A stretch of 64,000 bases of DNA, taken from an uncultured Alphaproteobacteria bacterium. Lineage in GTDB: Bacteria > Pseudomonadota > Alphaproteobacteria > Rs-D84. Location: positions 99,214 to 163,213 of the forward strand of contig CATLAX010000001.1 of NCBI GenBank assembly GCA_949878575.1. Direction: 5' to 3'. The position numbers were made by a program, and so were the translations under genes. Numbering within the stretch: position 1 is the stretch's first letter; each line of letters starts with the position of its first letter. Of this stretch, positions 1 through 64,000 are shown one piece after another. Below the pieces are notes generated by a model that had not been told where the DNA came from, searched no databases, and worked only from the letters and a program-made list of their open reading frames with translations.

Positions 1-52
1 GAAATAAGCGTGATTTTATGATAAAATATGTAAAAAGAACGGGGGAACATAC

Positions 53-451
53 ATGAAAAAAACAATTGTTGCCATAATGTGCATGACATGCGGCGGGGCG
101 TTCGCCATGAACGAAACGGCGGATATGCTGCGCCGGTGCGAAGGGGTGAATATAACAAACGCGGACAATTACGTGCTGAAATGCGGGCGGGATGAAAAAA
201 TAATGCGGGTAATCCGCGACGGGGCGCCACAGTTTTTTGTGGCGGATAACTGTGGCGATGTGCGCGGATCTTTTCTGGATTCCATCCCAGACAATACGGA
301 TTACGTATACGTAAATGTTGTAAAAAACTCGCCCGATACCAGATACGCGGACCAGACATGCTATCGCTTTGTTACGGAAAAGGACGAACGGCGCGACGGT
401 TTTTATGCCGTAGAGGTCTGTGAATACGAACGGGCGGACTATTATCTGTAA
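53..451 (+). CDS. hypothetical exported protein
   Basis: 132 aa ORF, RBS-like GGGGGA, signal peptide MKKTIVAIMCMTCGGAFA, several Cys. Confidence 0.7.
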   Translation: MKKTIVAIMCMTCGGAFAMNETADMLRRCEGVNITNADNYVLKCGRDEKIMRVIRDGAPQFFVADNCGDVRGSFLDSIPDNTDYVYVNVVKNSPDTRYADQTCYRFVTEKDERRDGFYAVEVCEYERADYYL

Positions 452-484
452 AAAACATAAATAACACATGGTTTATAATTAAAT

Positions 485-937
485 ATGGAGAGAAAAATGA
501 TTGACTATAATGCAACATTAAAGATTTTCTTTAACGAGGTTGTAAAATATTTGGAATCTTTGCGTAAAAAGGCAAAGGATGATGTTTGCGCCAACAGAAT
601 TACGGCGGCAATAGACATTGTGGGCCGTATCGCCAAAGACCCGAAAAAGTATTCGTCTTATTCTGTGCGTTGCAAGGACGGGATAGAAAACATGGATGTG
701 GGCGAGGCGTTTATTCCGGCCGGAACGAATGACAACCGTGTGTTTTTGTCTTATTCCGCCGTTGTTAATTCCATGGGTGATTTAAATTCGCCGAATGATT
801 TCCAACGTGCAGAGGCGCAGAAAAAACTGTTGAATGCGATGAAATCCGTGAAATACAGAAATTCAACCAGTGTTTTAAAAGATTTCACATTCCCGTTCAA
901 ATCCGCGGAAAGTTTTGCGGTTAAGCGCGAACGTTAA
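485..937 (+). CDS. hypothetical protein
   Basis: 150 aa ORF ending just before a terminator; no recognisable motif. Confidence 0.7.
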   Translation: MERKMIDYNATLKIFFNEVVKYLESLRKKAKDDVCANRITAAIDIVGRIAKDPKKYSSYSVRCKDGIENMDVGEAFIPAGTNDNRVFLSYSAVVNSMGDLNSPNDFQRAEAQKKLLNAMKSVKYRNSTSVLKDFTFPFKSAESFAVKRER

Positions 938-940
938 CAA

Positions 941-968
941 TAAAAAACGCCCGTGCGGGCGTTTTTTA
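941..968. terminator. bidirectional intrinsic terminator
   Basis: TAAAAAACGCCCG-TG-CGGGCGTTTTTTA inverted repeat with A/T tracts between convergent genes. Confidence 0.85.
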
Positions 969-1874
969 CATTTTGGAATTCAGATATGCAATCGCGTCCA
1001 TCCCGGCCGTGCATCCCGTGCCGACGGCGGTGGCAATCTGCATCTTTATCCCGGATTCCACGTCGCCTGCAACAAACATTCCCGCCGGCAGTGCGTTTGG
1101 CGCCAGGCGGCCCATATTGTCGCGGGCGACGTCTTCTGTTAGATAGTCCGTGTTCGCCTCGTGCCCGATGGCGACGAACAGGCCGTCTGTGACAATTTCC
1201 GCGCCGTCCGTTGTTGTGACGACCAGTCTGTCGTCCGCCGTGGCCGCTATCTTTTTCAGGTCCGTGTTGAACAGGCATTCTATGTTTTCACGTTCCGCAA
1301 CACGGTTGCGAAGAACCGCCTCTGCCCGGGTAAACGCGCCCTTGCGGTAAATGATTTTGACGTTTTTCGCCAAATCGGCCAAATACAGCGCATCGTTTAG
1401 CGCACTGTTGCCGCCGCCCAGGACAATAACGTCCTTTTCATGATAAAAGAATCCGTCGCATGTCGCGCAGTACGACACGCCGCGGCCCATTAGTTCGCGC
1501 GCCCCTTCTATTTCCAGGCGGCGCGGGGATGCGCCGGTTGCGATTATGACCGTTCGCCCGACATAGCGGCGATCATCGTCGCACAGTACGTTAAATCCGC
1601 CATCCGCGTCGCCGGATATTGTCTTGGCGGATTTAAACACAACCTCTGCCCCGAATGTTTCCGCCTGTTTTTTCATAAATTCGGCCAGTTCGGCGCCACT
1701 GCCGGCCCATCCGGGATAGTTTTCCAATGTGGCTATGCCGGCCGTCTGGCCGCCCAGGGTGGGGCCGCCCAGAACAATCGTTTTTTTGTTTGCGCGCGCG
1801 GCATACAGCGCCGCCGTCAATCCGGCCGGGCCGGAACCTAAGATAATAACGTCGTACATGACAATGTCATTCAT
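966..1874 (-). CDS. trxB: thioredoxin-disulfide reductase
   Basis: GSGPAG FAD motif, GVSYCATCDG active site, GGGNSA NADPH motif; start taken at MNDIVMYD. Confidence 0.95.
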   Translation of the reverse strand: MNDIVMYDVIILGSGPAGLTAALYAARANKKTIVLGGPTLGGQTAGIATLENYPGWAGSGAELAEFMKKQAETFGAEVVFKSAKTISGDADGGFNVLCDDDRRYVGRTVIIATGASPRRLEIEGARELMGRGVSYCATCDGFFYHEKDVIVLGGGNSALNDALYLADLAKNVKIIYRKGAFTRAEAVLRNRVAERENIECLFNTDLKKIAATADDRLVVTTTDGAEIVTDGLFVAIGHEANTDYLTEDVARDNMGRLAPNALPAGMFVAGDVESGIKMQIATAVGTGCTAGMDAIAYLNSKM

Positions 1875-2003
1875 GGTCTGTTTCCTTTCGTTTCCATGTT
1901 CATATCGGGGCCAGCATAACACACGTCGGGTATATGTGCAAATGCATTTTATAATTGCGAATTGCGGCACGCGATACTATGATGATGCAAAAGAGGAATA
2001 ATT

Positions 2004-3281
2004 ATGCTGGATATCAGATTTATACGGGAAAATCCGGATGTGGTAAAAAACGCCTGCAGGGTTAAGGGTTTTGACGACGTCGTGGACGACATAATCGCGC
2101 TGGATGTGCGCGTGCGTGAATTAAAAACATTGACGCAGACGAAAACGGCGGAAAAGAACAGAATTACGCGTGAAATACCCGCCGCAGCGGACAAGGCGCC
2201 GCTGATTGCGGCATCAAAAAAGATAGGCCAGGAAATAGCGGATGAAATGGCGGAGCTGGCGGATAAAGAGGCCGTGCTGACCGATTTGATGCACCGCGTT
2301 CCCCAGATTCCGGCGGCAGACGCACCCATTGGCCTTGATGACAGCGACAATGTGGAGGTGCGGCGCGTCGGCGATATTCGCACGTTTGATTTCACGCCCC
2401 GCGCCCAGTGGGATTTGCTGGATATGAACGGATGGTGGGCGCCGGAAAAAATCGCCGGCATATGCGGCGCGCGCACATACGCCCTGATGGGTGAGGCGGC
2501 CGAGTTACAGCTGGCTATAGAGACATATGTGATACAGAAATTAATATCAAAGGGATTTCGTTTCGTTGAATGCCCGTCAATTACAAAGCCGCAGACCATT
2601 TTCAATGCAGGGCATTTTATGGGGGCGGACCTGTCCGTAATGAATGACGATGTGTTCATGCTGGCCGGGACTGACCGGTGCCTGGCCGGGACGGCCGAGA
2701 TTGTGCTAAACTCTCTGCATTCGGGCGAGGTTTTGAATGAACGCGAACTGCCGATAAAATATGCGGGTTTTTCGCCGTGCTTTCGCAAAGAGGCCGGCGC
2801 GGCCGGTCGCGATACGCGCGGCCTGGTGCGGTTTCATCAGTTTAACAAGGTGGAACAGTATGTTTTCTGCACCCCGGACCAGTCCGATGAAATGCATGAA
2901 CATTTGTTAAACAATCTGTGCGAGATTATGGAGGATTTGGAACTGCCGTATCGTGTGATTGCAAACTGTACCGGCGACATGGGATTTAACAAGGTAAAGA
3001 TGAATGATGTTGAGGCCTGGATTCCCAGCGAGGGGGTGTACCGCGAACTGGGCAGCTGTTCTTCCGTCGGCCAGTTTCAGGCACGCCGCACAAACACACG
3101 TTACCGCGGGGGCGACGGTGCGCTGCATTTTTGCGCGACGCTAAACAACACCGGCATCGCGGTGCCGCGCGCGCTGGTGCCGGTGCTGGAAAACCATCAG
3201 AATGCGGACGGCAGTGTAAACATACCAAAAAAACTGCAACCGCTGATGGGCGGGCGTACAAAGATAGGCGGCCGGCATTAA
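2004..3281 (+). CDS. serS: serine--tRNA ligase
   Basis: MLDIRFIRENPD N-terminus, GTAE, FRKEAGAAGRDTRGLVRFHQFNKVE, ELGSCS, TLNNT. Confidence 0.97.
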   Translation: MLDIRFIRENPDVVKNACRVKGFDDVVDDIIALDVRVRELKTLTQTKTAEKNRITREIPAAADKAPLIAASKKIGQEIADEMAELADKEAVLTDLMHRVPQIPAADAPIGLDDSDNVEVRRVGDIRTFDFTPRAQWDLLDMNGWWAPEKIAGICGARTYALMGEAAELQLAIETYVIQKLISKGFRFVECPSITKPQTIFNAGHFMGADLSVMNDDVFMLAGTDRCLAGTAEIVLNSLHSGEVLNERELPIKYAGFSPCFRKEAGAAGRDTRGLVRFHQFNKVEQYVFCTPDQSDEMHEHLLNNLCEIMEDLELPYRVIANCTGDMGFNKVKMNDVEAWIPSEGVYRELGSCSSVGQFQARRTNTRYRGGDGALHFCATLNNTGIAVPRALVPVLENHQNADGSVNIPKKLQPLMGGRTKIGGRH

Positions 3282-3311
3282 AAATCCCCCGGACGGGGGA
3301 TTTATTTTTTT
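3281..3311. terminator. intrinsic terminator
   Basis: AAATCCCCCG-GA-CGGGGGATTT followed by a T tract, between convergent genes. Confidence 0.8.
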
Positions 3312-3805
3312 GTGAAATGCTTTTTCAGCACTTCGTACGCGGCGGTGATGCGGGTAAATTCCGCGGCGGCGTTTTCCTTGTCCGCGGCGGTGTCCGGATG
3401 GTGTTGTTTGGCCAGCGCGCGGTACCGCACACCGCATTCGCGCCATGATGCGTTGTGGGTCAGCCCCAGTGTCTTTAACGCGGACAGAACGGGTCCCGGT
3501 GTTTTTGACGGGGCGGGGCGCCGGTCAAACGCGGCCCGGCCCGTTATAAAGTCGTTTATAAATTTTGCATAATCCGCCGCATCCGCGTTTGCGGATTTGG
3601 TGTCGCGCAACGGTGCGCCGAATGTTTCGCGTTCCCATTCCGCCTCTATCTCGTCCGGGGTCATGTCGGCGTAAAAGTTCCAGTTCTTGTTATATTCTGC
3701 CGCGTGTTCCCGGCAGAAAAACCAGTATTCCTTTAAGTCGCGCGATTTCGGCGCGCGGCATGTTCCGGCGCGCGTGCAGCCGGCATGGTCGCATTTTTTT
3801 ATCAT
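3302..3805 (-). CDS. DnaJ-domain protein with N-terminal Cys/His motif (alphaproteobacterial type)
   Basis: C-terminal J domain (YRALAKQHHPD), N-terminal CDHAGC...FCREHAAEYNKNWNFY; start at MIKKC. Confidence 0.85.
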   Translation of the reverse strand: MIKKCDHAGCTRAGTCRAPKSRDLKEYWFFCREHAAEYNKNWNFYADMTPDEIEAEWERETFGAPLRDTKSANADAADYAKFINDFITGRAAFDRRPAPSKTPGPVLSALKTLGLTHNASWRECGVRYRALAKQHHPDTAADKENAAAEFTRITAAYEVLKKHFTKK

Positions 3806-4671
3806 TGTTCGTTCCCGGTGTGTTTCTGGCCCAGCGGATGGCACGTCTCCACTGTTTCGCGCAGGCGCGCATCCGCCACATGGGTGTATATTTGTGTCGT
3901 TGCTATATCCTCGTGTCCCAGCATTGTCTGTATCGCGCGCAGATTGGCCCCGCCCGCCAGCAGGTGCGATGCAAAAGAATGGCGCAGGACGTGCGGCGAC
4001 ACGCGCTGGGGCGATATTCCGGACAGCACCGCGCATTTTTTTAAAATTTTAAAAAATCCGTCGCGTGTTATGTGGCCCGTTTTGCTGCATGTGGGGAAAA
4101 CGTATTTTGAATCCGTGTCGCCGCGCGCCGCCATCCATCGCGCCAGTGCGGCGGCCGCGCCCGCATGCATCGGCACGATGCGTTCTTTGGCGCCTTTGCC
4201 GTGAATCAGCAGACGGTCGCCCAAAATAGCGGACACCGGCAAAGAACACAATTCCGTCACGCGCAGGCCGGACGCGTATACCAGTTCCAGCATTGCGCGC
4301 AGGCGCGTCGCGTGCCGCGTGTCGCCGGCGGATGATATTAACAGCTCTATTTCGTCCACCGTCAGCAGCTTTGGCAGGCGGGCCGCGCGCTTTGGCGTTT
4401 CCAGTTCCGCGGCCGGGTTTTCCGTGATGATTTTTTCCAGCATTAAAAACTTGTAAAATCCGCGCAGGGTGCTGGCCTTGCGGGCGACGGACGTCGCCTT
4501 GTCCGGCAGCGACGCCAGATATTGCGCCAGCGCCGCCGCATCCGCACCCATCAGCCCCGCCGGCAGCGCCGCGTCCGCCGCGCGCAGATCAGACGCGTAC
4601 GCCGCCAGAGTGTTTGCGGCGCGCCCGCGTTCGGCGGCCATGGCCTCCAAATATCTGTCTATATGGTTCAT
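3802..4671 (-). CDS. xerD: site-specific tyrosine recombinase XerD
   Basis: NTLAAYASDL, YASGLRVTEL, GKGAKER, SPHVLRHSFASHLL, LGHEDIATTQIYTHV. Confidence 0.9.
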   Translation of the reverse strand: MNHIDRYLEAMAAERGRAANTLAAYASDLRAADAALPAGLMGADAAALAQYLASLPDKATSVARKASTLRGFYKFLMLEKIITENPAAELETPKRAARLPKLLTVDEIELLISSAGDTRHATRLRAMLELVYASGLRVTELCSLPVSAILGDRLLIHGKGAKERIVPMHAGAAAALARWMAARGDTDSKYVFPTCSKTGHITRDGFFKILKKCAVLSGISPQRVSPHVLRHSFASHLLAGGANLRAIQTMLGHEDIATTQIYTHVADARLRETVETCHPLGQKHTGNEQ

Positions 4672-4805
4672 GGATACAAAACTATTTCCGTTACGTTCTG
4701 TGCCGGCGGGAACGATATTAGCATCAGTGCCACAATCGCGATAACAATGGCGGCGATAATGATTCTGTTGCGAATCCGGCTGTTTCTTTTTTTCTTTATA
4801 GGCAT
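4668..4805 (-). CDS. small single-TM protein
   Basis: MPIKKKRNSRIRNRIIIAAIVIAIVALMLISFPPAQ..., stop overlaps the xerD start. Confidence 0.65.
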   Translation of the reverse strand: MPIKKKRNSRIRNRIIIAAIVIAIVALMLISFPPAQNVTEIVLYP

Positions 4806-4836
4806 GAATGTCCCCCGGTTTGTCTGTCGTTGTGTT

Positions 4837-5895
4837 TTATATTGTGTCAAAACTGGCGATGAATGCGCCGGCCGCCGCTATTATAATTATCGGCGGCGCC
4901 ACCACCGCCAGCAACGGCGGCAGCGCGCCCGTGGCCCCCAGTGCGCTGAACATGTTCAACAGGAAATACAGTGCAAAGCATGTAATGATGCCCATGCCGA
5001 ATTTTACGCTGAACGAATAGTTGCGGCGCTGGCGCGTCTGGGAAAACGCCACCCCCAGCGCCGCCATCGCAATCATGGTCAGCGGCAGGAACAGCAGTGT
5101 CCAGAACTGAACCAGGTGCCCGCGGACGGGGACGCCGATGTCGCTCATTTTCTCAATAAACCCGGGCAGGTGCCAGAATGAAATCTGATCCGGCTGCAGA
5201 TACCTGTCCAAAACGTTTTTTGGGTTTAACAGGCTGGGGCTGTGCCACGGTTTTTCCCGCATGCGGCCCGTGTCGTCCCATACGCGCGCGCGCGGCGTGT
5301 CCAGGCCGTCGTCTGACAGTGTTATTTCGTCCGCCGATACGCGCTGTGTTATTTTAAAGTTTGAATTTTGCACGTACAGCGATGCATTCTCAAACACCAG
5401 GGCGTCTTTTGACACGTGCATTTCCGTCGCCTTCATCGTGATGAATCCGGCGGGCGACGCCTCGCGCAGCCAGATGGCACTGTCAACCAGTTTCAACTGG
5501 GACGCGGACAGGTTCCGCGTGCTTAGGTTTACAGAGTACGGGTTTACAACGGTTGTTGCAAGCACGCCTATTATCGCCGCGCCCAGCAGCAAAGGGCGCG
5601 CCGCCTGGTACGGGGACAGACCCGCGCTGGATACAATTATGCTTTCCGTGGATTTTGTAAGGTTATAGGATGCCAGCAGTGTTCCCATAAACACTGCCAT
5701 CGGCAGAAACAGCGGAACGTATTCCAACAGGCGCATCCACGCATCTGCCAGCGTTGCCGCCGCCGTCGGGTTCGCCGGCAGACGCTCAACAAACGTCACG
5801 GCCAAAATGATGCCGCACACCACCAGCATTACCAGGCCCACGCCGGAGAAAAATCGGCGCATTAAAAATCTGTTTAAAATAGTGAACCTAAACAT
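4837..5895 (-). CDS. lptG: LPS export permease, LptF/LptG family
   Basis: 3 TM - periplasmic beta domain (AIWLRE) - 3 TM; ESIIVSSAGLS motif. Confidence 0.75.
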   Translation of the reverse strand: MFRFTILNRFLMRRFFSGVGLVMLVVCGIILAVTFVERLPANPTAAATLADAWMRLLEYVPLFLPMAVFMGTLLASYNLTKSTESIIVSSAGLSPYQAARPLLLGAAIIGVLATTVVNPYSVNLSTRNLSASQLKLVDSAIWLREASPAGFITMKATEMHVSKDALVFENASLYVQNSNFKITQRVSADEITLSDDGLDTPRARVWDDTGRMREKPWHSPSLLNPKNVLDRYLQPDQISFWHLPGFIEKMSDIGVPVRGHLVQFWTLLFLPLTMIAMAALGVAFSQTRQRRNYSFSVKFGMGIITCFALYFLLNMFSALGATGALPPLLAVVAPPIIIIAAAGAFIASFDTI

Positions 5896-5979
5896 GAATT
5901 TAAGTATATATCCTATAATTGATAATTGCAAAATTAAAATTAATGCTTATAATTCCGGTAAAAATAACAGGAAAGCGAC

Positions 5980-6450
5980 ATGGAAAAGAAACCGATTTCA
6001 CGCGCGGGGTTTGACGCGCTGATAAAAGAATTAAAAGATTTGAAAGAGGTGCAGCGGCCGGAAATTCTGAAAACAGTCCAGTGGGCGCGCAGTCTGGGTG
6101 ATTTGTCTGAAAACGCGGATTACAGCGCGGCCAAGGAAAAACAGCGCCAGATTGACAAGCGGATACAGTTTATAGAGGGCGTTATCGGAAACGCCGATGT
6201 TATTGACATAGACAGCCTGACCGGAAACCGCGTCGTGTTCGGCGCCAAGGTGGTTGCGGAAGACGATGACGGAAACAGGATGCAATGCCGCATATTGTCG
6301 GATATAGAATCCGACGGGCGCGCCGTCATATCTTGTACGTCGCCGGTTGGGCGGGCATTAATCGGCCGGTGTGTCGGCGACACGTGCGTGGTGCGCCTGC
6401 CGGGCGGTGAAAAGGAATACGAGATACTGTCCGTAACGTTTAAGGATTAA
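5980..6450 (+). CDS. greA: transcription elongation factor GreA
   Basis: GDLSENADYSAAKEKQ, VVFGAKV, ISCTSPVGRALIG. Confidence 0.93.
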   Translation: MEKKPISRAGFDALIKELKDLKEVQRPEILKTVQWARSLGDLSENADYSAAKEKQRQIDKRIQFIEGVIGNADVIDIDSLTGNRVVFGAKVVAEDDDGNRMQCRILSDIESDGRAVISCTSPVGRALIGRCVGDTCVVRLPGGEKEYEILSVTFKD

Positions 6451-6456
6451 GCCGCG

Positions 6457-8238
6457 ATGCCTGTTCGCGTTCTGCCGGAATTTTTAATAAATCAAATCGC
6501 CGCCGGCGAGGTGGTGGAACGTCCCGCGTCCGTGGTAAAGGAACTGGTTGAAAACGCGCTGGACGCGGGTGCGGATGAAATTGTGGTGGATGTCACAGAC
6601 GGCGGCCGCACGATGATTTGTGTGACTGACAACGGCGCCGGGATGACGCGCGATGATTTGCAGACGGCGATAACGCGGCATGCTACGTCAAAGCTGCCGG
6701 ATGACGATTTGCTGAATATAAACTTTATGGGTTTCCGGGGCGAGGCGCTGCCGTCAATCGCGTCCGTGTCAGACATGACGATTGACACGTGCCGCGCGGG
6801 TGATGAAAACGGGTGGCAGATTGACGCCACAACCGGGCAAGTGCGGCCCAGTGCGTGGGATGCCGGCACGCGGGTGCGCGTGATGAACCTGTTTGGAAAA
6901 ACGCCGGCGCGGTTAAAGTTTCTGCGGGCCGACCGTGCGGAAATGGCCGGCGTGCTGGAGGTTGTAAAGCGTCTGGCAATGGCGCGGCCCGATGTGGGGT
7001 TCACGCTGAACGACAAATGGCGGTTTCCCCGCAATCAGGATTTAGAGGCGCGCATTGCGGACGTTATGGGCGGCGATGTGCGCGGCGCGATGCTGCGTGT
7101 TGACGCGGTCAGCGTCACGGATGCGTCAATGCGGCTGACCGGGTTTATATCGCGGCCGACACTGCGCCGCGCGTCCGGTATTGACCAGTTTTTGTTTGTA
7201 AACGGCCGCCCGGTAAAGGACAAGGTTTTGGTCGGCGCGCTGCGCGCCGCATACATGGATGTAATGCATGCGCGGGAATTTCCGTTGTGCGCGCTGCATT
7301 TAACGCTGAATCCGCGCAATGTTGATGTAAACGTTTCGCCCGCCAAGACAGAGGTGCATTTTTTAGAACCCGCACATGTGCGCGCGTTTATTATAAAGAC
7401 ACTGCGCACGCGTCTGGCGGAAACAATGAACGCGGCGGCCGCGGCGGCCCCGTGTGATGTGCCGGCCGCGCCTGTTCAACAGATGCTGCGGCCGCGTACG
7501 GATTTTGGATTGCGCCCGGCGGTGCCGCCGTCCATGATGCGCGTGTGTTCACCGGCGGCGCGTGATGCGGGCGGCGGGATGTTTGCCGCGTTTGACGCGC
7601 CGCGCGATGTTGCATCCGGCGGCCCTGCGCCCGTCCGGGCGGCGGATGTGCCGGCCGGCGACATTTTTGACGAGCTGCCGCTGGGGCGGGCCATAGGCCA
7701 GTTTGGAAACAAATACATAATCGCGGCACGCGGGGACGATTTGATAATTGTTGACCAGCATGCGGCGCATGAACGGATAACATACGAACGCCTGCGCACG
7801 CATGCGGTAAAGGTGCAGCCGCTGCTGACCCCGATTGTTGTGACACTGCGGCCGGAAGATGTCGCCGCCGTGACAGAGGTTGCGGACGAGCTGCGCGCAT
7901 GCGGGCTGCATCTGGATGAATTCGGCGTGGATGCGGTTGCAATATCCGCGCGCCCGGCGGACTGGGATTTGGACTGGGCGGCGGCGCTGCACGCCATCGC
8001 GGACGAGGTGCGCGTGCGCGGCACGTCGGTTCAACTGCACGAAAGGCTGCATTTAAAGCTGGCCAACTTTGCGTGCCATCACAGCGTGCGCGCCGGACAA
8101 AGGCTGAATATTGACAGTATGAACGCGCTGCTGCGCGATATAGAGCGCGTGCCGCGCGCCGCCCAGTGCAATCACGGACGCCCTGTTTACAAAGTGATTC
8201 CGATGCACGAAATTGACGGTTGGTTTGAGCGAGCCTGA
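6457..8238 (+). CDS. mutL: DNA mismatch repair endonuclease MutL
   Basis: NQIAAGEVVERPASVVKELVENALDAGA, GFRGEAL, DQHAAHERITYE, CNHGRP. Confidence 0.97.
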   Translation: MPVRVLPEFLINQIAAGEVVERPASVVKELVENALDAGADEIVVDVTDGGRTMICVTDNGAGMTRDDLQTAITRHATSKLPDDDLLNINFMGFRGEALPSIASVSDMTIDTCRAGDENGWQIDATTGQVRPSAWDAGTRVRVMNLFGKTPARLKFLRADRAEMAGVLEVVKRLAMARPDVGFTLNDKWRFPRNQDLEARIADVMGGDVRGAMLRVDAVSVTDASMRLTGFISRPTLRRASGIDQFLFVNGRPVKDKVLVGALRAAYMDVMHAREFPLCALHLTLNPRNVDVNVSPAKTEVHFLEPAHVRAFIIKTLRTRLAETMNAAAAAAPCDVPAAPVQQMLRPRTDFGLRPAVPPSMMRVCSPAARDAGGGMFAAFDAPRDVASGGPAPVRAADVPAGDIFDELPLGRAIGQFGNKYIIAARGDDLIIVDQHAAHERITYERLRTHAVKVQPLLTPIVVTLRPEDVAAVTEVADELRACGLHLDEFGVDAVAISARPADWDLDWAAALHAIADEVRVRGTSVQLHERLHLKLANFACHHSVRAGQRLNIDSMNALLRDIERVPRAAQCNHGRPVYKVIPMHEIDGWFERA

Positions 8239-8309
8239 TTTTAACTATTTCCTTTACACCAGCGCCTTTTTTTTCTATTCTGATGCCATAAAAGATAAGG
8301 AGATTTCAA

Positions 8310-8615
8310 ATGGAAGCTGAAAATATTGCCGTTGTAAACGACGCCGTCGCCGCCACGCCTAAAAACGACATGTGGTTTACGCTGGGCTATCTGGTGGTTG
8401 TTTTTGCAATCATATACCTGTTTATTGTCCGTCCGAACAAGCGGCGCATGGCGGAATACAAGAAAATGCTGGATTCCATAAAGGTGGGAAACCGCATAAT
8501 GGCCGCAGGCATTTACGGCACGGTTAAAAAAGTGGGGGAGAAAACGCTGGAGGTGGAAATCGCCAAGGGCGTCGTGATAGAGGTCAGTAAAAACGCCGTG
8601 GCAAGTGTTGAATAG
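8310..8615 (+). CDS. yajC: preprotein translocase subunit YajC
   Basis: single TM then YLFIVRP, GIYGTV; directly upstream of secD. Confidence 0.92.
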   Translation: MEAENIAVVNDAVAATPKNDMWFTLGYLVVVFAIIYLFIVRPNKRRMAEYKKMLDSIKVGNRIMAAGIYGTVKKVGEKTLEVEIAKGVVIEVSKNAVASVE

Positions 8616-8646
8616 TTTCATGTGATAAAAACATAAGGGTATTGGA

Positions 8647-10200
8647 ATGTTTAAAAAGCTGGCAATAATATTTGTTGCGGTGTTCTGTGTTTTGTTGGCG
8701 GTGCCGACGATGGCGCCCGGGACTGCGAAATATTTTCCGTCGTGGGTGCGGCCGATTCCGCTGGGGCTGGATTTAAAGGGCGGCGCCCAGCTGCTGCTGG
8801 AGGTGGACACCCAGACCATGATGCGGGAAAAATCAGCGCAGCTGTACGAGGATGTGCGTGCGGCACTGATTGACCGCGACAAGGGCGTGGTGCGTTTTTC
8901 AAATCTGCGCAATTCCGACGGGGTGGTGTCTTTTGTCGTGCGTGACGAGCAAGACGTGTCGCGTGCAAAGGGCCGGTTGAAAAGCGCGCTGGGGTCGTCT
9001 GTTGACATAGATTCAGACGGGCGGACAATAACGCTGTCGTATTCGGACAAGCAAAAACAGGAAATGGTTGCCGATGCGTTGACGCGCAGCATAGAGATTG
9101 TGCGCCGTCGTATTGACGCGCTGGGCACCAAGGAACCGTCAATTCAGACACAGGGCGGAAAATACATTTTGATTCAGTTGCCCGGTGTTGACAATCCGGA
9201 ACATATAAAAGAGCTTATCGGCCAGACTGCAAAAATGACGTTCCATCTGGTTAACGAAAACATTCCGGCAGAGCAGGTGGCCGCCGGCCGCGCGCCCGCG
9301 GGTACGGAATTCCTGCCGTTGATGGACGCGCCGGGACAGATGGTGCCGGTATACACCAGGGTTGAGGTTTCCGGTGAATCCTTAAAGGATTCCCAGGCGG
9401 ATTTTGACCAGAACAACATGCCGGTGGTTTCAACCGTGTTTGATGCGACCGGTGCGCGGCGTTTTGCAAAGTTAACGACGGAACACGTCGGTGAACGCTT
9501 TGCGATTGTTTTGGACGGCAAGGTTTTGTCCGCGCCTGTTATCCGTGAACCGATTCCGGGCGGACGCGGCCAGATTTCCGGCGGATTCACTCTGCAGGGG
9601 GCAAAGGATTTGGCCGTTCTGTTGCGCAGCGGTGCGCTGCCCGCACCGTTGTCGGTGATAGAGGAAAGAACGGTCGGCGCGGGACTGGGGGCGGATACCA
9701 TCGCCCAGGGTAAAATCGGATCCGCGGTCGGCGTGTTGCTGGTTCTTATATTCATGATATTCTTTTACCGCGGTTTCGGACTGATTGCGGACATAGTGCT
9801 GCTGGTCAATTTGGCGATGATAATCGGAATATCCGCCCTGTTCGGGGCGACGCTGACCCTGCCGGGTATTGCCGGTATCGTTTTGACGCTGGGGATGGCG
9901 GTGGATGCAAACATTCTGCCGTTTGAACGAATCCGCGACGAGGTGCGCGCCGGTGTGCCAACCCTGCGTGCGGTGGATGTCGGATTCCATCGTTCAATGA
10001 AAACCGTGCTGGACGGAAATCTGACCAACCTTATCTGCAGTCTGATACTGTTCCAGTTCGGGGCGGGACCGATCCGCGGATTTGCCGTGACGCTGTCAAT
10101 CGGTGTTATTACGACGCTGTTTACATGCCTGGCGTTAAGCAAGGTCATGATTGACTGGTACATGAACGGCAAGAACAAGAAAATCGGCTATATAAAATAA
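8647..10200 (+). CDS. secD: protein translocase subunit SecD
   Basis: LGLDLKGG, RRRIDALGTKEP, LRSGALPAPL, GMAVDANIL. Confidence 0.97.
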   Translation: MFKKLAIIFVAVFCVLLAVPTMAPGTAKYFPSWVRPIPLGLDLKGGAQLLLEVDTQTMMREKSAQLYEDVRAALIDRDKGVVRFSNLRNSDGVVSFVVRDEQDVSRAKGRLKSALGSSVDIDSDGRTITLSYSDKQKQEMVADALTRSIEIVRRRIDALGTKEPSIQTQGGKYILIQLPGVDNPEHIKELIGQTAKMTFHLVNENIPAEQVAAGRAPAGTEFLPLMDAPGQMVPVYTRVEVSGESLKDSQADFDQNNMPVVSTVFDATGARRFAKLTTEHVGERFAIVLDGKVLSAPVIREPIPGGRGQISGGFTLQGAKDLAVLLRSGALPAPLSVIEERTVGAGLGADTIAQGKIGSAVGVLLVLIFMIFFYRGFGLIADIVLLVNLAMIIGISALFGATLTLPGIAGIVLTLGMAVDANILPFERIRDEVRAGVPTLRAVDVGFHRSMKTVLDGNLTNLICSLILFQFGAGPIRGFAVTLSIGVITTLFTCLALSKVMIDWYMNGKNKKIGYIK

Positions 10201-10222
10201 TGCGGTAAAAGAGGTTATTGTT

Positions 10223-11086
10223 ATGAAACTGCACTTTATGAAATATCGCAAGCTGTCTTACTGGATTTCCGGAATCCTGGTTGCGATTTCTATCTTCTCG
10301 CTGGCGACGCGCGGCCTTAATTATGGCATTGACTTTGCCGGCGGCATTTCAATGGAGGTGACGCCCGTCGCCGCGGATTATACCATAGACAAGATGCGCT
10401 CAGACCTGTCCGCGTTTAAACCGGAACTGCAGTCCGTGGATGGCGGGTCTGTTTTGCTGCGTGTCGGTCTGCCAAAGGGGGCGACAGATGCAGAGCAGAA
10501 CGCGCGCGTGCGTGAAATAAAGGACATTCTGGGCGACAAGGTTCAGTATTCACAGGTGCAAATCGTCGGCCCAAAAATTGGCGGCGAACTGGTGCGCGGC
10601 GGAATTCTGGCGATTCTGGTGTCGTTCGTTTTGATGAGTGTTTATATCTGGATTCGCTATCGCGGGGGATATGCGGTGGGGTCTTTTGTGTCGCTGGTGC
10701 TGGACTTTATTCTGATGTTCGGATTCTTTTCCGTCGCGGGGCTGGAATTCAACCAGACGTCAATCGCGGTTATTTTGATGGGTATAGGATATTCCATAAA
10801 CGACAAGGTTGTTAATTACGACCGTATTGACGAGAATATTAAAAAATATCACAAAATGCCCATGGACGATCTGATTGACCTGTCCATAAACGAGATGATG
10901 CATCGTACAATCATGACCAGCTTGTCCACAATTCTGGCAATGGTGGGGTTGTACTTCTTTGGCGGTTTAATGCTGCAGGATTTTGCAGTGGCAATGACGT
11001 TTGCAATCGTTATGGGCACCGCGACCAGCATATACATATCAAATGTGATTTTGTATCACTTTAACCTGCGCGAGACGAAGTATTGA
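10223..11086 (+). CDS. secF: protein translocase subunit SecF
   Basis: GLNYGIDFAGG, VGPKIGGEL, IGYSINDKVVNYDRI. Confidence 0.95.
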   Translation: MKLHFMKYRKLSYWISGILVAISIFSLATRGLNYGIDFAGGISMEVTPVAADYTIDKMRSDLSAFKPELQSVDGGSVLLRVGLPKGATDAEQNARVREIKDILGDKVQYSQVQIVGPKIGGELVRGGILAILVSFVLMSVYIWIRYRGGYAVGSFVSLVLDFILMFGFFSVAGLEFNQTSIAVILMGIGYSINDKVVNYDRIDENIKKYHKMPMDDLIDLSINEMMHRTIMTSLSTILAMVGLYFFGGLMLQDFAVAMTFAIVMGTATSIYISNVILYHFNLRETKY

Positions 11087-11132
11087 TACGTATTTGGAAC
11101 CGCGCGCCGCGTACAATGGGGGGAATGGCCGT

Positions 11133-12638
11133 ATGAGATTTGTTGCACTGTGTTTGTTGGCATGGGCGCTGGGCGCGGGGGCGGCGCGCGCGGAAAGTCT
11201 GTTTTTTGAAGACGAACCTGTTCAGCAGGGGTTGAACGTCGCCGATGTGTCGGCGACGTTTGCCGATATTTACAGCAAGCTGGACGGTGTAAAGTGGGGC
11301 GGAAAAAATGTCAATGTCGCCATAGAAAGTCTGGAAAAAATAAACAGCGACGCACACATCGCCGCAACGGATGAACGCATCGTCCTGGTGTGGCGGGACA
11401 GCATTATTGCAAATTATCCGCGGCCCGCGGCCCGCGACTGGCAGGGATTCGGCGAAATTACGACGGCACTGGTCTTGAAAATGCGCGAACGCGATACGGC
11501 GCTGCGCCGCCAGGGGGCCGGCGAACTGTACCAGACGGTTGTTGGTGCATTGATGCGCGGGGTGGATGAACACGGCCGGTATATATATTCTCGCCGGGCC
11601 GAGGTGACAGAGGACGGCCGGCTGCTGACCAGTGCGGGAATCACCGGGGCGCGCGACGAGCGCGGCAATTTTCGCGTAACCGGTGTTTACAAGGGGTCCG
11701 GCGCGGATATTGCGGGTGTCGGCGCCGATGATTTGATTTCTGAAATCAACGGCCGGCGGGTGTCGGATTTGTCGGATGCGGAACTGGACGCCGTAATGTC
11801 CGGATTTAATTCCGGCACGGTAAAGTTAACGCTGCTGACGCCGGCGGGTACGCGGCGCGTTGTTTTGCGTCGTGCGACGGTTGTCATGGCGGATGCCGAT
11901 GTCGTCCATCGCAGCGCGCCGGGTGCAAAGGGTGGAATTTTGGAAATAATTGTACATCGTGCAACGGACGGTGCGGCGGCAATCGCGAACGAGGCGCTGG
12001 CCAAATATAATGATGTGGACGGCATTGTTTTGGATTTGCGTGCGGCCGATGGCGATGACGAGCGTGCGGCGGCAAAGCTGGCCGGATTGTTTGTCGGCGC
12101 GGTTCCTGTAATGAGAATTGTTGAAACCGCCCGCGACGAGGTGGAGGTTGTTCCCGGCGGCGCGGCCGTTACATCCGCGCCGGTGGTTGTTTTAATCTCG
12201 GATCAGACGCGCGGCACGGCAGAGGCCATTGCCGCCGCGCTGTACGAACAGGACCGCGGCGTCCTGGTCGGCACGCCCACAGGCGGGGCCGCGCGTATTG
12301 CGACGCGCATAGATTTGGATAACGGCGGCGCGCTGGAACTGCTGAACAAATCCGTCAAAACCGGGGCGGGGCGCATGATTGACGGCCGCGGCGTGTTTCC
12401 GATTGTGTGCCTGTCAAACATACGTTCCGCATCCCAGCAAAACGCGTTCTTTTTGAATGTTTTAAACGGGGATTTTCACGCGTCCGATTTTAATGAAAAA
12501 ACGGATGTTCCAGCGGATGATGTCCGCCGCGGTTGTCCGGTTATTACCAGCGGCGACGACGAGGATGCAATCGGCGCGGCTGTGGCGGCAAAAATTTTGA
12601 CCGACAGAAAGGTTTACAACCGCCTGATGGATAAATAA
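11133..12638 (+). CDS. S41 (CtpA-like) PDZ peptidase homologue, catalytic residues apparently lost
   Basis: signal peptide, PDZ (GSGADIAGVGADDLISEING), GIVLDLR, PVVVLISDQTRGTAE, LVGTPTGGAA. Confidence 0.75.
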   Translation: MRFVALCLLAWALGAGAARAESLFFEDEPVQQGLNVADVSATFADIYSKLDGVKWGGKNVNVAIESLEKINSDAHIAATDERIVLVWRDSIIANYPRPAARDWQGFGEITTALVLKMRERDTALRRQGAGELYQTVVGALMRGVDEHGRYIYSRRAEVTEDGRLLTSAGITGARDERGNFRVTGVYKGSGADIAGVGADDLISEINGRRVSDLSDAELDAVMSGFNSGTVKLTLLTPAGTRRVVLRRATVVMADADVVHRSAPGAKGGILEIIVHRATDGAAAIANEALAKYNDVDGIVLDLRAADGDDERAAAKLAGLFVGAVPVMRIVETARDEVEVVPGGAAVTSAPVVVLISDQTRGTAEAIAAALYEQDRGVLVGTPTGGAARIATRIDLDNGGALELLNKSVKTGAGRMIDGRGVFPIVCLSNIRSASQQNAFFLNVLNGDFHASDFNEKTDVPADDVRRGCPVITSGDDEDAIGAAVAAKILTDRKVYNRLMDK

Positions 12639-12661
12639 TTGTTAGACAGGGACTTGAAAAA

Positions 12662-13354
12662 ATGTTTTTAAAAGACAATAAAATGTTGTGGTGGCGTCTG
12701 GCGCTGGGGGCGGCGGTTGCATTGGTTCTGGTTTTGATGGGAATATTTTGGTTTGATGCGCCGGTGCTGATGTTCATGCGCGATTTTGACTGTCGTTTTT
12801 GGAGAATTTTAAGCGCTGTTTTTGATGATAAAATATGGTGCGGGGCCTTTGCGCTGGCAATAATTGTTTTATATGTGAAAAAGTCACTAAAATCAGATTT
12901 TAAGTGCACTGTTTGTAGAAATGGTGTCAATTTGCGTGCGTTTTTTTGTGATTTTTGGCAAAAAACAAAGAACAGTAATGTGTTTTTTATATTTTGCTCC
13001 ATCTTTGCCACGGGCGTTGTTGTTGAATTGTTGAAAGTGTTTCTGGGGCGGTCGCGTCCGATATTGTATGAGGCGTTAGAGTTTTCCGGATTCTTTCCGC
13101 CGTCTGTGGACTGGGTGTTTAATTCCATGCCGTCTGGGCATACGGCCATATCGTTTGCCGCACTGGTTATGATTGGGATGCTGGCGCCGCGTTTCCGCAC
13201 GGCTACGTGGACACTGGCCGTACTGATAGGCGTCGCGCGCGTTTGTGTCGGCGACCACTGGCCCAGCGACGTAATTTTAGGCGCTTTTATAGGAATGGCG
13301 ATGGCCGATTTGACAAAGTGGGCGCTGGCCCGGATGTCTTTGTGCCGGCAATAA
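12662..13354 (+). CDS. PAP2-family phosphatase (LpxE/PgpB-like)
   Basis: KVFLGRSRP, PSGH and RVCVGDHWPSD motifs; multiple TM segments. Confidence 0.88.
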   Translation: MFLKDNKMLWWRLALGAAVALVLVLMGIFWFDAPVLMFMRDFDCRFWRILSAVFDDKIWCGAFALAIIVLYVKKSLKSDFKCTVCRNGVNLRAFFCDFWQKTKNSNVFFIFCSIFATGVVVELLKVFLGRSRPILYEALEFSGFFPPSVDWVFNSMPSGHTAISFAALVMIGMLAPRFRTATWTLAVLIGVARVCVGDHWPSDVILGAFIGMAMADLTKWALARMSLCRQ

Positions 13355-13411
13355 AGCGATATTGTTTATAAATTCTATGTTTCGGATTGTTTTTGTGATA
13401 TAGTTCAGAAT

Positions 13412-15667
13412 ATGGGTACAAAATCTAAATTTTTGCCGGACAGTGTTTCGGGGGCCTTGAAAACACTTGCATTTCGTGCGTGTGGCGGCGTGATATTGGT
13501 GGCGGGCGTGATATTGGCGGCGGGGCTGTTGTTTCATGACCCGTATCTGGATGGTTTTGCCGCCGCCGGAACAATGGGGCGCCAGGGGCTGATTGGAAAC
13601 ATTGTTGGTTTTGTCCGTTATGCAATCGGTTTTATTCCCGCGATGTTTGTTTTTTTATGCATGGCGCGGCGCGGGCTGGTAATGATGACCGGCATGCGTG
13701 ATGAAAACGCGCCGGAATATAATTTTATGCGCGCGTTTATCGCCGTATGCGCGGGGGCGGCCGGCATGGGAATGCTGGCGCCGGGGGCGACGTTCGGCGG
13801 ACTGGCCGGGGCGGTGGCCGCGGCGGATATGACGTCGCTTGTCGGTGCGTGGACCGTGTTGGCGGGCGTGCTGGCCATGGCGGTGTTTGTTTGGATGGGC
13901 GCGCGCGTGCTGCATATAAAATGGGTGCATGTCCGCGCCGTTGCGGTGCGTTTATGGCGCGCGCTTCGCTGGGTTCTGTCCGTGTTCCATTTAACGCGTC
14001 CGGCGGGCGCAAACGCTGCTGATACAGCGCCGGCGGAAGATGCGGAATATGATGCGGATACAGATGCGGATGATGATGAGACGGCGGCGGATTCCGCGCA
14101 GGCCCCGCGTGCCGGGCGCCGTCGCGCCGTATCCGGCCGCGCAATCGCCGCGCCGCGCCGCGCGCGAAAATCCGGGGAATATCAGCTGCCGCCGCCGGAA
14201 TTGTTGGAGGCGTCCAATTTCGGCAAGAATGTCGTGACACCAGAATTGAAACAAAACGCAAAGGCTATGGAGGTGCATTTTGCCGAATACGGCGTGCGCG
14301 GCCGCGTAACGGGAATTCGGCCCGGGCCTATTGTGACACTGTATGAATTTCTGCCCGACAGCGGTACGCGGATGAACGATGTTGCGGGTACGGTCAAAGA
14401 CATGACGCGCGCGATGGCGACGGAAAACATTCGCATAGCGCATATCCCCGGAACGCAGTACATAGGCGTTGAAATGGTTAACCTAAACCGCCAGACCGTA
14501 CGGTACCGGTCGCTGGTGGCGAATTCAATATTTGTTAATTCAAAATACAAGATACCGCTGGCGCTGGGGGTGGATATTGGCGGAAATCCGATGTATTATG
14601 ATTTGGCGAAAATGCCGCATATGCTGATTGCTGGGCGCACCGGATCCGGAAAATCCGTTTTTGTTCAATCCATTATCACATCCATTGTGTATCATTTTAC
14701 GCCGGACAAGTGCAAGTTAATGATTATTGACCCAAAGGGGGTTGATTTCGGGTTCTGGGATGATATTCCGCATTTGATTACGCCTATTGTAAAACTGGAT
14801 CCGGCGGCGGCGGTAAACGCATTAAAATGGGCTGTTCGCGAAATGGAGGAACGTTACAAGCAGTTGCAGTTGTTAAATGCTCGCAACATAGAAAGCTATA
14901 ACGAGGCGGTGGCCGCCAAGCGCAATGCGGGCGAAAAATTAACGCGCCAGGTTGCTGTCGGCACGGACGAAGAAACGGGAGAGCTGCTGTTTGAGACGCA
15001 GGAAATAGATTTGTCGGACATGCCGTACATCGTGATTATTATTGACGAGGTTGCCGATTTGATGAGTCTGGCCCGCAAAGAGGTGGAGGCTTGTGTTCAG
15101 CGCATTGCGCAGAAGGCGCGCGCCGCCGGAATACATTTGGTAATGGCGACACAGCGCCCGGATGCGACGACCATTACCGGTGTCATAAAGGCGAATTTCC
15201 CGACACGCATTTCTTTCCAGGCGCGCAGTGCGATTGATTCTCGCACCACCCTGGGCGAGGGCGGGGCGGAAAACCTGCTGGCGATGGGCGACATGCTGTT
15301 TAGCGAGGCGGGACGCGTTCCCGTGCGCATACACGGCGCGTTTATATCGGATGACGAAATGAACTCAATCGGTGATTTCCTGCGCGCCCAGGGTACGCCG
15401 GAATATGCGGCCGGCGTTACCGATGGTGATGACGCGGGCGCCACGGATGCGTCGGCGCCTGCGGCCGCGCCCGCAAAAGGAGACAAGGACGGCGATCTTT
15501 ACGCACAGGCGAAAGAGTGCGTGCTGCGTGACAAAAAACCGACGATTTCCTATATTCAGCGAAGGCTGCAAATCGGGTACAACAAGGCGGCCGGATTTAT
15601 GGAGCGGATGGAGCAGGAGGGGATTGTCAGTGCGCCGGACGTTAACAACAAGCGGCATATTTTGTAA
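13412..15667 (+). CDS. ftsK: DNA translocase FtsK
   Basis: N-terminal TMs, MPHMLIAGRTGSGKS, IIDEVADLM, ATQRP, C-terminal gamma domain IQRRLQIGYNKAA. Confidence 0.96.
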   Translation: MGTKSKFLPDSVSGALKTLAFRACGGVILVAGVILAAGLLFHDPYLDGFAAAGTMGRQGLIGNIVGFVRYAIGFIPAMFVFLCMARRGLVMMTGMRDENAPEYNFMRAFIAVCAGAAGMGMLAPGATFGGLAGAVAAADMTSLVGAWTVLAGVLAMAVFVWMGARVLHIKWVHVRAVAVRLWRALRWVLSVFHLTRPAGANAADTAPAEDAEYDADTDADDDETAADSAQAPRAGRRRAVSGRAIAAPRRARKSGEYQLPPPELLEASNFGKNVVTPELKQNAKAMEVHFAEYGVRGRVTGIRPGPIVTLYEFLPDSGTRMNDVAGTVKDMTRAMATENIRIAHIPGTQYIGVEMVNLNRQTVRYRSLVANSIFVNSKYKIPLALGVDIGGNPMYYDLAKMPHMLIAGRTGSGKSVFVQSIITSIVYHFTPDKCKLMIIDPKGVDFGFWDDIPHLITPIVKLDPAAAVNALKWAVREMEERYKQLQLLNARNIESYNEAVAAKRNAGEKLTRQVAVGTDEETGELLFETQEIDLSDMPYIVIIIDEVADLMSLARKEVEACVQRIAQKARAAGIHLVMATQRPDATTITGVIKANFPTRISFQARSAIDSRTTLGEGGAENLLAMGDMLFSEAGRVPVRIHGAFISDDEMNSIGDFLRAQGTPEYAAGVTDGDDAGATDASAPAAAPAKGDKDGDLYAQAKECVLRDKKPTISYIQRRLQIGYNKAAGFMERMEQEGIVSAPDVNNKRHIL

Positions 15668-15670
15668 CAC

Positions 15671-15697
15671 AAACACCGGCGTTTGCCGGTGTTTTTT
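15671..15697 (+). terminator. intrinsic terminator
   Basis: AAACACCGGC-GTTT-GCCGGTGTTT plus T tract after ftsK. Confidence 0.8.
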
Positions 15698-15754
15698 ATG
15701 CTTTTTTAATATCTGCATTTATGATATAATTTCCCCAAAAGGAGAAAAGTACAG

Positions 15755-17008
15755 ATGAAAAAACAGATGTCTTTGTTTATTTGGGCCGCGGCCGTATTCG
15801 GCATGGCGCCGGTATGGGCCGCGACAAACGCCGGCATGCGCGCCGCGTCCAGCGCCGATTTGACGGGCGCGCCGGCGGTTCGCGCGCGCCCCGCGGTAAA
15901 TTATGAAAAATATGAAACCCGCACGACAACGCGCACATACGACATGCAGGACCGCGGTGATTTGTATTACACCCAACCGGCCAGCCGCAGCGCCATGTAC
16001 AAGGAATATGACAATTCCAACCGACTGGCGGGCTCGTCCGTTAGAAACACGACGACGCGCAACGTCCGCACAACACGCGCGGAAACCGTGCGCCGGGAAC
16101 TAAAGCGCAAGTATTATCTGGCGCATCCGTTCTTTCAACCGCTGAAGGGAAAGTTTGGTTCCGTTACGGACATTGCATATGACATGAATTCTTATGACAT
16201 GACGTTAACGCCGCTGGAAAACATGAGCATTTCCGATACGCGCGCAAAATGGGACATGAAGGCGTTTTCTGTAAAGGAAGACTTCAGCTACGGTATCACG
16301 GACCGTCTGGCGGTGCTGGCCATGGTGAAGTACGACAAGACAAAGTACAAGTTTGACTGGTCAACCGCGCCTGATGACAAGATGGACGACGACGGTTTTA
16401 ACCTGTTCGGCCTGGGGGCACAGTGGCGCTTTGTTGACAACGACAAATGGATTGGCACGCTGTCGGGATATTTTCAGCACCAAAAGGATATTGCAAACAA
16501 CTATATCCTGGATCTGAAGGGCGGGTATAAGATTTCGCGTTCCACCATATACGGCCTGGCCCGCGGATGGTATGTTGATTTTGACGGCAACTCTTATGGC
16601 AACGGTATAGAGGGCACAACCGCAGAGGGCAACAAGGCCGCCATATTCATCGCATACGACACCGATGTTGACGATGTGTTTTATATAGAAGGCGGTATCG
16701 GCGTGTTTAGTGTTCTGGATGAAGACTGGACATTGAACCTGGAGGCTGTGTTCGGCGACTATGACTGGCACAACCAGGCGTCCATCAAGGGTGCAATCGG
16801 CTGGCAGCCGAACGACTGGGTGGCGTTAAACCTGTATGCCAAGACCGCGTTTTACGACAGTGCCGATGATAAAAAACTGGGCTACTGGTCTTATGGCGCC
16901 ACGGCCGAGGACGGTTCGTTTATAAACAGCTGGGTAAAGCACGGCGAGGCTAAATTGTCCGATTACAAGGAAACGACAATCGGCCTGCAGGCGATATTCC
17001 AGTTTTAA
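15755..17008 (+). CDS. putative outer-membrane beta-barrel protein
   Basis: signal peptide, amphipathic aromatic strands, C-terminal IGLQAIFQF. Confidence 0.75.
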   Translation: MKKQMSLFIWAAAVFGMAPVWAATNAGMRAASSADLTGAPAVRARPAVNYEKYETRTTTRTYDMQDRGDLYYTQPASRSAMYKEYDNSNRLAGSSVRNTTTRNVRTTRAETVRRELKRKYYLAHPFFQPLKGKFGSVTDIAYDMNSYDMTLTPLENMSISDTRAKWDMKAFSVKEDFSYGITDRLAVLAMVKYDKTKYKFDWSTAPDDKMDDDGFNLFGLGAQWRFVDNDKWIGTLSGYFQHQKDIANNYILDLKGGYKISRSTIYGLARGWYVDFDGNSYGNGIEGTTAEGNKAAIFIAYDTDVDDVFYIEGGIGVFSVLDEDWTLNLEAVFGDYDWHNQASIKGAIGWQPNDWVALNLYAKTAFYDSADDKKLGYWSYGATAEDGSFINSWVKHGEAKLSDYKETTIGLQAIFQF

Positions 17009-17092
17009 TTGAATCACAAGTGCACGATGTGCCGGGATTCCCGGCGTGTCGTGCGTTTGTGTGTCATAATGTTTTAGCGATGGGGGTACGCG

Positions 17093-17809
17093 GTGTTTAA
17101 AAGGTTCTTTGTTGCGGCGGTGTTTGTTGCGGCCGGTATTGTGTCGGCGCATGCCGGGGATATGGAGCATGATACATCTGATCCGGTTTACATGTTGCAG
17201 ACGGAAGAGATTTTGTCCGTTTCAAACGTTGCATATTATGACAGTATCCTGCGCATAGGCCAGGCGCTGTCGTACGGGATAAACGACAGACTGTCGGCCG
17301 GAATGAGCGTTCATTATCAAAACGACTTTGACGGGTCAGAGGACGGTTTTTCCAGTTTTGATTTGGGCGGCGTGTACCGTTTGGCGCGCGCCGAGGACAA
17401 CAGTGCGCAGATTGTTTCCGATGTGCTGTTCGGGTTTAAGTTTGGCGGTTCGTCGCATGTTCGCACACCGTGGTTTGCCGATTCCACATATTACGCGGGG
17501 CTGCGTTTCGGCCGCAGATTTGCGGGCGTGACACTGGCCGGTACGGTCAAGTCCAGCTGGATTTTTGACGACGACCGCGGAATGTCTTATATTGATTTTA
17601 TACCCGAGGCTTATTTTAGACTGCGCGGGGCGTGGCGTTTCGGCATCGGCGCCGATTTGCGCAAGGCCACAAATCCCGATTACGACCAGGAATGGTTGAA
17701 TGCAAAAATATTGCGCCAGTACGGCCGCACGCAGTACATAGTTCATACGGATTATGAATTTGAAGAAGACGAGTTGCAGGTGGGCGCAAAACTTAACATA
17801 CTGTTTTAA
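17093..17809 (+). CDS. putative outer-membrane beta-barrel protein
   Basis: signal peptide, SYGINDRL segment similar to SYGITDRL of the upstream gene, C-terminal VGAKLNILF. Confidence 0.72.
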   Translation: MFKRFFVAAVFVAAGIVSAHAGDMEHDTSDPVYMLQTEEILSVSNVAYYDSILRIGQALSYGINDRLSAGMSVHYQNDFDGSEDGFSSFDLGGVYRLARAEDNSAQIVSDVLFGFKFGGSSHVRTPWFADSTYYAGLRFGRRFAGVTLAGTVKSSWIFDDDRGMSYIDFIPEAYFRLRGAWRFGIGADLRKATNPDYDQEWLNAKILRQYGRTQYIVHTDYEFEEDELQVGAKLNILF

Positions 17810-17900
17810 TGGTTTAGAGCAGGACCCGCGAATGCGGGCCTTGTTTTTATTTTTTTGGCTTTTTTGGCGGGGGGCTATGTGATATAATAAACGCAAGAGA

Positions 17901-20324
17901 ATGAGAAAATTATTAGCGTGCATTTTTGCGGTATTTGTTTTTGCACCCGTCCGTGATGCCGGTGCGGCGGCCATTTCACGTGCTGTGCCGTCCGCGTCTG
18001 ACACATCCGCCGCCGCATCCGCGCGCGAAGGCGGCACATCGCGTGGCGCGTATGCGTCGTCCGGTACGACTGCGTCGCGCGGAACCGTTGCCGCGCGCGC
18101 GCCCGCCACGTCGGCGGCTGATAATGCCACCGTGCGCACGCGCGATGTTTCGCGTGGCTCGGGCGAGGATGCCGCCGCCACGCCGTCGCGCGGGATGAGC
18201 GCGCGCAGCGCCGCCGCCGCGGACATGACGGCGCGCGACAAACTGGATGCGGCGGTTCATACCGTCGGGCGTAATGCGCGCGTGACCGCGGCCGGCGTTA
18301 ACAACGACCCCGCGGTGCGCCGGTCGGGGGTGTCGCTGCGCCCCAGCACGGCCGAGGTTGGCGGCCGCGCCAAAATTGCCGGAACAAATATGCAGACGGG
18401 ATCAAATGTCGGGGATTCCGTGCGCGCGCTGCAGTCGCGTGCGGCAACAACGACCCAGCGTGAAACAATTACAGAGGCAAAGGAACGTCTGGAACAGACG
18501 GCGGAGCTTAACAAGTCATGCCAGGAACAGTACAACGACTGCATGGACCAGTTCTGTGCGGTGATTGATTCCAATCAGAAACGCTGCAGTTGCAGTGCGA
18601 ACCTGTCGCGTTATACAAAGGTTGAAACGGCCGTCAAAGACGCCAACACCCAGTTAAACGACGTGGCGCAGCGGATACGTTATGTCGGTCTGTCGGCGGA
18701 TGAGATTCGCGCCATCATGTCCGCAACAGAGGCGGAAGAGGCCCTGTCTGGTGCGCGCGACACGACGGAAACACGCAACATGCTGGAAGATATAGAGGCG
18801 TTGATAAAGAACCCCAGCAGCACCAACAGCGCCGGCAGTGACGGTTTTTCCACACTGGATATAAATCTTGATTTTTCTGATTCAACCGATTTGTTTAATC
18901 TGGACTTTTTAAACAACAATTCCGGCAACCTGTCAAATCTGCGCGGAACCGATTTGTACAATGCGGCGAAAAAAAGATGCAACAGCATTTTAACCCAGTG
19001 CAAGGATGCCGGTGCGACATCCGCGCAGATTACCGCAAACTATGACCTGGCGATTGACAAGGACTGCATCGCGTACGAGCAGGGGTTGAACAAGATGAAT
19101 GAAACGCTGGTGTCAAACGTGCGCAGTGCGAATTTAATGCTGCAAAAGGCGCGTCTGGCCGTGCTGCAGAACAAGAATGAATATGACGCAAAGGGATGTA
19201 TCGCGGCGCTGGACAACTGCATGACGGACGAGATGGTCTGCGGCGAGGGCTATGAAAAATGTCTGGATCCGACAAAGCGATATATAGATGAAAACGGCAA
19301 GGTTGTTCTGGGCGAGGATATCACGGACATACGCGATTTCATGGAGAATTACGACAACTCCAAAATAGATGTCCCATTTTTAACAAGCGCCGCCAAAAAG
19401 ACCGTAGGAGTTGAAGCGTGTAAAAAAGATGTTGATGGCAACGGCCGCACCGATGACAGTGGAAATCCCATACCTAATGGTGATGGGGCGTGCGCGGTAA
19501 AATATCTGTTGCAGAAAATCGGGACGGGCGTGCGCACAACGGACGGCGGGCTGTGCCGCGCCGTGTTGGACAAGTGCCAGCGTTACACGTATGATTCAAA
19601 CAGCAATTACAAGCCGTACAACGACATTGTTTTAAATTATATCCAACGCGCCATGGTTAATATAAAGGCCGGCCAGGAAAAGGTCATATCCGAATATGCG
19701 TCCAGCTGCATGCTGGATGTGGCGGCCTGTTACAACCAGCAGGTAACACAAATCAGCGCCTGGACCCAGGCGGCCGGCGCGTCCGGAATAAAGAATGTCA
19801 TGAGCGGCGCGTGCCGCAATGTGGCACTGACCTGTGGGTATGCACTGTACGACGGCAAAAAATGCAAGATGGAAATTAATGGCCAAGAGACGACAAATGA
19901 GGAGGCTTGTTATATAGAGGAAGTGTCAAAAATATTCTATCAGGGAATGCTGTGTCCGGAAAATTCAACATATGTTTCCGTATCGCGTTCGGAGCTTATT
20001 GATATTGTTAATGTTAAGGATACATGTGATGGCGGTCAGGGGCGCGCTTCCTTGCCCTCCATAGGTGGTGGTTCCATTTCGGTGTGCAAGCCGGCGGAGA
20101 ATTGGACGGCTGGCACTCTTGCTGAGTTAAGACCCGGATTTAACTCGTGGATTATTTTTGATAATACGCAAGTTATTACACCTCAGGTTGTAATGGATAC
20201 GTATGTGAATGAATTGTGCGCATGTAAGTCCGGATATGAGGTGTGGAACAGCAGTTGTGTCATTAAATGCGCGTCCGGCACAACGCGCAACAAGACAACG
20301 GGCGTCTGTGAAAAAAAGAATTAA
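17901..20324 (+). CDS. large secreted Cys-rich hypothetical protein
   Basis: signal peptide, Ala/Arg/Ser/Thr-rich N-terminus, many Cys motifs (CQEQYNDCMDQFC, RCSCS). Confidence 0.85.
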   Translation: MRKLLACIFAVFVFAPVRDAGAAAISRAVPSASDTSAAASAREGGTSRGAYASSGTTASRGTVAARAPATSAADNATVRTRDVSRGSGEDAAATPSRGMSARSAAAADMTARDKLDAAVHTVGRNARVTAAGVNNDPAVRRSGVSLRPSTAEVGGRAKIAGTNMQTGSNVGDSVRALQSRAATTTQRETITEAKERLEQTAELNKSCQEQYNDCMDQFCAVIDSNQKRCSCSANLSRYTKVETAVKDANTQLNDVAQRIRYVGLSADEIRAIMSATEAEEALSGARDTTETRNMLEDIEALIKNPSSTNSAGSDGFSTLDINLDFSDSTDLFNLDFLNNNSGNLSNLRGTDLYNAAKKRCNSILTQCKDAGATSAQITANYDLAIDKDCIAYEQGLNKMNETLVSNVRSANLMLQKARLAVLQNKNEYDAKGCIAALDNCMTDEMVCGEGYEKCLDPTKRYIDENGKVVLGEDITDIRDFMENYDNSKIDVPFLTSAAKKTVGVEACKKDVDGNGRTDDSGNPIPNGDGACAVKYLLQKIGTGVRTTDGGLCRAVLDKCQRYTYDSNSNYKPYNDIVLNYIQRAMVNIKAGQEKVISEYASSCMLDVAACYNQQVTQISAWTQAAGASGIKNVMSGACRNVALTCGYALYDGKKCKMEINGQETTNEEACYIEEVSKIFYQGMLCPENSTYVSVSRSELIDIVNVKDTCDGGQGRASLPSIGGGSISVCKPAENWTAGTLAELRPGFNSWIIFDNTQVITPQVVMDTYVNELCACKSGYEVWNSSCVIKCASGTTRNKTTGVCEKKN

Positions 20325-20365
20325 AAAGCTATGAATAAAAAAACCGATGAAAATCGTTTTTTTTA

Positions 20366-21049
20366 TTATGCAGTGATTTTTGCAATGAATTCGTTATGCG
20401 CGGCCAGTTCTTCCGGGCGGGGCGGAAAAGAGCGGTGCGGAAAATTGCCGCCGATTTTCGGATGCGCCAGAAAGGCCTGATGCTGGGTGGCGATGATTTC
20501 CGTTATGTCCGGCGCGGGCGCGGTGTTTTCCAGTTCCAGATACACCTTTGCCAGAATTTCAGAGTCAATTAAGGCGCCGTGTGCGTCCGCGCGCGCCGTT
20601 AGCGATATTCCGTACCATTTGGCCAGCGCGTCCAGGGTATAGCTTTTTGGGCCGAACACCCGGTTGCGCGCCAGGACAAGCGAGTCTATCTGTTGTGTGC
20701 GCGGAATCTGGGGCAGGCCCAGTTTGGACAGTTCGTAATTCATAAACGGAAAGTCAAAGTCCGCGCCGTTGTGCGCGACAACCGGGGAATCCGCGATGAA
20801 TTCCAAAAACGCCGGCGCCACCGCGGCCATTTTTGGCTTGTCTTCCAAAAACGCGTTTGAAATTTTATGAACCATGTATGAATCCGGCGGAATGATTTTT
20901 CCATCGGGGTTTATGTATTCGTGAAAAGTTTTGTCCGTGATAACGCCGTCTATTATTTCCACGGCACCGATTTCAATGCACCGGTCGCCGCGCATGTATT
21001 CCAGGCCGGTCGTTTCAATGTCAAAACAAATAACACGCTTCATTTCCAT
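20366..21049 (-). CDS. dnaQ: DNA polymerase III epsilon subunit
   Basis: FDIETTG, VAHNGADFD, HGALIDSEILAKVYLEL. Confidence 0.93.
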   Translation of the reverse strand: MEMKRVICFDIETTGLEYMRGDRCIEIGAVEIIDGVITDKTFHEYINPDGKIIPPDSYMVHKISNAFLEDKPKMAAVAPAFLEFIADSPVVAHNGADFDFPFMNYELSKLGLPQIPRTQQIDSLVLARNRVFGPKSYTLDALAKWYGISLTARADAHGALIDSEILAKVYLELENTAPAPDITEIIATQHQAFLAHPKIGGNFPHRSFPPRPEELAAHNEFIAKITA

Positions 21050-21086
21050 TTCTCTTTGATAACAAAACTTTGTGTATTATAATGCG

Positions 21087-23174
21087 ATGGTGAATTTAAT
21101 GCTAGAAAATCTTAACGACGCACAGCGCGCCGCCGTCACCACGACAGAGGGGCCGCTGCTGGTGCTGTCCGGGGCGGGAACGGGCAAGACGCGGGTGCTG
21201 ACCACGCGGGTTGCGTATATTTTGCAATCCGGTCTGGCCATGCCGTGGCAGGTCTTGGCGCTGACCTTTACCAACAAGGCCGCGAACGAGATGAAGGCAC
21301 GTATCGCCGCATTTGCAGAAAGCGGCGGCGTCGCGTCGCGCGACCTGTGGTGCGGAACGTTCCATTCCATTGCGCTGCGTATACTGCGGGCGAATGCAGA
21401 TGCCGCGGGCCTGCGCCGTGATTTTATCGTGTACGGCGACGACGATCAAAAGGCGGTTGTGAAAAATGTTCTGGCCGCGATGGGAATGTCCACAAAAACG
21501 CCGGCGGAATATGTGGAACGCTTTTCGGCCGTCAAAGACCGGGGACTGGCCGCGGCCGGCTGCGACGACAAGATTTTTCTGGCGTACAATGAGGAGCTGG
21601 CCCGTCTGGGGGCGGTGGATTTCGGTGACATTATTTTAAAGGTTCTGCAACTGTTTGACGCGCGGCCCGATATTTTGCAGCGGTATCAAAATCAGTTCAA
21701 ATATATTCTGGTGGACGAGTTTCAGGATACAAATCATGCCCAGATGGAATTTCTGGAAATGCTGACGCGCGGGGCGGCGGCGCCGAACATATGCTGTGTC
21801 GGTGATGACGACCAGTCCATTTATTCGTGGCGCGGTGCGGAAATTCGCCACATTTTAAATTTTGACAAAACATTTGCCGGCGCGGGCGTTATACGCCTGG
21901 AAACAAATTACCGCAGCACGCCGAATATTTTGGGGGCGGCAAATTCGCTGATACGGCATAACCGCGGGAGACTTGGCAAAGATTTGCGCAGTGCGGACGA
22001 TGCCGCGGCCGGCGAACCGGTATATGTTTTAACCGTCCCTGGCGACTGGGACGAGGCGCGTGTTGTTGCCGATGCGATTGTTCGTGACGGCGAGGCGGAC
22101 TATGGGGCGTTCGCGGTGCTGATAAGGGCCGGGGCCCTGTCGCGGCTGTTTGAAGAGGAATTTGCGCGCCGCGGTATCCCGTACCGTTTGATAGGCGCGA
22201 CAAAGTTTTACGACCGCACGGAAATCCGTGACGCGATTGCGTATATCCGCTTAATGGTGTACCGGTTTGACGATGTTTCTTTTCAGCGCATAATCGGCAG
22301 GCCGCGGCGCGGGTTTGGCGGGGCGGCGCTGGACAAAATGCGCGCATGCGGCGGGGACCTGATGTCGGGGCTGATAAACGCGCAATTTACCGTGAAACAG
22401 CGCGCGGCCGCTGATGACTTCTTAAACGCGTTTGATTTTGACTGGGCCGCAATGCCCCCGGCCGAGGCGGCGCAGACATTGTTGGAACGCGCAGGTTACC
22501 TAAAAATGTGGCGCGAATCCAAGGATACGGATGCCCCTGACCGGCTGGACAATCTGCGCGAGCTGTTTACGAACGTTATCGCAAAGTACGACACGCTGGC
22601 GGATTTTCTGGAACAGGCCGCGTTAATGATGACCGATGACGACGCCGATGCGGCGGCAATGGGGGCCGCCGTCAGCATAATGACAATTCATGCCGCCAAA
22701 GGGCTGGAATTTGACACGGTGTTTCTGCCCGCCTGGGAAGAGGGGATATTCCCCAACGACAAAACGGTGGAGGAGGGCGCACTGGAAGAAGAGCGCAGGC
22801 TGGCCTATGTCGCGATTACGCGCGCGCGGCGCCGGGCGGTTATAATAAACGCAATGTCGCGGCGTTTGTTCGGCGAACAGAAATATAATTCCCCCAGCCG
22901 GTTTATTGACGAGATGGACGAGCGCTATCTGGATTTTCAGGGCGGGGCCCCGCGCGGCGCGCGAATGTCGGAAAACCGGATTCCAACATCTTATGGGGTG
23001 CGGCGTCGGCAGTCGCGCGCAGTGGCGCGGGAAAGTGCGGTCGGGCGTCTGGTCGCGCATGTTGAAATGGGCCGCGGTGTCGTGATAGAGGATGCGGGCG
23101 AAATTTTAACCGTTGCATTTAAAGAGCGCGGAATAAAAAAGGTCGCACGGCAGTATTTGTCGTTTGAATCTTAA
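21087..23174 (+). CDS. uvrD: UvrD/PcrA ATP-dependent DNA helicase
   Basis: LSGAGTGKTRVL, VDEFQDTN, VGDDDQSIYSWRGA, NYRS, MTIHAAKGLEF, EEERRLAYVAITRA; start may be 21099. Confidence 0.93.
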   Translation: MVNLMLENLNDAQRAAVTTTEGPLLVLSGAGTGKTRVLTTRVAYILQSGLAMPWQVLALTFTNKAANEMKARIAAFAESGGVASRDLWCGTFHSIALRILRANADAAGLRRDFIVYGDDDQKAVVKNVLAAMGMSTKTPAEYVERFSAVKDRGLAAAGCDDKIFLAYNEELARLGAVDFGDIILKVLQLFDARPDILQRYQNQFKYILVDEFQDTNHAQMEFLEMLTRGAAAPNICCVGDDDQSIYSWRGAEIRHILNFDKTFAGAGVIRLETNYRSTPNILGAANSLIRHNRGRLGKDLRSADDAAAGEPVYVLTVPGDWDEARVVADAIVRDGEADYGAFAVLIRAGALSRLFEEEFARRGIPYRLIGATKFYDRTEIRDAIAYIRLMVYRFDDVSFQRIIGRPRRGFGGAALDKMRACGGDLMSGLINAQFTVKQRAAADDFLNAFDFDWAAMPPAEAAQTLLERAGYLKMWRESKDTDAPDRLDNLRELFTNVIAKYDTLADFLEQAALMMTDDDADAAAMGAAVSIMTIHAAKGLEFDTVFLPAWEEGIFPNDKTVEEGALEEERRLAYVAITRARRRAVIINAMSRRLFGEQKYNSPSRFIDEMDERYLDFQGGAPRGARMSENRIPTSYGVRRRQSRAVARESAVGRLVAHVEMGRGVVIEDAGEILTVAFKERGIKKVARQYLSFES

Positions 23175-23179
23175 AACGA

Positions 23180-24493
23180 TTATTTCTTTTTTGACTGGCG
23201 GTATGCGCGCCAGTATTTTTGACCCTGTTTGTAGGCGTTTTGGGTAAGGCGCGTTATGTCCTTGCCCAGCTGTTGGCCGATGGAATCGTCAACACTGCCG
23301 CCGATGTCGCCGGCAATGTCTTTTAGTTTGTTCGCCAAATATCCCACCAACAGCACCACGAGCAGGGTGATTACAAAATCCTGGTTGTCAAGCGACGGCA
23401 CGGACGCGGCCAGGTTCGCGTCTATCACGCCGGATAGCAGCGCCGTGCACAGCGCAATCACCATCGCAAGCGATACAAAGAAAATGGCGGCGTTTATAAA
23501 GCGGCCTATCTGTGATGACAGCGACGCCGGTTTGAACAGCGACAGAAAACCGTTAAAGACCGTTCCGGCGATGCCCTTGTACGATGTCTTGCCGACGGTT
23601 TCCGCAATCGCCGTAAACGGGAGCAAAAATATTGTCAAAAACAAATCCGCAATCACGCCCATCGCCATCAGCGCGAATTTCCACAGATTTATTAAAGACA
23701 CGACTATGAACACGGCGCCGACGAAAAACGTAAATGCGCTGGACCCGATGCCGGCCAGCATCCATTTCCATCCGGCCGCAATGGACGTATAGAAAAATCC
23801 GGACATCCGTGTCGGCAGACACATTAAATCCGCGGCCGCCGCGGCGTCAATGGCGGCGTTGCCGGATATGTTGGCGGCCGCGTATTCACGGATTGCGCCG
23901 CATGTATCCGGCAGCGTCGCGCCAGCGACGGATGTGACGGCGTTTAGTATCAAATCGGCCATATACGTGCCGACTGTTATAATCGGCCCCATTATCCACA
24001 TGAAAATTTTTGCCGGGCCGGCGTTGATAATAATCAGCCATACCGTAATCATAAAGCCCTTCTTTACGATGTTTTCCACGGACTTTTTCACGTCCAGGGT
24101 GCCGGTAATCATCTGGTATGCTTCAAATCCCGTCCAGAATGTGAACGCGATAAGTATAAATATTGTTATAAACCGTATCAGCGACATGTCCAGAACATGC
24201 CCGATAAGAGCCATGCCGTTTATAAAGGCCAGCCCAACCTTTGCCTCTATCGGAACATAATCCGCGACCTGTTGGTTTTGAAAACCGGATTGAAAGAAAT
24301 CCATGTCCTGGGACAGGGTAGATGTAAAAACCTCTCGGTTGTGGTCTGTCGCCCATCGGCCGTAATCGCCGACATCGCCGCCGGCCGCACCGGGCAGGTT
24401 GTCCGCGGCAATCGCGCCGGGGATAATCAGCGCGATACCAAAAAGGCATATGATAATTTTTGAAAAAATTCTGCGAATACTCATTTTTATCAT
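23180..24493 (-). CDS. polytopic membrane protein, VirB6/TrbL-like (paralogue 1)
   Basis: multi-TM, periplasmic Cys pair, ADLFLTIFLLPF core, basic C-terminus; resembles its neighbours. Confidence 0.55.
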   Translation of the reverse strand: MIKMSIRRIFSKIIICLFGIALIIPGAIAADNLPGAAGGDVGDYGRWATDHNREVFTSTLSQDMDFFQSGFQNQQVADYVPIEAKVGLAFINGMALIGHVLDMSLIRFITIFILIAFTFWTGFEAYQMITGTLDVKKSVENIVKKGFMITVWLIIINAGPAKIFMWIMGPIITVGTYMADLILNAVTSVAGATLPDTCGAIREYAAANISGNAAIDAAAAADLMCLPTRMSGFFYTSIAAGWKWMLAGIGSSAFTFFVGAVFIVVSLINLWKFALMAMGVIADLFLTIFLLPFTAIAETVGKTSYKGIAGTVFNGFLSLFKPASLSSQIGRFINAAIFFVSLAMVIALCTALLSGVIDANLAASVPSLDNQDFVITLLVVLLVGYLANKLKDIAGDIGGSVDDSIGQQLGKDITRLTQNAYKQGQKYWRAYRQSKKK

Positions 24494-25929
24494 GCCTTTT
24501 TGCCGGCCGCCTTTGCTATGGCGTCAAATATCTGGGTTGGGGCGGACCAAATCTTTTTGCCAAGCGCCTTGGTCCATGCGCCGAAATCAAACTGTTCGCC
24601 AAACGGTTTGACCAGAATCTGGTCTATGCGCGGCGAGACCACGTAATAATACAGCAGGAACAGGCCTATCATTAACATTATAAAATCCCAGCCGTCGTCC
24701 ATAAAGTCAAAGGCGCCTGGATATTTTTGCTCAACCTGGGCGCGGCGTTGGACAAAGCATTCCTTGAATTTGTCGCCGTCAACCTCGCCATCGGTCAGCG
24801 ACACGCGTTCACAGTCTGAAAACACTTTCATGACGGACAGTGTCTGCATGTCCGGATTTTCCGGCGCGACCCCCGGCATCGGCGGCATTATGGAGTTATA
24901 ACCGTCGGCCGGCCCGGGAAAGTACGCGTCGGCGGCGTACGACACGGTTGCGTACAGTATTAAAACCTTTAATGTTATCGCGATGGTTTGAACCGCGGCT
25001 TCCACTATTTTGTTAATGGCGTTGCCGGTCAGCCTTGACGCCATGGACCACGTCTTTTCAAACGCGGACGCGGCCAGCAGAAACGGTAAGAATATTATTA
25101 TGAATATCAGCTTGAACACAACGGACAGGACCTTGAAGAACAGGTCAAATCCTATGATTAAAAATATTATTACCAGGCTTAATCCCGCAATCCATGTGAA
25201 CAGGCCGCCACCCATGCCCAGCCATGCATAGTTCATTAACGCAAAACCGCCCGCGGCGCCCGCCAGCATGACACTGTTCAAATTTCCGATTACGCACATA
25301 AACGGCCCCATCACCGGATTTAGCACGTCGCCCGCGTCATCCGCCGCCGCCCGCAGTGCATCGCACTGTGATGCGCCGACTGTTCCCGTCGCCGCCATTG
25401 ACAGTTCGGCGCCGGTGTACATTATCGGTGTGATTGTAATGTTTGCAACCGTTTTCAGCGCGGACGTGCCGCCCATGCCGATTGCGCCGATTAATACGCC
25501 GACGAACATTATCCGCGCGCCCTGGCGCCAGATTTTGTCAAACCATGACTTGAATTCCAGTTTCTTTTCCGCGCCGTCCAGTTTGGCCGTCTGCTGGGCC
25601 GCGGAAAACAGATGACGAATTGTTTCTATGAATATAAAGACGCCGAATCCCACGGCCAGCAGTATCCACAGGCCGTTTACGACCAGTTCCCAGAACATTT
25701 CCGTCGCCCGGCCGATAACCCCGAACAGCTCTGATACGTATCCGCACATAAAGCATCCCGGCGCGTCGCCGATATTGCCGTCTGCACCGATTGCGGACAT
25801 GAAATTGTCCATGCTGGTATACGTCAGGGCGTCGCCCCCAATTGACGACGACAGGTACCATATGCCGATGCCCAGTGCAATCGCACCCATTATTAAACGA
25901 ACGGCAATCATAATCAGTGTGGACTTCAT
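24490..25929 (-). CDS. polytopic membrane protein, VirB6/TrbL-like (paralogue 2)
   Basis: GCFMC motif, multi-TM, FKLIFIIIFLPF core. Confidence 0.55.
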   Translation of the reverse strand: MKSTLIMIAVRLIMGAIALGIGIWYLSSSIGGDALTYTSMDNFMSAIGADGNIGDAPGCFMCGYVSELFGVIGRATEMFWELVVNGLWILLAVGFGVFIFIETIRHLFSAAQQTAKLDGAEKKLEFKSWFDKIWRQGARIMFVGVLIGAIGMGGTSALKTVANITITPIMYTGAELSMAATGTVGASQCDALRAAADDAGDVLNPVMGPFMCVIGNLNSVMLAGAAGGFALMNYAWLGMGGGLFTWIAGLSLVIIFLIIGFDLFFKVLSVVFKLIFIIIFLPFLLAASAFEKTWSMASRLTGNAINKIVEAAVQTIAITLKVLILYATVSYAADAYFPGPADGYNSIMPPMPGVAPENPDMQTLSVMKVFSDCERVSLTDGEVDGDKFKECFVQRRAQVEQKYPGAFDFMDDGWDFIMLMIGLFLLYYYVVSPRIDQILVKPFGEQFDFGAWTKALGKKIWSAPTQIFDAIAKAAGKKA

Positions 25930-27119
25930 TTCTTATCGCCGCCCTTTATTATTGTTGCGCCAACCTTTTTTGCGGTGTCCGCCACCAGCGACGTCAGACG
26001 CATCGCATCGTTGGCCAGCTGTTCGCTAAGCGCGGTTTCCGAATCAACATCAAACGCGCCAAGCACCATTTTTGTTACCTGCGGAATCTGGGAATATATG
26101 TAGTTTAGCACATACACCAGGACTATTGCACTGGCCAGTGTTATCTGGGCAAGGTTGTCTTCGCTTAAATCCGCGGCAAAAACCTCGCCGTTGTTAATGA
26201 GCGTCATTAGTTCCGCGGACGACGTGCCGGATGCGGAAAAGAATTTTGCGATTATCACCATTATGACGGTATATGTCAAAACCGCCGCCGCCAGGCCGAT
26301 TATGGCGTTTATTACCTTTTTAAGCTGTTTTGTGCCGATGTTCTTGCCGATGCCCGCCAGCCATTGCGGCGCATCCGCGCCCTTGAACGCGACCAGCGTT
26401 AAAGACAGCGGGAAAAAGAAAGCAAAAAACGTCATTGCAACTATCACATCGGCAAAGTAAAAGCAGAACCGGACAAACAGTTTGAAAAAGCCGTAAACAA
26501 GGTATATGCCGCACAACAGTATTAGTATGTGTTTTATCAGGTCGCCGATGCTGAACAGCGCCTGCCATGAAAACGCATTGTCTATGACAGCGATGCCCAG
26601 TTTTATATACGACTGGAACTGTGTGATGGTAGTCTTCATCACCATTATGATTTTATCGCGCAAGTGGGGACGGTAAAATCCGTCGTCCGACATCTGCATG
26701 GGCTGGTACGTGACCTGTTCGTTGACTGTCTGCGCGTCCGTCTGCAATACGTTCTGGGTGTATATGGCGGTTATTTCCGCAACCGGTTCAAACGTGATTG
26801 TCGTTATAAAGCGCGGCAGCATCACGCCCAGCCCCAGCAGGGAAAACGCGACCAGTGAATTTATTAGGACAGGCTTTATTGACTTCTGATAAAACGGGTC
26901 TGTAACGCCGCCGCGGATATTTTTCCATACCGCGTTTATGGTATAAAATGCAAACAGCACGCAGAACAAAATCGCACAGAATACAACGAATTTGTTGTAC
27001 ACCGCCGCGGCAGATGTTGATACCACCTGAAACAGGCGGTCAAAAACCGGACAGCCCCAGCACTGCACGCTATTGTCTATCAAAGGGTTCATCATGCCGT
27101 TCATTTCTTTGCAAACCAC
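25926..27119 (-). CDS. polytopic membrane protein, VirB6/TrbL-like (paralogue 3)
   Basis: CWGC motif, multi-TM, FADVIVAMTFFAFFFPL core; true start may be about 27098. Confidence 0.55.
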   Translation of the reverse strand: MVCKEMNGMMNPLIDNSVQCWGCPVFDRLFQVVSTSAAAVYNKFVVFCAILFCVLFAFYTINAVWKNIRGGVTDPFYQKSIKPVLINSLVAFSLLGLGVMLPRFITTITFEPVAEITAIYTQNVLQTDAQTVNEQVTYQPMQMSDDGFYRPHLRDKIIMVMKTTITQFQSYIKLGIAVIDNAFSWQALFSIGDLIKHILILLCGIYLVYGFFKLFVRFCFYFADVIVAMTFFAFFFPLSLTLVAFKGADAPQWLAGIGKNIGTKQLKKVINAIIGLAAAVLTYTVIMVIIAKFFSASGTSSAELMTLINNGEVFAADLSEDNLAQITLASAIVLVYVLNYIYSQIPQVTKMVLGAFDVDSETALSEQLANDAMRLTSLVADTAKKVGATIIKGGDKK

Positions 27120-28411
27120 TTTGCCACTTTTTTACCGAACGTGCCGGCCTTTGCCATTTTGCCGGTCCAGTCCTTGGTGTTTTTCCATGTCTTTTTGGCG
27201 TCGCCTGTTACATTCCTGTACAAGGTGTCTTTGGCCGGGGCGTACATTTTCAAGCGTTCGCGTGTCAAATCAAATATCCGCAGCATCAGATAAAATGTCA
27301 GTATCGCCGACATCCACATAACTGAATGTTCGCCGAATCCGGCGCCGTTGTTCGCAACCTGGGGAACATTGGATGCGGCCGAACCACCGGCGGCAACCAC
27401 AAAAACTGAGCTGTTCCAGTTAAACAGCGCGCGGACAACCGCAACGTTTATTGTTAAAATAAACGCGCATGCAATCATTGTTATAACCAGAGTCTGCAGA
27501 GCCTTTGTTATTCCGGAAAACGCCGGCCATACGTCAAACCAGAGATCCGGATTTTTAGGCTTTGCAACCCATGTCAAAACCTGAAACGGATACAGTATCA
27601 GCGCCATGCCCAAATCAAATATCGCCTGAATAATAAGAAGGGCCATGAACAGGTTGCATCCGACGAACGTTGTCACCAGCAATATGCCGGATATTAGGTT
27701 CATGAAATCCTGGCCCCCGTGCGGAATCAGCGTAATAAGACCGCGCAGGCCCTGGTGTATGAAGTCAAAGCCGCGTTTTATCATCTGGTTGTTTACATTG
27801 CTGATGTCGGCGACGGGCTGGGTTAAAAAATTGCAGCTGCGTTCGGAAATCCATCCCTGGGCGACAATGTCCGGCGGGCATTCAACGGGCGCCGCTGACG
27901 CCGCGGCGACGCCGCCCGCATTTATTCCATCCGTGATGGCGTGTGTATAGATGGCCCCGAATTCCAAAAACGGATTGACCAGCCATTCCGTTACGTATAC
28001 CGGCTTTATCTGCAGCAATATCGCCGCCGCTATTATGGCGCGCAGGCCCGGCTTCAACATGTTCTGGGCGATTGTCATGCCGTCCGCCTTGCCGGCGGCC
28101 ATTTCGCCCCCGCCGGAGAATCCAAAGAACGATACCCATTTCGCCGGAAAGTACATCTTTACCAGATACAGGCTCATTGATATTGCCAGAAAACCCCATA
28201 TCAATATATATATGATACCGTCGCCGTTGCCGACAAAAAATTCGTACCCGCCGGTTGCAACCGTCATGAACGCATCCAGTACCAGCGGTACAAACGGCGC
28301 CAGGTTAAAGCTGTCCACGATGCCCCATGCGGCGTGCGCGGATGCGGGTGCAAACATTAATACAGCGGCCGCGACAACCGGTAAGATTTTCAACAATTTT
28401 TTCATGCGCAT
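27101..28411 (-). CDS. polytopic membrane protein, VirB6/TrbL-like (paralogue 4)
   Basis: signal peptide, multi-TM, FDLGMALILYPFQVLTWV core. Confidence 0.55.
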   Translation of the reverse strand: MRMKKLLKILPVVAAAVLMFAPASAHAAWGIVDSFNLAPFVPLVLDAFMTVATGGYEFFVGNGDGIIYILIWGFLAISMSLYLVKMYFPAKWVSFFGFSGGGEMAAGKADGMTIAQNMLKPGLRAIIAAAILLQIKPVYVTEWLVNPFLEFGAIYTHAITDGINAGGVAAASAAPVECPPDIVAQGWISERSCNFLTQPVADISNVNNQMIKRGFDFIHQGLRGLITLIPHGGQDFMNLISGILLVTTFVGCNLFMALLIIQAIFDLGMALILYPFQVLTWVAKPKNPDLWFDVWPAFSGITKALQTLVITMIACAFILTINVAVVRALFNWNSSVFVVAAGGSAASNVPQVANNGAGFGEHSVMWMSAILTFYLMLRIFDLTRERLKMYAPAKDTLYRNVTGDAKKTWKNTKDWTGKMAKAGTFGKKVAKWFAKK

Positions 28412-28468
28412 ATATTTATTGTTTTCAATTATATCATATTTGGTGCAAAATGTGATATAGTTAAAGTA

Positions 28469-29764
28469 ATGAGCGGCCTAAAAAAATTTTGGATTGTGTT
28501 TTTATCGTTTCTGCCACTGTCGGCCGGGGCTGTGGCGCCGCTGGTGGTGGGGGGAATCGCGGGGGCGGTGTCAATCGTCGGGTTTTCCATATACCGTTCC
28601 ATGTCGCCGGTGAACATGGCGGACGCGTTGGCCTTCTTTTCCAGTTGCTGGTCATGCCAGATGTTCGGCGACGTGATGGCGTCAATGTCCGTTCTGCTGC
28701 CAAAGGCGTATCATGCAATAGGGCTGGTCGTGATACCGTTTGCGGCGGGGCTTTCCGGGGTGTGGATTGCGTGGAAGCTGTTTTCGGGACTGTTGAACGC
28801 AAAGGTGGAGCAGCCGTGGTCTGTTACCGGCGATTTCGGGGTGCATATGTTAAAGCTGGCGGTGGTGTGCGTTGCGCTGGCCGCGCCGCTGCCACGAATG
28901 ATAAGTGATATTGTTATTCAGCCCGTATTTACCGTTGGCCTGTCTATAAATCACGTGGCGGCAGACATGGCCGGGGAAAACAAGTTTAACGAATGCGTTG
29001 TCGCAACAGCGGTCGCGGACCCTGTTACGGTTGATTCGCGCGCGGCCGCGTCCGGCGCGTTTTCGCCGATGCTGCGCCATAATCTGGCGTGCGAGGTTGG
29101 AAATGTCCATCAGATAACCGGACTTGGCATGACGGTCGGGTGGACCATGATGAACATGGCGTTTAATTCCGATTACATGCATACGATAATGTGGGGGCTG
29201 CCGATATTTCCGAACATTCCCATGTTTTTCTTTGGGCTGATGATAATAGTTCTCTTCTTTTTTGCCCTGTTGCCGATACCCATATATTTTCTGGAGATTT
29301 TTATAAAGCTGTCAATGGATTTGATAATGCTGCCGCTGATGGCGCTAAGCTGGCTGTTTTCCGGGTGGAAAATTTTTCCGAACGGCGGCCGGTCAATAAA
29401 GGACATGATAAACGACGTTGTTCAGGGAACGGTCGGAATCGCTTTAACCGGTGTGTTTTTAACGTTTTCCGTAATGTTTCTTAACGCGTTGTTCGGCAAC
29501 TGGGGCGGGGCGTCGCGGTTAAAGGCGGCGCTGGATGCGAACGATTCGCATTTGCTGATTGACGGACTGATGATGCGCAACGACAGTCTGATAACAATAA
29601 TATTAATGGGAATATTTATAGCCATGTTTATGACGATGATTCCCGCGCTGGTCAAGACTTTGTTCAATGTCCAGATATCCGACAAGTTCTATCAGGATAC
29701 GAAGAAGAACCTAAACACCATGTGGAAAAATATTAAAAAATGGAACAAGGTGTTAAAAAAATAA
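28469..29764 (+). CDS. polytopic membrane protein, VirB6/TrbL-like (paralogue 5, divergently transcribed)
   Basis: CWSC motif, multi-TM, IKLSMDLIMLPLMALSWLF core. Confidence 0.55.
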   Translation: MSGLKKFWIVFLSFLPLSAGAVAPLVVGGIAGAVSIVGFSIYRSMSPVNMADALAFFSSCWSCQMFGDVMASMSVLLPKAYHAIGLVVIPFAAGLSGVWIAWKLFSGLLNAKVEQPWSVTGDFGVHMLKLAVVCVALAAPLPRMISDIVIQPVFTVGLSINHVAADMAGENKFNECVVATAVADPVTVDSRAAASGAFSPMLRHNLACEVGNVHQITGLGMTVGWTMMNMAFNSDYMHTIMWGLPIFPNIPMFFFGLMIIVLFFFALLPIPIYFLEIFIKLSMDLIMLPLMALSWLFSGWKIFPNGGRSIKDMINDVVQGTVGIALTGVFLTFSVMFLNALFGNWGGASRLKAALDANDSHLLIDGLMMRNDSLITIILMGIFIAMFMTMIPALVKTLFNVQISDKFYQDTKKNLNTMWKNIKKWNKVLKK

Positions 29765-29832
29765 AAAATCAAGTCCTTTATTTAACCGGGGGGGCTTTTT
29801 TGTATATTCCGAATCTGATATAATTCATAGCA

Positions 29833-30342
29833 ATGAAGACGTTTCCGATTCTTTACTGGCCGCGCGAAACAAAGGGTGATAACGAATATCACCTGGCGCG
29901 CAGGGTTATCAGTGCCGCGACCGGCGTTATGCCGCAGCTGGCGGGCGGTCAGATGGATTTGGCCCGTATATTTGCGCAGAACCCCGATGCATCCGTATAT
30001 TATCCGGTGTTTTGCGAATCCACCGGATGGTGGGGGGAGCTGCTGGGGGGGGATGCCGCAGTGACAGACAAGGTGATTATTTCCCCGGAATGCCAGCTGA
30101 TGGTGATAGAGGCGCGCGCCCCGCGCGCACGCCGCGGCGCGACGCAGTTGCTGGCGGCGGAGATATATCCGGCCAGCGGCTTTTTCAAAAAAATGAATTC
30201 CAACATCGCCACGGTCTCCGATATGCTGGCAACGGACACGGGAACGATTCTGGCGTTGTTTGCGGGACGCAACCCGGCGCCTTTTATCAGCGTTTTGGAA
30301 TCCACGGGGAATTCATACCTGGGGTGCATCGGACGATATTAG
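29833..30342 (+). CDS. hypothetical protein
   Basis: 169 aa ORF with normal composition and a TATAAT-like site upstream. Confidence 0.65.
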   Translation: MKTFPILYWPRETKGDNEYHLARRVISAATGVMPQLAGGQMDLARIFAQNPDASVYYPVFCESTGWWGELLGGDAAVTDKVIISPECQLMVIEARAPRARRGATQLLAAEIYPASGFFKKMNSNIATVSDMLATDTGTILALFAGRNPAPFISVLESTGNSYLGCIGRY

Positions 30343-30419
30343 GGATTGCTTAATATCGCTTGATTTTTGGAAAAATCCTTGTATAATCTGCACGCTAAAA
30401 ACTATAAAAGGGTATTGCT

Positions 30420-30632
30420 ATGAAAAAAGGTATTCATCCCGAGTATCATGAAATTAACGTCACGATGACAGACGGGAAAACTGTAAAAATGTATTCTTCG
30501 GTTAAAAAGGACCTGATTTTGTCCACGGACAATTTGAACCATTCCGCCTGGACCGGCCAGCGCAGCAATGCCGGCGACAAGGGTCAGCGCGCCAGCCAGT
30601 TCAAAAGCAAGTTTGCAGGATTTAAGTTTTAA
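30420..30632 (+). CDS. rpmE: 50S ribosomal protein L31
   Basis: MKKGIHPEYHEINVTMTDG...HSAWTG...FKSKF. Confidence 0.95.
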   Translation: MKKGIHPEYHEINVTMTDGKTVKMYSSVKKDLILSTDNLNHSAWTGQRSNAGDKGQRASQFKSKFAGFKF

Positions 30633-30668
30633 TAAATTTACAACAAGCGGGGGCGGGGGCCGCGCATT

Positions 30669-31376
30669 ATGGATTTGCTGCTAAAAGGTTCCATTGAATT
30701 AAACAAGATGTTCGCCGCGCTGCAACGCACGGCGGACGGTTTGCGCCGTGATTTCGGCGAGGTGGAACAGTTGCAGCAGTCTTTGCGCGGCGCGCGTGAC
30801 TTTGTGGCAAAAGCGTCCGCCCGGAGAGAGGAAAGTGTTTTGTCCGATTTGTTGCTGGTGCGGCCGGCGGCGGGGTTGCTGACCCCGAATGTCAGTCGTG
30901 CGGGCGACGGTCGTGATGAATTTGTACTGGCGATTTCCGGGGCGGCAAATTTTGTACGCGGCAATCCCCGTTTCGCAATATCACTGGCGCTGCGTTCAAA
31001 TGATGAAACAAGGATTGCGCTGGTCTATTCACCGATTGACGAAAGATTATATTATGCGGAGGCCGACCGCGGTGCATACGCGTTTTCCGCATTTCATTCC
31101 GCAAAGCTAAAGGTTTCTAATTTATCTGATCCGGCTGATTTGACAATAGCGTACAACACGTCCGATATACGTGCGCCGCGGTGCGCAAATCCGCGTCGTA
31201 CGGGGTGTCCGGCGATGGATTTGGCGTGGGTTGCGGCCGGAAAATTTGATGCGTTTGTGTCAGACGCGCTGGATTGGGCGGAAATTGCGGCCGGCGACTT
31301 AATTGTACGCGAGGCCGGCGGAAAAATATCCATGGGCGCCGATCTGGTTGCCACAAACGGCAAGGTTGAATTGTAA
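30669..31376 (+). CDS. suhB: inositol monophosphatase family (SuhB-like), degenerate active site
   Basis: LRRDFGEVEQLQ N-terminus typical of alpha SuhB, NFVRGNPRFAIS, DLAWVAAGKFD, IAAGDLIVREAGG. Confidence 0.8.
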   Translation: MDLLLKGSIELNKMFAALQRTADGLRRDFGEVEQLQQSLRGARDFVAKASARREESVLSDLLLVRPAAGLLTPNVSRAGDGRDEFVLAISGAANFVRGNPRFAISLALRSNDETRIALVYSPIDERLYYAEADRGAYAFSAFHSAKLKVSNLSDPADLTIAYNTSDIRAPRCANPRRTGCPAMDLAWVAAGKFDAFVSDALDWAEIAAGDLIVREAGGKISMGADLVATNGKVEL

Positions 31377-31396
31377 AACAATTTAAAGCAAAGATA

Positions 31397-31424
31397 AAAA
31401 ATCCCCGGGGAACCGGGGATTTTT
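31397..31424. terminator. bidirectional intrinsic terminator
   Basis: AAAAATCCCCGG-GGAA-CCGGGGATTTTT. Confidence 0.85.
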
Positions 31425-31542
31425 ACATGATTTTTATGTATAGTGATTGTTTGAAGTTTTGGCGGGCGGCGTCGTTTTTTGTTGAGAAGGCGCAATGCAC
31501 GGCGCCGCCCCGCATGAAAAAGACCACCGTAATAAATTATGG

Positions 31543-31627
31543 CGGTCGGGGTGTTTACAAAGCATAACGTGGTGCCCCTGCCGGTCTTTGGCCAAAGCCT
31601 GTTTTATAACCAACAGCACCCCGACCG
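31543..31627 (-). ncRNA. C4/CI-like antisense RNA (copy A)
   Basis: 11-bp closing stem CGGTCGGGGTG/CACCCCGACCG, two internal stems, segments CGTTATG and TTGTAAA complementary to upstream CATAACG and TTTACAA. Confidence 0.6.
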
Positions 31628-31751
31628 TACTGTCAGAGTGTAACGGTGCAAAATTGCAACCGTATACGGATTTCAGTCTGATGCAACTTGCACCGTTCGT
31701 TATGGGCTTGTAAAGGCCCCGAACCTAAATTCCCATTCAGATTCACTTATT

Positions 31752-31780
31752 ATTATATAATGCGCCCCTGTTATTTACAA
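31752..31780 (-). promoter_or_regulatory. sigma70-type promoter for the copy A transcript
   Basis: TTGTAA-17 bp-TATAAT on the minus strand. Confidence 0.7.
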
Positions 31781-31807
31781 GAATATATTCTTTTTCGGCC
31801 CATGCGC

Positions 31808-33073
31808 CTATTTTTTGCGAAAGCCGTCCCAGTATTCCAGACGCTTTTTTATCTCGCGCTCAAAACCGCGTTCAACGGGATGGTAAAACCTTTGCCGCGG
31901 CATGTCCTCCGGAAAACAGTTTTGACCACTGCATCCCGTCGCCGTGTCCGGATCGTATACATATCCCGCGCCGTATCCCATGTTTTTCATCATTTTTGTA
32001 GGCGCGTTTAATATAACCTTGGGCGGGGGCAGGCTGCCACTGTCACGGGCGGCGGCATAGGCCGCCTTTTGCGCTTTGTAATTTGCAACGCTTTTGGGTG
32101 CGGTGCCCAAATATATTATTAATTCCGTTATGGCCAGATCGCCCTCAGGACTGCCCATGCGTTCATACAGCTGCCATGCGTTCAGCGCCATCTGCATTGC
32201 GTTCGGATCGGCCAGACCCACGTCTTCCATTGCAAAACGCGCCAGGCGCCGCAGCAGGTACATCGGATCCTGGCCGGATGTTAACATGCGCGCCGCCCAG
32301 TACAGCGCGGCATCCGTATCGGATGCGCGCAAAGATTTGTGAACGGCCGATATTAAATTGTAATGTTCGTCGCCGCTTTTGTCAGACAGCGGTGCGCGTT
32401 TCTGGACGGTGCTGTCCAGTTCCTCAGGCGAAAGTTCCGTGTCAAATCCGGCGGCCGCCAGGTATTCAACCGTGTTTAACAAAAATCGCGCGTCACCGTC
32501 CGCCATTTCCGCCAGGTGCAGTGCCGCCGCCGCGGTCAAGGGCAGTTTTTTGCTTAAAAATTCTTCGGCCCGGCGTATCAGCGTCATTAAGTCTTCTGTT
32601 CCCAGCGCCGTCAAAACACCGACGTGACACCGTGACAGCAGCGCGTTGTTCAAATTAAAACTGGGATTTTCGGTCGTTGCGCCAATGAATACAACCGTGC
32701 CGTCTTCCAGGTATGGCAGCAAAGTATCCTGCTGGGTCTTGTTAAAGCGGTGAATTTCATCAATGAACAGCAACGTGCCGCGGCCGATGTCGCGTGTCAT
32801 TCGCGCGGCCTCCATCGCTTTCTTTATATCTGCCGTGCCGGAAAACACCGCGGACATCGGTACAAAATCCATGTCAACAGACGCGGCCAGCGCCCGCGCG
32901 ATTGTTGTTTTCCCGCATCCGGGCGGCCCCCATAATATCAGGTTGGACAGTTTGCCCGCATCAACCATGCGGCGCACCAGACCCGTCGGCCCCAGTAATG
33001 CATGCTGGCCCAGCACATCGTCAATGGTGCGCGGGCGCATTAAATCGGCAAGCGGTCGGGTGTCTTTTGGCAT
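31808..33073 (-). CDS. rarA: replication-associated recombination protein RarA/MgsA
   Basis: PLADLMRP, GPPGCGKTT, FIDEIHRFNKTQQD, GATTENPSF, EDVGLADP. Confidence 0.95.
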   Translation of the reverse strand: MPKDTRPLADLMRPRTIDDVLGQHALLGPTGLVRRMVDAGKLSNLILWGPPGCGKTTIARALAASVDMDFVPMSAVFSGTADIKKAMEAARMTRDIGRGTLLFIDEIHRFNKTQQDTLLPYLEDGTVVFIGATTENPSFNLNNALLSRCHVGVLTALGTEDLMTLIRRAEEFLSKKLPLTAAAALHLAEMADGDARFLLNTVEYLAAAGFDTELSPEELDSTVQKRAPLSDKSGDEHYNLISAVHKSLRASDTDAALYWAARMLTSGQDPMYLLRRLARFAMEDVGLADPNAMQMALNAWQLYERMGSPEGDLAITELIIYLGTAPKSVANYKAQKAAYAAARDSGSLPPPKVILNAPTKMMKNMGYGAGYVYDPDTATGCSGQNCFPEDMPRQRFYHPVERGFEREIKKRLEYWDGFRKK

Positions 33074-33155
33074 TTTATTTTCGTTTTACTTTTATTTTAT
33101 TTGTCACCATGAATATGGTATAATGAATCAGGCAAATAAACAAGGATTATGTAAC

Positions 33156-33527
33156 GTGAATACAGGCGAAAAATTTGCAGACAATGATATTGCTGTTGCA
33201 ATTTTGGCGGCGGCAATAATCGGTGCGCGGCCCGATACGGCGCCAGATGCTGCGGTGGCGCAGGCGCGCAGAGCCTTGGCACCGCACGGGGCCCGTGCGA
33301 TTGGTGACGATAAAATCGCCGCATCCGTGCGCCGGGACAAGATTCAGTGTCTTGAGGACGGTTCGTGGCATACGATGCTGCGCCGGTATATAGCGCGGCG
33401 GTACAACATGACGCCGGCGCAATATCGTGCGAAATGGGGTCTGCCGGATGATTATCCGTTCGTGGCGCCGGATTATGCAAAAAAACGCTCGCGGATTGCG
33501 AAAAATTCCGGGCTGGGACGAAAATAG
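33156..33527 (+). CDS. MucR/Ros family regulator
   Basis: SVRRDKIQCLEDG, MTPAQYRAKWGLPDDYPFVAPDYAKKRSRIAKNSGLGRK; GTG start inferred from AAGGA. Confidence 0.85.
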   Translation: MNTGEKFADNDIAVAILAAAIIGARPDTAPDAAVAQARRALAPHGARAIGDDKIAASVRRDKIQCLEDGSWHTMLRRYIARRYNMTPAQYRAKWGLPDDYPFVAPDYAKKRSRIAKNSGLGRK

Positions 33528-33540
33528 AAAGGACCAAGAA

Positions 33541-34983
33541 ATGGGGGAAAAGTTCAGGCGGGCCGTCAACGCACCGCATCAGGCGTTCGGACGCGCACGA
33601 AAAAAAATAACCGCCATGAAGCCAAAGACAAAGCGTGGCAAGGTGGCGCGCGCAACCGGAATTACGATGACCGGCGTGTTTCAGTTTCTGCTGTGGGCGA
33701 TAAAGTACGCCGCGTTGGACAATTCGGCGCTGCTGGCGGGGGAACGCGCACTGCGCAATATGAAGGTTGGAAAAAACAAAAACGGTGAAAATAAAAAGTT
33801 TCCGGACATGGTTAAAAAATATCCGAACCTGTCCGTGCATGTTATTTCGTATTTGATGTTCGCCGTGACGGTCGGCGGGGTGCGGGCCTGTCACGATATG
33901 GTTGGCGATAAAGACTCTGGCCCGGCGGTTCCGCGGACAGAGTTTGCGCAGAACACGGGTGACGCACAGAAGGCAAGACCCGGGACATACGGGGCGTACC
34001 TAAACAGAATGCAGGCGATAACGCCGTTGCTGATTGCGGATTTAATCGCCAAAGAAGGCGTGCATACAGACGAGCGCGGCATGCACACCCCGTATCTGGA
34101 TTCAAAAGGCGTCCCCACAATCGGATTCGGTTCAACCGTTTTAAGCGACGGCAGCAAGGTTACAATGGACACGCCGCCGATTACGACGCAACAGGCCTAT
34201 GACCTGGCCAAATGGCATTTGGAGCGCGGGGAGACTTTTTTTGTCATGTACTGTTATGACGCGGCCTTTGACAAGGTTGACGTTAGCAGCACCGGCGAGG
34301 CGTTCGCAATGGCGTCAATAATTTACAATTCTTATAACAAGCTGATAGAGGATCCGGATGACAAAAACTGCAGGACAAGATTTGAAGAACTGCGACGGCT
34401 GTATGCGGCAGACGGCCTGAATGTTACGGACGGCATGGTGCGGGGACTGTTTAAAAAATATCCCGTCACGTCGCCGCGCAGTTTCGGAAAACAATGGCTG
34501 GGCGGGGCAAAGCCGAGCGTGCTGGCGGACAGTCTGGGCAACTTTTTGGCCGGCGGGCGCGGAATGTACTGGCGCCGCTGGCTGGAGGCTGGGCTGATTA
34601 CGGGCGACATAACGCCTGATATGATGCTGCGTTGTCCCGCAAACGGAATGTATGAGTTTTTTAAGGTAATGGGACAGAAAAGGGGGGCCTTTTTCACAGG
34701 GGACGGCCGGAATATTCATATAAACAAAAAGACGTACGGGGAATTTAAAAAATGGCTGCAAAACCCTGTTAATGAAAAGGGTGAAAAATTGAAGTGGAAA
34801 AGGGTGCGCGATGTTTTGCCGACGGCCATCCGCGGCCAGTGCGACAGGGGCTGGTGCGCTTTGGGCGAAAATAAAAAGACGGCGGCCGCGTTTGCAAAAT
34901 CTGCAAAAAAGGTTAGAAACAATGCACATAGCGCTGATTTTGATGTAAGCGGTTTTGTCTTTGACGAACACACAATGGCCTGA
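33541..34983 (+). CDS. membrane-anchored GH24 (phage-type) lysozyme-domain protein
   Basis: IAKEG...PYLDSKGVPTIGFG, ITTQQAYDL, GMYWRRWLE; hydrophobic segment before the domain. Confidence 0.7.
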   Translation: MGEKFRRAVNAPHQAFGRARKKITAMKPKTKRGKVARATGITMTGVFQFLLWAIKYAALDNSALLAGERALRNMKVGKNKNGENKKFPDMVKKYPNLSVHVISYLMFAVTVGGVRACHDMVGDKDSGPAVPRTEFAQNTGDAQKARPGTYGAYLNRMQAITPLLIADLIAKEGVHTDERGMHTPYLDSKGVPTIGFGSTVLSDGSKVTMDTPPITTQQAYDLAKWHLERGETFFVMYCYDAAFDKVDVSSTGEAFAMASIIYNSYNKLIEDPDDKNCRTRFEELRRLYAADGLNVTDGMVRGLFKKYPVTSPRSFGKQWLGGAKPSVLADSLGNFLAGGRGMYWRRWLEAGLITGDITPDMMLRCPANGMYEFFKVMGQKRGAFFTGDGRNIHINKKTYGEFKKWLQNPVNEKGEKLKWKRVRDVLPTAIRGQCDRGWCALGENKKTAAAFAKSAKKVRNNAHSADFDVSGFVFDEHTMA

Positions 34984-35002
34984 TACGGCAGAGGGTTTTT
35001 AT

Positions 35003-36946
35003 ATGAAGGTTTTTGTAAATTATGATGATGCGCGCTGGGAAAAATACGATATAGACTTTCAGCGTATTGCCGCGGCCGCCGGACCCGATCGCGCGGACGC
35101 TGAGGTTTCAATCACACTGGCCGACGACGATACCCTGCATGCGTTGAACCGGCAGTATCGCGCAATAGACCGGCCGACAAACGTATTGTCATTTGAACTG
35201 GGCGACGACATGCTGTTGGGCGACATATACATATCGCTGGATACTGTCCGTCGCGAGGCGGCGGCCGCCGGCATATCCGTGGAAGAACACGCCGCGCATA
35301 TGGTAGTGCATGGAATGCTGCATCTGCAGGGATACGACCACATAAAGGATGATGAGGCGGCAAAGATGGAGGCCAAAGAGGTTGCGGTACTAAAAAAGCT
35401 GGGGATAAAAAATCCGTATGAAGACGAATCCGCGGCCGCCGCGCCGAAACGCGGTTGGTGGCGGCGCGCATTGATTTTGGCGGCGCTGGGGGCGACGGCG
35501 GCCCTGGGCTTTGCGCCGACGCATTTTTGGTGGGCGACACTGGGCGCCGTCGGCGCGGCGTACTGGATTTTGACGTGCGCCCCGCGCGTCGGATTTTGGC
35601 GCGCATATCTGCGGGCGATGCCGTTTGGCGCGGCGTACGGGCTGGCCATGTTTTGGTGGGCACTAAGTTCAATATATGTTGTGCCGGAATTGGCGCGTCA
35701 ATTTGCGGTGTGGACGGTGCCGGGGGCGCTGGGGCTGGCGGGGGCGGGGGCGCTGGTGTTTGCCATGCCGTTCGCCGCCGCGAACCTATTCCGCCGCGCG
35801 GCCGCGCGGCCGTTTGCCTTTGCCGCCGTCACCGCCGCGGTGCTGTGGGCGCGTGAATGGATGTTTACGGGGTTCCCGTGGAACCCGCCGGCAAATGTTG
35901 TGATTAATTTTCCGTTTCTTGCAAATTCAATGGCTTTGTTCGGGGCGCTGGGGCTGACGTTTGTTGTTGCGGGACTGGTCGCGGCCAGTGTTGAAATAAT
36001 CCGCGATAAAAAATGCGCTATGTGCAGGATTTCCTGGCTTGCGTTCGTTTTTTTGTTGTGTGCCGGCATCGCGTATGGACGGCATAATGTTCATGTGGCG
36101 GCGTCCATGCCGGTGGCGGAAGGCCCCCTGATACGCGTGGTTCAGCCCGCAACGTCACAGGATCAAAAGATGTCCTATTCGCGCGAAGACGCCGTTGCGC
36201 AGGCCGAACGCAATGTGCGGAATCTGCTGGCGCTGGGGCGGGGCGGGGACGACGCGCGTCCGGATTTAATTGTTTATCCGGAAACGACTTACCCGTTTGT
36301 GGTTACGGACGACGACATGCCTTTTTCAAAGATTTTGGAAACGGATGTCGTAATGGGGGCGACGTCGTATCGCGACGGGCGCCTTTACAACTCTATGATT
36401 GTTGCGGACATGGACGGGCGCGTTTCGCATTTGTACAGCAAGGCGCATCTGGTGCCGTTTGGCGAATATTCGCCGCTGGGGCTGATGCCGTCGCCGGCCA
36501 ATCTGGCAAAGGGGCGCGGACCGGAAATTATAAGCTTTCCGGGGACGGATGGTTTTTCTTTTGCCCCCGCGATATGTTACGAGATTATATTTTCCGATTC
36601 CCTGGTGCCGGCGGGCGCGGATGCGGACGTAATAATAAACATAACAAACGACACGTGGTTTGGGCGCACGCCCGGAACGTACCAGCATCTGGACATGGTG
36701 CGCCGGTATGCGATTGAATCGGGTCTGCCGGTGGTGCGGGCGAACTATTCCGGCATCAGTGCGTTTGTGGCATCAGACGGCGCGGTTGTGTCGCGGATTC
36801 CAATCGGCCAGACCGGTGTATTGGACGGTCGCGCGCACGGTGCGCACATGACGCCGTACAGGGCGATGGGGCGTGACGCGTGGATGCTGATAATACTGGT
36901 GTTTGCGATTGTAGGCGCTGTTGCGGTATCACGTGGCAGGGAATGA
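35003..36946 (+). CDS. lnt: YbeY (rRNA maturation) - apolipoprotein N-acyltransferase fusion
   Basis: YbeY: LNRQYRAIDRPTNVLSF, LGDIYIS, HMVVHGMLHLQGYDH; Lnt: FTGFPWN, YPET, KAHLVPFGEY, ICYE, NDTWFG; no stop codon between them. Confidence 0.9.
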   Translation: MKVFVNYDDARWEKYDIDFQRIAAAAGPDRADAEVSITLADDDTLHALNRQYRAIDRPTNVLSFELGDDMLLGDIYISLDTVRREAAAAGISVEEHAAHMVVHGMLHLQGYDHIKDDEAAKMEAKEVAVLKKLGIKNPYEDESAAAAPKRGWWRRALILAALGATAALGFAPTHFWWATLGAVGAAYWILTCAPRVGFWRAYLRAMPFGAAYGLAMFWWALSSIYVVPELARQFAVWTVPGALGLAGAGALVFAMPFAAANLFRRAAARPFAFAAVTAAVLWAREWMFTGFPWNPPANVVINFPFLANSMALFGALGLTFVVAGLVAASVEIIRDKKCAMCRISWLAFVFLLCAGIAYGRHNVHVAASMPVAEGPLIRVVQPATSQDQKMSYSREDAVAQAERNVRNLLALGRGGDDARPDLIVYPETTYPFVVTDDDMPFSKILETDVVMGATSYRDGRLYNSMIVADMDGRVSHLYSKAHLVPFGEYSPLGLMPSPANLAKGRGPEIISFPGTDGFSFAPAICYEIIFSDSLVPAGADADVIINITNDTWFGRTPGTYQHLDMVRRYAIESGLPVVRANYSGISAFVASDGAVVSRIPIGQTGVLDGRAHGAHMTPYRAMGRDAWMLIILVFAIVGAVAVSRGRE

Positions 36947-36954
36947 TAAAATCA

Positions 36955-36988
36955 TATAAAAAAGCCGGCAAAGGCCGGCTTTTTTATA
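36955..36988. terminator. bidirectional intrinsic terminator
   Basis: TATAAAAAAGCCGGC-AAAG-GCCGGCTTTTTTATA. Confidence 0.85.
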
Positions 36989-37181
36989 TCTTGTTTTGCA
37001 GAATCCATACGCGCAGTGCGGACGACAGTGTTCGCGCGCCGCGTGCGGCGTCAATTTCACCGATTATGGCCGCAACCGGACGGTTCTGTTTTGCCGCGAT
37101 GGCGTGCAGGGCGGACATGAATTCCGCCTCAAGCGAAACGCTGGTACGGTGGCCGGACAAAGATACGGATATTTTCTTCAT
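36984..37181 (-). CDS. ribbon-helix-helix domain protein
   Basis: KKISVSLSGHRTSVSLEAEF...LSSALRVWIL, typical alphaproteobacterial RHH family. Confidence 0.85.
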   Translation of the reverse strand: MKKISVSLSGHRTSVSLEAEFMSALHAIAAKQNRPVAAIIGEIDAARGARTLSSALRVWILQNKI

Positions 37182-37183
37182 TT

Positions 37184-37618
37184 TTATATTTTCCCCGCCG
37201 CCAGGCAATCCGTCATGGCGTGGTATGCGTCGTTGTATTTCCGCAGCGGCCGCAGGTTCAGATTGTCAAGCATGAAAAATGTGCCGAATGCGTCAAATGC
37301 AAAAAAGAACAGATCGTTGCGGGCAAATATTGTTTTTCCGCGCAACGGCGCTATGTGCATCATTTCGCGGTTTATGTCAATAATCCCCGGTATGGGAAAC
37401 AGGGCGCCGCGTTTTATTTCCGTCGGTCCGAATATGTATCCGGCCCCGCGCGATATGCCGCCGGTCGCCCCGTACAGCTCTATCATTGCGGCCGGCAGCA
37501 TCGCCGCCCGCATGCTTTGCAGCAACGTGTTCGCCGTTGCAATATCGCGGGCCGCGGCAATTGGCGCCATGAAGGCGCCGCGTGCGCGCATGGAAGATAA
37601 AAATTCATCACGTGTCAT
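37184..37618 (-). CDS. SMI1/KNR4 (SUKH)-like protein
   Basis: PIAAARDI...LPAAMIELYGATGG...YIFG pattern; start at MTRDEF. Confidence 0.6.
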   Translation of the reverse strand: MTRDEFLSSMRARGAFMAPIAAARDIATANTLLQSMRAAMLPAAMIELYGATGGISRGAGYIFGPTEIKRGALFPIPGIIDINREMMHIAPLRGKTIFARNDLFFFAFDAFGTFFMLDNLNLRPLRKYNDAYHAMTDCLAAGKI

Positions 37619-37632
37619 ATGTGTCGCCCCCG

Positions 37633-38139
37633 TTATTCCATGCCGCGGCCGGCCACTATCTGGGCCGCAATCTGGGACAGGCGGTCTTCGGTTGCGTTGC
37701 CGCCGTCGCCGCCGCCCGCGGTATGCGCGGATATATAAATTTTCTTTGCCGGATTCGGCAGCCATATTGTTTCGTTCCCCGACTGGCCCAGAATAAAACG
37801 GTCCATGTTTTGGGAGTTTGGAAAAGTGGTGCACATGAACATGTTTTCCGGAATTATTTTCCCGCCCCATGCCATGGGAATGCGCATGCGGATGGATGTG
37901 TTTGCCGGCATTGCACGGCCCGTTATCAAATTCATAAAGTCATCCTGGGACAGGGACATCATCGCCAGTTCCTCAACCGAATCGGCCAGAGTGCGCATGA
38001 ATGCGTGCCTGGCGTCTTTGTACTTTGCAAACCAGTCCGGTGCAATCGGGGCGGGGGCGGGGCGCAGTTCTATCAGCGGCATGTCGTCCATGCCCATGTC
38101 CGCCATAATTTTTTCCGCTGATGACTGACTTATCTGCAT
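37633..38139 (-). CDS. degenerate HNH-nuclease-like protein
   Basis: GRAMPANTSIRMRIPMAWGGKIIPENM resembles GxxPxGYxVHHxxPLxxGGxNxxxNL with the His residues lost. Confidence 0.5.
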   Translation of the reverse strand: MQISQSSAEKIMADMGMDDMPLIELRPAPAPIAPDWFAKYKDARHAFMRTLADSVEELAMMSLSQDDFMNLITGRAMPANTSIRMRIPMAWGGKIIPENMFMCTTFPNSQNMDRFILGQSGNETIWLPNPAKKIYISAHTAGGGDGGNATEDRLSQIAAQIVAGRGME

Positions 38140-39050
38140 TATGTTTTGTCCATGTATGTTATAACGGTGTCAATGAATTCGGAATATGCGTCAAAATTTT
38201 CCTGTTCGCTGGCGTCGGCGGGGGGCGTGTTTTTATTTTCGCTTAAGTATTCGCGCAGTTCGTCCGTATCAGAGAACGTCCTTATGTCCGGGTTGCGTAT
38301 TTCAGACGACGGGGCGACGGCAAAGCCGTATATGGAGATTTCTATGTCGTCCAGGGTGTCCGCAAACAGGGACGCCAAGCGTTCCATTGCGTCGGCCAGC
38401 GGCTGCTCTTCAATATTTATGCCGCCGATGAACAGCTGCTCGTTTGTGCCGATGGCCAGCAGGGCCGGTTTGAAGTTTCCGATTTTTGGCGCGTCCTTGA
38501 CGGTATAGCCCGCGTCTTCAAATATGGCGCGCAGTGTCCGTTTTTGTTCATCTGTCGGGCCCGTTGGTGTGGCGGGCGGTGCGTATATCGGCGCGGCCGG
38601 CGCCGCGGTGCGCGGGGCGGAACGAACCTCTGCCGATATTGCCGGGCGCATGGGCCGTGACGGCGACGGCGCCCGGGGCGGTGTTATGTCCAGCGCGGTC
38701 GCGGATTGCCGCGGCGCCGTTGGCGCGGCCGGTTCCTGGATTTCGGCGCGTGGTGCGGCATGTTTTGCGGCCGGTTTCTTGGTCCGTATCATGCGCAGCC
38801 GCCGCATAGCGTCCGCCGGCCGCATTAGTATGTACAGCACGACCAGGCATATTAGTATCGCCGCCGTCAATGATATATAAAACGCGGGGCGAACCGGTGT
38901 CTGAGCCGCCTGCAGATAACCCAGATACTGCCAGTGTTGAGTGGAAAATATATTAAAGCCGAACATGGTGTTAAGCCAAAAGCCGGCCCCCAGCGCCGAC
39001 GCCAGCAGCCACAATATGCAAATCAGAATACGTTCAATTTGTTTGCTCAT
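38139..39050 (-). CDS. membrane-anchored hypothetical protein
   Basis: two N-terminal TMs, Pro/Ala-rich linker, acidic C-terminal alpha/beta domain. Confidence 0.75.
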   Translation of the reverse strand: MSKQIERILICILWLLASALGAGFWLNTMFGFNIFSTQHWQYLGYLQAAQTPVRPAFYISLTAAILICLVVLYILMRPADAMRRLRMIRTKKPAAKHAAPRAEIQEPAAPTAPRQSATALDITPPRAPSPSRPMRPAISAEVRSAPRTAAPAAPIYAPPATPTGPTDEQKRTLRAIFEDAGYTVKDAPKIGNFKPALLAIGTNEQLFIGGINIEEQPLADAMERLASLFADTLDDIEISIYGFAVAPSSEIRNPDIRTFSDTDELREYLSENKNTPPADASEQENFDAYSEFIDTVITYMDKT

Positions 39051-39093
39051 TTGTCTTTTATTGTATCATATTTATGGTAAACTAAAAAGTATA

Positions 39094-39783
39094 ATGATAG
39101 GAACGGATGATTATTTTGACGATATAGGCGCGCACAAGGCGTTGTGGTGCACGGCGCCCGATTCCGGTGATTTGGCCCGTGTGGCCGCAATGGCGGCCTT
39201 GCATCCGATGCCAATGATATCCGCCGTCCCCGATGATGTGGCGATGCTGTGGGCGTGGCTGGAAAAGACGCCTGCGCGGATATTTGCGCGATTTTACATG
39301 CCGGCGCGCGGGGCGCGTGATGAACGCGTTGTTTCCGGTTTGACCGCTCGGATAAACACCGCGTTTAAACAGGGGGCGCATGGCGCGCAGATTTTTATGC
39401 GGGCCTCGGACTTAATGGATTTTGCGGACGGAATGGGTGCCGTTCGTGATGATTTGTTCTTTAACCGTACGCTGGCCGTTGGCGTTGATGTGGCGGATGT
39501 CGGGCCTTTTGAATGGGGGGGCGTGTTTGATGCGGTCCGCCGCCTGCGGGCCGGGGCGCTGGTAATCGTGCTGGCGCGGGACGGCGGTGCGCGGTGTGAT
39601 TTTGTCGGGCGGATTTATGCGGCGCTGAACGCGGCGGCGGATGCAAAGTGTGATTTGCATTTCGTTCTGGGCGGCGCGGCCATGCGGGCCGAACAGGCGT
39701 TGCGCCTGGTCCGTGCAATGCGGCCTGAAATGGCGGGCGGCGTGCGGGTTTTTGTGCCGGCCGGCAACGGGGGTGTGTCATGA
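39094..39783 (+). CDS. hypothetical protein, possible degenerate DeoC-like TIM barrel
   Basis: alternating beta/alpha pattern; AFKQGAHGAQIFM resembles AxxxGAxEIDMV. Confidence 0.5.
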   Translation: MIGTDDYFDDIGAHKALWCTAPDSGDLARVAAMAALHPMPMISAVPDDVAMLWAWLEKTPARIFARFYMPARGARDERVVSGLTARINTAFKQGAHGAQIFMRASDLMDFADGMGAVRDDLFFNRTLAVGVDVADVGPFEWGGVFDAVRRLRAGALVIVLARDGGARCDFVGRIYAALNAAADAKCDLHFVLGGAAMRAEQALRLVRAMRPEMAGGVRVFVPAGNGGVS

Positions 39784-40337
39784 AAAAAGTAATTATGGTT
39801 TTGTTTGTGTGTACGCCGGTTGCCGCAATGGCGATGGCCGACGCCACGCCGCCGGTATACGGTCGGCCGACGTTGTATGGCGAGTATGAGGCTGGCGCCC
39901 GTGATGCGGCGCGCGCGGCCCGGTTGTATGGTGATACGCCGCGTGCGGCGGCAATTGTTGCAAAAACAGGCGCCGCATCGGCCAGGCGGCCTGTGAAGGC
40001 AAAGGCGGCGGCGCCAAAGAAAGTGGCAAAAAAGAAGTCCGCAGATAAAAAGCCGTCGCCTGTAAAGGCGTCGCCGGCGCGCCGCGCCGATGTTGTACAG
40101 GTGCCGCCGCGCGTGATGGGTGCGGAAAAACCGGCGCCCGCACCGGTGCCGGAAAAGGCGCCATATGCGCCGTCGCCGTCGGTTGTTGCAATCGCGGGCG
40201 CCGCCAAAGACAGGCATGAAATGCGGGATGTTGATTCTTTTTGCACCCGCCGCGGCGCGCCGGTGCGCAAATCCGGCGTTCCGGGAATTGTTCTGATGCC
40301 GGGACGGCCTGATTTAATGAGCTGTGGCGTAAAATAG
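39780..40337 (+). CDS. exported hypothetical protein, Ala/Lys/Pro-rich
   Basis: signal peptide, low-complexity centre, C-terminal Cys pair. Confidence 0.65.
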   Translation: MKKVIMVLFVCTPVAAMAMADATPPVYGRPTLYGEYEAGARDAARAARLYGDTPRAAAIVAKTGAASARRPVKAKAAAPKKVAKKKSADKKPSPVKASPARRADVVQVPPRVMGAEKPAPAPVPEKAPYAPSPSVVAIAGAAKDRHEMRDVDSFCTRRGAPVRKSGVPGIVLMPGRPDLMSCGVK

Positions 40338-40964
40338 CTATTTGTTTTTTATCACGATATATTTTGGCGCGGATGTCGCCGCCATGTTTTTGTTCTGGTA
40401 GCGTGTGCGAACAATATCCAGTGACGGTGTTTCGTACGCCACGCGGGCATCCATTGCGCGCGCGCAAATCCAGTCAAAATATTCCCAATGGTCGGTGCCG
40501 ATTATTATTTCGCCGCCCGGCGCCAGGCGGCCCGCCAGTGTTTTTATAAATTCCGTCTGTAACAGGCGTCGTTTTTCATGACGCGCCTTTGGCCATGGGT
40601 CGGGGTGCAGAATCCATATGCGTTCAAACAGGGTGTTGCATTCGCGCAACAGTCCGCGCACGTCGTCCGGCCATATTCGTATGTTTTTATATTCCGGCAA
40701 AATATTGTTTTTCCCGTCTGTTATCGCCGACATTAATGACGCCACGCCGTTTACAAACGGTTCCGCACCGATAATTGTTTTTTTCGGATTTTCAAGTGCG
40801 ATGGCGCGCACGTGTTCGCCGGCGCCGAAGCCTATTTCCAGTATAACGCGGCCCGCCGGTAATTTTTCCGGCCGCGGCAGCCTGTTTTCAATCAGCCACT
40901 GTTGGCGTGCGGACAGTTTTTTGCCGTGTCGCCGCCCAAAAGTTCTTATTTCTTGTTTTTCCAT
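40338..40964 (-). CDS. trmB: tRNA (guanine-N7)-methyltransferase
   Basis: RTFGRRHG, LEIGFGAGEH, PDPWPKARHEKRRL, TRYQ. Confidence 0.93.
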   Translation of the reverse strand: MEKQEIRTFGRRHGKKLSARQQWLIENRLPRPEKLPAGRVILEIGFGAGEHVRAIALENPKKTIIGAEPFVNGVASLMSAITDGKNNILPEYKNIRIWPDDVRGLLRECNTLFERIWILHPDPWPKARHEKRRLLQTEFIKTLAGRLAPGGEIIIGTDHWEYFDWICARAMDARVAYETPSLDIVRTRYQNKNMAATSAPKYIVIKNK

Positions 40965-41011
40965 ATAATTAGTATAAAATTGCAAATGCAATAAAACAAG
41001 GTTATTTAATT

Positions 41012-42589
41012 ATGAGACAAGGTTTACCCGCCGATTTGATTGAGCGCATACTGGGGGCGGCCCCGAAATACACGATGGAGCAGTTGGAAAAGAAATTCCC
41101 GCCGCGTAATTTGAAAGAGGGGGCCTGTGTCACCCGATTCGCGCCCAGTCCCACGGGATTCATGCATTTGGGCGGATTGTACGGTGCACTGATTGACTGT
41201 AAGCTGGCACGGCAGACGGGCGGTGTTTTCATGCTGCGCATAGAGGACACGGACACCAAGCGCGAGGTTGAATCCGCCGTTGACGTGATAGTGTCGTCCA
41301 TGCACCGGTTCGGTTTGGCGTATGACAATGATGAAACGTACGGACCTTATCATCAATCGCAGCGGCGCGACATTTATCACAGTGTGGCGGCGGACCTGAT
41401 GGCGCGCGGTATGGCGTACCCTTGCTTTTTGACGGCGGACGACATGGAAAAGATTCGTGAAAATCAAAAGGCGGCGGGGTTTGCGACCGGTATTTACGGT
41501 GAATTTGCACGCGACCGCGATTTGACCGCGGATGAAATAGCCGCCCGTCTGGACGCGGGGGTGTGTCCGTCGGTGCGCCTGTATTCCGAAGGGAATCCGG
41601 AGCGGCGCATTTTCTGCAAGGACGTTGTTCGCGGTTCAATCGGATTTCCGGAAAACAACGAGGATATTGTCTTAATCAAGTCAAACGATAAACTGCCGAC
41701 GTATCATTTCGCGCATCTGGTGGACGATCATTTTATGCGCACAACGCACGTTGTCCGCGGCGAGGAATGGCTGCCGTCGTTTCCGTTGCATACGGCGCTG
41801 TTTCGCATGATGGGATGGGCCGCGCCGATGTACATTCACACGTCAACCATTGATAAAATTGATGCCGAAACCGGCAAGCAAAGAAAACTGTCCAAGCGCA
41901 AGGATCCGGAGGCAAACGTTGAATATTTCCTGCGCGACGGATGGCCGGTGGAGGCGGTGCTGGAATACCTGGGTAATATTGCGGCGTCCGGTTACGAGGA
42001 GGCAAAGACCAAAGGCACGGTAAAATCCATTTGGGATTATGAAATGCGGCCTAAAAAGATACCGATGTCGGGTGCGCTGTTTGACATGAAGAAGCTGGAA
42101 TGGTGGGCCAAAGAATTTATCGCCACAATGCCGGTGTCGGATTTGGCGGCGCGCATTACGGAATGGGCGACGGAGTACGGCGACAAAAATCACAAGAAAC
42201 AGATTGCAAATTCAGAGTATCTGGCGGCTGTTCTGGGGATAGAGCGCGACAATCCAAAACGTATCCGCAAGGATTTCATAACATGGCGCCAGACGCTGGA
42301 TACTGTTGGTTTCTTCTGGGATGAATTGTTTGTGCCGAATATGGAATTTGAATACAACCGTGATGTACTGCGTGAATTTTTGCGCGTCTATGACCCGGCG
42401 GACGACAAGGATGCATGGTGGGCAAAAATGGTCGCGATTGCCGAAAACTTGGGAATTAAAAACGGCGATGCGGCGATGACACTGCGCGTGGCGCTGGCGG
42501 GGCGCACTAACACGCCCGATTTGTATTCCATTATAAAAGTTATGGGGCCCGTGCGCGTTCGTGCCAGAATAGGAGAGATTTTAAAATGA
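41012..42589 (+). CDS. gltX: glutamate--tRNA ligase
   Basis: TRFAPSPTGFMHLGG, LRIEDTD, PTYHFAHLVDDHFM, RGEEW, KLSKRK. Confidence 0.95.
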   Translation: MRQGLPADLIERILGAAPKYTMEQLEKKFPPRNLKEGACVTRFAPSPTGFMHLGGLYGALIDCKLARQTGGVFMLRIEDTDTKREVESAVDVIVSSMHRFGLAYDNDETYGPYHQSQRRDIYHSVAADLMARGMAYPCFLTADDMEKIRENQKAAGFATGIYGEFARDRDLTADEIAARLDAGVCPSVRLYSEGNPERRIFCKDVVRGSIGFPENNEDIVLIKSNDKLPTYHFAHLVDDHFMRTTHVVRGEEWLPSFPLHTALFRMMGWAAPMYIHTSTIDKIDAETGKQRKLSKRKDPEANVEYFLRDGWPVEAVLEYLGNIAASGYEEAKTKGTVKSIWDYEMRPKKIPMSGALFDMKKLEWWAKEFIATMPVSDLAARITEWATEYGDKNHKKQIANSEYLAAVLGIERDNPKRIRKDFITWRQTLDTVGFFWDELFVPNMEFEYNRDVLREFLRVYDPADDKDAWWAKMVAIAENLGIKNGDAAMTLRVALAGRTNTPDLYSIIKVMGPVRVRARIGEILK

Positions 42590-43332
42590 CAAAAAGCAGA
42601 AAGGTTGTTCGTAAAAAACTGAAACAGGTAAAAAAAGATTCGCATGCGTCACACTTGTTGCGAGTGCTGCGTGCGGCCGGTCTGTTCCGGTGGGAGCGCC
42701 CGTCAAGCCGCGCCGAGGAAGTGTTGAATATTTTAACGCACGGTATCGGCATAGGGCTGGCGATGGCCGGATTGACACTGTTGGTGGTGTTTGCGGTATT
42801 GGCCCATAACACCTGGGCGATTGTGTCGTGTGCGATATTCGGGCTGACCATGTTCACGTTGTATTTCGGTTCCACCATGTGTCATGCGATGATCGGCCAA
42901 AAATCAGAGTGTTTTTTTGAGGTCTGGGACAGTGTCGCTATTTATGCGCTGATTGCCGGAACGTATACGCCGTTTTGTCTGGTTAATCTGCGCGGTGGAC
43001 TGGGGTGGACGGTATTCGGCATTTTATGGGCGATTACCATATTTGGTGCGGCAATGAAGATTGCGCGTCCCAAAGAGCAGCCGAAATGGATGGTGTTGCT
43101 GTATCTGGTCATGGGATGGACGCTGTTGTTTATTCTGCCGGCGATGCTGCGCCATATATCCGCGCGCGGAATGTGGTTTATTCTGGCGGGGGGGCTCTCG
43201 TATTCGCTGGGGGTGATATTTTACCTGTGGCGGCGCATGAAGTATTCCCATGCCGTGTGGCATCTGTTTGTAATCGGCGGCAGTGTGTGTTTCTTTTTCG
43301 CCGTTTTGTTCGGATGTATTATTGATTTCTAA
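42586..43332 (+). CDS. hemolysin III / PAQR family membrane protein
   Basis: EEVLNILTHGIG, DSVAIYALIAGTYTPF, HAVWHLFV. Confidence 0.92.
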   Translation: MTKSRKVVRKKLKQVKKDSHASHLLRVLRAAGLFRWERPSSRAEEVLNILTHGIGIGLAMAGLTLLVVFAVLAHNTWAIVSCAIFGLTMFTLYFGSTMCHAMIGQKSECFFEVWDSVAIYALIAGTYTPFCLVNLRGGLGWTVFGILWAITIFGAAMKIARPKEQPKWMVLLYLVMGWTLLFILPAMLRHISARGMWFILAGGLSYSLGVIFYLWRRMKYSHAVWHLFVIGGSVCFFFAVLFGCIIDF

Positions 43333-43358
43333 AAAAACGGGGGAGGCCCCGTTTTTTT
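43331..43358 (+). terminator. intrinsic terminator
   Basis: AAAAAAACGGGG-GAGG-CCCCGTTTTTTT. Confidence 0.85.
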
Positions 43359-43359
43359 A

Positions 43360-43387
43360 TTGTAAATGTTTTTGTTGAATATATAAT
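43360..43387 (+). promoter_or_regulatory. sigma70-type promoter for the copy B leader
   Basis: TTGTAA-16 bp-TATAAT. Confidence 0.6.
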
Positions 43388-43478
43388 TTTTTATGTCTTT
43401 GGGTGTTTCAAAGACGGGACCTAGAAATCTCTTGCAAAGCGCAGGGCGTGTTTAACACCTGTGAAAAATCCCAACCGT

Positions 43479-43549
43479 TGGTTGGGAGAGTGCCGAATAT
43501 ATAGAATAAGGCACGCAATTTCTTTGGATTGTTTCTAGTCTCCCGACCA
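43479..43549 (+). ncRNA. C4/CI-like antisense RNA (copy B)
   Basis: closing stem TGGTTGGGAGA/TCTCCCGACCA, P2 GTGCC/GGCAC, P3 GCAATT/GATTGT, junction TTTCTAG complementary to upstream CTAGAAA. Confidence 0.65.
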
Positions 43550-43572
43550 TCAGAAATGATGGTTGTTTTTTT
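43545..43572 (+). terminator. leader terminator hairpin
   Basis: GACCATCA-GAAA-TGATGGTT followed by GTTTTTTT, upstream of the DUF1796 start. Confidence 0.7.
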
Positions 43573-43604
43573 GCAAATACGATAGGAATAAAAGGAAATT
43601 GCAA

Positions 43605-44657
43605 ATGAAGGATTTTACCGCAAATTTTGTTTCAATGTTTATTGCGGACAAAAAACGCCGTCGTACGGTGCGCCGTAAAATAAAACACTGGAATGAACTG
43701 ATTTTGCCGACAGATGCGCAAAAAATGATAGCCGCCGCCACGGCACAGAATTTAGAGCAGGCGAGGAAAGAATATGATTTGTCAAAACTGCGTGAGGCCG
43801 CGGCAAAAAATCATGATTTGGCACGTCAATATATTGAGGTAAAAAAACAATGGCGCCGTCGGTGTGGCGGCGCGGCACCATTGCCGGGACGCTTTGCGGA
43901 ATATGATTTGGTGTTCGCAATAGGGGCGACATGTCATGTTTCATCGTTGTTGGCCTTTCATAAACTGCGCACGTTTTCGTCGCCGTTGGAATGGACTGCG
44001 GGGACAGAGCCGGAATTTTGGTATTCCAAACCGAATATATGGCGGGATTCGCGTTTTAAAGAGAAAATAAACGCGTTGTGCAACGATTTTAAAGACTGGT
44101 TTAATCCCGGTGATTTGCGGCCGGTAAGTCATTGGATGGCTAAAGAGGCGCATCAGGGCATTATAAACACAAAAACAAATATCAGATGGATGCATTTGTT
44201 TTCCAACAAAGAAAGTTTTGAATTGCAGATTGATAAAATACGTCAAAAAATGCAGATGCGTTCTGACAGGCTGCTTAAAGCCATAGCTGAATCGGAGCGT
44301 GTATTGGTGTGCTGGGTTGCCACTGTTGGCGATCAATGCTGTTTATTGGAGGCGCCCGTTTCTGATAAAGACATAAAGGATGCGCTAAAAAAACTGCATA
44401 AAAAATGGCCGGGCAAAGAATTTGATTTCGTTTTCTTTGAGCATGACGGGCGTAAAAATATATATGAATTTGACAGGATAGAGGTTGCGCCCAGCGCATA
44501 TCGTGTTCGCAGCAACCATTTCTTTAATGAAAATGCATATCGTTTTGTTGCGTCTTATTTGGAACATATTTGGCCAGAACCGGTAATGGCCGAAATGCTG
44601 GATAACGTATCCCTGACGGACAAGTTGGCGGATTTTATGAAGGCGGAGCAGGGATAG
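43605..44657 (+). CDS. DUF1796-like putative papain-fold cysteine peptidase
   Basis: YDLVFAIGATCHVSSLLAFHKLRTFSSPLEW matches the S/AxGxxC...LRxxSxPxD/EW pattern; RBS AAGGA. Confidence 0.65.
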   Translation: MKDFTANFVSMFIADKKRRRTVRRKIKHWNELILPTDAQKMIAAATAQNLEQARKEYDLSKLREAAAKNHDLARQYIEVKKQWRRRCGGAAPLPGRFAEYDLVFAIGATCHVSSLLAFHKLRTFSSPLEWTAGTEPEFWYSKPNIWRDSRFKEKINALCNDFKDWFNPGDLRPVSHWMAKEAHQGIINTKTNIRWMHLFSNKESFELQIDKIRQKMQMRSDRLLKAIAESERVLVCWVATVGDQCCLLEAPVSDKDIKDALKKLHKKWPGKEFDFVFFEHDGRKNIYEFDRIEVAPSAYRVRSNHFFNENAYRFVASYLEHIWPEPVMAEMLDNVSLTDKLADFMKAEQG

Positions 44658-44717
44658 GTATGCGGGGGACGAAATGTCCCCTTGATTTTTTTTGCGCCAT
44701 GTATTATTATAACGGGG

Positions 44718-44774
44718 ATGAAAAAATACATGTTTGTTTTTACAGCCACAACTACGACCCCTTTGGGGGTGTAA
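44718..44774 (+). CDS. putative thrS leader peptide MKKYMFVFTATTTTPLGV
   Basis: ATG at 44718, TAA at 44772; five Thr codons including the run ACA ACT ACG ACC; ends 85 bp upstream of thrS. Confidence 0.7.
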   Translation: MKKYMFVFTATTTTPLGV

Positions 44775-44859
44775 TTTCTATTTGCGGTTTTTGCCGCGCG
44801 CGTTATAATCAAATCATACTTTAATTTAATCTAAACAAGTTATTTAAGGGTTATATATT

Positions 44860-46593
44860 ATGTCTTATCCTATTGAAACAGTTCGGCATTCTTTGGCGCA
44901 TGTCATGGCGGCCGCGGTTAAAAAACTTTATCCTGATGTTAAATTTGCGGGCGGCCCCGCGATTGAAAACGGCTTTTACTATGACTTTGACACGGAATAC
45001 AGGTTTTCAGAGGAAGATTTTTCAAAGATTGAGCAGGAAATGCGTTCTTTGATTAAATCAAACGGCCGCTTTGAACAGCGTAATGTCACCCCGGCCGAGG
45101 CCATGGAAATATTTGCCGGCCAGCCGTACAAGATGGAATGGCTGCGCGAATATGATGCGGCGGGCGATGCGCTGTCAATTTACACTTTCCGTGATTTTAC
45201 GGATCTGTGTCGCGGGCCCCATGTTGAATCATCCAAAGAACTGCCGCGTGATGCGTTTAAAATCCGCAGTGTCGCCGGCGCATACTGGAAGGGTGACGCA
45301 AAAAACAAAATGCTGCAGCGCATTTATGTTGACGCGTTTGCCACAAAAGAAGATCTGGATGCGCATTTAAAGATGATGGAGCAGGCCGCCGCGCGCGACA
45401 ACCGCAAACTGGGCAAAGACATGGATCTGTTTCATTTTGAGCCGGATTACGCCCCCGGCGCCGTGTTCTGGCATGACAAGGGGTATAAGATTTACCGCAG
45501 GCTGATTGATTATATCCGCATGCGCCAGGAACGTGCGGGCTACCTGGAAATATCAACGCCGTCCGTTATGGACCGCTCTCTGTGGGAGCGCAGCGGCCAC
45601 TGGGCCAAGTATGGCGAACACAATTATTCCGGCAAGACCCAGGACGGCAAGACATTCTGTGTAAAGCCGATGTCGTGCCCGGGCGGAATGCTGGTGTTCG
45701 GACAGGGGATAAAGTCTTATAAAGACCTGCCCATGTATCTGGCGGAATTCGGCAAGGTTAACCGGTACGAGGCCGCCGGCGGTCTGTCCGGACTGATGCG
45801 CGTTCGTGAATTTACGCAGGACGACGCCCATATTTTCTGCACTGAAGAACAGCTGGAGGCGGAGGTTGTAAAAATCTTGCGCTTTATTAAGGATATTTAC
45901 GGCAAGTTCGGTTTTGACAAAATTTCCATGAAGCTGGCGACGCGCCGCGAATCGGAATTCCGTATCGGATCCGATGAGGTTTGGGACAAGGCCGAGGGCG
46001 CATTGCGTCATGCGCTGGAGGCGAACGGGATAGAGTTTGAGGTTGCACCCGGCGACGCCGCATTTTACGGGCCGAAAATAGACAATTATCTGCGAGATTC
46101 CATGGGACGCATATGGCAGTGCGGCACCATTCAGCTGGACATGAATCTGCCGGAGCGCTTTGATTTGTCGTATATCGGCGAAGACGGTGAAAAGCACCGG
46201 CCGATTATGCTGCATCGTGCAATGCTGGGGTCTATTGAGCGGTTTATGGGAATCCTGTTGGAATCAACGGGCGGGAACCTGCCGCTGTGGCTAAGTCCGG
46301 AGGCGGTCGTTGTAACGCCCATTTCGGAAAAGTATCGTGACTATGCGGTTCTGGTTGCGGATAAACTGCGCGCGGCCGGCGTCTATGCGCGCACGGATTT
46401 GCGTGATGAAAAGGTAAATTACAAGATTCGTGAACTGTCGCTGGCCAAGACGCCGATTATTGCGGTTGTCGGTGAAAAAGAGGCTGCGGACAACACCGTG
46501 ACGCTGCGCCGTTTGGGTGTGGAACGCCAGGAAACCGTCGCGCTGGACGATTTCGTGTCAGATATGCGCGCGGCTGTGAAAATGCCCGATTAA
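44860..46593 (+). CDS. thrS: threonine--tRNA ligase (no N-terminal TGS domain)
   Basis: RHSLAHVMA, DLCRGPHV, KPMSCPG, RVREFTQDDAHIF, AFYGPKID, HRAMLGSIERF. Confidence 0.97.
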   Translation: MSYPIETVRHSLAHVMAAAVKKLYPDVKFAGGPAIENGFYYDFDTEYRFSEEDFSKIEQEMRSLIKSNGRFEQRNVTPAEAMEIFAGQPYKMEWLREYDAAGDALSIYTFRDFTDLCRGPHVESSKELPRDAFKIRSVAGAYWKGDAKNKMLQRIYVDAFATKEDLDAHLKMMEQAAARDNRKLGKDMDLFHFEPDYAPGAVFWHDKGYKIYRRLIDYIRMRQERAGYLEISTPSVMDRSLWERSGHWAKYGEHNYSGKTQDGKTFCVKPMSCPGGMLVFGQGIKSYKDLPMYLAEFGKVNRYEAAGGLSGLMRVREFTQDDAHIFCTEEQLEAEVVKILRFIKDIYGKFGFDKISMKLATRRESEFRIGSDEVWDKAEGALRHALEANGIEFEVAPGDAAFYGPKIDNYLRDSMGRIWQCGTIQLDMNLPERFDLSYIGEDGEKHRPIMLHRAMLGSIERFMGILLESTGGNLPLWLSPEAVVVTPISEKYRDYAVLVADKLRAAGVYARTDLRDEKVNYKIRELSLAKTPIIAVVGEKEAADNTVTLRRLGVERQETVALDDFVSDMRAAVKMPD

Positions 46594-46647
46594 GATGTGT
46601 GCGGCGGCGGTTGCGCCGCCGCATTAATTATGAAAAAGGAGAAAGGA

Positions 46648-46785
46648 ATGAAGAAAATGGTTTTGCTGGCCCTGGTGCTGATGCCGATGCTGGCCGCGTG
46701 TGCAACAAAATGCGAATCGGAGCCGATTGTGGCAGAAAATCACAAACTGATTGTGCCGCCAAATTTTGGCCAGATGCCGAAATAA
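46648..46785 (+). CDS. small lipoprotein
   Basis: lipobox LAAC, LIVPPNF motif, RBS AAGGA. Confidence 0.7.
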   Translation: MKKMVLLALVLMPMLAACATKCESEPIVAENHKLIVPPNFGQMPK

Positions 46786-46891
46786 AAAAACGGAATAGAT
46801 TCCGGCGCGGTGCGCGCATGTTGTACACAGATATTCTTTGTTATGGGAATATTTTTATGATATAATATGCAAAACAGTATGGGGGATTTTC

Positions 46892-47710
46892 ATGAATAAC
46901 GACGACAACTTGGATTTACTGGATTTGGACGAAGGCGGCAGTGTGGACACATTGCCGGATGCCGCGCCGTTTGCATCGCCGCGTGCGAAGAAGCCGTGGC
47001 TGCTGCTGGGGATTGGGGTGCTGGTTATCATTTTGGCGACATATATAATTGTTCGCACCGTTGCATCCGATTCGTCGTCATCTATTGAGGTTGATTTGGA
47101 TGCGCCCGTGGTAACCGACGTGGCGGATGTTCCCGGTGATACAATAATGGTACCGCCGATGGCGGATGACGGTGCGGCCCCCGTGGCGCCCGTAACAGGC
47201 AGTGTCGCCGATACGCCGGATGCGCCCACGCCCGCGCCTGCACCAGAGTTGAAGCCCGTGGCAAAGCCGGCCACGCCCGCACCGGTTGCACAGAACAACG
47301 CCGGCTCCCCCGTGCGCGTGATAGAGGATCGCAAGGACGTGACATTTAATCCGGATGCACCGGCACCGGCGCCGAAGCCTGCGGCAAAGCCGGCGGCGAA
47401 AAAGCCGGCCGCTGCGTCAAAGCCCGCGGCGAAGCCCGCGCCAAAGAAGCAGGTGGCGGCGGCAAACGGTTCTTGGTATGTTCAGTTCGGTTCATACAGC
47501 ACCCGTTCGCTGGCGGAAAATGCGGGCAAAAAACTGCGTAATTCGCACGGCAGTCTGTTTAACGGCCGCCAGTTTGTAGTGTTGGCCGCGGTAATGAAGG
47601 ATGGCAGTACGGTTTACCGCCTGCGTGTTCCGTTTGCAACATCCGGAGAGGCGAACAGTTTCTGCCGCAATGCAAAGTCTGATGGTCTGGATTGTTACGT
47701 CGCAAAATAG
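46892..47710 (+). CDS. SPOR-domain cell division protein
   Basis: single TM, Pro/Ala linker, WYVQFGSYST...VYRLRVPF...FCRNAKSDGLDC. Confidence 0.85.
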   Translation: MNNDDNLDLLDLDEGGSVDTLPDAAPFASPRAKKPWLLLGIGVLVIILATYIIVRTVASDSSSSIEVDLDAPVVTDVADVPGDTIMVPPMADDGAAPVAPVTGSVADTPDAPTPAPAPELKPVAKPATPAPVAQNNAGSPVRVIEDRKDVTFNPDAPAPAPKPAAKPAAKKPAAASKPAAKPAPKKQVAAANGSWYVQFGSYSTRSLAENAGKKLRNSHGSLFNGRQFVVLAAVMKDGSTVYRLRVPFATSGEANSFCRNAKSDGLDCYVAK

Positions 47711-47722
47711 GGAGGTGTTGAT

Positions 47723-48010
47723 ATGAGACCCGGTTTATGGCAAATTTTACTGGTTGTTGTCTTGATTTTCATTCTGTTCGGCAGCAGCAAGATTCCGGAT
47801 ATGATGAAGAATCTGGCGGGTGGAATAAACGCCTTTAAAAAGGAATTAAAAGACGACGCGCCGGCGGGGGATAAAAAAGCGCCCGCCAAAAAAGCGGCGT
47901 CAAAAAAAGCAAATTCCGTAAAGCCGGCCGCAAAAAAGTCCGGGGTCAAAAAAACAGCGGCAAAGCCGGCCGGTAAAAAAAGCGTCCAAAAAACGCCGCG
48001 GAAAAAATAA
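47723..48010 (+). CDS. tatA: twin-arginine translocase TatA
   Basis: GLWQILLVVVLIFILFGSSKIPDMMKNLAGGINAFKK. Confidence 0.92.
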   Translation: MRPGLWQILLVVVLIFILFGSSKIPDMMKNLAGGINAFKKELKDDAPAGDKKAPAKKAASKKANSVKPAAKKSGVKKTAAKPAGKKSVQKTPRKK

Positions 48011-48030
48011 AGCGCGATAAACAATGCAAC

Positions 48031-48059
48031 AAAAACAGGCGCCGCGGCGCCTGTTTTTT
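48031..48059. terminator. bidirectional intrinsic terminator
   Basis: AAAAACAGGCGCCGCGGCGCCTGTTTTT palindrome. Confidence 0.8.
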
Positions 48060-48229
48060 ATTATGTCAACGTAATTATTCGCTGCCCGTCCCCGTGAATG
48101 CAATCCCCTATAAATTTTTGTTGGTATTGCAAGGCAACGTGTTTTGCCGGGGTGGGGCGTATTTTGCCTAAATGCCCCGGATGCTTTTTGGAATAAGTCG
48201 TACACGGGCAATGTTTGCCGATGGTGTGC

Positions 48230-48658
48230 TTATCTGCGTTGCTCGTATTCTTCCTGTTCTTCTATTGTCATGGTGGCCAGGGGGCGCGCCAGCATGCGGG
48301 ACAGGCCTATTTCTTCGCCAGATACGACGCTGTATCCGAACGTGCCGTTTTCAAGACGTTCCAGCGCGGCGTTTATTTTTCGCAACAGGTTGTTGTCACG
48401 ACCCGCCATGCGCAGGTTCATTGTAATTTCCTGTTCAAACGAGGCGTTGTCGGAATCGTCGCCGACCCCCTCGTTCTCAGACTTTTCCGCCATGCGAACG
48501 GCGCTTAACACGGAATCGCTGTCCTGAACCAGTTCTTCCTTTTGCGCGTTTAGCAACTGATAAAAATATGCCAGATGATTCGGACACATGTACGGTTCCG
48601 ATTTTTTTGGCACATATTTTGGCGGTAATTGAATTGTCTTGTAATCTTGTGCGGGCAC
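48230..48658 (-). CDS. dksA: RNA polymerase-binding protein DksA
   Basis: EPYM...LAYF, DDSDNA (DxxDxA), KINAALERLENGTFGY...ARP; GTG start after AGGAG. Confidence 0.9.
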   Translation of the reverse strand: MPAQDYKTIQLPPKYVPKKSEPYMCPNHLAYFYQLLNAQKEELVQDSDSVLSAVRMAEKSENEGVGDDSDNASFEQEITMNLRMAGRDNNLLRKINAALERLENGTFGYSVVSGEEIGLSRMLARPLATMTIEEQEEYEQRR

Positions 48659-48660
48659 GT

Positions 48661-48981
48661 TTACGCTCCTTTTAATTCCATAATCCATGTGGCAAATGTT
48701 TCCGGATCCATGACACCTGTGCGGGCCTCTACCACTTCGCCGTTTTTAAACGCCAAAATTGACGGAATGCTGCGTATGCCGTATTTGGCAGGGGTGCGGC
48801 GGTTTGTTTCATCTATTTCAAACTTTACAAAATTTACGTCCGGCATCTGTGTGGAAACCTGTTCAAAAATGGGGCCGAACATGCGACATGGACCGCACCA
48901 TGACGCCCAGAAATCAACCAGGGTCAGTCCGCCCGATACCATTTCTGCAAAATTTGCGTCGTTCGCGTGTTGTAATGCCAT
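48661..48981 (-). CDS. trxA: thioredoxin
   Basis: LVDFWASWCGPCRM, YGIRSIP. Confidence 0.96.
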   Translation of the reverse strand: MALQHANDANFAEMVSGGLTLVDFWASWCGPCRMFGPIFEQVSTQMPDVNFVKFEIDETNRRTPAKYGIRSIPSILAFKNGEVVEARTGVMDPETFATWIMELKGA

Positions 48982-49054
48982 CTTTTTCTCCTTCCTTGTT
49001 GATATTTGTGCTGAGTGTATTATAATCGTCATAAAAAGCAAGAGAAATCATAAA

Positions 49055-50167
49055 GTGAATAAAATCATATACTTAGATGCGGCGGCAACCGCGTTAAAAC
49101 CGGATGCCGTCATTATGGCGGAGGCTGATTTTTTACGCAACAAATATGCAAACGCGGGACGCGGAATCTGTGCGCGTGCGGCCGCCGTTGACGACATGGT
49201 GGCGACGGCGCGTGCACGGGTGGCGCGCTTTGTCGGCGCCGCCGCACGCCAAATTGTTTTTACATCCGGCGCGACAGGCGGTCTGAACCAGGCGGCGCGC
49301 ATGATTTTGAACGCCCGCGGTGGCGGGAAAACGCGTGTCGCCGTGTCTGATTTGGACCATCACAGTGCGCGGTTGCCGTGGGTTGCGGCGGCGGGGCGGG
49401 GAAACGCGGAAATTACTGTCTTACCGCTGGATGCCGCATATAATATAGATGCTCAAAATGTTCCCGCCGCGGATGTAATGGTGTTGACCGCAATGTCAAA
49501 CGTGTTTGGCGCGGCCCAGGATGTCTGCCGGATAGTTCGTGCGGCGCGCATGAAAAATCCGGATGTTGTCGTGGTGGTTGACGCCGCGCAGTATGCGGCG
49601 CACATGCCGATAGACGCTGCCGCGTGGGATGCCGATTTTATCTGTTTTTCCGGTCACAAAATAGGGGCGGATACGGGGATTGGCGTAATGTATGTCAAAA
49701 ATCCCGATGTTTGGATGCCCGATAATTTTGGTGGCGGGATGGTAAACACGGTTAATGGCGATGATATTGTTTTAAACAGCGCCCCGGAACGGTTTGAGGC
49801 CGGGACACTGCCGCTGACGCAGATTGTCGGATTGCCCGCCGCGATTGACGCATGGACGCCGAATGCCGGCCTGGATGTAATGCGTCGCATGCATGACGCG
49901 TTGTCGCAAAACAAAAAAATAAAAATTCACACCGTGCGCGGGGCGTCCGTGTTGACGTTTACAGTGCCTGGGATGCATCCGCTGGATTTTGGCGCGCGCG
50001 CGGGTGCACGCGGACTGTGCATGCGTGTAGGCAACATGTGTGCGTCATGGGCGATGAATTTAATCGGTGCGGGGCCCGGCGGTGCGGTGCGCCTGTCCGC
50101 GGGGGCGTGGAATACGGCGGCCGATGCGGATGCGGCGGTCGGGATTATAACGGATATAGTAAAATAA
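49055..50167 (+). CDS. sufS: SufS/CsdA-type cysteine desulfurase
   Basis: YLDAAATALKP, DHHS, DAAQ, SGHK, RFEAGT, RVGNMCA; GTG start. Confidence 0.85.
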   Translation: MNKIIYLDAAATALKPDAVIMAEADFLRNKYANAGRGICARAAAVDDMVATARARVARFVGAAARQIVFTSGATGGLNQAARMILNARGGGKTRVAVSDLDHHSARLPWVAAAGRGNAEITVLPLDAAYNIDAQNVPAADVMVLTAMSNVFGAAQDVCRIVRAARMKNPDVVVVVDAAQYAAHMPIDAAAWDADFICFSGHKIGADTGIGVMYVKNPDVWMPDNFGGGMVNTVNGDDIVLNSAPERFEAGTLPLTQIVGLPAAIDAWTPNAGLDVMRRMHDALSQNKKIKIHTVRGASVLTFTVPGMHPLDFGARAGARGLCMRVGNMCASWAMNLIGAGPGGAVRLSAGAWNTAADADAAVGIITDIVK

Positions 50168-50168
50168 G

Positions 50169-50480
50169 ATGGTTCAGAAAGAAGACATAATCGGCGCCTT
50201 AAAGACGGTGTTTGACCCCGAGATTCCGGTAAACATATGGGATTTGGGGTTGGTATATGATATAGAAATCGGTCAGAATGAAATTGTCATAACAATGACT
50301 TTTACCAGTCCCACATGCCCCATGATGGAGGAATTGCTGGAAAGTGTCCGCGTGGCGGCCGGTGCGGCGGCGGGTGACATTCCGGTGCGTGTAAACCTGG
50401 TATGGGACCCGCCGTGGGATTTATCGCGAATGTCGGATGCGGCGCGTCTGGAGCTTGATTTGACGGAACAGGGGTGGTAA
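50169..50480 (+). CDS. SufT/DUF59 Fe-S assembly protein
   Basis: VFDPEIPVNIWDLGLVY, TSPTCPM, VWDPPW. Confidence 0.9.
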   Translation: MVQKEDIIGALKTVFDPEIPVNIWDLGLVYDIEIGQNEIVITMTFTSPTCPMMEELLESVRVAAGAAAGDIPVRVNLVWDPPWDLSRMSDAARLELDLTEQGW

Positions 50481-50845
50481 CCGTGACATATGACGAAATA
50501 AAACAGGTTTTGGATATGGCCGGCGACGACGTGGCGCGTCTGGAGGCGGTTATGGATTTCGGTGCGCAGATGCCGCCGCCGCCCGCGGGCGCGGTGTGCA
50601 CGGAAATTGCCGGATGTGCGTCGCGGGCGGTTATATGCCGCGAAGGCGATCGGTTTTACGGTGACGCCGATTCCGCCCTGGTGCGCGGGATAGTTGCGAT
50701 TTTGGTCGCCATGGTTGACGGAAAATCGCCGGCGCAGATTCGTGCGATGGATTTGCGCGGCGCATTTGCGGCGCTTGACTTAAAGCTGGGGACGGGCCGG
50801 CTGGGCGGTGTTAATTCTATGATTAGTTTTTTGGAAAATTTGTGA
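50474..50845 (+). CDS. sufE: SufE-family sulfur acceptor
   Basis: IAGCASR, DADSALVRG, GRLGG. Confidence 0.85.
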   Translation: MVTVTYDEIKQVLDMAGDDVARLEAVMDFGAQMPPPPAGAVCTEIAGCASRAVICREGDRFYGDADSALVRGIVAILVAMVDGKSPAQIRAMDLRGAFAALDLKLGTGRLGGVNSMISFLENL

Positions 50846-50881
50846 TAAACTGTATGGGAATATATTGACGGGGCGTTGCAG

Positions 50882-51178
50882 ATGACGGAAGACGAGAAAA
50901 TGTTTCATATCGGCCTGTGGGCGTTCGGGTCTGTTTTGGCGCTGACCATTGTGTTGCAGGTCTGTTATCGCACCCAGAACAAGGCGCGTGACCGTGTCCG
51001 CCGCGAGATAGTGCTGACACAGCAGAAATCGGCGGAAATGACGGCAAATTTTGCATCATATGTCAGGCCGGAAATTCTGCGTAATCTGGTGGTAAGCATT
51101 TATCCCAAATCAGAGGTGATAAGTTTTCATAAATCCGTCGCAATAGACGAACTGCCGCTAAGGGGACCCGATGTTTGA
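50882..51178 (+). CDS. cell division protein FtsL-like
   Basis: TM plus coiled coil (ANFASYVRPEIL); overlaps the ftsI start. Confidence 0.65.
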   Translation: MTEDEKMFHIGLWAFGSVLALTIVLQVCYRTQNKARDRVRREIVLTQQKSAEMTANFASYVRPEILRNLVVSIYPKSEVISFHKSVAIDELPLRGPDV

Positions 51179-52796
51179 GGTTGGGCGTGATATTTTCAGG
51201 CACGGTTTTACGGGGCGGGGCGGGTACGCCGCGGGGCGCGGGCGTCTGCGCTTTATTCATTACCTGTTTATAATTGCGTTCGGCCTGTTTATTGCGCGCA
51301 CGCTGCAGCTGGGGATTCAGGGAACGAATCGATCGCGGCGCGCCGGTGCCGACGGCGCATGGATGGTCAGCCGTGCGGATATTGTTGACAGAAACGGCGA
51401 TATTTTGGCCAAGAACGTCATGTCCGGCCATATAACACTGCGCCCGGGGTATGTGCGTGACCGCGATGCGGTGGCCGCAATGATACACAAGGTGGCGCCG
51501 TATGAATATTCGCTGAGCGATGCGCTGGCGCTGGTGAACTCGTCCAGGCGATTCGTTTATATAAAAAAGTATGCATCTGACGCCGCACGTGCGGAGGTAA
51601 AACAGGCCCGCCTGGAGGGGTTGGAGGTGGAGGATATTCAGACGCGCCGGTATCCGAAACGTCGGCTGTTTTCGCATGTCGTGGGTTATGTGAATGTTGA
51701 CGGCCGCGGCATGGACGGGGCAGAGGCCGTGTTTGACGACTATTTGCGCGAAAATTCTGATCCGCTGCGCCTGTCCGTGGATTCGCGCGTGCAAAGCGTT
51801 TTTTACGAACAGCTGTCCGCCGCGATGCAGCGTTACCAGGCAAAGGGTGCGATGGGCATGCTGATGAATTCGCGCACGGGTGAAATGGTGGCGATGGTGT
51901 CGCTGCCGGATTTTGATCCGGAAAACCGCAACATAGACCCGGTTGAAAACAGAACCTTTATGCCGATGCGCGGCGTGTTTGAAATGGGGTCCATATTTAA
52001 GATTTTCAATACCGCCATGGCGTTTGAAAACGGAATTACGCGCGAATATTATGTGGCGGAACCGTATAAGGTTCTGGATAAGTTCGGACGCACGGCCGCG
52101 CGTATTAGCGATGTGCGCAGTTTCCGCCCGCCGCGGCCAAATTTATCCGTTGAGGAAATAATGCTGCATTCCTGCAATGCGGGCAGCGCGCAAATCGCGC
52201 TGGATTTGCCGGATGGAACGCAAAAGGAATTTTTTGAAAGAATTCATTTGGACAAACCGTTGAAACTGGAATTCGGGCGGACGGAACGCACGCTGATGCC
52301 GATAAAGTGGGGGCCGGTTGAAAAGGCGACCGTGGCGTTCGGGCATGGAATATCCGTCACGCCGATGCATTTGCTGTTGGCGGTCAATGCGATGACCAAC
52401 GGCGGAATATACATTTATCCGACGCTGCAAAAGCGCGGTGTCGGCGCGGTGGAGGGACAGCGTGTTCTGGCGCCGGAAATATCGGCGCGCCTGCGCAGTG
52501 TTATGGTTCGCATCGCAGAGGAGACCAGCGGCAAAAAGGCGCGCGTGGCCGGAATTCAAATCGGCGGCAAGACCGCGACGGCGGAAAAGCGCATAAACGG
52601 AAAAATTGACCGCAAAAAGAACTTGACGGCGTTCGCGGGAATCTTTCCTGCGGCCGCACCGCAATATACGATACTGGTCGTGCTGGACGAGCCAAAGGGT
52701 ACGGCGGAAACTTTCGGACTGCGTACGGCGGCCTGGAACGCGGTGCCGACAACGGGATTGATTCTTGACAGCATACTGCCGTTGCTATTTGAATAA
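51171..52796 (+). CDS. ftsI: peptidoglycan transpeptidase FtsI (PBP3)
   Basis: RADIVDRNG, RRYP, EMGSIFK (SxxK), SCN (SxN), GGKTAT. Confidence 0.9.
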   Translation: MFEVGRDIFRHGFTGRGGYAAGRGRLRFIHYLFIIAFGLFIARTLQLGIQGTNRSRRAGADGAWMVSRADIVDRNGDILAKNVMSGHITLRPGYVRDRDAVAAMIHKVAPYEYSLSDALALVNSSRRFVYIKKYASDAARAEVKQARLEGLEVEDIQTRRYPKRRLFSHVVGYVNVDGRGMDGAEAVFDDYLRENSDPLRLSVDSRVQSVFYEQLSAAMQRYQAKGAMGMLMNSRTGEMVAMVSLPDFDPENRNIDPVENRTFMPMRGVFEMGSIFKIFNTAMAFENGITREYYVAEPYKVLDKFGRTAARISDVRSFRPPRPNLSVEEIMLHSCNAGSAQIALDLPDGTQKEFFERIHLDKPLKLEFGRTERTLMPIKWGPVEKATVAFGHGISVTPMHLLLAVNAMTNGGIYIYPTLQKRGVGAVEGQRVLAPEISARLRSVMVRIAEETSGKKARVAGIQIGGKTATAEKRINGKIDRKKNLTAFAGIFPAAAPQYTILVVLDEPKGTAETFGLRTAAWNAVPTTGLILDSILPLLFE

Positions 52797-52837
52797 TTTT
52801 TGATTATAATACCTCTGATAATAAGAAAGAGTGTACG

Positions 52838-54592
52838 TTGAGAAAGATAGTGGAAAAATCCGTGCTGGGGCGGGCATGGGTGTCGGCATATTCTGATGAA
52901 GATAAGATTTTTTCCAGCCCTGAAGATTTGGTCGGCAAAATACTGCATTGCCGCGGAATAGACGGCGACGCACAGCGAAATTTGTTTTTAAACCCGTCAA
53001 TCAAGGAATACATGCCGGATCCGTCCGTTATGCGTGACATGGATGCGGCCGCGTCCGTTATTGCGGATGCCGTGCTGCGCGGTGACAAAATTGCGATATA
53101 CGGTGATTATGATGTTGACGGCATAACGTCCACGGCGGTTTTTGTAAAATATCTGCGTGCGCTGGGGTGCGATGTCATATGGCATCTGCCGACCAGAGAG
53201 GGCGAGGGATACGGTCTGAACATACGCGCTGTTGACGACATAGCCGCGGCCGGTGCGCGTCTGCTGATTACGGTTGACTGTGGAATCAGCGGCGGGGCGG
53301 AGGTTGCTCATGCGCGTGCGCTGGGGATGCGTGTGGTTGTAACAGACCATCATTCGCCGGATACGACGCTGCCGGCGGCGGATGCGGTGGTAAATCCAAA
53401 GCGTTCTGACGATACGTCCGGGATGAATTATCTGGCGGGCGTCGGGGTTGCGTTTTTGACCATTGTGGCGCTGAACCGTGAATTGAAATCGCGCGGTGAC
53501 AACGGATTTGCAGAAAAACTGGCCGGGATAAATTTATTAAACTATCTGGATTTTGTCGCCCTGGGGACAATATGCGACACGATGCCGCTGGTCGGGCTTA
53601 ACCGTGCGTTTGTGGCAACCGGGTTAAAGGTGCTGGGAATGCGCCAGAACCTGGGGCTGCGCGTGCTGATGGATGTGGCGGGAATAAAAAAGCCGTCTGT
53701 TTACGCGGCCGGATTCGCACTGGGGCCGCGGCTGAATGCGGCGGGGCGTCTGGACTCTGCGGCGCCGGCGCTGGAACTGTTGTTAACGGACAATACGCTG
53801 ATTGCATATGATTTGGCGGAAAAACTGCACAAAATGAATCAGGAGCGCATAGATATTCAAAACGCCATAATGCTGCGCGCGAATGAAATGGCGGCCGCGT
53901 CCGCCGCGGACAGGTTTAGCCTGTTTGTATGCTGTGAAAACTGGCACGGGGGGGTGATGGGAATAATTGCCGGCCGGTTAAAGGACAAATACAATCTGCC
54001 GGCGTGCGTGGCGACAAAAAGCGACGGGGTTATAAACGGTTCCGGGCGTTCTGTTGCGGGCGTGGATCTGGGGCGGATTATACACGATGCGCTGGCGGCG
54101 GGAATCGCCCGCGAAGGTGGCGGACATGCGGCCGCGGCGGGCTTTACGCTGGATGCGGACAAGGAGAAGGAATTCGGTGAGTTTTTGGAACGCGCCGCGC
54201 GCGAACAGTTGGCGGGGCGCCCCCCCGTGCGGGAGGTTGTTGTTGACGCGGAACTGGATGCGGGCGGCGCAAACATGAAACTGGTAAAAATGCTGGGGGC
54301 GCTGGAACCGTTCGGCCAGGGAAACCCGGAACCGACGCTGGTGTTGCGCGGCGGCCGTTTGAAGGGCGTGTCCGTTATGGGCGGCGGCGCCCATCTGCGC
54401 GGCAGTGTCGCGACCAGTGCGGGAACAACACTGGCCTTTGTCGGCTTTAACCTGGTCGGCACGCCGGTTGGTGATTTTTTGCTGGACGACGAAAACACAA
54501 ACACTACAATAACCATGCTGGGGCGGCTTAAGGAAAATGAATATAACGGCCGGGTCAGCGCACAGTTCTTTCTGGAAGATATTACGATTTGA
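52838..54592 (+). CDS. recJ: ssDNA exonuclease RecJ
   Basis: YGDYDVDGITS, TVDCG, TDHH, PRLNAAGRL, GGGHAAAAG, LEPFGQGNPEP. Confidence 0.96.
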   Translation: MRKIVEKSVLGRAWVSAYSDEDKIFSSPEDLVGKILHCRGIDGDAQRNLFLNPSIKEYMPDPSVMRDMDAAASVIADAVLRGDKIAIYGDYDVDGITSTAVFVKYLRALGCDVIWHLPTREGEGYGLNIRAVDDIAAAGARLLITVDCGISGGAEVAHARALGMRVVVTDHHSPDTTLPAADAVVNPKRSDDTSGMNYLAGVGVAFLTIVALNRELKSRGDNGFAEKLAGINLLNYLDFVALGTICDTMPLVGLNRAFVATGLKVLGMRQNLGLRVLMDVAGIKKPSVYAAGFALGPRLNAAGRLDSAAPALELLLTDNTLIAYDLAEKLHKMNQERIDIQNAIMLRANEMAAASAADRFSLFVCCENWHGGVMGIIAGRLKDKYNLPACVATKSDGVINGSGRSVAGVDLGRIIHDALAAGIAREGGGHAAAAGFTLDADKEKEFGEFLERAAREQLAGRPPVREVVVDAELDAGGANMKLVKMLGALEPFGQGNPEPTLVLRGGRLKGVSVMGGGAHLRGSVATSAGTTLAFVGFNLVGTPVGDFLLDDENTNTTITMLGRLKENEYNGRVSAQFFLEDITI

Positions 54593-55545
54593 CGATGAAC
54601 GACAAAGACAAGATTTTAATAGAGAAACTGCGGACGGCAAAAAGTGTCGCGATTATAGGGCACAAAAATCCAGACGGTGATGCGCTGGGCAGTGCGCTGG
54701 CGATGTGCCGCCTGATTGAAATGAATTTCGGCATATCGCCTGTGTGCACGTATGACGGAAATATTCCGGAAGCGCTGGGGGCGGTGCCGCTGCGGTCGCG
54801 CATGCGCTTTGTCGGGCATTTGAATGCGCCGGCGCCGTTTGACGTTGTTATTCTGGTGGATTACGGAACTGCGCGACATTTGGAATTTGCGTCCGCACTG
54901 ATTGAAAACGCCGGGTTCGTTGTGGAAATTGACCATCATAAAAATGATGCGCCGATTGCCGCATTGTGTTTTGACGACGATACGGCAGACGCGACGGCTG
55001 TCATTATTTATGAAATGATGCGCCGCATGGATTGGCGTTTTGACGGTGATGTGCTGAATCTGCTGGCGCTGGGAATAATTACGGATACCGGGCATTTTAA
55101 GTTTGTGAAAAGCGGGCGCTCTATGCGCATAATGGCGGATTTGGTTGACGGCGGCGTCAAAATCGGCGCCGTGTACGACATGCTGAACAACCAGCCAAAG
55201 AAAACAATACTGGTTGAGGCAAAGGCGGCCGCATCCGCGGAGTTCTTTTACCGCGACCGCTTGGCGGTGGCGACAATAACAAACCGTGACTATAAGAATA
55301 TGGACGGACGCGGTGAAAACGTGCTGGACATTCTGTCGCGGATAAAGGGTGTGGAGTATATAGCGCTGCTGAAACAGCAAAAGGATAATCAAATCGGCGT
55401 ATCGCTGCGCGGCCGCCGCAAGCCGGTAAATTCCGTGGCGGCGGCACTGGGCGGGGGCGGACACCTGCGCGCCGCTGGGGCCGTTGTGCGCGATTCGCTG
55501 GAAAACGTGCATGACAGGGTTGTTGAACTGTTTAGGGGGATATAA
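54589..55545 (+). CDS. DHH/DHHA1 phosphoesterase (NrnA-like)
   Basis: HKNPDGDALGS, IDHH, TDTGHF, GGGGHLRAAG. Confidence 0.9.
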   Translation: MTMNDKDKILIEKLRTAKSVAIIGHKNPDGDALGSALAMCRLIEMNFGISPVCTYDGNIPEALGAVPLRSRMRFVGHLNAPAPFDVVILVDYGTARHLEFASALIENAGFVVEIDHHKNDAPIAALCFDDDTADATAVIIYEMMRRMDWRFDGDVLNLLALGIITDTGHFKFVKSGRSMRIMADLVDGGVKIGAVYDMLNNQPKKTILVEAKAAASAEFFYRDRLAVATITNRDYKNMDGRGENVLDILSRIKGVEYIALLKQQKDNQIGVSLRGRRKPVNSVAAALGGGGHLRAAGAVVRDSLENVHDRVVELFRGI

Positions 55546-56165
55546 TGATGTTGGGAAAATTTGCGGGATTTTTGTTTTTCTCCGTCTTTGCGTTCGGGGC
55601 GTACGGTGCGCCGGATGCGGCACTGGTCGGGCGGGCGGAAAAGTATTTGAATTCCATAACGGGGCTGGCCGGCGGGTTTACGCAATCCGCGGCGGGACGC
55701 CGTGACAGGGGAACTTTTTCAATGCTGCGTCCCGGGCGCGTACGGCTGGATTACGACAGCATGCCTGTTCAAATGATTTCCGACGGCAAGGATTTGTATT
55801 TTTTTGACAAATCGCTGGACCAGATTACAACGGTGCCGCTGACCAGTACGCCGGCCGGCATTCTGGTCCGCAAAAAGGTGGATTTGCGCAATGCGGATAT
55901 AGTCGTGACTGATACTGTCGCGGGCAAGGGCACTTTTTCCTTGAAAATGCATTTAAAAGGCCAGGAAGGGCTGGGCAACATGACGGTTGTCTTTTCTGAC
56001 AATCCGGTTGCACTGAAATCATGGACGGTTGTTGATGCAACTGGGGCAAAGACGGACGTCGTTTTTGACAATTTAAAAACGAAGACCGATTTTGCAAAAA
56101 ATTATTTCCAGATTCAACGCCACAAGACCGTTTCAACATCCGGCGGTGACGCGTTTTACGATTAG
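55545..56165 (+). CDS. lolA: outer-membrane lipoprotein carrier LolA
   Basis: signal peptide, FTQ...GTFSMLRPGRVRLDY, ISDG, PLTSTP. Confidence 0.85.
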   Translation: MMLGKFAGFLFFSVFAFGAYGAPDAALVGRAEKYLNSITGLAGGFTQSAAGRRDRGTFSMLRPGRVRLDYDSMPVQMISDGKDLYFFDKSLDQITTVPLTSTPAGILVRKKVDLRNADIVVTDTVAGKGTFSLKMHLKGQEGLGNMTVVFSDNPVALKSWTVVDATGAKTDVVFDNLKTKTDFAKNYFQIQRHKTVSTSGGDAFYD

Positions 56166-56173
56166 GACGGCGA

Positions 56174-56470
56174 ATGTTCGGAATAAGCTGGGCTGAATTT
56201 TTTGTAATATTTTTGGTGGCGGTTATCGTGATACCGGCGCGCAACTGGCCGGATGTGGCGCGCGCGCTGGCGCGCACGGTTAAAACCGTGCGGGCATTCA
56301 TATGGAAAATCACGGATGCCTCAGAGCAGATTACGCGCCAGATAGAATTAGAACGCCCCATAGACGAGCTTATAAAAAAAACAACCGATGACGTGCTGGA
56401 CCAGATTTCCGTGCCTGTGAAAAAAAATACAACGAAGGCCAAAGGGCGCGTCGGGGGGCGTAAAAAATGA
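56174..56470 (+). CDS. tatB: twin-arginine translocase TatB
   Basis: MFGISWAEFFVIFLVAVIVI, upstream of tatC. Confidence 0.8.
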   Translation: MFGISWAEFFVIFLVAVIVIPARNWPDVARALARTVKTVRAFIWKITDASEQITRQIELERPIDELIKKTTDDVLDQISVPVKKNTTKAKGRVGGRKK

Positions 56471-57171
56471 AAATGACCCTGATGCAGCATTTTGTTGAAC
56501 TGCGCCGCCGCGTTTTGTGGGTGGCGCTGATAAGCATGTGCGCGTTCGGGGCGGGGTGGTTTCTTGCACCGCCGTTGCAGCGTTTTTTAACAGTGCCCTT
56601 GCTGAATGTGTGGCCGGACGGAACGCTGTTGTATACGGGACTGGCCGACGGGCTGATGATACAGTTTTCTTTGGCCGGAACGGTTGCGCTGATGATCGGG
56701 ATTCCGGCGGCGATGTGGCATGCGTGGGCGTTCGCCGCGCCGGGGCTGCGGAAAAACGAGAAAAACTTTATATGGCCCGTTCTGTTAATGTCGCCGGTAT
56801 TGTTTTTGGCGGGCGCCGCGTTCGCATTTTATGTTTTGTTTCCGGTCGCCTTTAAGTTTTTTGTTGAATTGAACCAGGCCGCCCCCGTACCCAGTGTGCT
56901 GATGCCCGCCGTGCGCGACTATTTGACGTTTGCAATAGGATTGCTGAAAGTGTTCGGTCTGGCGTTTCAACTGCCGCTGGTTCTGGTGCTGTTGAATCGC
57001 GCGGGGGTGCTGTCGCGGCGCGCGGCGCGGCGCATGCGCCGCTATGCCATTGTCGCCATTGTTGCCGTGGCCGCCGTACTGACCCCGCCGGACATCGTAT
57101 CTCAGATATTGCTGGCGTTGCCGATGTGGGCGCTGTTTGAGGTCAGTCTGTTATTCATGCGGCGTGACTGA
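56467..57171 (+). CDS. tatC: twin-arginine translocase TatC
   Basis: MTLMQHFVELRRR, APGLRKNEK, FGLAFQLP, LTPPD. Confidence 0.95.
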   Translation: MKMTLMQHFVELRRRVLWVALISMCAFGAGWFLAPPLQRFLTVPLLNVWPDGTLLYTGLADGLMIQFSLAGTVALMIGIPAAMWHAWAFAAPGLRKNEKNFIWPVLLMSPVLFLAGAAFAFYVLFPVAFKFFVELNQAAPVPSVLMPAVRDYLTFAIGLLKVFGLAFQLPLVLVLLNRAGVLSRRAARRMRRYAIVAIVAVAAVLTPPDIVSQILLALPMWALFEVSLLFMRRD

Positions 57172-57212
57172 TTACATTTTGTTTGCCGTCTTTTTTGTGA
57201 TATAATTTTGAT

Positions 57213-58688
57213 GTGAAAAAAATCGGTGGATTTTTGCCGGGACTGTTTTGCGCATGCCTGTTTATGGCGGCGTGTGATTTGCAACCAAAAATATCATCTT
57301 TGCCGGATTCGGTCGGCGATTTCATATCAGACAGGTATCCCGCGTTGCTGGCCGACCCCGCGACCCAGCCCGAGATATATAATTCCGCCGCCACGGACTA
57401 TGGCGTTTATGCATCGCCGGAGCTGTACGGTTCCGTTGAAACCGATGACTATATTTTGTATTCCGATATAAATGATTACATGTTCCCGGCCCAGCCGGCA
57501 ACACAGCCCGCGGCCAAGGACGACGGTACGGGTGCGGATGAAACCGAAATTATAATTGCCGAATATCGTTCACCGGTTGTCGCCCCGGCGGCAAGCGGGC
57601 CCGTGGCGGACGCCCCCGGCGACATGCTGGTTGTTCCCATGTACGGCGGCGGGGCCGACGTGCATCAGATAACAGTCGGGGCGGGTGAAACACTGTACGC
57701 TATTGCAAAAAGGTATGGAATATCTGCACAGAATCTGGCCGAAATGAACAATATCGCCGCGCCGTATCAGATTCGTACCGGACAAAGGCTGCGCGTGCCC
57801 GGAAACGGCGACATACCGGCTGCGCCGACGGTTGCATCGCCGCAAAAGACTGCGCCCACGGTTGCGGATGCCGTGCGGCCCGATACCGCGACACCGGCCA
57901 AGGTTCGCGTGCAGGATGTTACCGTCAAGGCGGGCGACACGCTGTATTCCATATCGCGCGCATATTCGGTGCCTGTAAACGATTTGGCGGTAATGAACGA
58001 TCTGGCGGCGCCGTTTCGTTTGACGGTCGGACAAAAAATAAAGGTGCCGAATCTGGAGGCCGCGGCCAGTCGCATTGCGGCAAAGCCGGCGGCTGCGCCG
58101 GTGGCTGCGCCGGTGGCTGCGCCGGTGGCGGACGCCCCTGTAAAAGCGGATTTGCCAAAAGATACCGCAAAGACCGTGCCTGTGCCGGCCGCGTCAAAAA
58201 AGGCGACCGAATCGCGCAAGACGGAACAGGGACAGAAAAACAAGACAGCGCCCGCTAAAAAAATATCGTCAGACCCAAAGCAAAAATTGCCGTCAATTGC
58301 GGCGAGGTCTTCTTCTAAGTTTTCATGGCCGTTGCGCGGCAAGATTCTGTCCAGTTTTGGATCAAAGCCAAACGGTCTGGTCAACGATGGTATAAATATC
58401 GCCGCTACGCGCGGCGCCGCGGTCAAGGCGGCCGAAAACGGCGTTGTGGCATATGCCGGCAACGAGGTTAAGGGCATGGGCAATCTTGTCATTGTTCAGC
58501 ATTCCGGCGGATGGATGACAGTGTATGCGCATTTGGATTCAATGGCGGTTCGCCGCGGTGCGCGCGTTTCCGTCGGGCAGAAGATAGGAACAGCCGGCAC
58601 CAGCGGCAAGGTTGACACGCCCCAGCTGCATTTTGAAATACGCAAGGGCACAAAGGCGTACAACCCGTCACAATATTTGAAGAAATAA
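57213..58688 (+). CDS. LysM/M23 peptidase-domain lipoprotein (NlpD/DipM-like)
   Basis: lipobox MAAC, two LysM domains, FSWPLRG, NDGINI, YAHL, QLHFEIR. Confidence 0.88.
   Translation: MKKIGGFLPGLFCACLFMAACDLQPKISSLPDSVGDFISDRYPALLADPATQPEIYNSAATDYGVYASPELYGSVETDDYILYSDINDYMFPAQPATQPAAKDDGTGADETEIIIAEYRSPVVAPAASGPVADAPGDMLVVPMYGGGADVHQITVGAGETLYAIAKRYGISAQNLAEMNNIAAPYQIRTGQRLRVPGNGDIPAAPTVASPQKTAPTVADAVRPDTATPAKVRVQDVTVKAGDTLYSISRAYSVPVNDLAVMNDLAAPFRLTVGQKIKVPNLEAAASRIAAKPAAAPVAAPVAAPVADAPVKADLPKDTAKTVPVPAASKKATESRKTEQGQKNKTAPAKKISSDPKQKLPSIAARSSSKFSWPLRGKILSSFGSKPNGLVNDGINIAATRGAAVKAAENGVVAYAGNEVKGMGNLVIVQHSGGWMTVYAHLDSMAVRRGARVSVGQKIGTAGTSGKVDTPQLHFEIRKGTKAYNPSQYLKK
58091..58129 (+). repeat. 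12-bp coding tandem repeat (GGCTGCGCCGGT x3)
   Basis: encodes AAPV repeats in the linker. Confidence 0.8.
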
Positions 58689-58699
58689 AAATAACTAAT

Positions 58700-58730
58700 A
58701 ACAAAAACGCGCATGTTGCGCGTTTTTGTT
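58700..58730. terminator. bidirectional intrinsic terminator
   Basis: AACAAAAACGCGCA-TGT-TGCGCGTTTTTGTT. Confidence 0.85.
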
Positions 58731-58740
58731 TATGAATATA

Positions 58741-59073
58741 TTATTTTTTAAATATTTTTTCCGGTGTACTGATGTTGCAAAAACCCACAATTAAATCAAC
58801 CAGGGTCCATATGGATGTAATTAGAATGCCGATAATCGTAATTGTTAAAATTGTCATCGTAATTGCGGAACCCGTTTTGCCTGCGTAATATCTGTGTGCG
58901 CCGACGATACCCAAGAACCAGCATAGCACCAGGTACACGGCTATGGACTTGTCGCCGTTATAGAGTCGGTTTATGTTTTTTGACAAGCTTTTGTTCGGGT
59001 GTCCGCAACCCGGGCATGCGGCCGCCTGGTCCGATATTCTTTTGCCGCATTCTGTGCAATATTTCATCGCCAT
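58741..59073 (-). CDS. zinc-ribbon plus TM2 domain protein
   Basis: YCTECG...CPGCG; KSIAVYLVLCWFLGIVGAHRYYAGK. Confidence 0.85.
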   Translation of the reverse strand: MAMKYCTECGKRISDQAAACPGCGHPNKSLSKNINRLYNGDKSIAVYLVLCWFLGIVGAHRYYAGKTGSAITMTILTITIIGILITSIWTLVDLIVGFCNISTPEKIFKK

Positions 59074-59181
59074 GATAAACATCCTTTTGTCTTTTCGTGA
59101 CATAATATATGAAAAAATGCCGCCGGCACAAGCATATTGTTTCATGCAAAATAAAAACCGTTACAAGAACGGTTTGCTTTT

Positions 59182-59257
59182 TGGTGGGCGCGCAGGGACT
59201 CGAACCCTGGACCCACTGATTAAGAGTCAGTTGCTCTACCAACTGAGCTACGCACCC
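59182..59257 (-). tRNA. tRNA-Lys (anticodon CTT)
   Basis: GGGTGCGTAGCTCAGTTGGTAGAGCAACTGACTCTTAATCAGTGGGTCCAGGGTTCGAGTCCCTGCGCGCCCACCA. Confidence 0.97.
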
Positions 59258-59595
59258 GATGGGTCTATTCATACGAATACCCGCAAATTATATATCTTTT
59301 TCTGCTGTTTGCAAGAATTTATTGCATTTTTATTTAATGCCGGCGGCATATTTAATCGTTTTGTGTGTTTTTTATTTATAAAAACGATTCGTTTTTCTGA
59401 GCGAACAATTCGTTTTATGTCACTGTGCCCATTTATTTTACATGCAGGCCCGGTCGCACGCCATAGGCATGAATGCAGGATTTTTTATACATGCGGCAGG
59501 GAATCCATACCTATGCAAAGTTTGAAAAGGCTTTGCTAGAATTATAACGTTGACATGAAACACAAAAATACAACCACAACTAAAAAGGAGAAAAA

Positions 59596-60198
59596 ATGAA
59601 AAAAGTAGTTATCTCAACATTGGCGGTGCTGATTGCATGTCCCGCATTTGCTGGGCCCAATCAAAACAGCAGCTGGCAGTTGTTCGGCCTGGATCCGTAT
59701 ATCGGTCTGCGCGGCGGTCTGGGATACACCAACGTCAACGTAAGACACAACGGCCACAAAAAGTCAATGGAAGACATGGTTTATCAGGGCCGTGCGGCGC
59801 TGGGGTTGGAAGTATGCGACACAGTCCGCAGCGAAATTGAATGGTCCATATTCAGCAAGGCAAAGGACAACAAGCACTTTGGCGACCAGAGGGTAAAGGT
59901 TGAAACAAAGCTGCAGACATTGCTGTGGAACACATATATGGAATTCGGTTCATATCAGATTGTTCGTCCGTTCATTGGTGCCGGTGCCGGTATCGCATTT
60001 GCAAAGATGGACAAAAAGGTTGACTATGTCGGCAAATGGAGCGATGACAAGACCCGTTTCTCGGCCATGGGTACGCTGGGTGTAACGTTTGACTGGGAAC
60101 GCATCGCGGTTGATTTGGCCGCCCGTTACAACTATGTGGATATTGCATCCGGATTGCATAACTTTGGCGGCGATCTGGGTATCCGCTTTATGTTCTAA
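59596..60198 (+). CDS. outer-membrane beta-barrel protein (OmpA-like/opacity type)
   Basis: signal peptide, YIGLRGG, RPFIGAGAG, C-terminal LGIRFMF. Confidence 0.85.
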   Translation: MKKVVISTLAVLIACPAFAGPNQNSSWQLFGLDPYIGLRGGLGYTNVNVRHNGHKKSMEDMVYQGRAALGLEVCDTVRSEIEWSIFSKAKDNKHFGDQRVKVETKLQTLLWNTYMEFGSYQIVRPFIGAGAGIAFAKMDKKVDYVGKWSDDKTRFSAMGTLGVTFDWERIAVDLAARYNYVDIASGLHNFGGDLGIRFMF

Positions 60199-60369
60199 GA
60201 ACACTACGGTCCGTTGGACATGGGAACCGCGCGTTGGCCGCGGTTCTTTTTTTTCTTGCGGCGTGCGAACGAAAAAATTATAATCCGGCGGTAAAAAACA
60301 AATAAACAACGCGCGGTGCATGCACATAAGTCCAGTTGCAGCACCGCGCTTTTTTTTAAGGGGGTAGTC

Positions 60370-60804
60370 ATGGATAAATTTCCGAAAAATTTAAAAGAGG
60401 CGGTAATTGCGTCTGTTCCGAACGCAATGGTTATGGTTTGTGCGATGGTGGCGTTAAATCTGTGGATTTACGGTGCGCTGACGCTGTCGCATTTTGCGGT
60501 GGTGGCGCCGTTAATGTTTGCTGTTGCGTTTTCTTTTGATTTTTTTATTGTCGGGCCGTTTGTCATGAAAATTGTCAGAAAGTACGATATAGTACGCGCC
60601 ATGCCTTTTATACGTGTTGCGATTATGGCGGGCGTACTGACGTTTGTTGCGCCGATTTTGGAATCGGGCACCGTTGTCACGGCGCATCAGTACATAACGG
60701 CGGCGCCGCGCAATTATCTGGCGGCACTGATGCTGCAGATATTTGTGGCGCTGCCGGCGGGACTGGCTGTGCTGGGGGCGGCGCGTCGCGTGATGATAAA
60801 ATAA
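60370..60804 (+). CDS. small 4-TM membrane protein
   Basis: hydrophobic ORF with an internal two-fold pattern; RBS GGGGG. Confidence 0.7.
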   Translation: MDKFPKNLKEAVIASVPNAMVMVCAMVALNLWIYGALTLSHFAVVAPLMFAVAFSFDFFIVGPFVMKIVRKYDIVRAMPFIRVAIMAGVLTFVAPILESGTVVTAHQYITAAPRNYLAALMLQIFVALPAGLAVLGAARRVMIK

Positions 60805-60830
60805 ATCCCGCATTGCGGGATTTATTTTAT
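60796..60830. terminator. bidirectional intrinsic terminator
   Basis: ATAAAATAAATCCCGCA-T-TGCGGGATTTATTTTAT. Confidence 0.75.
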
Positions 60831-61183
60831 GATAATTGTGCCAGTGCTATTTTTCCCAGGAACGCCGCCTCTATGTCGCCCAGCAGGGATTTTGTCCCTT
60901 CATCCAGATCGTCGTTTTCCATCAGGTCTTCTGTTCTGGATATTATTTGTTCGCACATTTTTACCAAATCGCGGTTTATCATTTTTGGCGCCAACAGGTC
61001 GGCCTTGAACACTTTCTTTTCACCGCGCGCCATGAAATAGCTTTCGGCTATGCTGTCGGCCCATGTGTCAACATCTTCGGTTAAACGGTCAAACAGCAGA
61101 TGCTTTGAATAGCTGTCCGTGGACCAGTGGTTTATTTTGCATGCGTACTTAAACGCAATCAGGTTTTGTATTAGCTCATACAT
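60827..61183 (-). CDS. short Dps/ferritin-like protein
   Basis: HW...HLLFD...DSIAE ferroxidase-like pattern; RBS GGAGGA. Confidence 0.7.
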   Translation of the reverse strand: MYELIQNLIAFKYACKINHWSTDSYSKHLLFDRLTEDVDTWADSIAESYFMARGEKKVFKADLLAPKMINRDLVKMCEQIISRTEDLMENDDLDEGTKSLLGDIEAAFLGKIALAQLS

Positions 61184-61355
61184 TTTATATTCCTCCGGTA
61201 ATGATTTTATCAGTACGGCGGCCGGATGGTTATAGGATGATATTCTGGTGCTATGTGCATAAAATCAGGGATTTTTTGGGAATTCAAACCTGGCGAAAAC
61301 GTGTAAAAAATATAGTACAATGATTTGCGTAACCAAAAGGAAAAAGGAGACCAAT

Positions 61356-61895
61356 ATGCAAAAACTTGTTAAAAAAATCTTTATGTTTACATCCGTGCTG
61401 GGTGTGGCCGCAATACTTAGCGGGTGCAGTACAATGTGCGGGCAGAAAAAGAAGCATCACCAGAAACCGGCGGCTGCAACGGAAACGGTCGTATTCTATC
61501 AGACATATGAACAGGCCGACATTAACCGCGTTTCTGCAAAAATGTACACCCGCAGCAGCGCCGGCGGCGAATCAAAGATGGGATATATAAAGTTTGTTGA
61601 AACAGACAGCGGCCTGAAAATGGATGTTGATCTGAAAGACCTGCGCCCGGGTGTGACGTACACGATTAAGATATATCAGTGCGGCAGCTGCAACAACGAC
61701 AGCATGTGCTGCGACAAGGCCAGCATGCCGGTAAGCCTGCCGAAACTGAAGGTTGAAAAGAGCGGACGTCTGGAGGAAACGTTTATCATCCGCGGCCTGA
61801 CGGCGGCCCAGCTGAATAACGCCAAGATTTATCTGGAACGTGACGGCGGATATAAGGCGGCATGGGGTACTTTTGACCGCGGCATGATGCTGTAA
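61356..61895 (+). CDS. lipoprotein with Cu/Zn-SOD-like fold lacking metal ligands
   Basis: lipobox LSGC; GYIKFVETDSGLKMDVDLKDLRPG...IYQCGSC...LPKLKVEKSG. Confidence 0.6.
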   Translation: MQKLVKKIFMFTSVLGVAAILSGCSTMCGQKKKHHQKPAAATETVVFYQTYEQADINRVSAKMYTRSSAGGESKMGYIKFVETDSGLKMDVDLKDLRPGVTYTIKIYQCGSCNNDSMCCDKASMPVSLPKLKVEKSGRLEETFIIRGLTAAQLNNAKIYLERDGGYKAAWGTFDRGMML

Positions 61896-61921
61896 TCTGT
61901 CCGGCTTTTAATTCATAGGTC

Positions 61922-61954
61922 GCGCACCCCGGGTTTTCCCGGGGTGTGTTTTTT
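61922..61954 (+). terminator. intrinsic terminator
   Basis: GCGCACCCCGGG-TTTT-CCCGGGGTGTGT plus T tract. Confidence 0.8.
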
Positions 61955-62010
61955 TATAATTTTATCTGTGATTATATTCCTATATGTGTTAGTCTGCACT
62001 TTTGATTGGA

Positions 62011-63582
62011 ATGAGAGATACGGTAAAGCTTTTGGTCGCCTTGTGCTGCGGAATTATTTTTTCGCATTTAAATTCACGCGCTTATTGTGCGCCCGGTTCG
62101 CAATACGTTGACTTGTACGACAGCGTGTCATTTGCGGACGGGGATGTTTTTAACGCCGCGGGAATCAACGTTAATTCATCTTTGTTTATGGAAAATGACG
62201 GCGTTGTAAATTCCGATATATTCGTGTGTCCCGCATGTGATTTTTATGTGCGCAATTCCGGGGAAATCACCGGTCTGATACATTTGACGGGCGGCGCGTC
62301 CATGACGCAGATTGTACTGAATGCAGAAGATCTGACGATGCTGGATGCTGATGCGCCGTATACGGTTGTCGCCGATGGCGCACACGGATTGGCGTGGGAT
62401 GATTTGGTGGCTGTTGCCGGGAATGCGGGCACGCTTGTCATCCGGGACAGCGAAGTGCTGGTGGCGCCGGACGGTGTTTCGGCAGCGCGCTTTGCGTGGC
62501 GGGCGCCCGTTATAGAATTGCAGGGGGGTGTGACAGTACGGCTGGACGATGCGTACGAATATTCCGGCCGCCCCGTATTGCGCAATGTGACGGGTGACGG
62601 AACGGTTGTGATTGCAGGCTGGACGCCATCCGGCCTGTATGCGGTGTCGTCGCAGATGCGAGGTTCTGACTTGTATCTGAATCTTGTTCGTGAAACCGAT
62701 TATTACAAAATTTTGGGGAACGATCTCGGGCGCGGATTAAACGCGCTGCGTTCGGCGGTTCCGGACGATTCGCTGCTGCGCAAGCTGGATGCGGCCCACG
62801 ATGTCGGCGAATTGCACCATATCATGTCGCGCAGTGTCGCTATAAAACCCTTTTTAATGGCGGCACCCATGCGCATGCTGAACAATTTTATGAAAAACGA
62901 CGGAATGGGGCGGGGCGCCGGTGGCGCCGCCGGTGTTTACGGCGGGCCGTTTTATTTGTCGTCGTCCGATTTTTCCGCCTATGGTGCGGCGCTGGGAATG
63001 GGCGTGGTGCCGGCTGAAAACATGACCGCGCGTCTGGGGTTGTATGGCGCAATGCTGGATTGCAATGATGATATAAACAATTATGACGCGGAAATGTACG
63101 GCGCGAATGTAATGCTGGGCTATGCGTGGGACGGTTTGTTTTTGCGTGCCATTGCGGGTGCGACATATGCGTCGTTTGATGTGCCGTATGTTATGCGTCC
63201 GGATTTTAAACAGGGGCCTGTGCATGGCGTGTCGCTGTATGGCGAGTCGGATTTTGGCGTGCGTTTTGAACCTTGTGATTTTCTAACACTTGCCCCGTAT
63301 GTCGGTGTTGAATACGATTATGCAAAACTGGGGCCGGATAACGATTTTGTTATAAATGGTCGCACGGGGCTTGATGTGGTGCTGGGGTATGAAGGTGTTG
63401 ATTTGCGCTATGAATACAAGACGGGCGTCGCAATAAATGATGCGGGAAACATTAGCGCAATGGTGGGCGTGGGCATGTGGTCCGCATCTGACGATGCCGG
63501 TGCGGATGCGGGCGTGCATGTTGCGCGGTATGACGGGGTGGTGTCGTATATGTTTAAAATATCCGCCGGAATAGGGTTTTAA
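62011..63582 (+). CDS. autotransporter-like outer-membrane protein
   Basis: signal peptide, beta-rich passenger, C-terminal barrel strands (LAPYVGVEY), ends AGIGF. Confidence 0.7.
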   Translation: MRDTVKLLVALCCGIIFSHLNSRAYCAPGSQYVDLYDSVSFADGDVFNAAGINVNSSLFMENDGVVNSDIFVCPACDFYVRNSGEITGLIHLTGGASMTQIVLNAEDLTMLDADAPYTVVADGAHGLAWDDLVAVAGNAGTLVIRDSEVLVAPDGVSAARFAWRAPVIELQGGVTVRLDDAYEYSGRPVLRNVTGDGTVVIAGWTPSGLYAVSSQMRGSDLYLNLVRETDYYKILGNDLGRGLNALRSAVPDDSLLRKLDAAHDVGELHHIMSRSVAIKPFLMAAPMRMLNNFMKNDGMGRGAGGAAGVYGGPFYLSSSDFSAYGAALGMGVVPAENMTARLGLYGAMLDCNDDINNYDAEMYGANVMLGYAWDGLFLRAIAGATYASFDVPYVMRPDFKQGPVHGVSLYGESDFGVRFEPCDFLTLAPYVGVEYDYAKLGPDNDFVINGRTGLDVVLGYEGVDLRYEYKTGVAINDAGNISAMVGVGMWSASDDAGADAGVHVARYDGVVSYMFKISAGIGF

Positions 63583-64000
63583 TCTGCGAATTCACCGCGC
63601 AATGACGCCTTGTTCGCCGCCGTGACTTTTATATCCGCCATTTGTGGCGCGGCGTCGTTCGCCGGCACGATGCACTGCTGCATATATGGGGTGCGGTATA
63701 CGAGATGACGGCCGGTTTTGTCGGGCCCCTCGTACAGGCACGGCATTGTTTTGCCGATGCAGGCCTCGTTAAAGCTTCTTTGTATTTCGTTTAATTCCGC
63801 ATCCAGTATTGCCAGCCGCGCCGCCTTTATGGTTTCCGGCACCTGGTCGGGCATTAATGCGGCGGCTGTATGCGGGCGGGGGGAATATTTGAACGAATAA
63901 GAGTTGATGTATTTTATTCGTCTGGCGATTTCAAGTGTCTGGTTGAAATCCTCGTCCGATTCGCCCGGAAAGCCCACGATAAAATCGCTGGATATCTGAA
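63579..64000 (-). CDS. miaB: tRNA methylthiotransferase MiaB, 3' part (5' end outside the window)
   Basis: ISSDFIVGFPGESDEDF, SYSFKYSPRPHTAAA, TRAM-like end. Confidence 0.85.
   Translation of the reverse strand, partial: QISSDFIVGFPGESDEDFNQTLEIARRIKYINSYSFKYSPRPHTAAALMPDQVPETIKAARLAILDAELNEIQRSFNEACIGKTMPCLYEGPDKTGRHLVYRTPYMQQCIVPANDAAPQMADIKVTAANKASLRGEFAD

Follow-up and report, generated by a model that had tools for sequence, protein, structure and literature searches.

A large family of C4/sRNA-Xcc1-like antisense RNA units, possibly transcription gates, in a Candidatus Enterousia-like bacterium

Two structured RNAs encoded in a 64,000-nt stretch of DNA from an uncultured Alphaproteobacteria bacterium (assembly GCA_949878575.1, contig CATLAX010000001.1, positions 99,214-163,213, forward strand; hereafter the window) are very probably members of a large, lineage-specific family that forms a diverged branch of the phage-type C4/sRNA-Xcc1 antisense modules. 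We propose, more tentatively and as a model drawn from predicted folds, that each unit of this family is a self-addressed transcription gate. Taken as a whole, family identity together with gate mechanism, this is the explanation towards which we lean. C4-type RNAs are known as one-off immunity factors of phages and islands that block a ribosome site. In the genome described here the module has taken on a new build: it no longer has its ribosome-site target, it has gained a terminator fused to the core, and it has multiplied.

Results

Two units of one architecture in the window

A sequence-only reading of the window had described two C4-like cassettes, each with a TTGTAA/TATAAT promoter, a target hairpin opened by GGG, a closing stem, a terminator starting at GACC and internally matched seeds. 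We built two covariance models of our own, R1 (type B) and R2 (type A), and ran them on this genome and its genus relatives. The features of the two units are as follows.

Copy 1, type A unit A3:
31752..31780 (-), promoter TTGTAA-17-TATAAT, matching 10/12 consensus positions
31517..31745 (-), RNA of ~229 nt, from a start inferred from the -10 box to the end of the T-run
31698..31725 (-), 5' self-target module: G1 GGTTCGGGG, box a (CCTTTACAAGC), box b (CCATAACG)
31706-31725 (-), G1 and box a within this module, GGGGCC-TTTACAA-GCC
31617..31640 (-), C1:G2 hairpin (CACTCTGAC / GTCGGGGTG)
31544..31626 (-), core with closing stem G2:C2, H1, b' and a'; R2 score 108.3 bits
31626-31617 with 31553-31544 (-), closing stem, GGTCGGGGTG with CACCCCGACC
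31569-31563 (-), b' CGTTATG
31561-31554 (-), a' TTTGTAAA
31517..31547 (-), intrinsic terminator GACCGCC...GGTGGTC + T5

Copy 2, type B unit B2:
43360..43387 (+), promoter TTGTAA-16-TATAAT
43394..43572 (+), RNA of ~179 nt; R1 score 103.6 bits
43416..43439 (+), 5' self-target module: hairpin GGGA / TCTC whose loop holds box a CCTAGAAA, then box b TTGCAAAG
43416-43431 (+), G1 and box a within this module, GGGA-CCTAGAAA-TCTC
43469..43487 (+), C1:G2 hairpin (TCCCAACC / GGTTGGGA)
43480..43548 (+), core: H1 loop GAATATATAGAATAA; H2, its loop holding b' TTCTTTGG, 43520-43527; a' TTTCTAG, 43532-43538
43480-43489 with 43540-43548 (+), closing stem, GGTTGGGAGA with CTCCCGACC
43544..43572 (+), intrinsic terminator (stem 43544-43565), overlapping the last nt of C2
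43605..44657 (+), cargo gene, 350 aa, borderline DUF1796 (putative papain-like peptidase)
44664..44692 (+), terminator ending the cassette

Every feature of the earlier description is present. The promoter boxes are the same in both copies, with a spacer of 17 in copy 1 and 16 in copy 2; the GGG-opened hairpin is found as GGGGCC and as GGGA; and both copies have the closing stem, with which the terminator overlaps: in copy 1 the GACC at the head of its 5' strand doubles as the final 4 nt of C2. The seeds a and a' differ between the copies and match within each, and there is an additional matched pair, b and b', that had gone unremarked. In copy 1, G2 doubles as the 5' strand of the core closing stem, and the 5' module is predicted to pair with the core tail in a duplex of -36.8 kcal/mol. 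Both RNAs fold more stably than shuffled sequences (copy 1, MFE -84 to -93 kcal/mol, z -5.1; copy 2, z -4.9; 0/200 shuffles as good in each case). The grouping of the two copies in one family holds at the level of architecture, but they are of different subtypes, copy 1 being a long type A unit and copy 2 a short type B unit; the type-B model gives copy 1 only 26.7 bits.

That each cassette carries a single accessory gene is true of copy 2 and of most other copies, but not of copy 1, which has no gene downstream and whose RNA converges on a gene of the inositol-monophosphatase family. The adjacency of this gene and an MgsA-type gene around copy 1 was seen in 0/29 other genomes and is specific to this one. 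The cargo protein of copy 2 scores 23.1 bits against DUF1796 (cut-off 23), and homologues with 30-35% identity lie downstream of the RNA in 2 other genomes. The copy 2 insert, ~43361-44692, is flanked by the terminator of an HlyIII-family gene and by the thrS leader, and the site is empty in 5 related genomes.

Number, setting and layout of the units

The genome, of 945 kb, is that of a Candidatus Enterousia-like gut alphaproteobacterium. It holds ~33 intact units, 8 of the long type A and 25 of the short type B, the two window copies among them, or roughly one unit per 29 kb; with ~33 genomic occurrences, chance recurrence of the architecture is well excluded. The sequence-only reading had expected further copies, and these extend beyond this genome: for each of the two models, 22 of the 24 other genomes of the genus have matches, the richest having up to 46 with the type-B model (G012) and 50 with the type-A model (G018). 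Copy presence differs between species. Nor are the copies remnants of prophages as a class, since most lie between housekeeping genes; 6 recombinase genes were found, and no more than 4 loci come within ~6 kb of one.

A unit consists of a near-consensus promoter, a 5' module in which a G-rich hairpin presenting box a precedes box b, a core with b' and a', and a terminator that has 3-4 nt in common with the core closing stem. In most cases a gene with its SD lies downstream, the SD within ~20-30 nt of the T-run with no space for a promoter between, and most units are joined in this way to a cargo gene that has no separate promoter. The 5' a/b module is present in 31/33 intact units; the core-only units B7 and B15 each have their own promoter. 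Besides copy 1, A2 and a few others are without cargo. Cargo genes include small XRE regulators, surface proteins and defence-type genes.

Many of the copies in G018 are at contig ends. A larger mobile element around them was considered and rejected, because the RNA module alone repeats (~250-300 bp, 74-92% identity), the flanking DNA being unrelated in every pair except one. We also abandoned an attC-like reading of GTTGGAG/CTCCAAC: type A units carry GTCGGGG, and the motifs come in the wrong order. Four rat-gut runs labelled 'RNA-Seq' that we aligned to the sequence resemble low-depth DNA of a related strain and are uninformative on transcription.

Kinship with C4 and sRNA-Xcc1

An Rfam scan of the window at gathering scores returned tRNA only. 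The label C4-like is apt for the architecture, which is that of a1-b1-c4 of P1 and of sRNA-Xcc1 loci, but not for the Rfam score: the C4 model (RF01695, gathering score 45 bits) gave 0 matches at E <= 10 in both window regions and the whole genome, while as a control it recovered P1 c4 at 68.8 bits. The only Rfam family that matches is sRNA-Xcc1 (RF02221, gathering score 53 bits), at 8 sites with 30.8-46.7 bits, all below threshold. The core of copy 2 is one that scores below it, at 31.6 bits, and copy 1 gives no match to this model.

Cores of both subtypes align over their whole length with the sRNA-Xcc1 model and share its fold, in which a 9-10-bp closing stem encloses two hairpins, H1 (AUAxAA-type loop) and H2, and a 3' seed that is left single-stranded. 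Furthermore, 9/10 true members have a G-rich a1 hairpin followed by b1 as their best upstream duplex. The differences lie downstream of these shared parts. By our reading of the sequences, 7/10 true members have a2/b2 flanking the SD of the next gene, and those 7 have no terminator after the core, carrying instead a terminator-like hairpin between b1 and the core; the Enterousia-like units lack a2/b2 and have their terminator after the core. Copy number is also 5-10 times higher here, in a genome about 4 times smaller. Two sources describe sRNA-Xcc1 as often multi-copy and located before accessory genes (PMC12189769; bioRxiv 10.1101/2025.06.18.660453). Members occur in Xanthomonas integron cassettes, Xylella islands, an APSE phage and others.

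RNase P processes the C4 core from a precursor to a short stable RNA. Citron and Schuster are said to have reported in 1992 that P1 C4 is cut from a longer transcript; the units here, by contrast, end in a terminator of their own. They share with C4 of P1 and P7 the order promoter - a1 - b1 - core (b', a') (in P1 record AF234172, a1 is at 48255-61, b1 at 48269-76 and c4 at 48343-48419), as well as a specificity set by short paired boxes. They differ in that P1 C4, according to a note in the record, acts on a2/b2 at the icd ribosome site, no such site being present here, and in their location: most units are chromosomal and outside prophage, and a place in a phage immunity region ahead of an antirepressor gene was seen only for a relative on phage contig L228. 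In the accessible parts of the literature on sRNA-Xcc1, c4 motifs and Enterousia we found no published account of this family, on which the supplements of Weinberg 2010 and 2017 (c4-a1b1, c4-2) could bear.

Seeds that behave as private addresses

Gapless anchoring of box a is unsuited to some copies, which have a 2x1 internal loop, and column counts were taken instead from a MAFFT alignment not fitted to the long-range helix G1-a:a'-C2. In this alignment 94.1% of the cells of that helix are paired and 8/11 pairs show double changes, against 33-64% paired in slid controls; 0/500 shuffles were as good. RNAalifold, given the same alignment, returns the local a-hairpin, the closing stem, H1 and H2, with 15/26 pairs compensatory. 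G-U pairs are frequent in the covarying helices, which argues that this strand is read as RNA. The predicted duplex of the 5' module with its own core tail has a mean of -21.2 kcal/mol, compared with -12.7 for non-cognate pairs, and the cognate core tail ranks first in 17/30 copies and among the top 3 in 25/30.

In the paralogs B18 and B20, 17/42 seed positions differ compared with 10/442 elsewhere (p = 1e-13), and in one pair of G018 paralogs 19/42 compared with 82/1135. In tandem units the bias is reversed, with 2/36 seed differences against 73/189 elsewhere for B9/B10, and 6/39 against 48/139 for B16/B17. Thus the seeds, which diverge between near-identical dispersed paralogs and are preserved in tandem arrays, behave as private addresses, roughly 27 loci in the genome having one. 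The suggestion that the RNAs are orthogonal to one another is supported by this pattern. We regard it as a signature of selection for orthogonality, directly visible in the sequences, and as yielding natural RNA-RNA address pairs by the dozen, each orthogonal to the others. Where 4 other species have a copy at the equivalent slot, its seeds are different; by our reading, a/a' and b/b' are matched in G011, G042 and G016, but not in G012.

Predicted folds of the leader

Each of the 30 full-length copies has an MFE structure with the 5' part of C2 paired to G1; in 29/30 the last nt of C2 are in the terminator and in 29/30 G2 is paired with C1. The overlap of 3-4 nt between C2 and the terminator is found in 29/30 copies and in both subtypes. 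When the 5' module was forced to be single-stranded, 16/30 copies were predicted to flip to a fully closed G2:C2 core with loss of the terminator, among them 9/10 of those that precede XRE genes. The remaining 14/30 retained the terminator, both window copies among them. The term switch, as used in the earlier reading, is a prediction from folding, and neither of the two RNAs to which it was applied is predicted to flip.

A free core gained nothing when cofolded at equilibrium with the finished leader (cognate -1.7, non-cognate -0.5 kcal/mol), so any action in trans would have to be co-transcriptional. We found neither an Hfq nor a ProQ gene in the genome, which fits the presentation of the seeds in loops.

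Discussion

A possible self-addressed gate

Each unit very probably has a strong promoter of its own and joins a target copy (box a, displayed in a hairpin loop, and box b) to an antisense core (b' looped, a' single-stranded), with an intrinsic terminator directly before the RBS of one accessory gene. In the mechanism that we propose, a and b of the finished leader would pair in cis with a' and b', and C1 would hold G2; the 3' end of C2 would then be free to build the terminator, and the gene would be off. If, on the other hand, the 5' module were occupied during synthesis of the leader, the new core would close via G2:C2. A closed core would withdraw 3-4 nt from the terminator stem, and it is by this loss that RNA polymerase would read into the cargo gene. 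The natural candidate for the occupant is a free core RNA, itself hypothetical, with the same private address. Private boxes would keep the roughly 27 loci from cross-talk, tandem units would form a serial gate with one shared address, and copy 1, lacking cargo, would be an RNA-only member, as would the two core-only units.

A stronger form of this proposal, which we think unlikely, is that the cassette is an autonomous, protein-free RNA toggle, in which the free core binds its own nascent leader, flips the terminator and sustains the ON state. Were it true, a bacterium without Hfq or ProQ could switch ~27 surface, defence and regulator genes independently and heritably, a form of RNA-based phase variation built from a domesticated phage immunity RNA, and spread by phage as a ready-made expression gate for moron genes.

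Other explanations

A rather unlikely alternative to the gate is that the units are purely cis-acting structured leaders. Here a:a' and b:b' would be helices of one fold, and a ligand, protein or temperature would tune termination, the binding site being a conserved part, for example the H1 loop GAAUAUAUUGAAUAA, in the manner of a riboswitch or a protein-binding attenuator. The ground state is indeed one nested fold with the terminator in 30/30 copies, the loop and junction sequences of H1 are conserved while the helices covary, and trans pairing has no advantage at equilibrium. An a2/b2 target is also absent from the cargo start regions of 20 copies (cognate mean -9.5, non-cognate -9.2 kcal/mol), where the core tail ranks its own start region first only in B9 and B12. 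However, a structural helix gives no reason for paralogs to diverge in their seeds only, nor for the conservation of seeds in tandem. Box a and box b' each lie in a covarying hairpin loop of their own, a design typical of antisense RNAs, in relatives these boxes demonstrably also act on a second site, at a ribosome-binding site, and we see no metabolic theme common to the cargo.

We are more doubtful that the units are stand-alone immunity RNAs acting in trans against the a2/b2 sites of incoming phages or cassettes, with a/b serving to mask or mature the RNA and the cargo expressed by leakage. The model is the P1 prophage, which uses C4 to silence ant in a superinfecting phage. Heteroimmunity would be expected to select for diversified seeds, and P1 and P7 reportedly differ in this way. 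The cargo-less copy 1 and A2 and the core-only B7 and B15 are in keeping with this explanation, as are relatives of the family on phage contigs; on one of these, L228, a type-B-like core accompanied by a1/b1 and a2/b2 boxes stands ahead of an Ant (anti-repressor) gene. Yet we found no target for B7 or B15 in the genome: among sites sharing a 7-mer, the best non-self ones reach -22 kcal/mol, no better than the next matches. Immunity would also leave unexplained why most units are welded to cargo, and why the overlap of C2 with the terminator is conserved in both subtypes.

It is very improbable that the units are type I toxin-antitoxin-like pairs, in which the RNA restrains a harmful small protein. 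Many cargo genes are small (67-116 aa) and sit in dispersed single-gene cassettes, and others have made this proposal for sRNA-Xcc1, which in integron cassettes of Xanthomonas lies upstream of symE (bioRxiv 10.1101/2025.06.18.660453). The small proteins here, however, are XRE-type HTH proteins and not known toxins, other cargo proteins measure 170-411 aa, with lipoproteins, an adhesin anchor and an immunity protein among them, and the cargo start region shows no complementarity. Finally, a repeat acting as DNA (a recombination site, or REP/MITE-like) is scarcely credible: it would suit the high copy number, the variable presence across species and the contig ends in G018, but G-U pairs function on one strand only, as RNA, promoter and terminator are at fixed positions, the G018 repeat is confined to the RNA module, and the copy 2 insert has no visible target-site duplication.

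Relation to other leader RNAs

With as many as 46 and 50 model matches in related genomes, the family would be one of the densest families of RNA regulators per genome. The closest precedent for a self-addressed RNA that acts on its own leader is the CI RNA of satellite phage P4, which is made from the leader that it controls, pairs with complementary boxes upstream and downstream of itself on nascent transcripts and so decides termination. In P4, however, pairing causes termination, whereas folding predicts the opposite sign here. The proposed gate also resembles four-segment attenuators and T-box leaders in its competing segments, C1:G2 and C2:terminator against G2:C2. It differs from these in that the units have no leader peptide or specifier-type element, the proposed input being the unit's own address module rather than a ribosome, tRNA or metabolite. 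Like such leaders, the units occur in many copies per genome before different genes.

The two window copies and their family

Both C4-like RNA cassettes of the window proved to be as the sequence-only reading had described them, with promoters, RNAs and terminators located in the sequence as follows:

31780-31752, minus strand: promoter of copy 1, TTGTAA-17-TATAAT
31745-31517, minus strand: RNA of copy 1, ~229 nt, type A (long), unit A3
43360-43387, plus strand: promoter of copy 2, TTGTAA-16-TATAAT
43394-43572, plus strand: RNA of copy 2, ~179 nt, type B (short), unit B2
43544-43572, plus strand: terminator of copy 2

The stem of the copy 1 terminator opens with GACC. Both RNAs fold far better than shuffled sequences (z -5.1 for copy 1, -4.9 for copy 2). 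Checking gene identities confirmed the flanks assumed earlier: copy 1 has an MgsA/RarA-type AAA+ gene upstream and a convergent inositol-monophosphatase-family gene, and copy 2 lies between an HlyIII-family gene and, past its cargo, a threonyl-tRNA-synthetase-like gene. The suggestion that such cassettes carry single accessory genes holds for copy 2, whose cargo protein is 350 aa long and matches DUF1796 only at the borderline, but not for copy 1, which has no gene downstream.

The host genome is 945 kb on two contigs and 94.6% complete. Searched across it, the Rfam C4 model gave no match, and the Rfam sRNA-Xcc1 model gave eight matches below its threshold of 53 bits (30.8-46.7 bits). Profiles were built from these sRNA-Xcc1 sites, followed by two covariance models, R1 for whole type-B units and R2 for type-A cores. 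Intact units occur at about one per 29 kb, and the inventory is:

8 full-length type A units
23 full-length type B units
2 core-only units (B7, B15)
2 remnants

Common architecture

All full-length units share one 5'-to-3' order of elements:

1: sigma-70-type promoter
2: 5' hairpin P0
3: G-rich segment G1, box a and a C-rich segment, which pairs back to G1 and so places box a in a hairpin loop
4: box b
5: a hairpin, optional
6: segment C1
7: the core, consisting of G2, hairpin H1 (loop GAAUAUAUUGAAUAA in type B), hairpin H2 with b' in its loop, single-stranded a', and C2
8: terminator, whose 5' strand starts with the last 3-4 nt of C2
9: Shine-Dalgarno sequence (SD) and start codon, ~20-30 nt after the terminator

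We aligned 19 type-B units with MAFFT, fitting the alignment to no structure. RNAalifold recovered from it the a-hairpin, the G2:C2 closing stem, H1 and H2, with compensatory changes in 15 of 26 pairs. The alternative long-range helix G1-a:a'-C2, counted on the same alignment, is paired in 94.1% of cells and has double changes in 8 of 11 pairs; slid controls reach 33-64%, and none of 500 shuffles was as good. G-U pairs are frequent (AU:10, GU:7 at one pair, for example), which shows that the structure acts as RNA and that it is read on this strand.

Boxes as addresses

When the 5' module of each of 30 units is paired with the core tail of that same unit, the duplex averages -21.2 kcal/mol, against -12.7 (sd 3.4) for non-cognate combinations; the cognate tail ranks first in 17 units and among the top three in 25. 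Where dispersed paralogs are near-identical, their differences are almost confined to the boxes and are compensatory. Judged by these sequences, the boxes behave as private addresses. The sixth pair tested, B3/B19, is diverged over its whole length and its seed differences show no enrichment. Tandem units before one gene show the opposite pattern to the dispersed paralogs, their seeds being less diverged than the remainder.

Table. Differences between paired units within and outside the seed windows.
Pair; seed-window differences; differences elsewhere; Fisher p
B18/B20; 17/42; 10/442; 1e-13
B21/B22; 13/43; 39/436; 2e-4
B11/B22; 15/40; 51/438; 7e-5
B11/B21; 17/43; 51/438; 1.2e-5
Pair in genome G018; 19/42; 82/1135; 9e-11
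B3/B19; 16/43; 159/452; 0.87
Tandem B9/B10; 2/36; 73/189; 3e-5
Tandem B16/B17; 6/39; 48/139; 0.03

The copy 2 cassette (~43361-44692) is an insert between the terminator of the HlyIII gene and the thrS leader. At 5 of 29 loci from the genus this slot holds a type-B unit; in five genomes the site is empty (~206-249 bp), and others have different content. No target duplication was seen at the copy 2 insert. The seeds of the same-slot units from four other species differ from those of copy 2, and in three of the four (G011, G042, G016) we read a/a' and b/b' as matched; in the lowest-scoring copy (G012, 58 bits) box a could not be matched to a'.

The slot itself (43333-44860; loci L054-L082) is variable across the genus, with the RNA and DUF1796-like cassette in several genomes and other content of >1.5 kb in many. 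Upstream of the ThrRS-like gene at 44860 lies an 18-codon leader peptide, MKKYMFVFTATTTTPLGV (44718-44774, plus strand), with a run of Thr codons; a GC hairpin at 44757-44770 overlaps its end. Related genomes have the element conserved ahead of thrS (one version reads MKHIYFVLMTTTTTPAGV), and peptide and hairpin together look like a threonine-sensing attenuator for thrS.

Kinship and distribution

Of 151 Pseudomonadota genomes sampled, 24 have sRNA-Xcc1 members that score above threshold, and we fetched ten such loci for comparison. In nine of the ten, the best upstream duplex involves a G-rich hairpin presenting a1, then b1, and a terminator-like hairpin stands between b1 and the core; in seven of the ten, read from the sequences, a2 and b2 flank the SD of the next gene. 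The order annotated for phage P1 (a1, b1, c4, a2, b2, icd) is that of these true sRNA-Xcc1 loci. The type-B core motif is present on four contigs of IMG/VR. One, with tail sheath and tape-measure genes, has a full unit ahead of two secreted-protein genes; in another, a1/b1 (-31.1 kcal/mol) stand upstream of a type-B-like core, and by eye there are also a2 and b2 boxes preceding an anti-repressor Ant gene, b2 lying on the SD.

At cargo start sites of the present genome we found no a2/b2 (20 units; cognate mean -9.5 versus non-cognate -9.2 kcal/mol). The family thus draws on the C4 toolkit, while the step that is regulated seems to be a terminator and no longer the ribosome site. We conclude that the units very probably form a branch of the C4/sRNA-Xcc1-type modules that has diverged and expanded and whose addresses are private. 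The earlier interpretation is supported in its testable parts.

The closest ThrRS genes (85-89% identity) come from gut MAGs named Candidatus Enterousia, uncultured Alphaproteobacteria or uncultured Rickettsiales; Enterousia is placed in the order Rs-D84, which has reduced genomes (PMC12306168). Within the genus, R1 has matches in 22 of 24 other genomes (maximum 46, in G012) and R2 likewise in 22 of 24 (maximum 50, in G018); in other families of the order the counts are 10 and 12 of 16 genomes, respectively. At class level, with one genome per family, R2 matches 20 of 151 genomes; leaving the genus aside, 18 of 149 are matched, at 1-7 sites each. The unpublished genome G086 enters this tally with one weak match. 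Of four class-level loci examined, two share the a/b and b'/a' design, and one of these precedes a lipoprotein gene; a third, fetched as class-level (L128, genome G077), is a high-scoring type A unit of this design.

The repeats in G018 comprise the RNA module only (74-92% identity), ahead of secreted-protein genes. Its type A leaders (loci L119-L126) precede a family of secreted proteins sharing an N-terminus after the signal peptide (ASIVSRGF(L/F)(D/E)E...YAT), with variable C-termini.

Two predicted states

The two states described here are folding arithmetic only, on 30 full-length units. In the minimum free energy (MFE) fold, all 30 have G1 paired with the 5' part of C2; the last nucleotides of C2 lie within the terminator stem in 29, and G2 pairs with C1 in 29. 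The two core-only units have a closed G2:C2 core as their MFE fold. Forcing the 5' module to be unpaired flips 16 of the 30 to a fully closed core, taking C2 out of the terminator, and these include nine of the ten units ahead of XRE genes; in the folding of the other 14, both window copies among them, the terminator is kept.

We tentatively propose a self-addressed terminator gate, in which blocking of the 5' module would let the core close via G2:C2, with loss of the terminator and read-through into the cargo. At equilibrium a free core gains nothing on a finished leader (cofolding cognate -1.7, non-cognate -0.5 kcal/mol), so any trans action would have to take place during transcription. 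A leader working only in cis, a main rival, is rather unlikely in our judgement. Stand-alone immunity RNAs aimed at phages, another main rival, we regard as improbable. Neither an Hfq gene nor a ProQ gene was found in the genome; Rho is present.

Cargo and surroundings

Ten cargo proteins are small (74-116 aa) and of XRE helix-turn-helix type: those of B9 and B3 score above Pfam cut-offs, those of B4, B8, B11, B18 and B19 below them (E 7e-5 to 3e-3), and those of B20, B21 and B22 are near-identical paralogs. Other cargo includes a YadA-anchor protein, a superinfection-immunity protein, a NERD-domain protein (weak match), lipoproteins and cysteine-rich secreted proteins.

Recombinase genes are few in the genome: three of the tyrosine and three of the serine type. 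A6 comes straight after an integrase gene; the B5-B7 array, A7 and B13 have a recombinase no more than ~6 kb away, and the remaining loci have none at that distance. A6 (contig C2:106916-107800 of the present genome, G000) sits between that integrase gene, directly 5', and the superinfection-immunity protein.

Several XRE-type cassettes have a REP-like palindromic repeat (GTCATTGCGAGC ... GCAATCCAG) directly ahead of their -35 region, seen just upstream of B4, B18, B20 and B22 (loci L021, L035, L037, L039; G000 C1 ~298100 and C2 ~185500, 295530 and 403300), with several copies around a truncated unit at C1:297896-298160. A second conserved hairpin (loop CUUCUCAUCUCCAAUCA(A/G)A, stem GGGGCU.UACC / GGU.GCCCC) lies after two type-B units that lack cargo, B5 (G000 C1 ~328150-328230) and B13 (C2 ~23440-23500), and may be another small RNA or a processing signal. 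A4 and A5 (G000 C1:371538-371900 and C2:55456-55900) each begin right after a tRNA gene (at L007:1756-1829 and at L008:1962-2035, minus strand). At G000 C1:34600-35100, a single secreted-protein gene is preceded by a mixed tandem array, type B unit B1 and then type A unit A1.

Follow-up and report, generated by a model that had tools for sequence, protein, structure and literature searches.

Probable C4-type antisense-RNA cassettes with self-matching leaders in small-genome gut Alphaproteobacteria

What is an arrangement that resembles the antisense-RNA immunity switches of phages doing in front of a chromosomal gene? The question is raised by a locus in a window of 64,000 nucleotides (the whole stretch of DNA that was analysed) from an uncultured alphaproteobacterium, where a series of RNA elements precedes a DUF1796-family gene of 350 aa (43605..44657, + strand). 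RNAs of the C4 type have been described in phages and a few bacteria, and our literature search found no paper on Enterousia sRNA or on C4 antisense RNAs in Alphaproteobacteria. A reading of the sequence alone had proposed that one phage-type switch was co-opted to silence this one gene. The promoter, hairpins, RNA, terminator and second targets that it described are all present where it placed them, but the switch is not a single one: each genome has about 25 paralogous cassettes, to which this one belongs.

The elements of the cassette all lie on the + strand. A sigma-70-like promoter (43360..43387; -35 TTGTAA, 16-nt spacer, -10 TATAAT; 10/12 matches) comes first, with no other promoter-like site on this strand from there to the ATG at 43605, and a TATAAT-like box stands at the same distance upstream of the first hairpin in other copies of the cassette. 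This first hairpin, H0 (43395..43415; 7 bp, loop GGTGTTT), was read from the sequence. It abuts the a1 hairpin, keeps its position in other copies, and corresponds to the hairpin that comes first in the Rfam c4-a1b1 consensus aligned on phage P1. The a1 hairpin GGGA-CCTAGAAA-TCTC (43416..43431), which is conserved in the family, carries the target a1 (43421-43427) and is followed by the target b1, CAAAG (43435..43439), complementary to the P3 loop in a copy-specific manner. Further downstream lies X (TCCCAACC, 43469..43476), an upstream near-copy of the 3' arm of stem P1 that can pair with the 5' arm of this stem and thereby form a competing anti-P1 hairpin, TCCCAACC-GTT-GGTTGGGA (X:Y, 43469-43487). 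The C4-like three-way-junction RNA itself (43480..43548) is supported by our own model and by the conservation of its structure. It folds into stem P1 (43480-89/43539-48), stem P2 with a conserved 15-nt loop (43490-94/43510-14) and stem P3 (43516-19/43528-31). Two seeds are backed by complementarity and covariation: b' (GCAATTTCTTTGG, 43515..43527), in the P3 5' strand and loop, and a' (TTTCTAG, 43532..43538), in the junction between P3 and the 3' arm of stem P1, the position of a' in the Rfam C4 consensus on phage P1. The fold z-score of the RNA is -3.1. An intrinsic terminator (43544..43572), with a 9-bp stem and a GAAA loop (43544-43565) before a T run, overlaps the 3' arm of stem P1 by 5 nt. 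Between the terminator and the gene lie a candidate a2, TAGGAA (43583..43588), which can form 6 bp with a' (one G.U) and is weak alone, and a candidate b2, AAGGAAATTGC (43592..43602), which lies over the Shine-Dalgarno region and can pair with 43515-25 in 11 bp, one of them G.U.

How does this arrangement relate to known RNAs? It had been likened to the layout of phage P1 C4, and the Rfam models C4 (RF01695) and c4-a1b1 (RF03163), both of clan CL00128, do show the same order on phage P1, at 68.8 and 51 bits, respectively. In phages P1 and P7, as in the window, a promoter is followed by a 7-bp hairpin, a 4-bp hairpin with a1 in its loop, b1 and a three-way-junction RNA; b' lies in the P3 loop, a' lies in the junction before the 3' arm of stem P1, a2 and b2, in the window as candidate sites, precede the start codon, and the seeds are the variable parts that give specificity. 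The C4 architecture, a stem P1 enclosing two hairpins with b' in the loop of the second and a' in the junction before the 3' arm, is found in the window and in the family, and that of c4-a1b1 is found at 43395-43415, 43416-43431 and 43435-39, with complementarity to the downstream RNA. The differences are also clear: stem P1 has 10 bp here and 17 bp in phage P1, P2 carries the 15-nt loop where phage P1 has a UUCG tetraloop, the 3' arm of stem P1 is shared in part with an intrinsic terminator, an upstream copy of this arm forms an anti-P1 hairpin, a2 and b2 are mostly absent, and the context is chromosomal and not icd/ant, with about 25 copies per genome.

The sequence-only reading had named a search with the Rfam models for C4, c4-a1b1 and related RNAs as a check, and none reaches its gathering threshold at the locus. 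Between 43300 and 43700, C4 (gathering 45 bits) gives no match with E up to 10, nor does it match anywhere in the source genome, and c4-a1b1 (gathering 46.7 bits) is not listed at E up to 10 either. The best Rfam match is sRNA-Xcc1 (RF02221), whose 31.6 bits remain under the gathering value of 53 (E 9.4e-4 in a search of 401 nt, full-length alignment 1-87). R1, a covariance model built in this analysis, matches the RNA of the window with 85.6 bits (E 1.7e-22, 43476-43556) and gives only 5.9 bits on phage P1 c4. R1 has 26 matches in the source genome of 0.95 Mb, for which nhmmer gives about 25 copies. Of the 151 genomes of the genus that were sampled, 138 contain C4-like RNAs by this model, with around 1,400 further matches beyond the matches listed, and such RNAs occur in 14 of the 22 genera of the order. 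The public records that match the family are from Candidatus Enterousia or gut Alphaproteobacteria, whose genomes are small (about 0.9 Mb). The model finds nothing at the places in Prochlorococcus (L055, L123) and Saccharicrinis (L127) where the pattern matched, and these matches were discarded as chance. The locus is best explained as belonging to a large clade of C4/c4-a1b1-type antisense-RNA cassettes, one that Rfam misses and that is a feature of small-genome gut Alphaproteobacteria.

Is the structure under selection? Across the family alignment, the three-way-junction fold is paired in 93.9% of cells, with 21 of its 27 pairs changed on both sides, and the stem of the a1 hairpin is kept in 94.0%. 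Pairing between the a1 loop and a' is kept in 92.4% of cells, with changes on both sides at 8/8 pairs, in an alignment (A5) that was chosen by the position of the a1 match and is biased in its a-helix count by this choice. The b helices are paired in 73-76% of a MAFFT alignment. The competing hairpin at 43469-87, proposed from the sequence, is conserved too, with its X:Y helix paired in 93.6% of cells over 78 copies. Pairs of G and U are common in the helices of the family (one pair, for instance, has GC:36 and GU:25), which fits pairing at the RNA level on the + strand. A terminator-like hairpin and T run follow 103 of 134 unique copies. Most copies begin stem P1 with GG, and an RCC-type motif after this stem (CC after the next base) is present in 68 of the 134. 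Since only about half of the copies have the motif, we do not take it as a mark of RNase P.

What do the seeds match? In 128 unique copies, duplexes of a' with the upstream sequence of its own cassette are more stable than those with other cassettes (-7.63 for self, -5.08 for non-self; p 7e-43), and the same is true of b' (-9.16 and -6.82; p 9e-24). Unlike the alignment of the a helix, this test of a' is not selected by the position of a1. The covariation between seeds and targets that had been named as a check exists for a'/a1 and b'/b1. It does not extend to the downstream sites across the family, where a' and b' match their own downstream sequence no better than that of other cassettes (p 0.46 and 0.2). 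The conserved target, as predicted from complementarity, is the RNA's own leader, in every cassette.

Duplicated cassettes point in the same direction. The family includes tandem arrays, and cassettes of about 480 bp have been duplicated nearly identically. The source genome itself holds a near-identical pair (C2:185k and C2:295k) and a near-identical trio (C1:439k, C2:367k and C2:403k). Between two duplicates, 17 of 38 seed columns differ, compared with 9 of 368 other columns (p 1.3e-13, with the seed columns marked after the alignments were seen), and the trio shows the same seed-focused divergence (p 2e-6 to 4e-9). Such divergence fits selection against cross-talk and, hence, action in trans. 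It argues for a selected, copy-specific recognition, judging from these sequences, although gene conversion between copies could also produce divergence focused on the seeds.

Together, these patterns lead us to favor, with a probability of roughly 0.6, a processed and self-specific antisense RNA whose target in trans is its own leader and which gives each gene a private, copy-specific feedback. From a single promoter, the cell would transcribe the leader with a1 and b1, the RNA of about 70 nt with b' and a', the terminator and then the gene, and the terminator would end most transcripts. In the unprocessed precursor, the seeds would be locked in cis on a1 and b1, with X holding the 5' arm of stem P1. 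Processing at the 5' end, as RNase P does in phage P1 C4, would release the C4 fold, and the mature RNA would then act in trans, restricted to transcripts that share its a/b code. What the sequences show are the structures, their complementarity and covariation, and the divergence focused on the seeds; the processing, the activity in trans and whether termination would rise or fall are what we infer here. The outcome would be a feedback private to each downstream gene.

Several known RNAs make parts of this scheme plausible. According to passages of PMC5320573, RNase P generates the 5' end of C4 RNA by cleaving a longer precursor. The P4 CI RNA (seqA - CI/seqB - seqC), as described in passages of PMC4825925, is likewise processed from a leader and has complementary sites upstream and downstream in one transcription unit. 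This is a comparison of layout only, and the downstream site is usually missing in our cassettes. Pairing of CI with seqA and seqC leads to transcription termination (PMC4825925), which makes the terminator adjoining the RNA of the window a plausible control point. The same source describes IsrK (STnc1160) of Salmonella Gifsy-1 (RF01394), in which a terminator follows the sRNA, the read-through product is the mRNA, two alternative folds exist, and this read-through transcript is the target of the short RNA in trans. IsrK differs in that it activates the translation of a prophage ORF, and its model has no match in the window between 43300 and 43700. The isrK model does match the a1b1 region of phage P1 together with a terminator-like hairpin, and in some Enterousia cassettes (L002, L006 and L009) a hairpin of this kind separates b1 from the RNA.

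The first alternative to the trans-acting RNA is a purely cis-acting leader switch, in which a1:a' and b1:b' would be long-range helices within one transcript and no RNA would act in trans. The transcript would choose between a locked fold (X:Y and the full terminator) and the three-way junction (stem P1 formed, terminator weakened by 4-5 nt), and the choice would be set by the kinetics of transcription or by a factor binding the conserved P2 loop. The predicted ensembles of the whole precursor are dominated by this nested locked fold: X:Y exceeds 0.5 in 115 of 132 copies, a' is paired with the leader above 0.5 in 115/132 as well, and the 3' end of stem P1 pairs with the terminator with a mean of 0.68. 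The C4 fold is rare in these equilibrium folds, with stem P1 above 0.5 in 8 of 132 copies. The covariation found in both folds and the nearly invariant P2 loop, as expected of a binding site, also speak for a cis switch. Yet it gives no reason for seeds to change at about 20 times the rate of the remaining duplicate, synonymous sites included (17/38 vs 9/368). It does not account either for two leaderless copies in which the promoter abuts stem P1 and the RNA has no partner in cis, or for the a2/b2 sites of the window and of an ortholog (see below). We therefore regard a purely cis switch as unlikely.

Under the trans-acting reading, binding of a1 and b1 might be expected to act on the terminator. 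When a1/b1 are blocked in silico, only 24 of 108 copies turn on stem P1, and the copy of the window is not among them. A link from binding in trans to termination is therefore unsupported by thermodynamics for this copy, and we claim no direction of the effect on termination. None of the public runs on record as RNA contains the locus. Two runs of one study that are labelled RNA-Seq, and that are rated as probably DNA, yielded contigs spanning 43397-43618 and 43429-43618; we draw nothing from them.

Does the RNA also act at the ribosome-binding site, as the sequence-only reading supposed? A candidate pair over this site stands in the window, where its joint score of 18 makes it the best case over a ribosome-binding site. 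In the ortholog L174, a2 and b2 match exactly the seeds of that copy, which are different, so that the sites covary with the seeds between the two loci. The pair is not a feature of the family. In a joint test of a2 and b2, 22 of 128 self comparisons scored, as did 241 of 2560 non-self ones, and several of the self matches are the a1/b1 of the next tandem unit; the background for b2 alone gave runs of at least 11 in 43 of 2560 non-self comparisons. Among the seven cassettes before a DUF1796-like gene (the window and six orthologs), a2/b2 is clear in two and partial in one. Since the downstream sites do not exceed the non-self level, most cassettes probably lack a target at the ribosome-binding site, a point that favors a cis switch. 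Phage P1 C4 blocks translation at icd, and in the window and this one ortholog, pairing over the ribosome-binding site could block translation in a similar way. The proposal that the gene is silenced rests on this candidate pair, which the family does not conserve.

What is being controlled? As had been stated, the gene at 43605 is of the DUF1796 family: Pfam PF08795 matches residues 103-132 only, scoring 23.1 bits where the cut-off is 23, and the family is common to 30/30 Atlas matches of the protein. NCBIfam has no match for it, and the PDB search gave nothing below E 0.24. Relatives of the protein were absent from the search of genome contigs and were found by a later search of the genomes of the genus, which gave orthologs in 8 genomes (9 places) with 40-48% identity. 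The neighbors of the cassette (gltX, an HlyIII-family gene, the DUF1796-family gene, thrS and a SPOR-domain gene) are chromosomal, and the locus shows no immunity context of a phage or prophage, such as icd/ant, in agreement with the earlier remark that no phage genes are nearby. The cassettes lie 25-60 nt upstream of chromosomal genes without a promoter of their own, and many precede small XRE-type HTH proteins (8 of 10 tested, E up to 0.01). Operons behind these small HTH genes were considered and rejected, as the same-strand ORFs there look spurious.

In another alternative, the RNAs would act in trans mainly on foreign nucleic acid, as a library of C4-type immunity against a2/b2-like sites of phages and mobile elements, with the leader only as a cis lock or antidote. 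C4 and P4 CI are immunity determinants with heteroimmune seeds, as passages of PMC5320573 and PMC4825925 describe, the seeds diversify rapidly, the small HTH proteins recall immunity regions, and most copies have no convincing second site in the source genome. Our scan of this genome for a second a-site with a b-site was noisy and returned only cis sites and neighboring tandem units. The placement of the cassettes just before promoterless chromosomal genes, though, fits control of those genes, and the window and L174 have their a2/b2 in the chromosome, so that we consider an immunity library quite improbable. It would be even more doubtful, indeed very improbable, that the cassettes are a selfish or decaying mobile repeat bearing a promoter, with an RNA structure of no present regulatory role. 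Their high copy number, tandem arrays and nearly identical duplicates are what such a repeat would show. Against it, the structure and the match of seeds with leaders are kept in 14/22 genera with compensatory changes, the C4-like RNA stays upstream of the DUF1796-like gene in 6 of 8 orthologs in spite of a protein identity of 40-48%, and genomes of about 0.9 Mb are expected to shed useless DNA.

The consensus of sRNA-Xcc1, from Xanthomonas and Xylella, has the same three-way junction as the RNA of the window; its P2 loop contains a GAAUAA motif, and its P3 loop contains CUUUG. It forms tandem arrays in Xylella (passages of PMC12189769); its context is an integron or genomic island, and the passages at hand describe no self-matching a1/b1 leaders. 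In Acinetobacter baumannii, the "Group 1" sRNAs are, according to passages of PMC5320573, also many C4-like RNAs in one chromosome, processed from longer transcripts, with variation concentrated in the a' loop. They differ from our family in matching Rfam C4 and in their gammaproteobacterial host, whose genomes are far larger than those here, and these passages mention neither leader targets for each copy nor seed-focused divergence of duplicates.

Finally, these cassettes may have consequences for the understanding of C4-type RNAs and of their hosts. In the annotation of phage P1, a1 and b1 are only "putative" targets. Here, they are the one target kept by every copy, which makes the family well suited to working out their role, and the near-identical duplicates, whose differences lie almost entirely in the seeds, allow a direct test of cross-reaction. 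As Rfam misses the family, the RNAs are unannotated in several hundred gut metagenome-assembled genomes. We tentatively raise the possibility, which we hold at less than even odds, that a phage C4 immunity RNA has become a general programmable regulatory part across an order of reduced-genome gut Alphaproteobacteria, with dozens of mutually orthogonal RNA/leader pairs per genome, two short seeds under diversifying selection, and each pair providing a single gene, in many cases that of a small XRE-type regulator, with a private RNA feedback loop or bistable switch. If true, the cassettes would amount to a naturally occurring library of orthogonal riboregulators and to the main gene-specific control layer in an organism with few protein regulators.

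The observation is confirmed; the C4-type switch proposed for it has the right layout and too narrow a scope. Every element described in the sequence-only reading is present where it was placed. The cassette opens with a promoter-like site (TTGTAA-16 nt-TATAAT, 43360-43387), and no second such site was found ahead of the ATG at 43605, where the DUF1796-family gene begins. A 7-bp hairpin (43395-43415) lies directly 5' of the a1 hairpin, GGGA-CCTAGAAA-TCTC (43416-43431), which is followed on its 3' side by b1, CAAAG (43435-39). The C4-like RNA is a three-way junction (43480-43548) of helices P1 (43480-89/43539-48), P2 (43490-94/43510-14) and P3 (43516-19/43528-31). Its junction TTTCTAG (43532-38) complements the loop of the a1 hairpin, and CTTTG lies within the P3 loop. 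A terminator (43544-65, then a T run) has 5 nt in common with the P1 3' arm, and the P1 5' arm is contested by the hairpin TCCCAACC-GTT-GGTTGGGA (43469-87). Two further sites, TAGGAA (43583-88) and AAGGAAATTGC (43592-602), stand 5' of the ATG. The fold of the RNA with its terminator beats those of shuffled sequences (z = -3.1). The neighboring genes are housekeeping genes; the window also has a tRNA gene (59185-59257, minus strand; Rfam 73.8 bits). Contigs from two runs of one study, labeled RNA-Seq and rated probably DNA, start at 43397 and 43429 and both stop at 43618; the start at 43397 is near the predicted transcript start.

This RNA belongs to a large family. When the region was searched by blastn in 40 relatives, 12 of the 24 genomes of the genus had the RNA core, and the window's own genome had a second copy. 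With R1, a covariance model that we built from 11 copies, the own genome (945 kb) has 26 matches, and nhmmer finds about 25 copies there, some in tandem with a spacing of about 200 nt. The RNA occurs in 138 of the 151 genomes sampled in the genus, many of which have at least 31 scored R1 candidates each. The claim of a single switch co-opted onto one chromosomal gene is thus too narrow. Within the order, 14 of 22 genera have the RNA, as do 126 of the 151 genomes sampled. At the class level, 4 of 149 other families have single R1 matches (32-37 bits) of the same architecture, on which Rfam also makes no call. The 15-nt P2 loop (43495-43509, GAATATATNGAATAA) is near-invariant among copies (alignment A1) and can be discerned even in one distant class-level match (L191). 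Public records with the RNA are titled Candidatus Enterousia, uncultured Alphaproteobacteria or "Rickettsiales" and come from animal guts. Three pattern matches in other phyla were set aside as chance, since R1 does not match them. Only one strong copy lies within the window; two weak R1 matches, at 23112-23186 (plus strand; 21.1 bits, E 0.0011) and 31536-31630 (minus strand; 19.4 bits, E 0.0034), are possibly degenerate copies.

How does this family relate to C4? No Rfam model matches the locus at gathering scores, and the C4 and c4-a1b1 models have no match in 43300-43700 even at E up to 10; the C4 model has none across the own genome. The best permissive match in that region is sRNA-Xcc1 (31.6 bits against a gathering score of 53, E 9e-4), which is full-length and has a three-way junction of identical architecture. 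Phage P1 (AF234172) scores 68.8 bits with C4 and 51 bits with c4-a1b1 (RF03163, same clan), and its record is annotated in the order a1, b1, c4, a2, b2, icd. According to the Rfam consensus structures, phage P1 and the cassette both have a 7-bp hairpin adjoining a 4-bp one, whose loop is the site of a1, and b1 comes next. Both RNAs have a P1 stem around a first hairpin and a second hairpin with a b' loop, and a 7-nt junction a' directly 5' of the P1 3' arm. The C4-type layout claimed for the locus is therefore correct. Unlike that of phage P1, the cassette RNA has a shorter P1 stem, the near-invariant P2 loop instead of a tetraloop, a terminator overlapping the P1 3' arm, and an upstream near-copy of this arm (X); R1 gives phage P1 c4 only 5.9 bits. 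Hence, the kinship lies in architecture and not in detectable sequence. In some cassettes (L002, L006, L009/L015), as in phage P1, b1 and the RNA are separated by a GC-rich hairpin and a T run, which the isrK model matches in the phage; these hairpins may free a separate a1b1 small RNA. C4 antisense RNA and c4-a1b1 are listed for Proteobacteria and phages (Weinberg et al. 2010), many C4-like sRNAs are described in A. baumannii (Weiss et al. 2016, PMC5320573), and in Xylella there are five tandem sRNA-Xcc1 homologues and, in another strain, C4 and isrK matches beside one (PMC12189769). Our literature search returned no paper on an "Enterousia" sRNA or on "C4 antisense" in "Alphaproteobacteria".

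The seeds of each RNA match its own leader. By eye, each homolog has a private a1/a' and b1/b' pair. For a', the longest stretch of perfect complementarity averages 7.2 nt in the own upstream 150 nt versus 4.7 nt in those of others, and for b' 7.5 versus 5.5 nt (142 unique copies). Duplex energies with self and non-self upstream regions, compared for 128 copies unique by seed pair, differ with p 7e-43 (a) and 9e-24 (b). In the own genome, a1 reaches at least 6 nt in 19 of 24 copies and b1 in 22. Covariation of seeds and targets, suggested as a check in the sequence-only reading, is present for a1/a': once 78 leader-plus-RNA sequences are aligned, 92.4% of the a1:a' helix is paired, and each of its 8 pairs varies on both sides. 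Pairing there is 73-76% for the b helices, a value limited by the alignment, and 93.6% for the anti-P1 hairpin (X:Y); for the three-way junction and the a1 hairpin it is 93.9%, and 21 of their 27 pairs vary on both sides. Since these sequences were picked by the position of the best a1 match, which biases them toward the a helix, the fair measure is given by the unselected tests on 142 and 128 copies. G.U pairs occur often, which fits RNA pairing on the plus strand. Two own-genome copies heading tandem arrays (L202, C2:180375-180453; L211, C1:328671-328752) have a promoter-like TATAAT box abutting P1 and no a1/b1 leader, so their matches are probably chance. A search of the own genome for sites matching their seeds gave nothing convincing.

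When leader, RNA and terminator are folded as an ensemble, most of 132 unique copies are predicted to take a nested "locked" fold. In 115, a' is paired with the leader above 0.5, and likewise in 115 the P1 5' arm with X; the terminator also takes in the last part of the P1 3' arm (mean pairing 0.68). As P1 exceeds 0.5 in just 8 copies, the C4 fold would be expected mainly after leader removal, or by kinetic folding. With a1/b1 constrained to stay unpaired, P1 is switched on in 24 of 108 copies, the window's copy not being one of them; we do not assert control of the terminator by trans binding at this locus. The P4 CI RNA is reported to pair with seqA and seqC, leading to termination, and IsrK to act in trans on the read-through transcript of its own locus, which has two folds (both PMC4825925).

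The C4-switch reading rests on a second target pair, a2/b2, an element that the family does not keep. Family-wide, complementarity to the own downstream region is no better than to that of others (a' p 0.46, b' p 0.2). A joint a2-then-b2 score of at least 15 is reached by 22 of 128 self versus 241 of 2560 non-self comparisons, several self matches being to a1/b1 in the tandem unit that follows. Of the pairs over a ribosome-binding site, the window's, with a score of 18, is the clearest. DUF1796-like orthologs at 40-48% identity occur in 8 genomes of the genus; of 8 orthologous loci examined, 6 have the RNA in front. Among the seven such cassettes considered, window included, one other (L174) has exact a2 and b2 beside the ATG of an intact ORF, and these match the seeds of L174 itself, which are not those of the window; in L168 b2 is partial, and four have neither. 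The window's a2/b2 is thus probably real, and it does not define the family. The DUF1796-like proteins (window 43605-43700; L167-L174) have a common basic N-terminal motif, a hydrophobic stretch, FIP-like, then K/R-rich, which is kept although the remainder is only 40-48% identical.

A simple rule assigns a downstream ORF to 17 of 25 own-genome copies, most of 67-116 aa and 37-57 nt behind the RNA, and 103 of 134 copies have a terminator-like hairpin and T run on their 3' side. Eight of the ten proteins tested first have XRE-type HTH matches (E up to 0.01), three above Pfam cut-offs; four further proteins gave none, two of them close paralogs of a weak match. A near-palindrome, GTAAATATTTGC, covers the -35 region in own-genome loci L203:3201-3761 and L205:3240-3800 (alignment A3, columns about 166-190) and is also found upstream of the C1:298k and C2:403k copies. 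These cassettes precede small XRE-type HTH genes and have a conserved GCAATCCA and a variable hairpin 5' of it. The HTH protein encoded downstream may use the near-palindrome as its operator, and this would add a protein feedback to the RNA one.

Finally, duplicated cassettes diverge mostly in their seeds. The own-genome copies C2:185k and C2:295k are near-identical over about 400 columns, including an 84-aa gene; with seed columns marked after viewing the alignments, they differ in 17 of 38 seed columns versus 9 of 368 others (Fisher p 1.3e-13), and the changes preserve the a1:a' and b1:b' match. A trio of cassettes gives seed-divergence p values of 2e-6 to 4e-9. Gene conversion between copies is an alternative source of such seed-focused divergence. 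We prefer trans recognition with selection against cross-talk, on the pattern of P1/P7 heteroimmunity (PMC5320573), mainly because a helix acting only in cis should not outpace synonymous sites.
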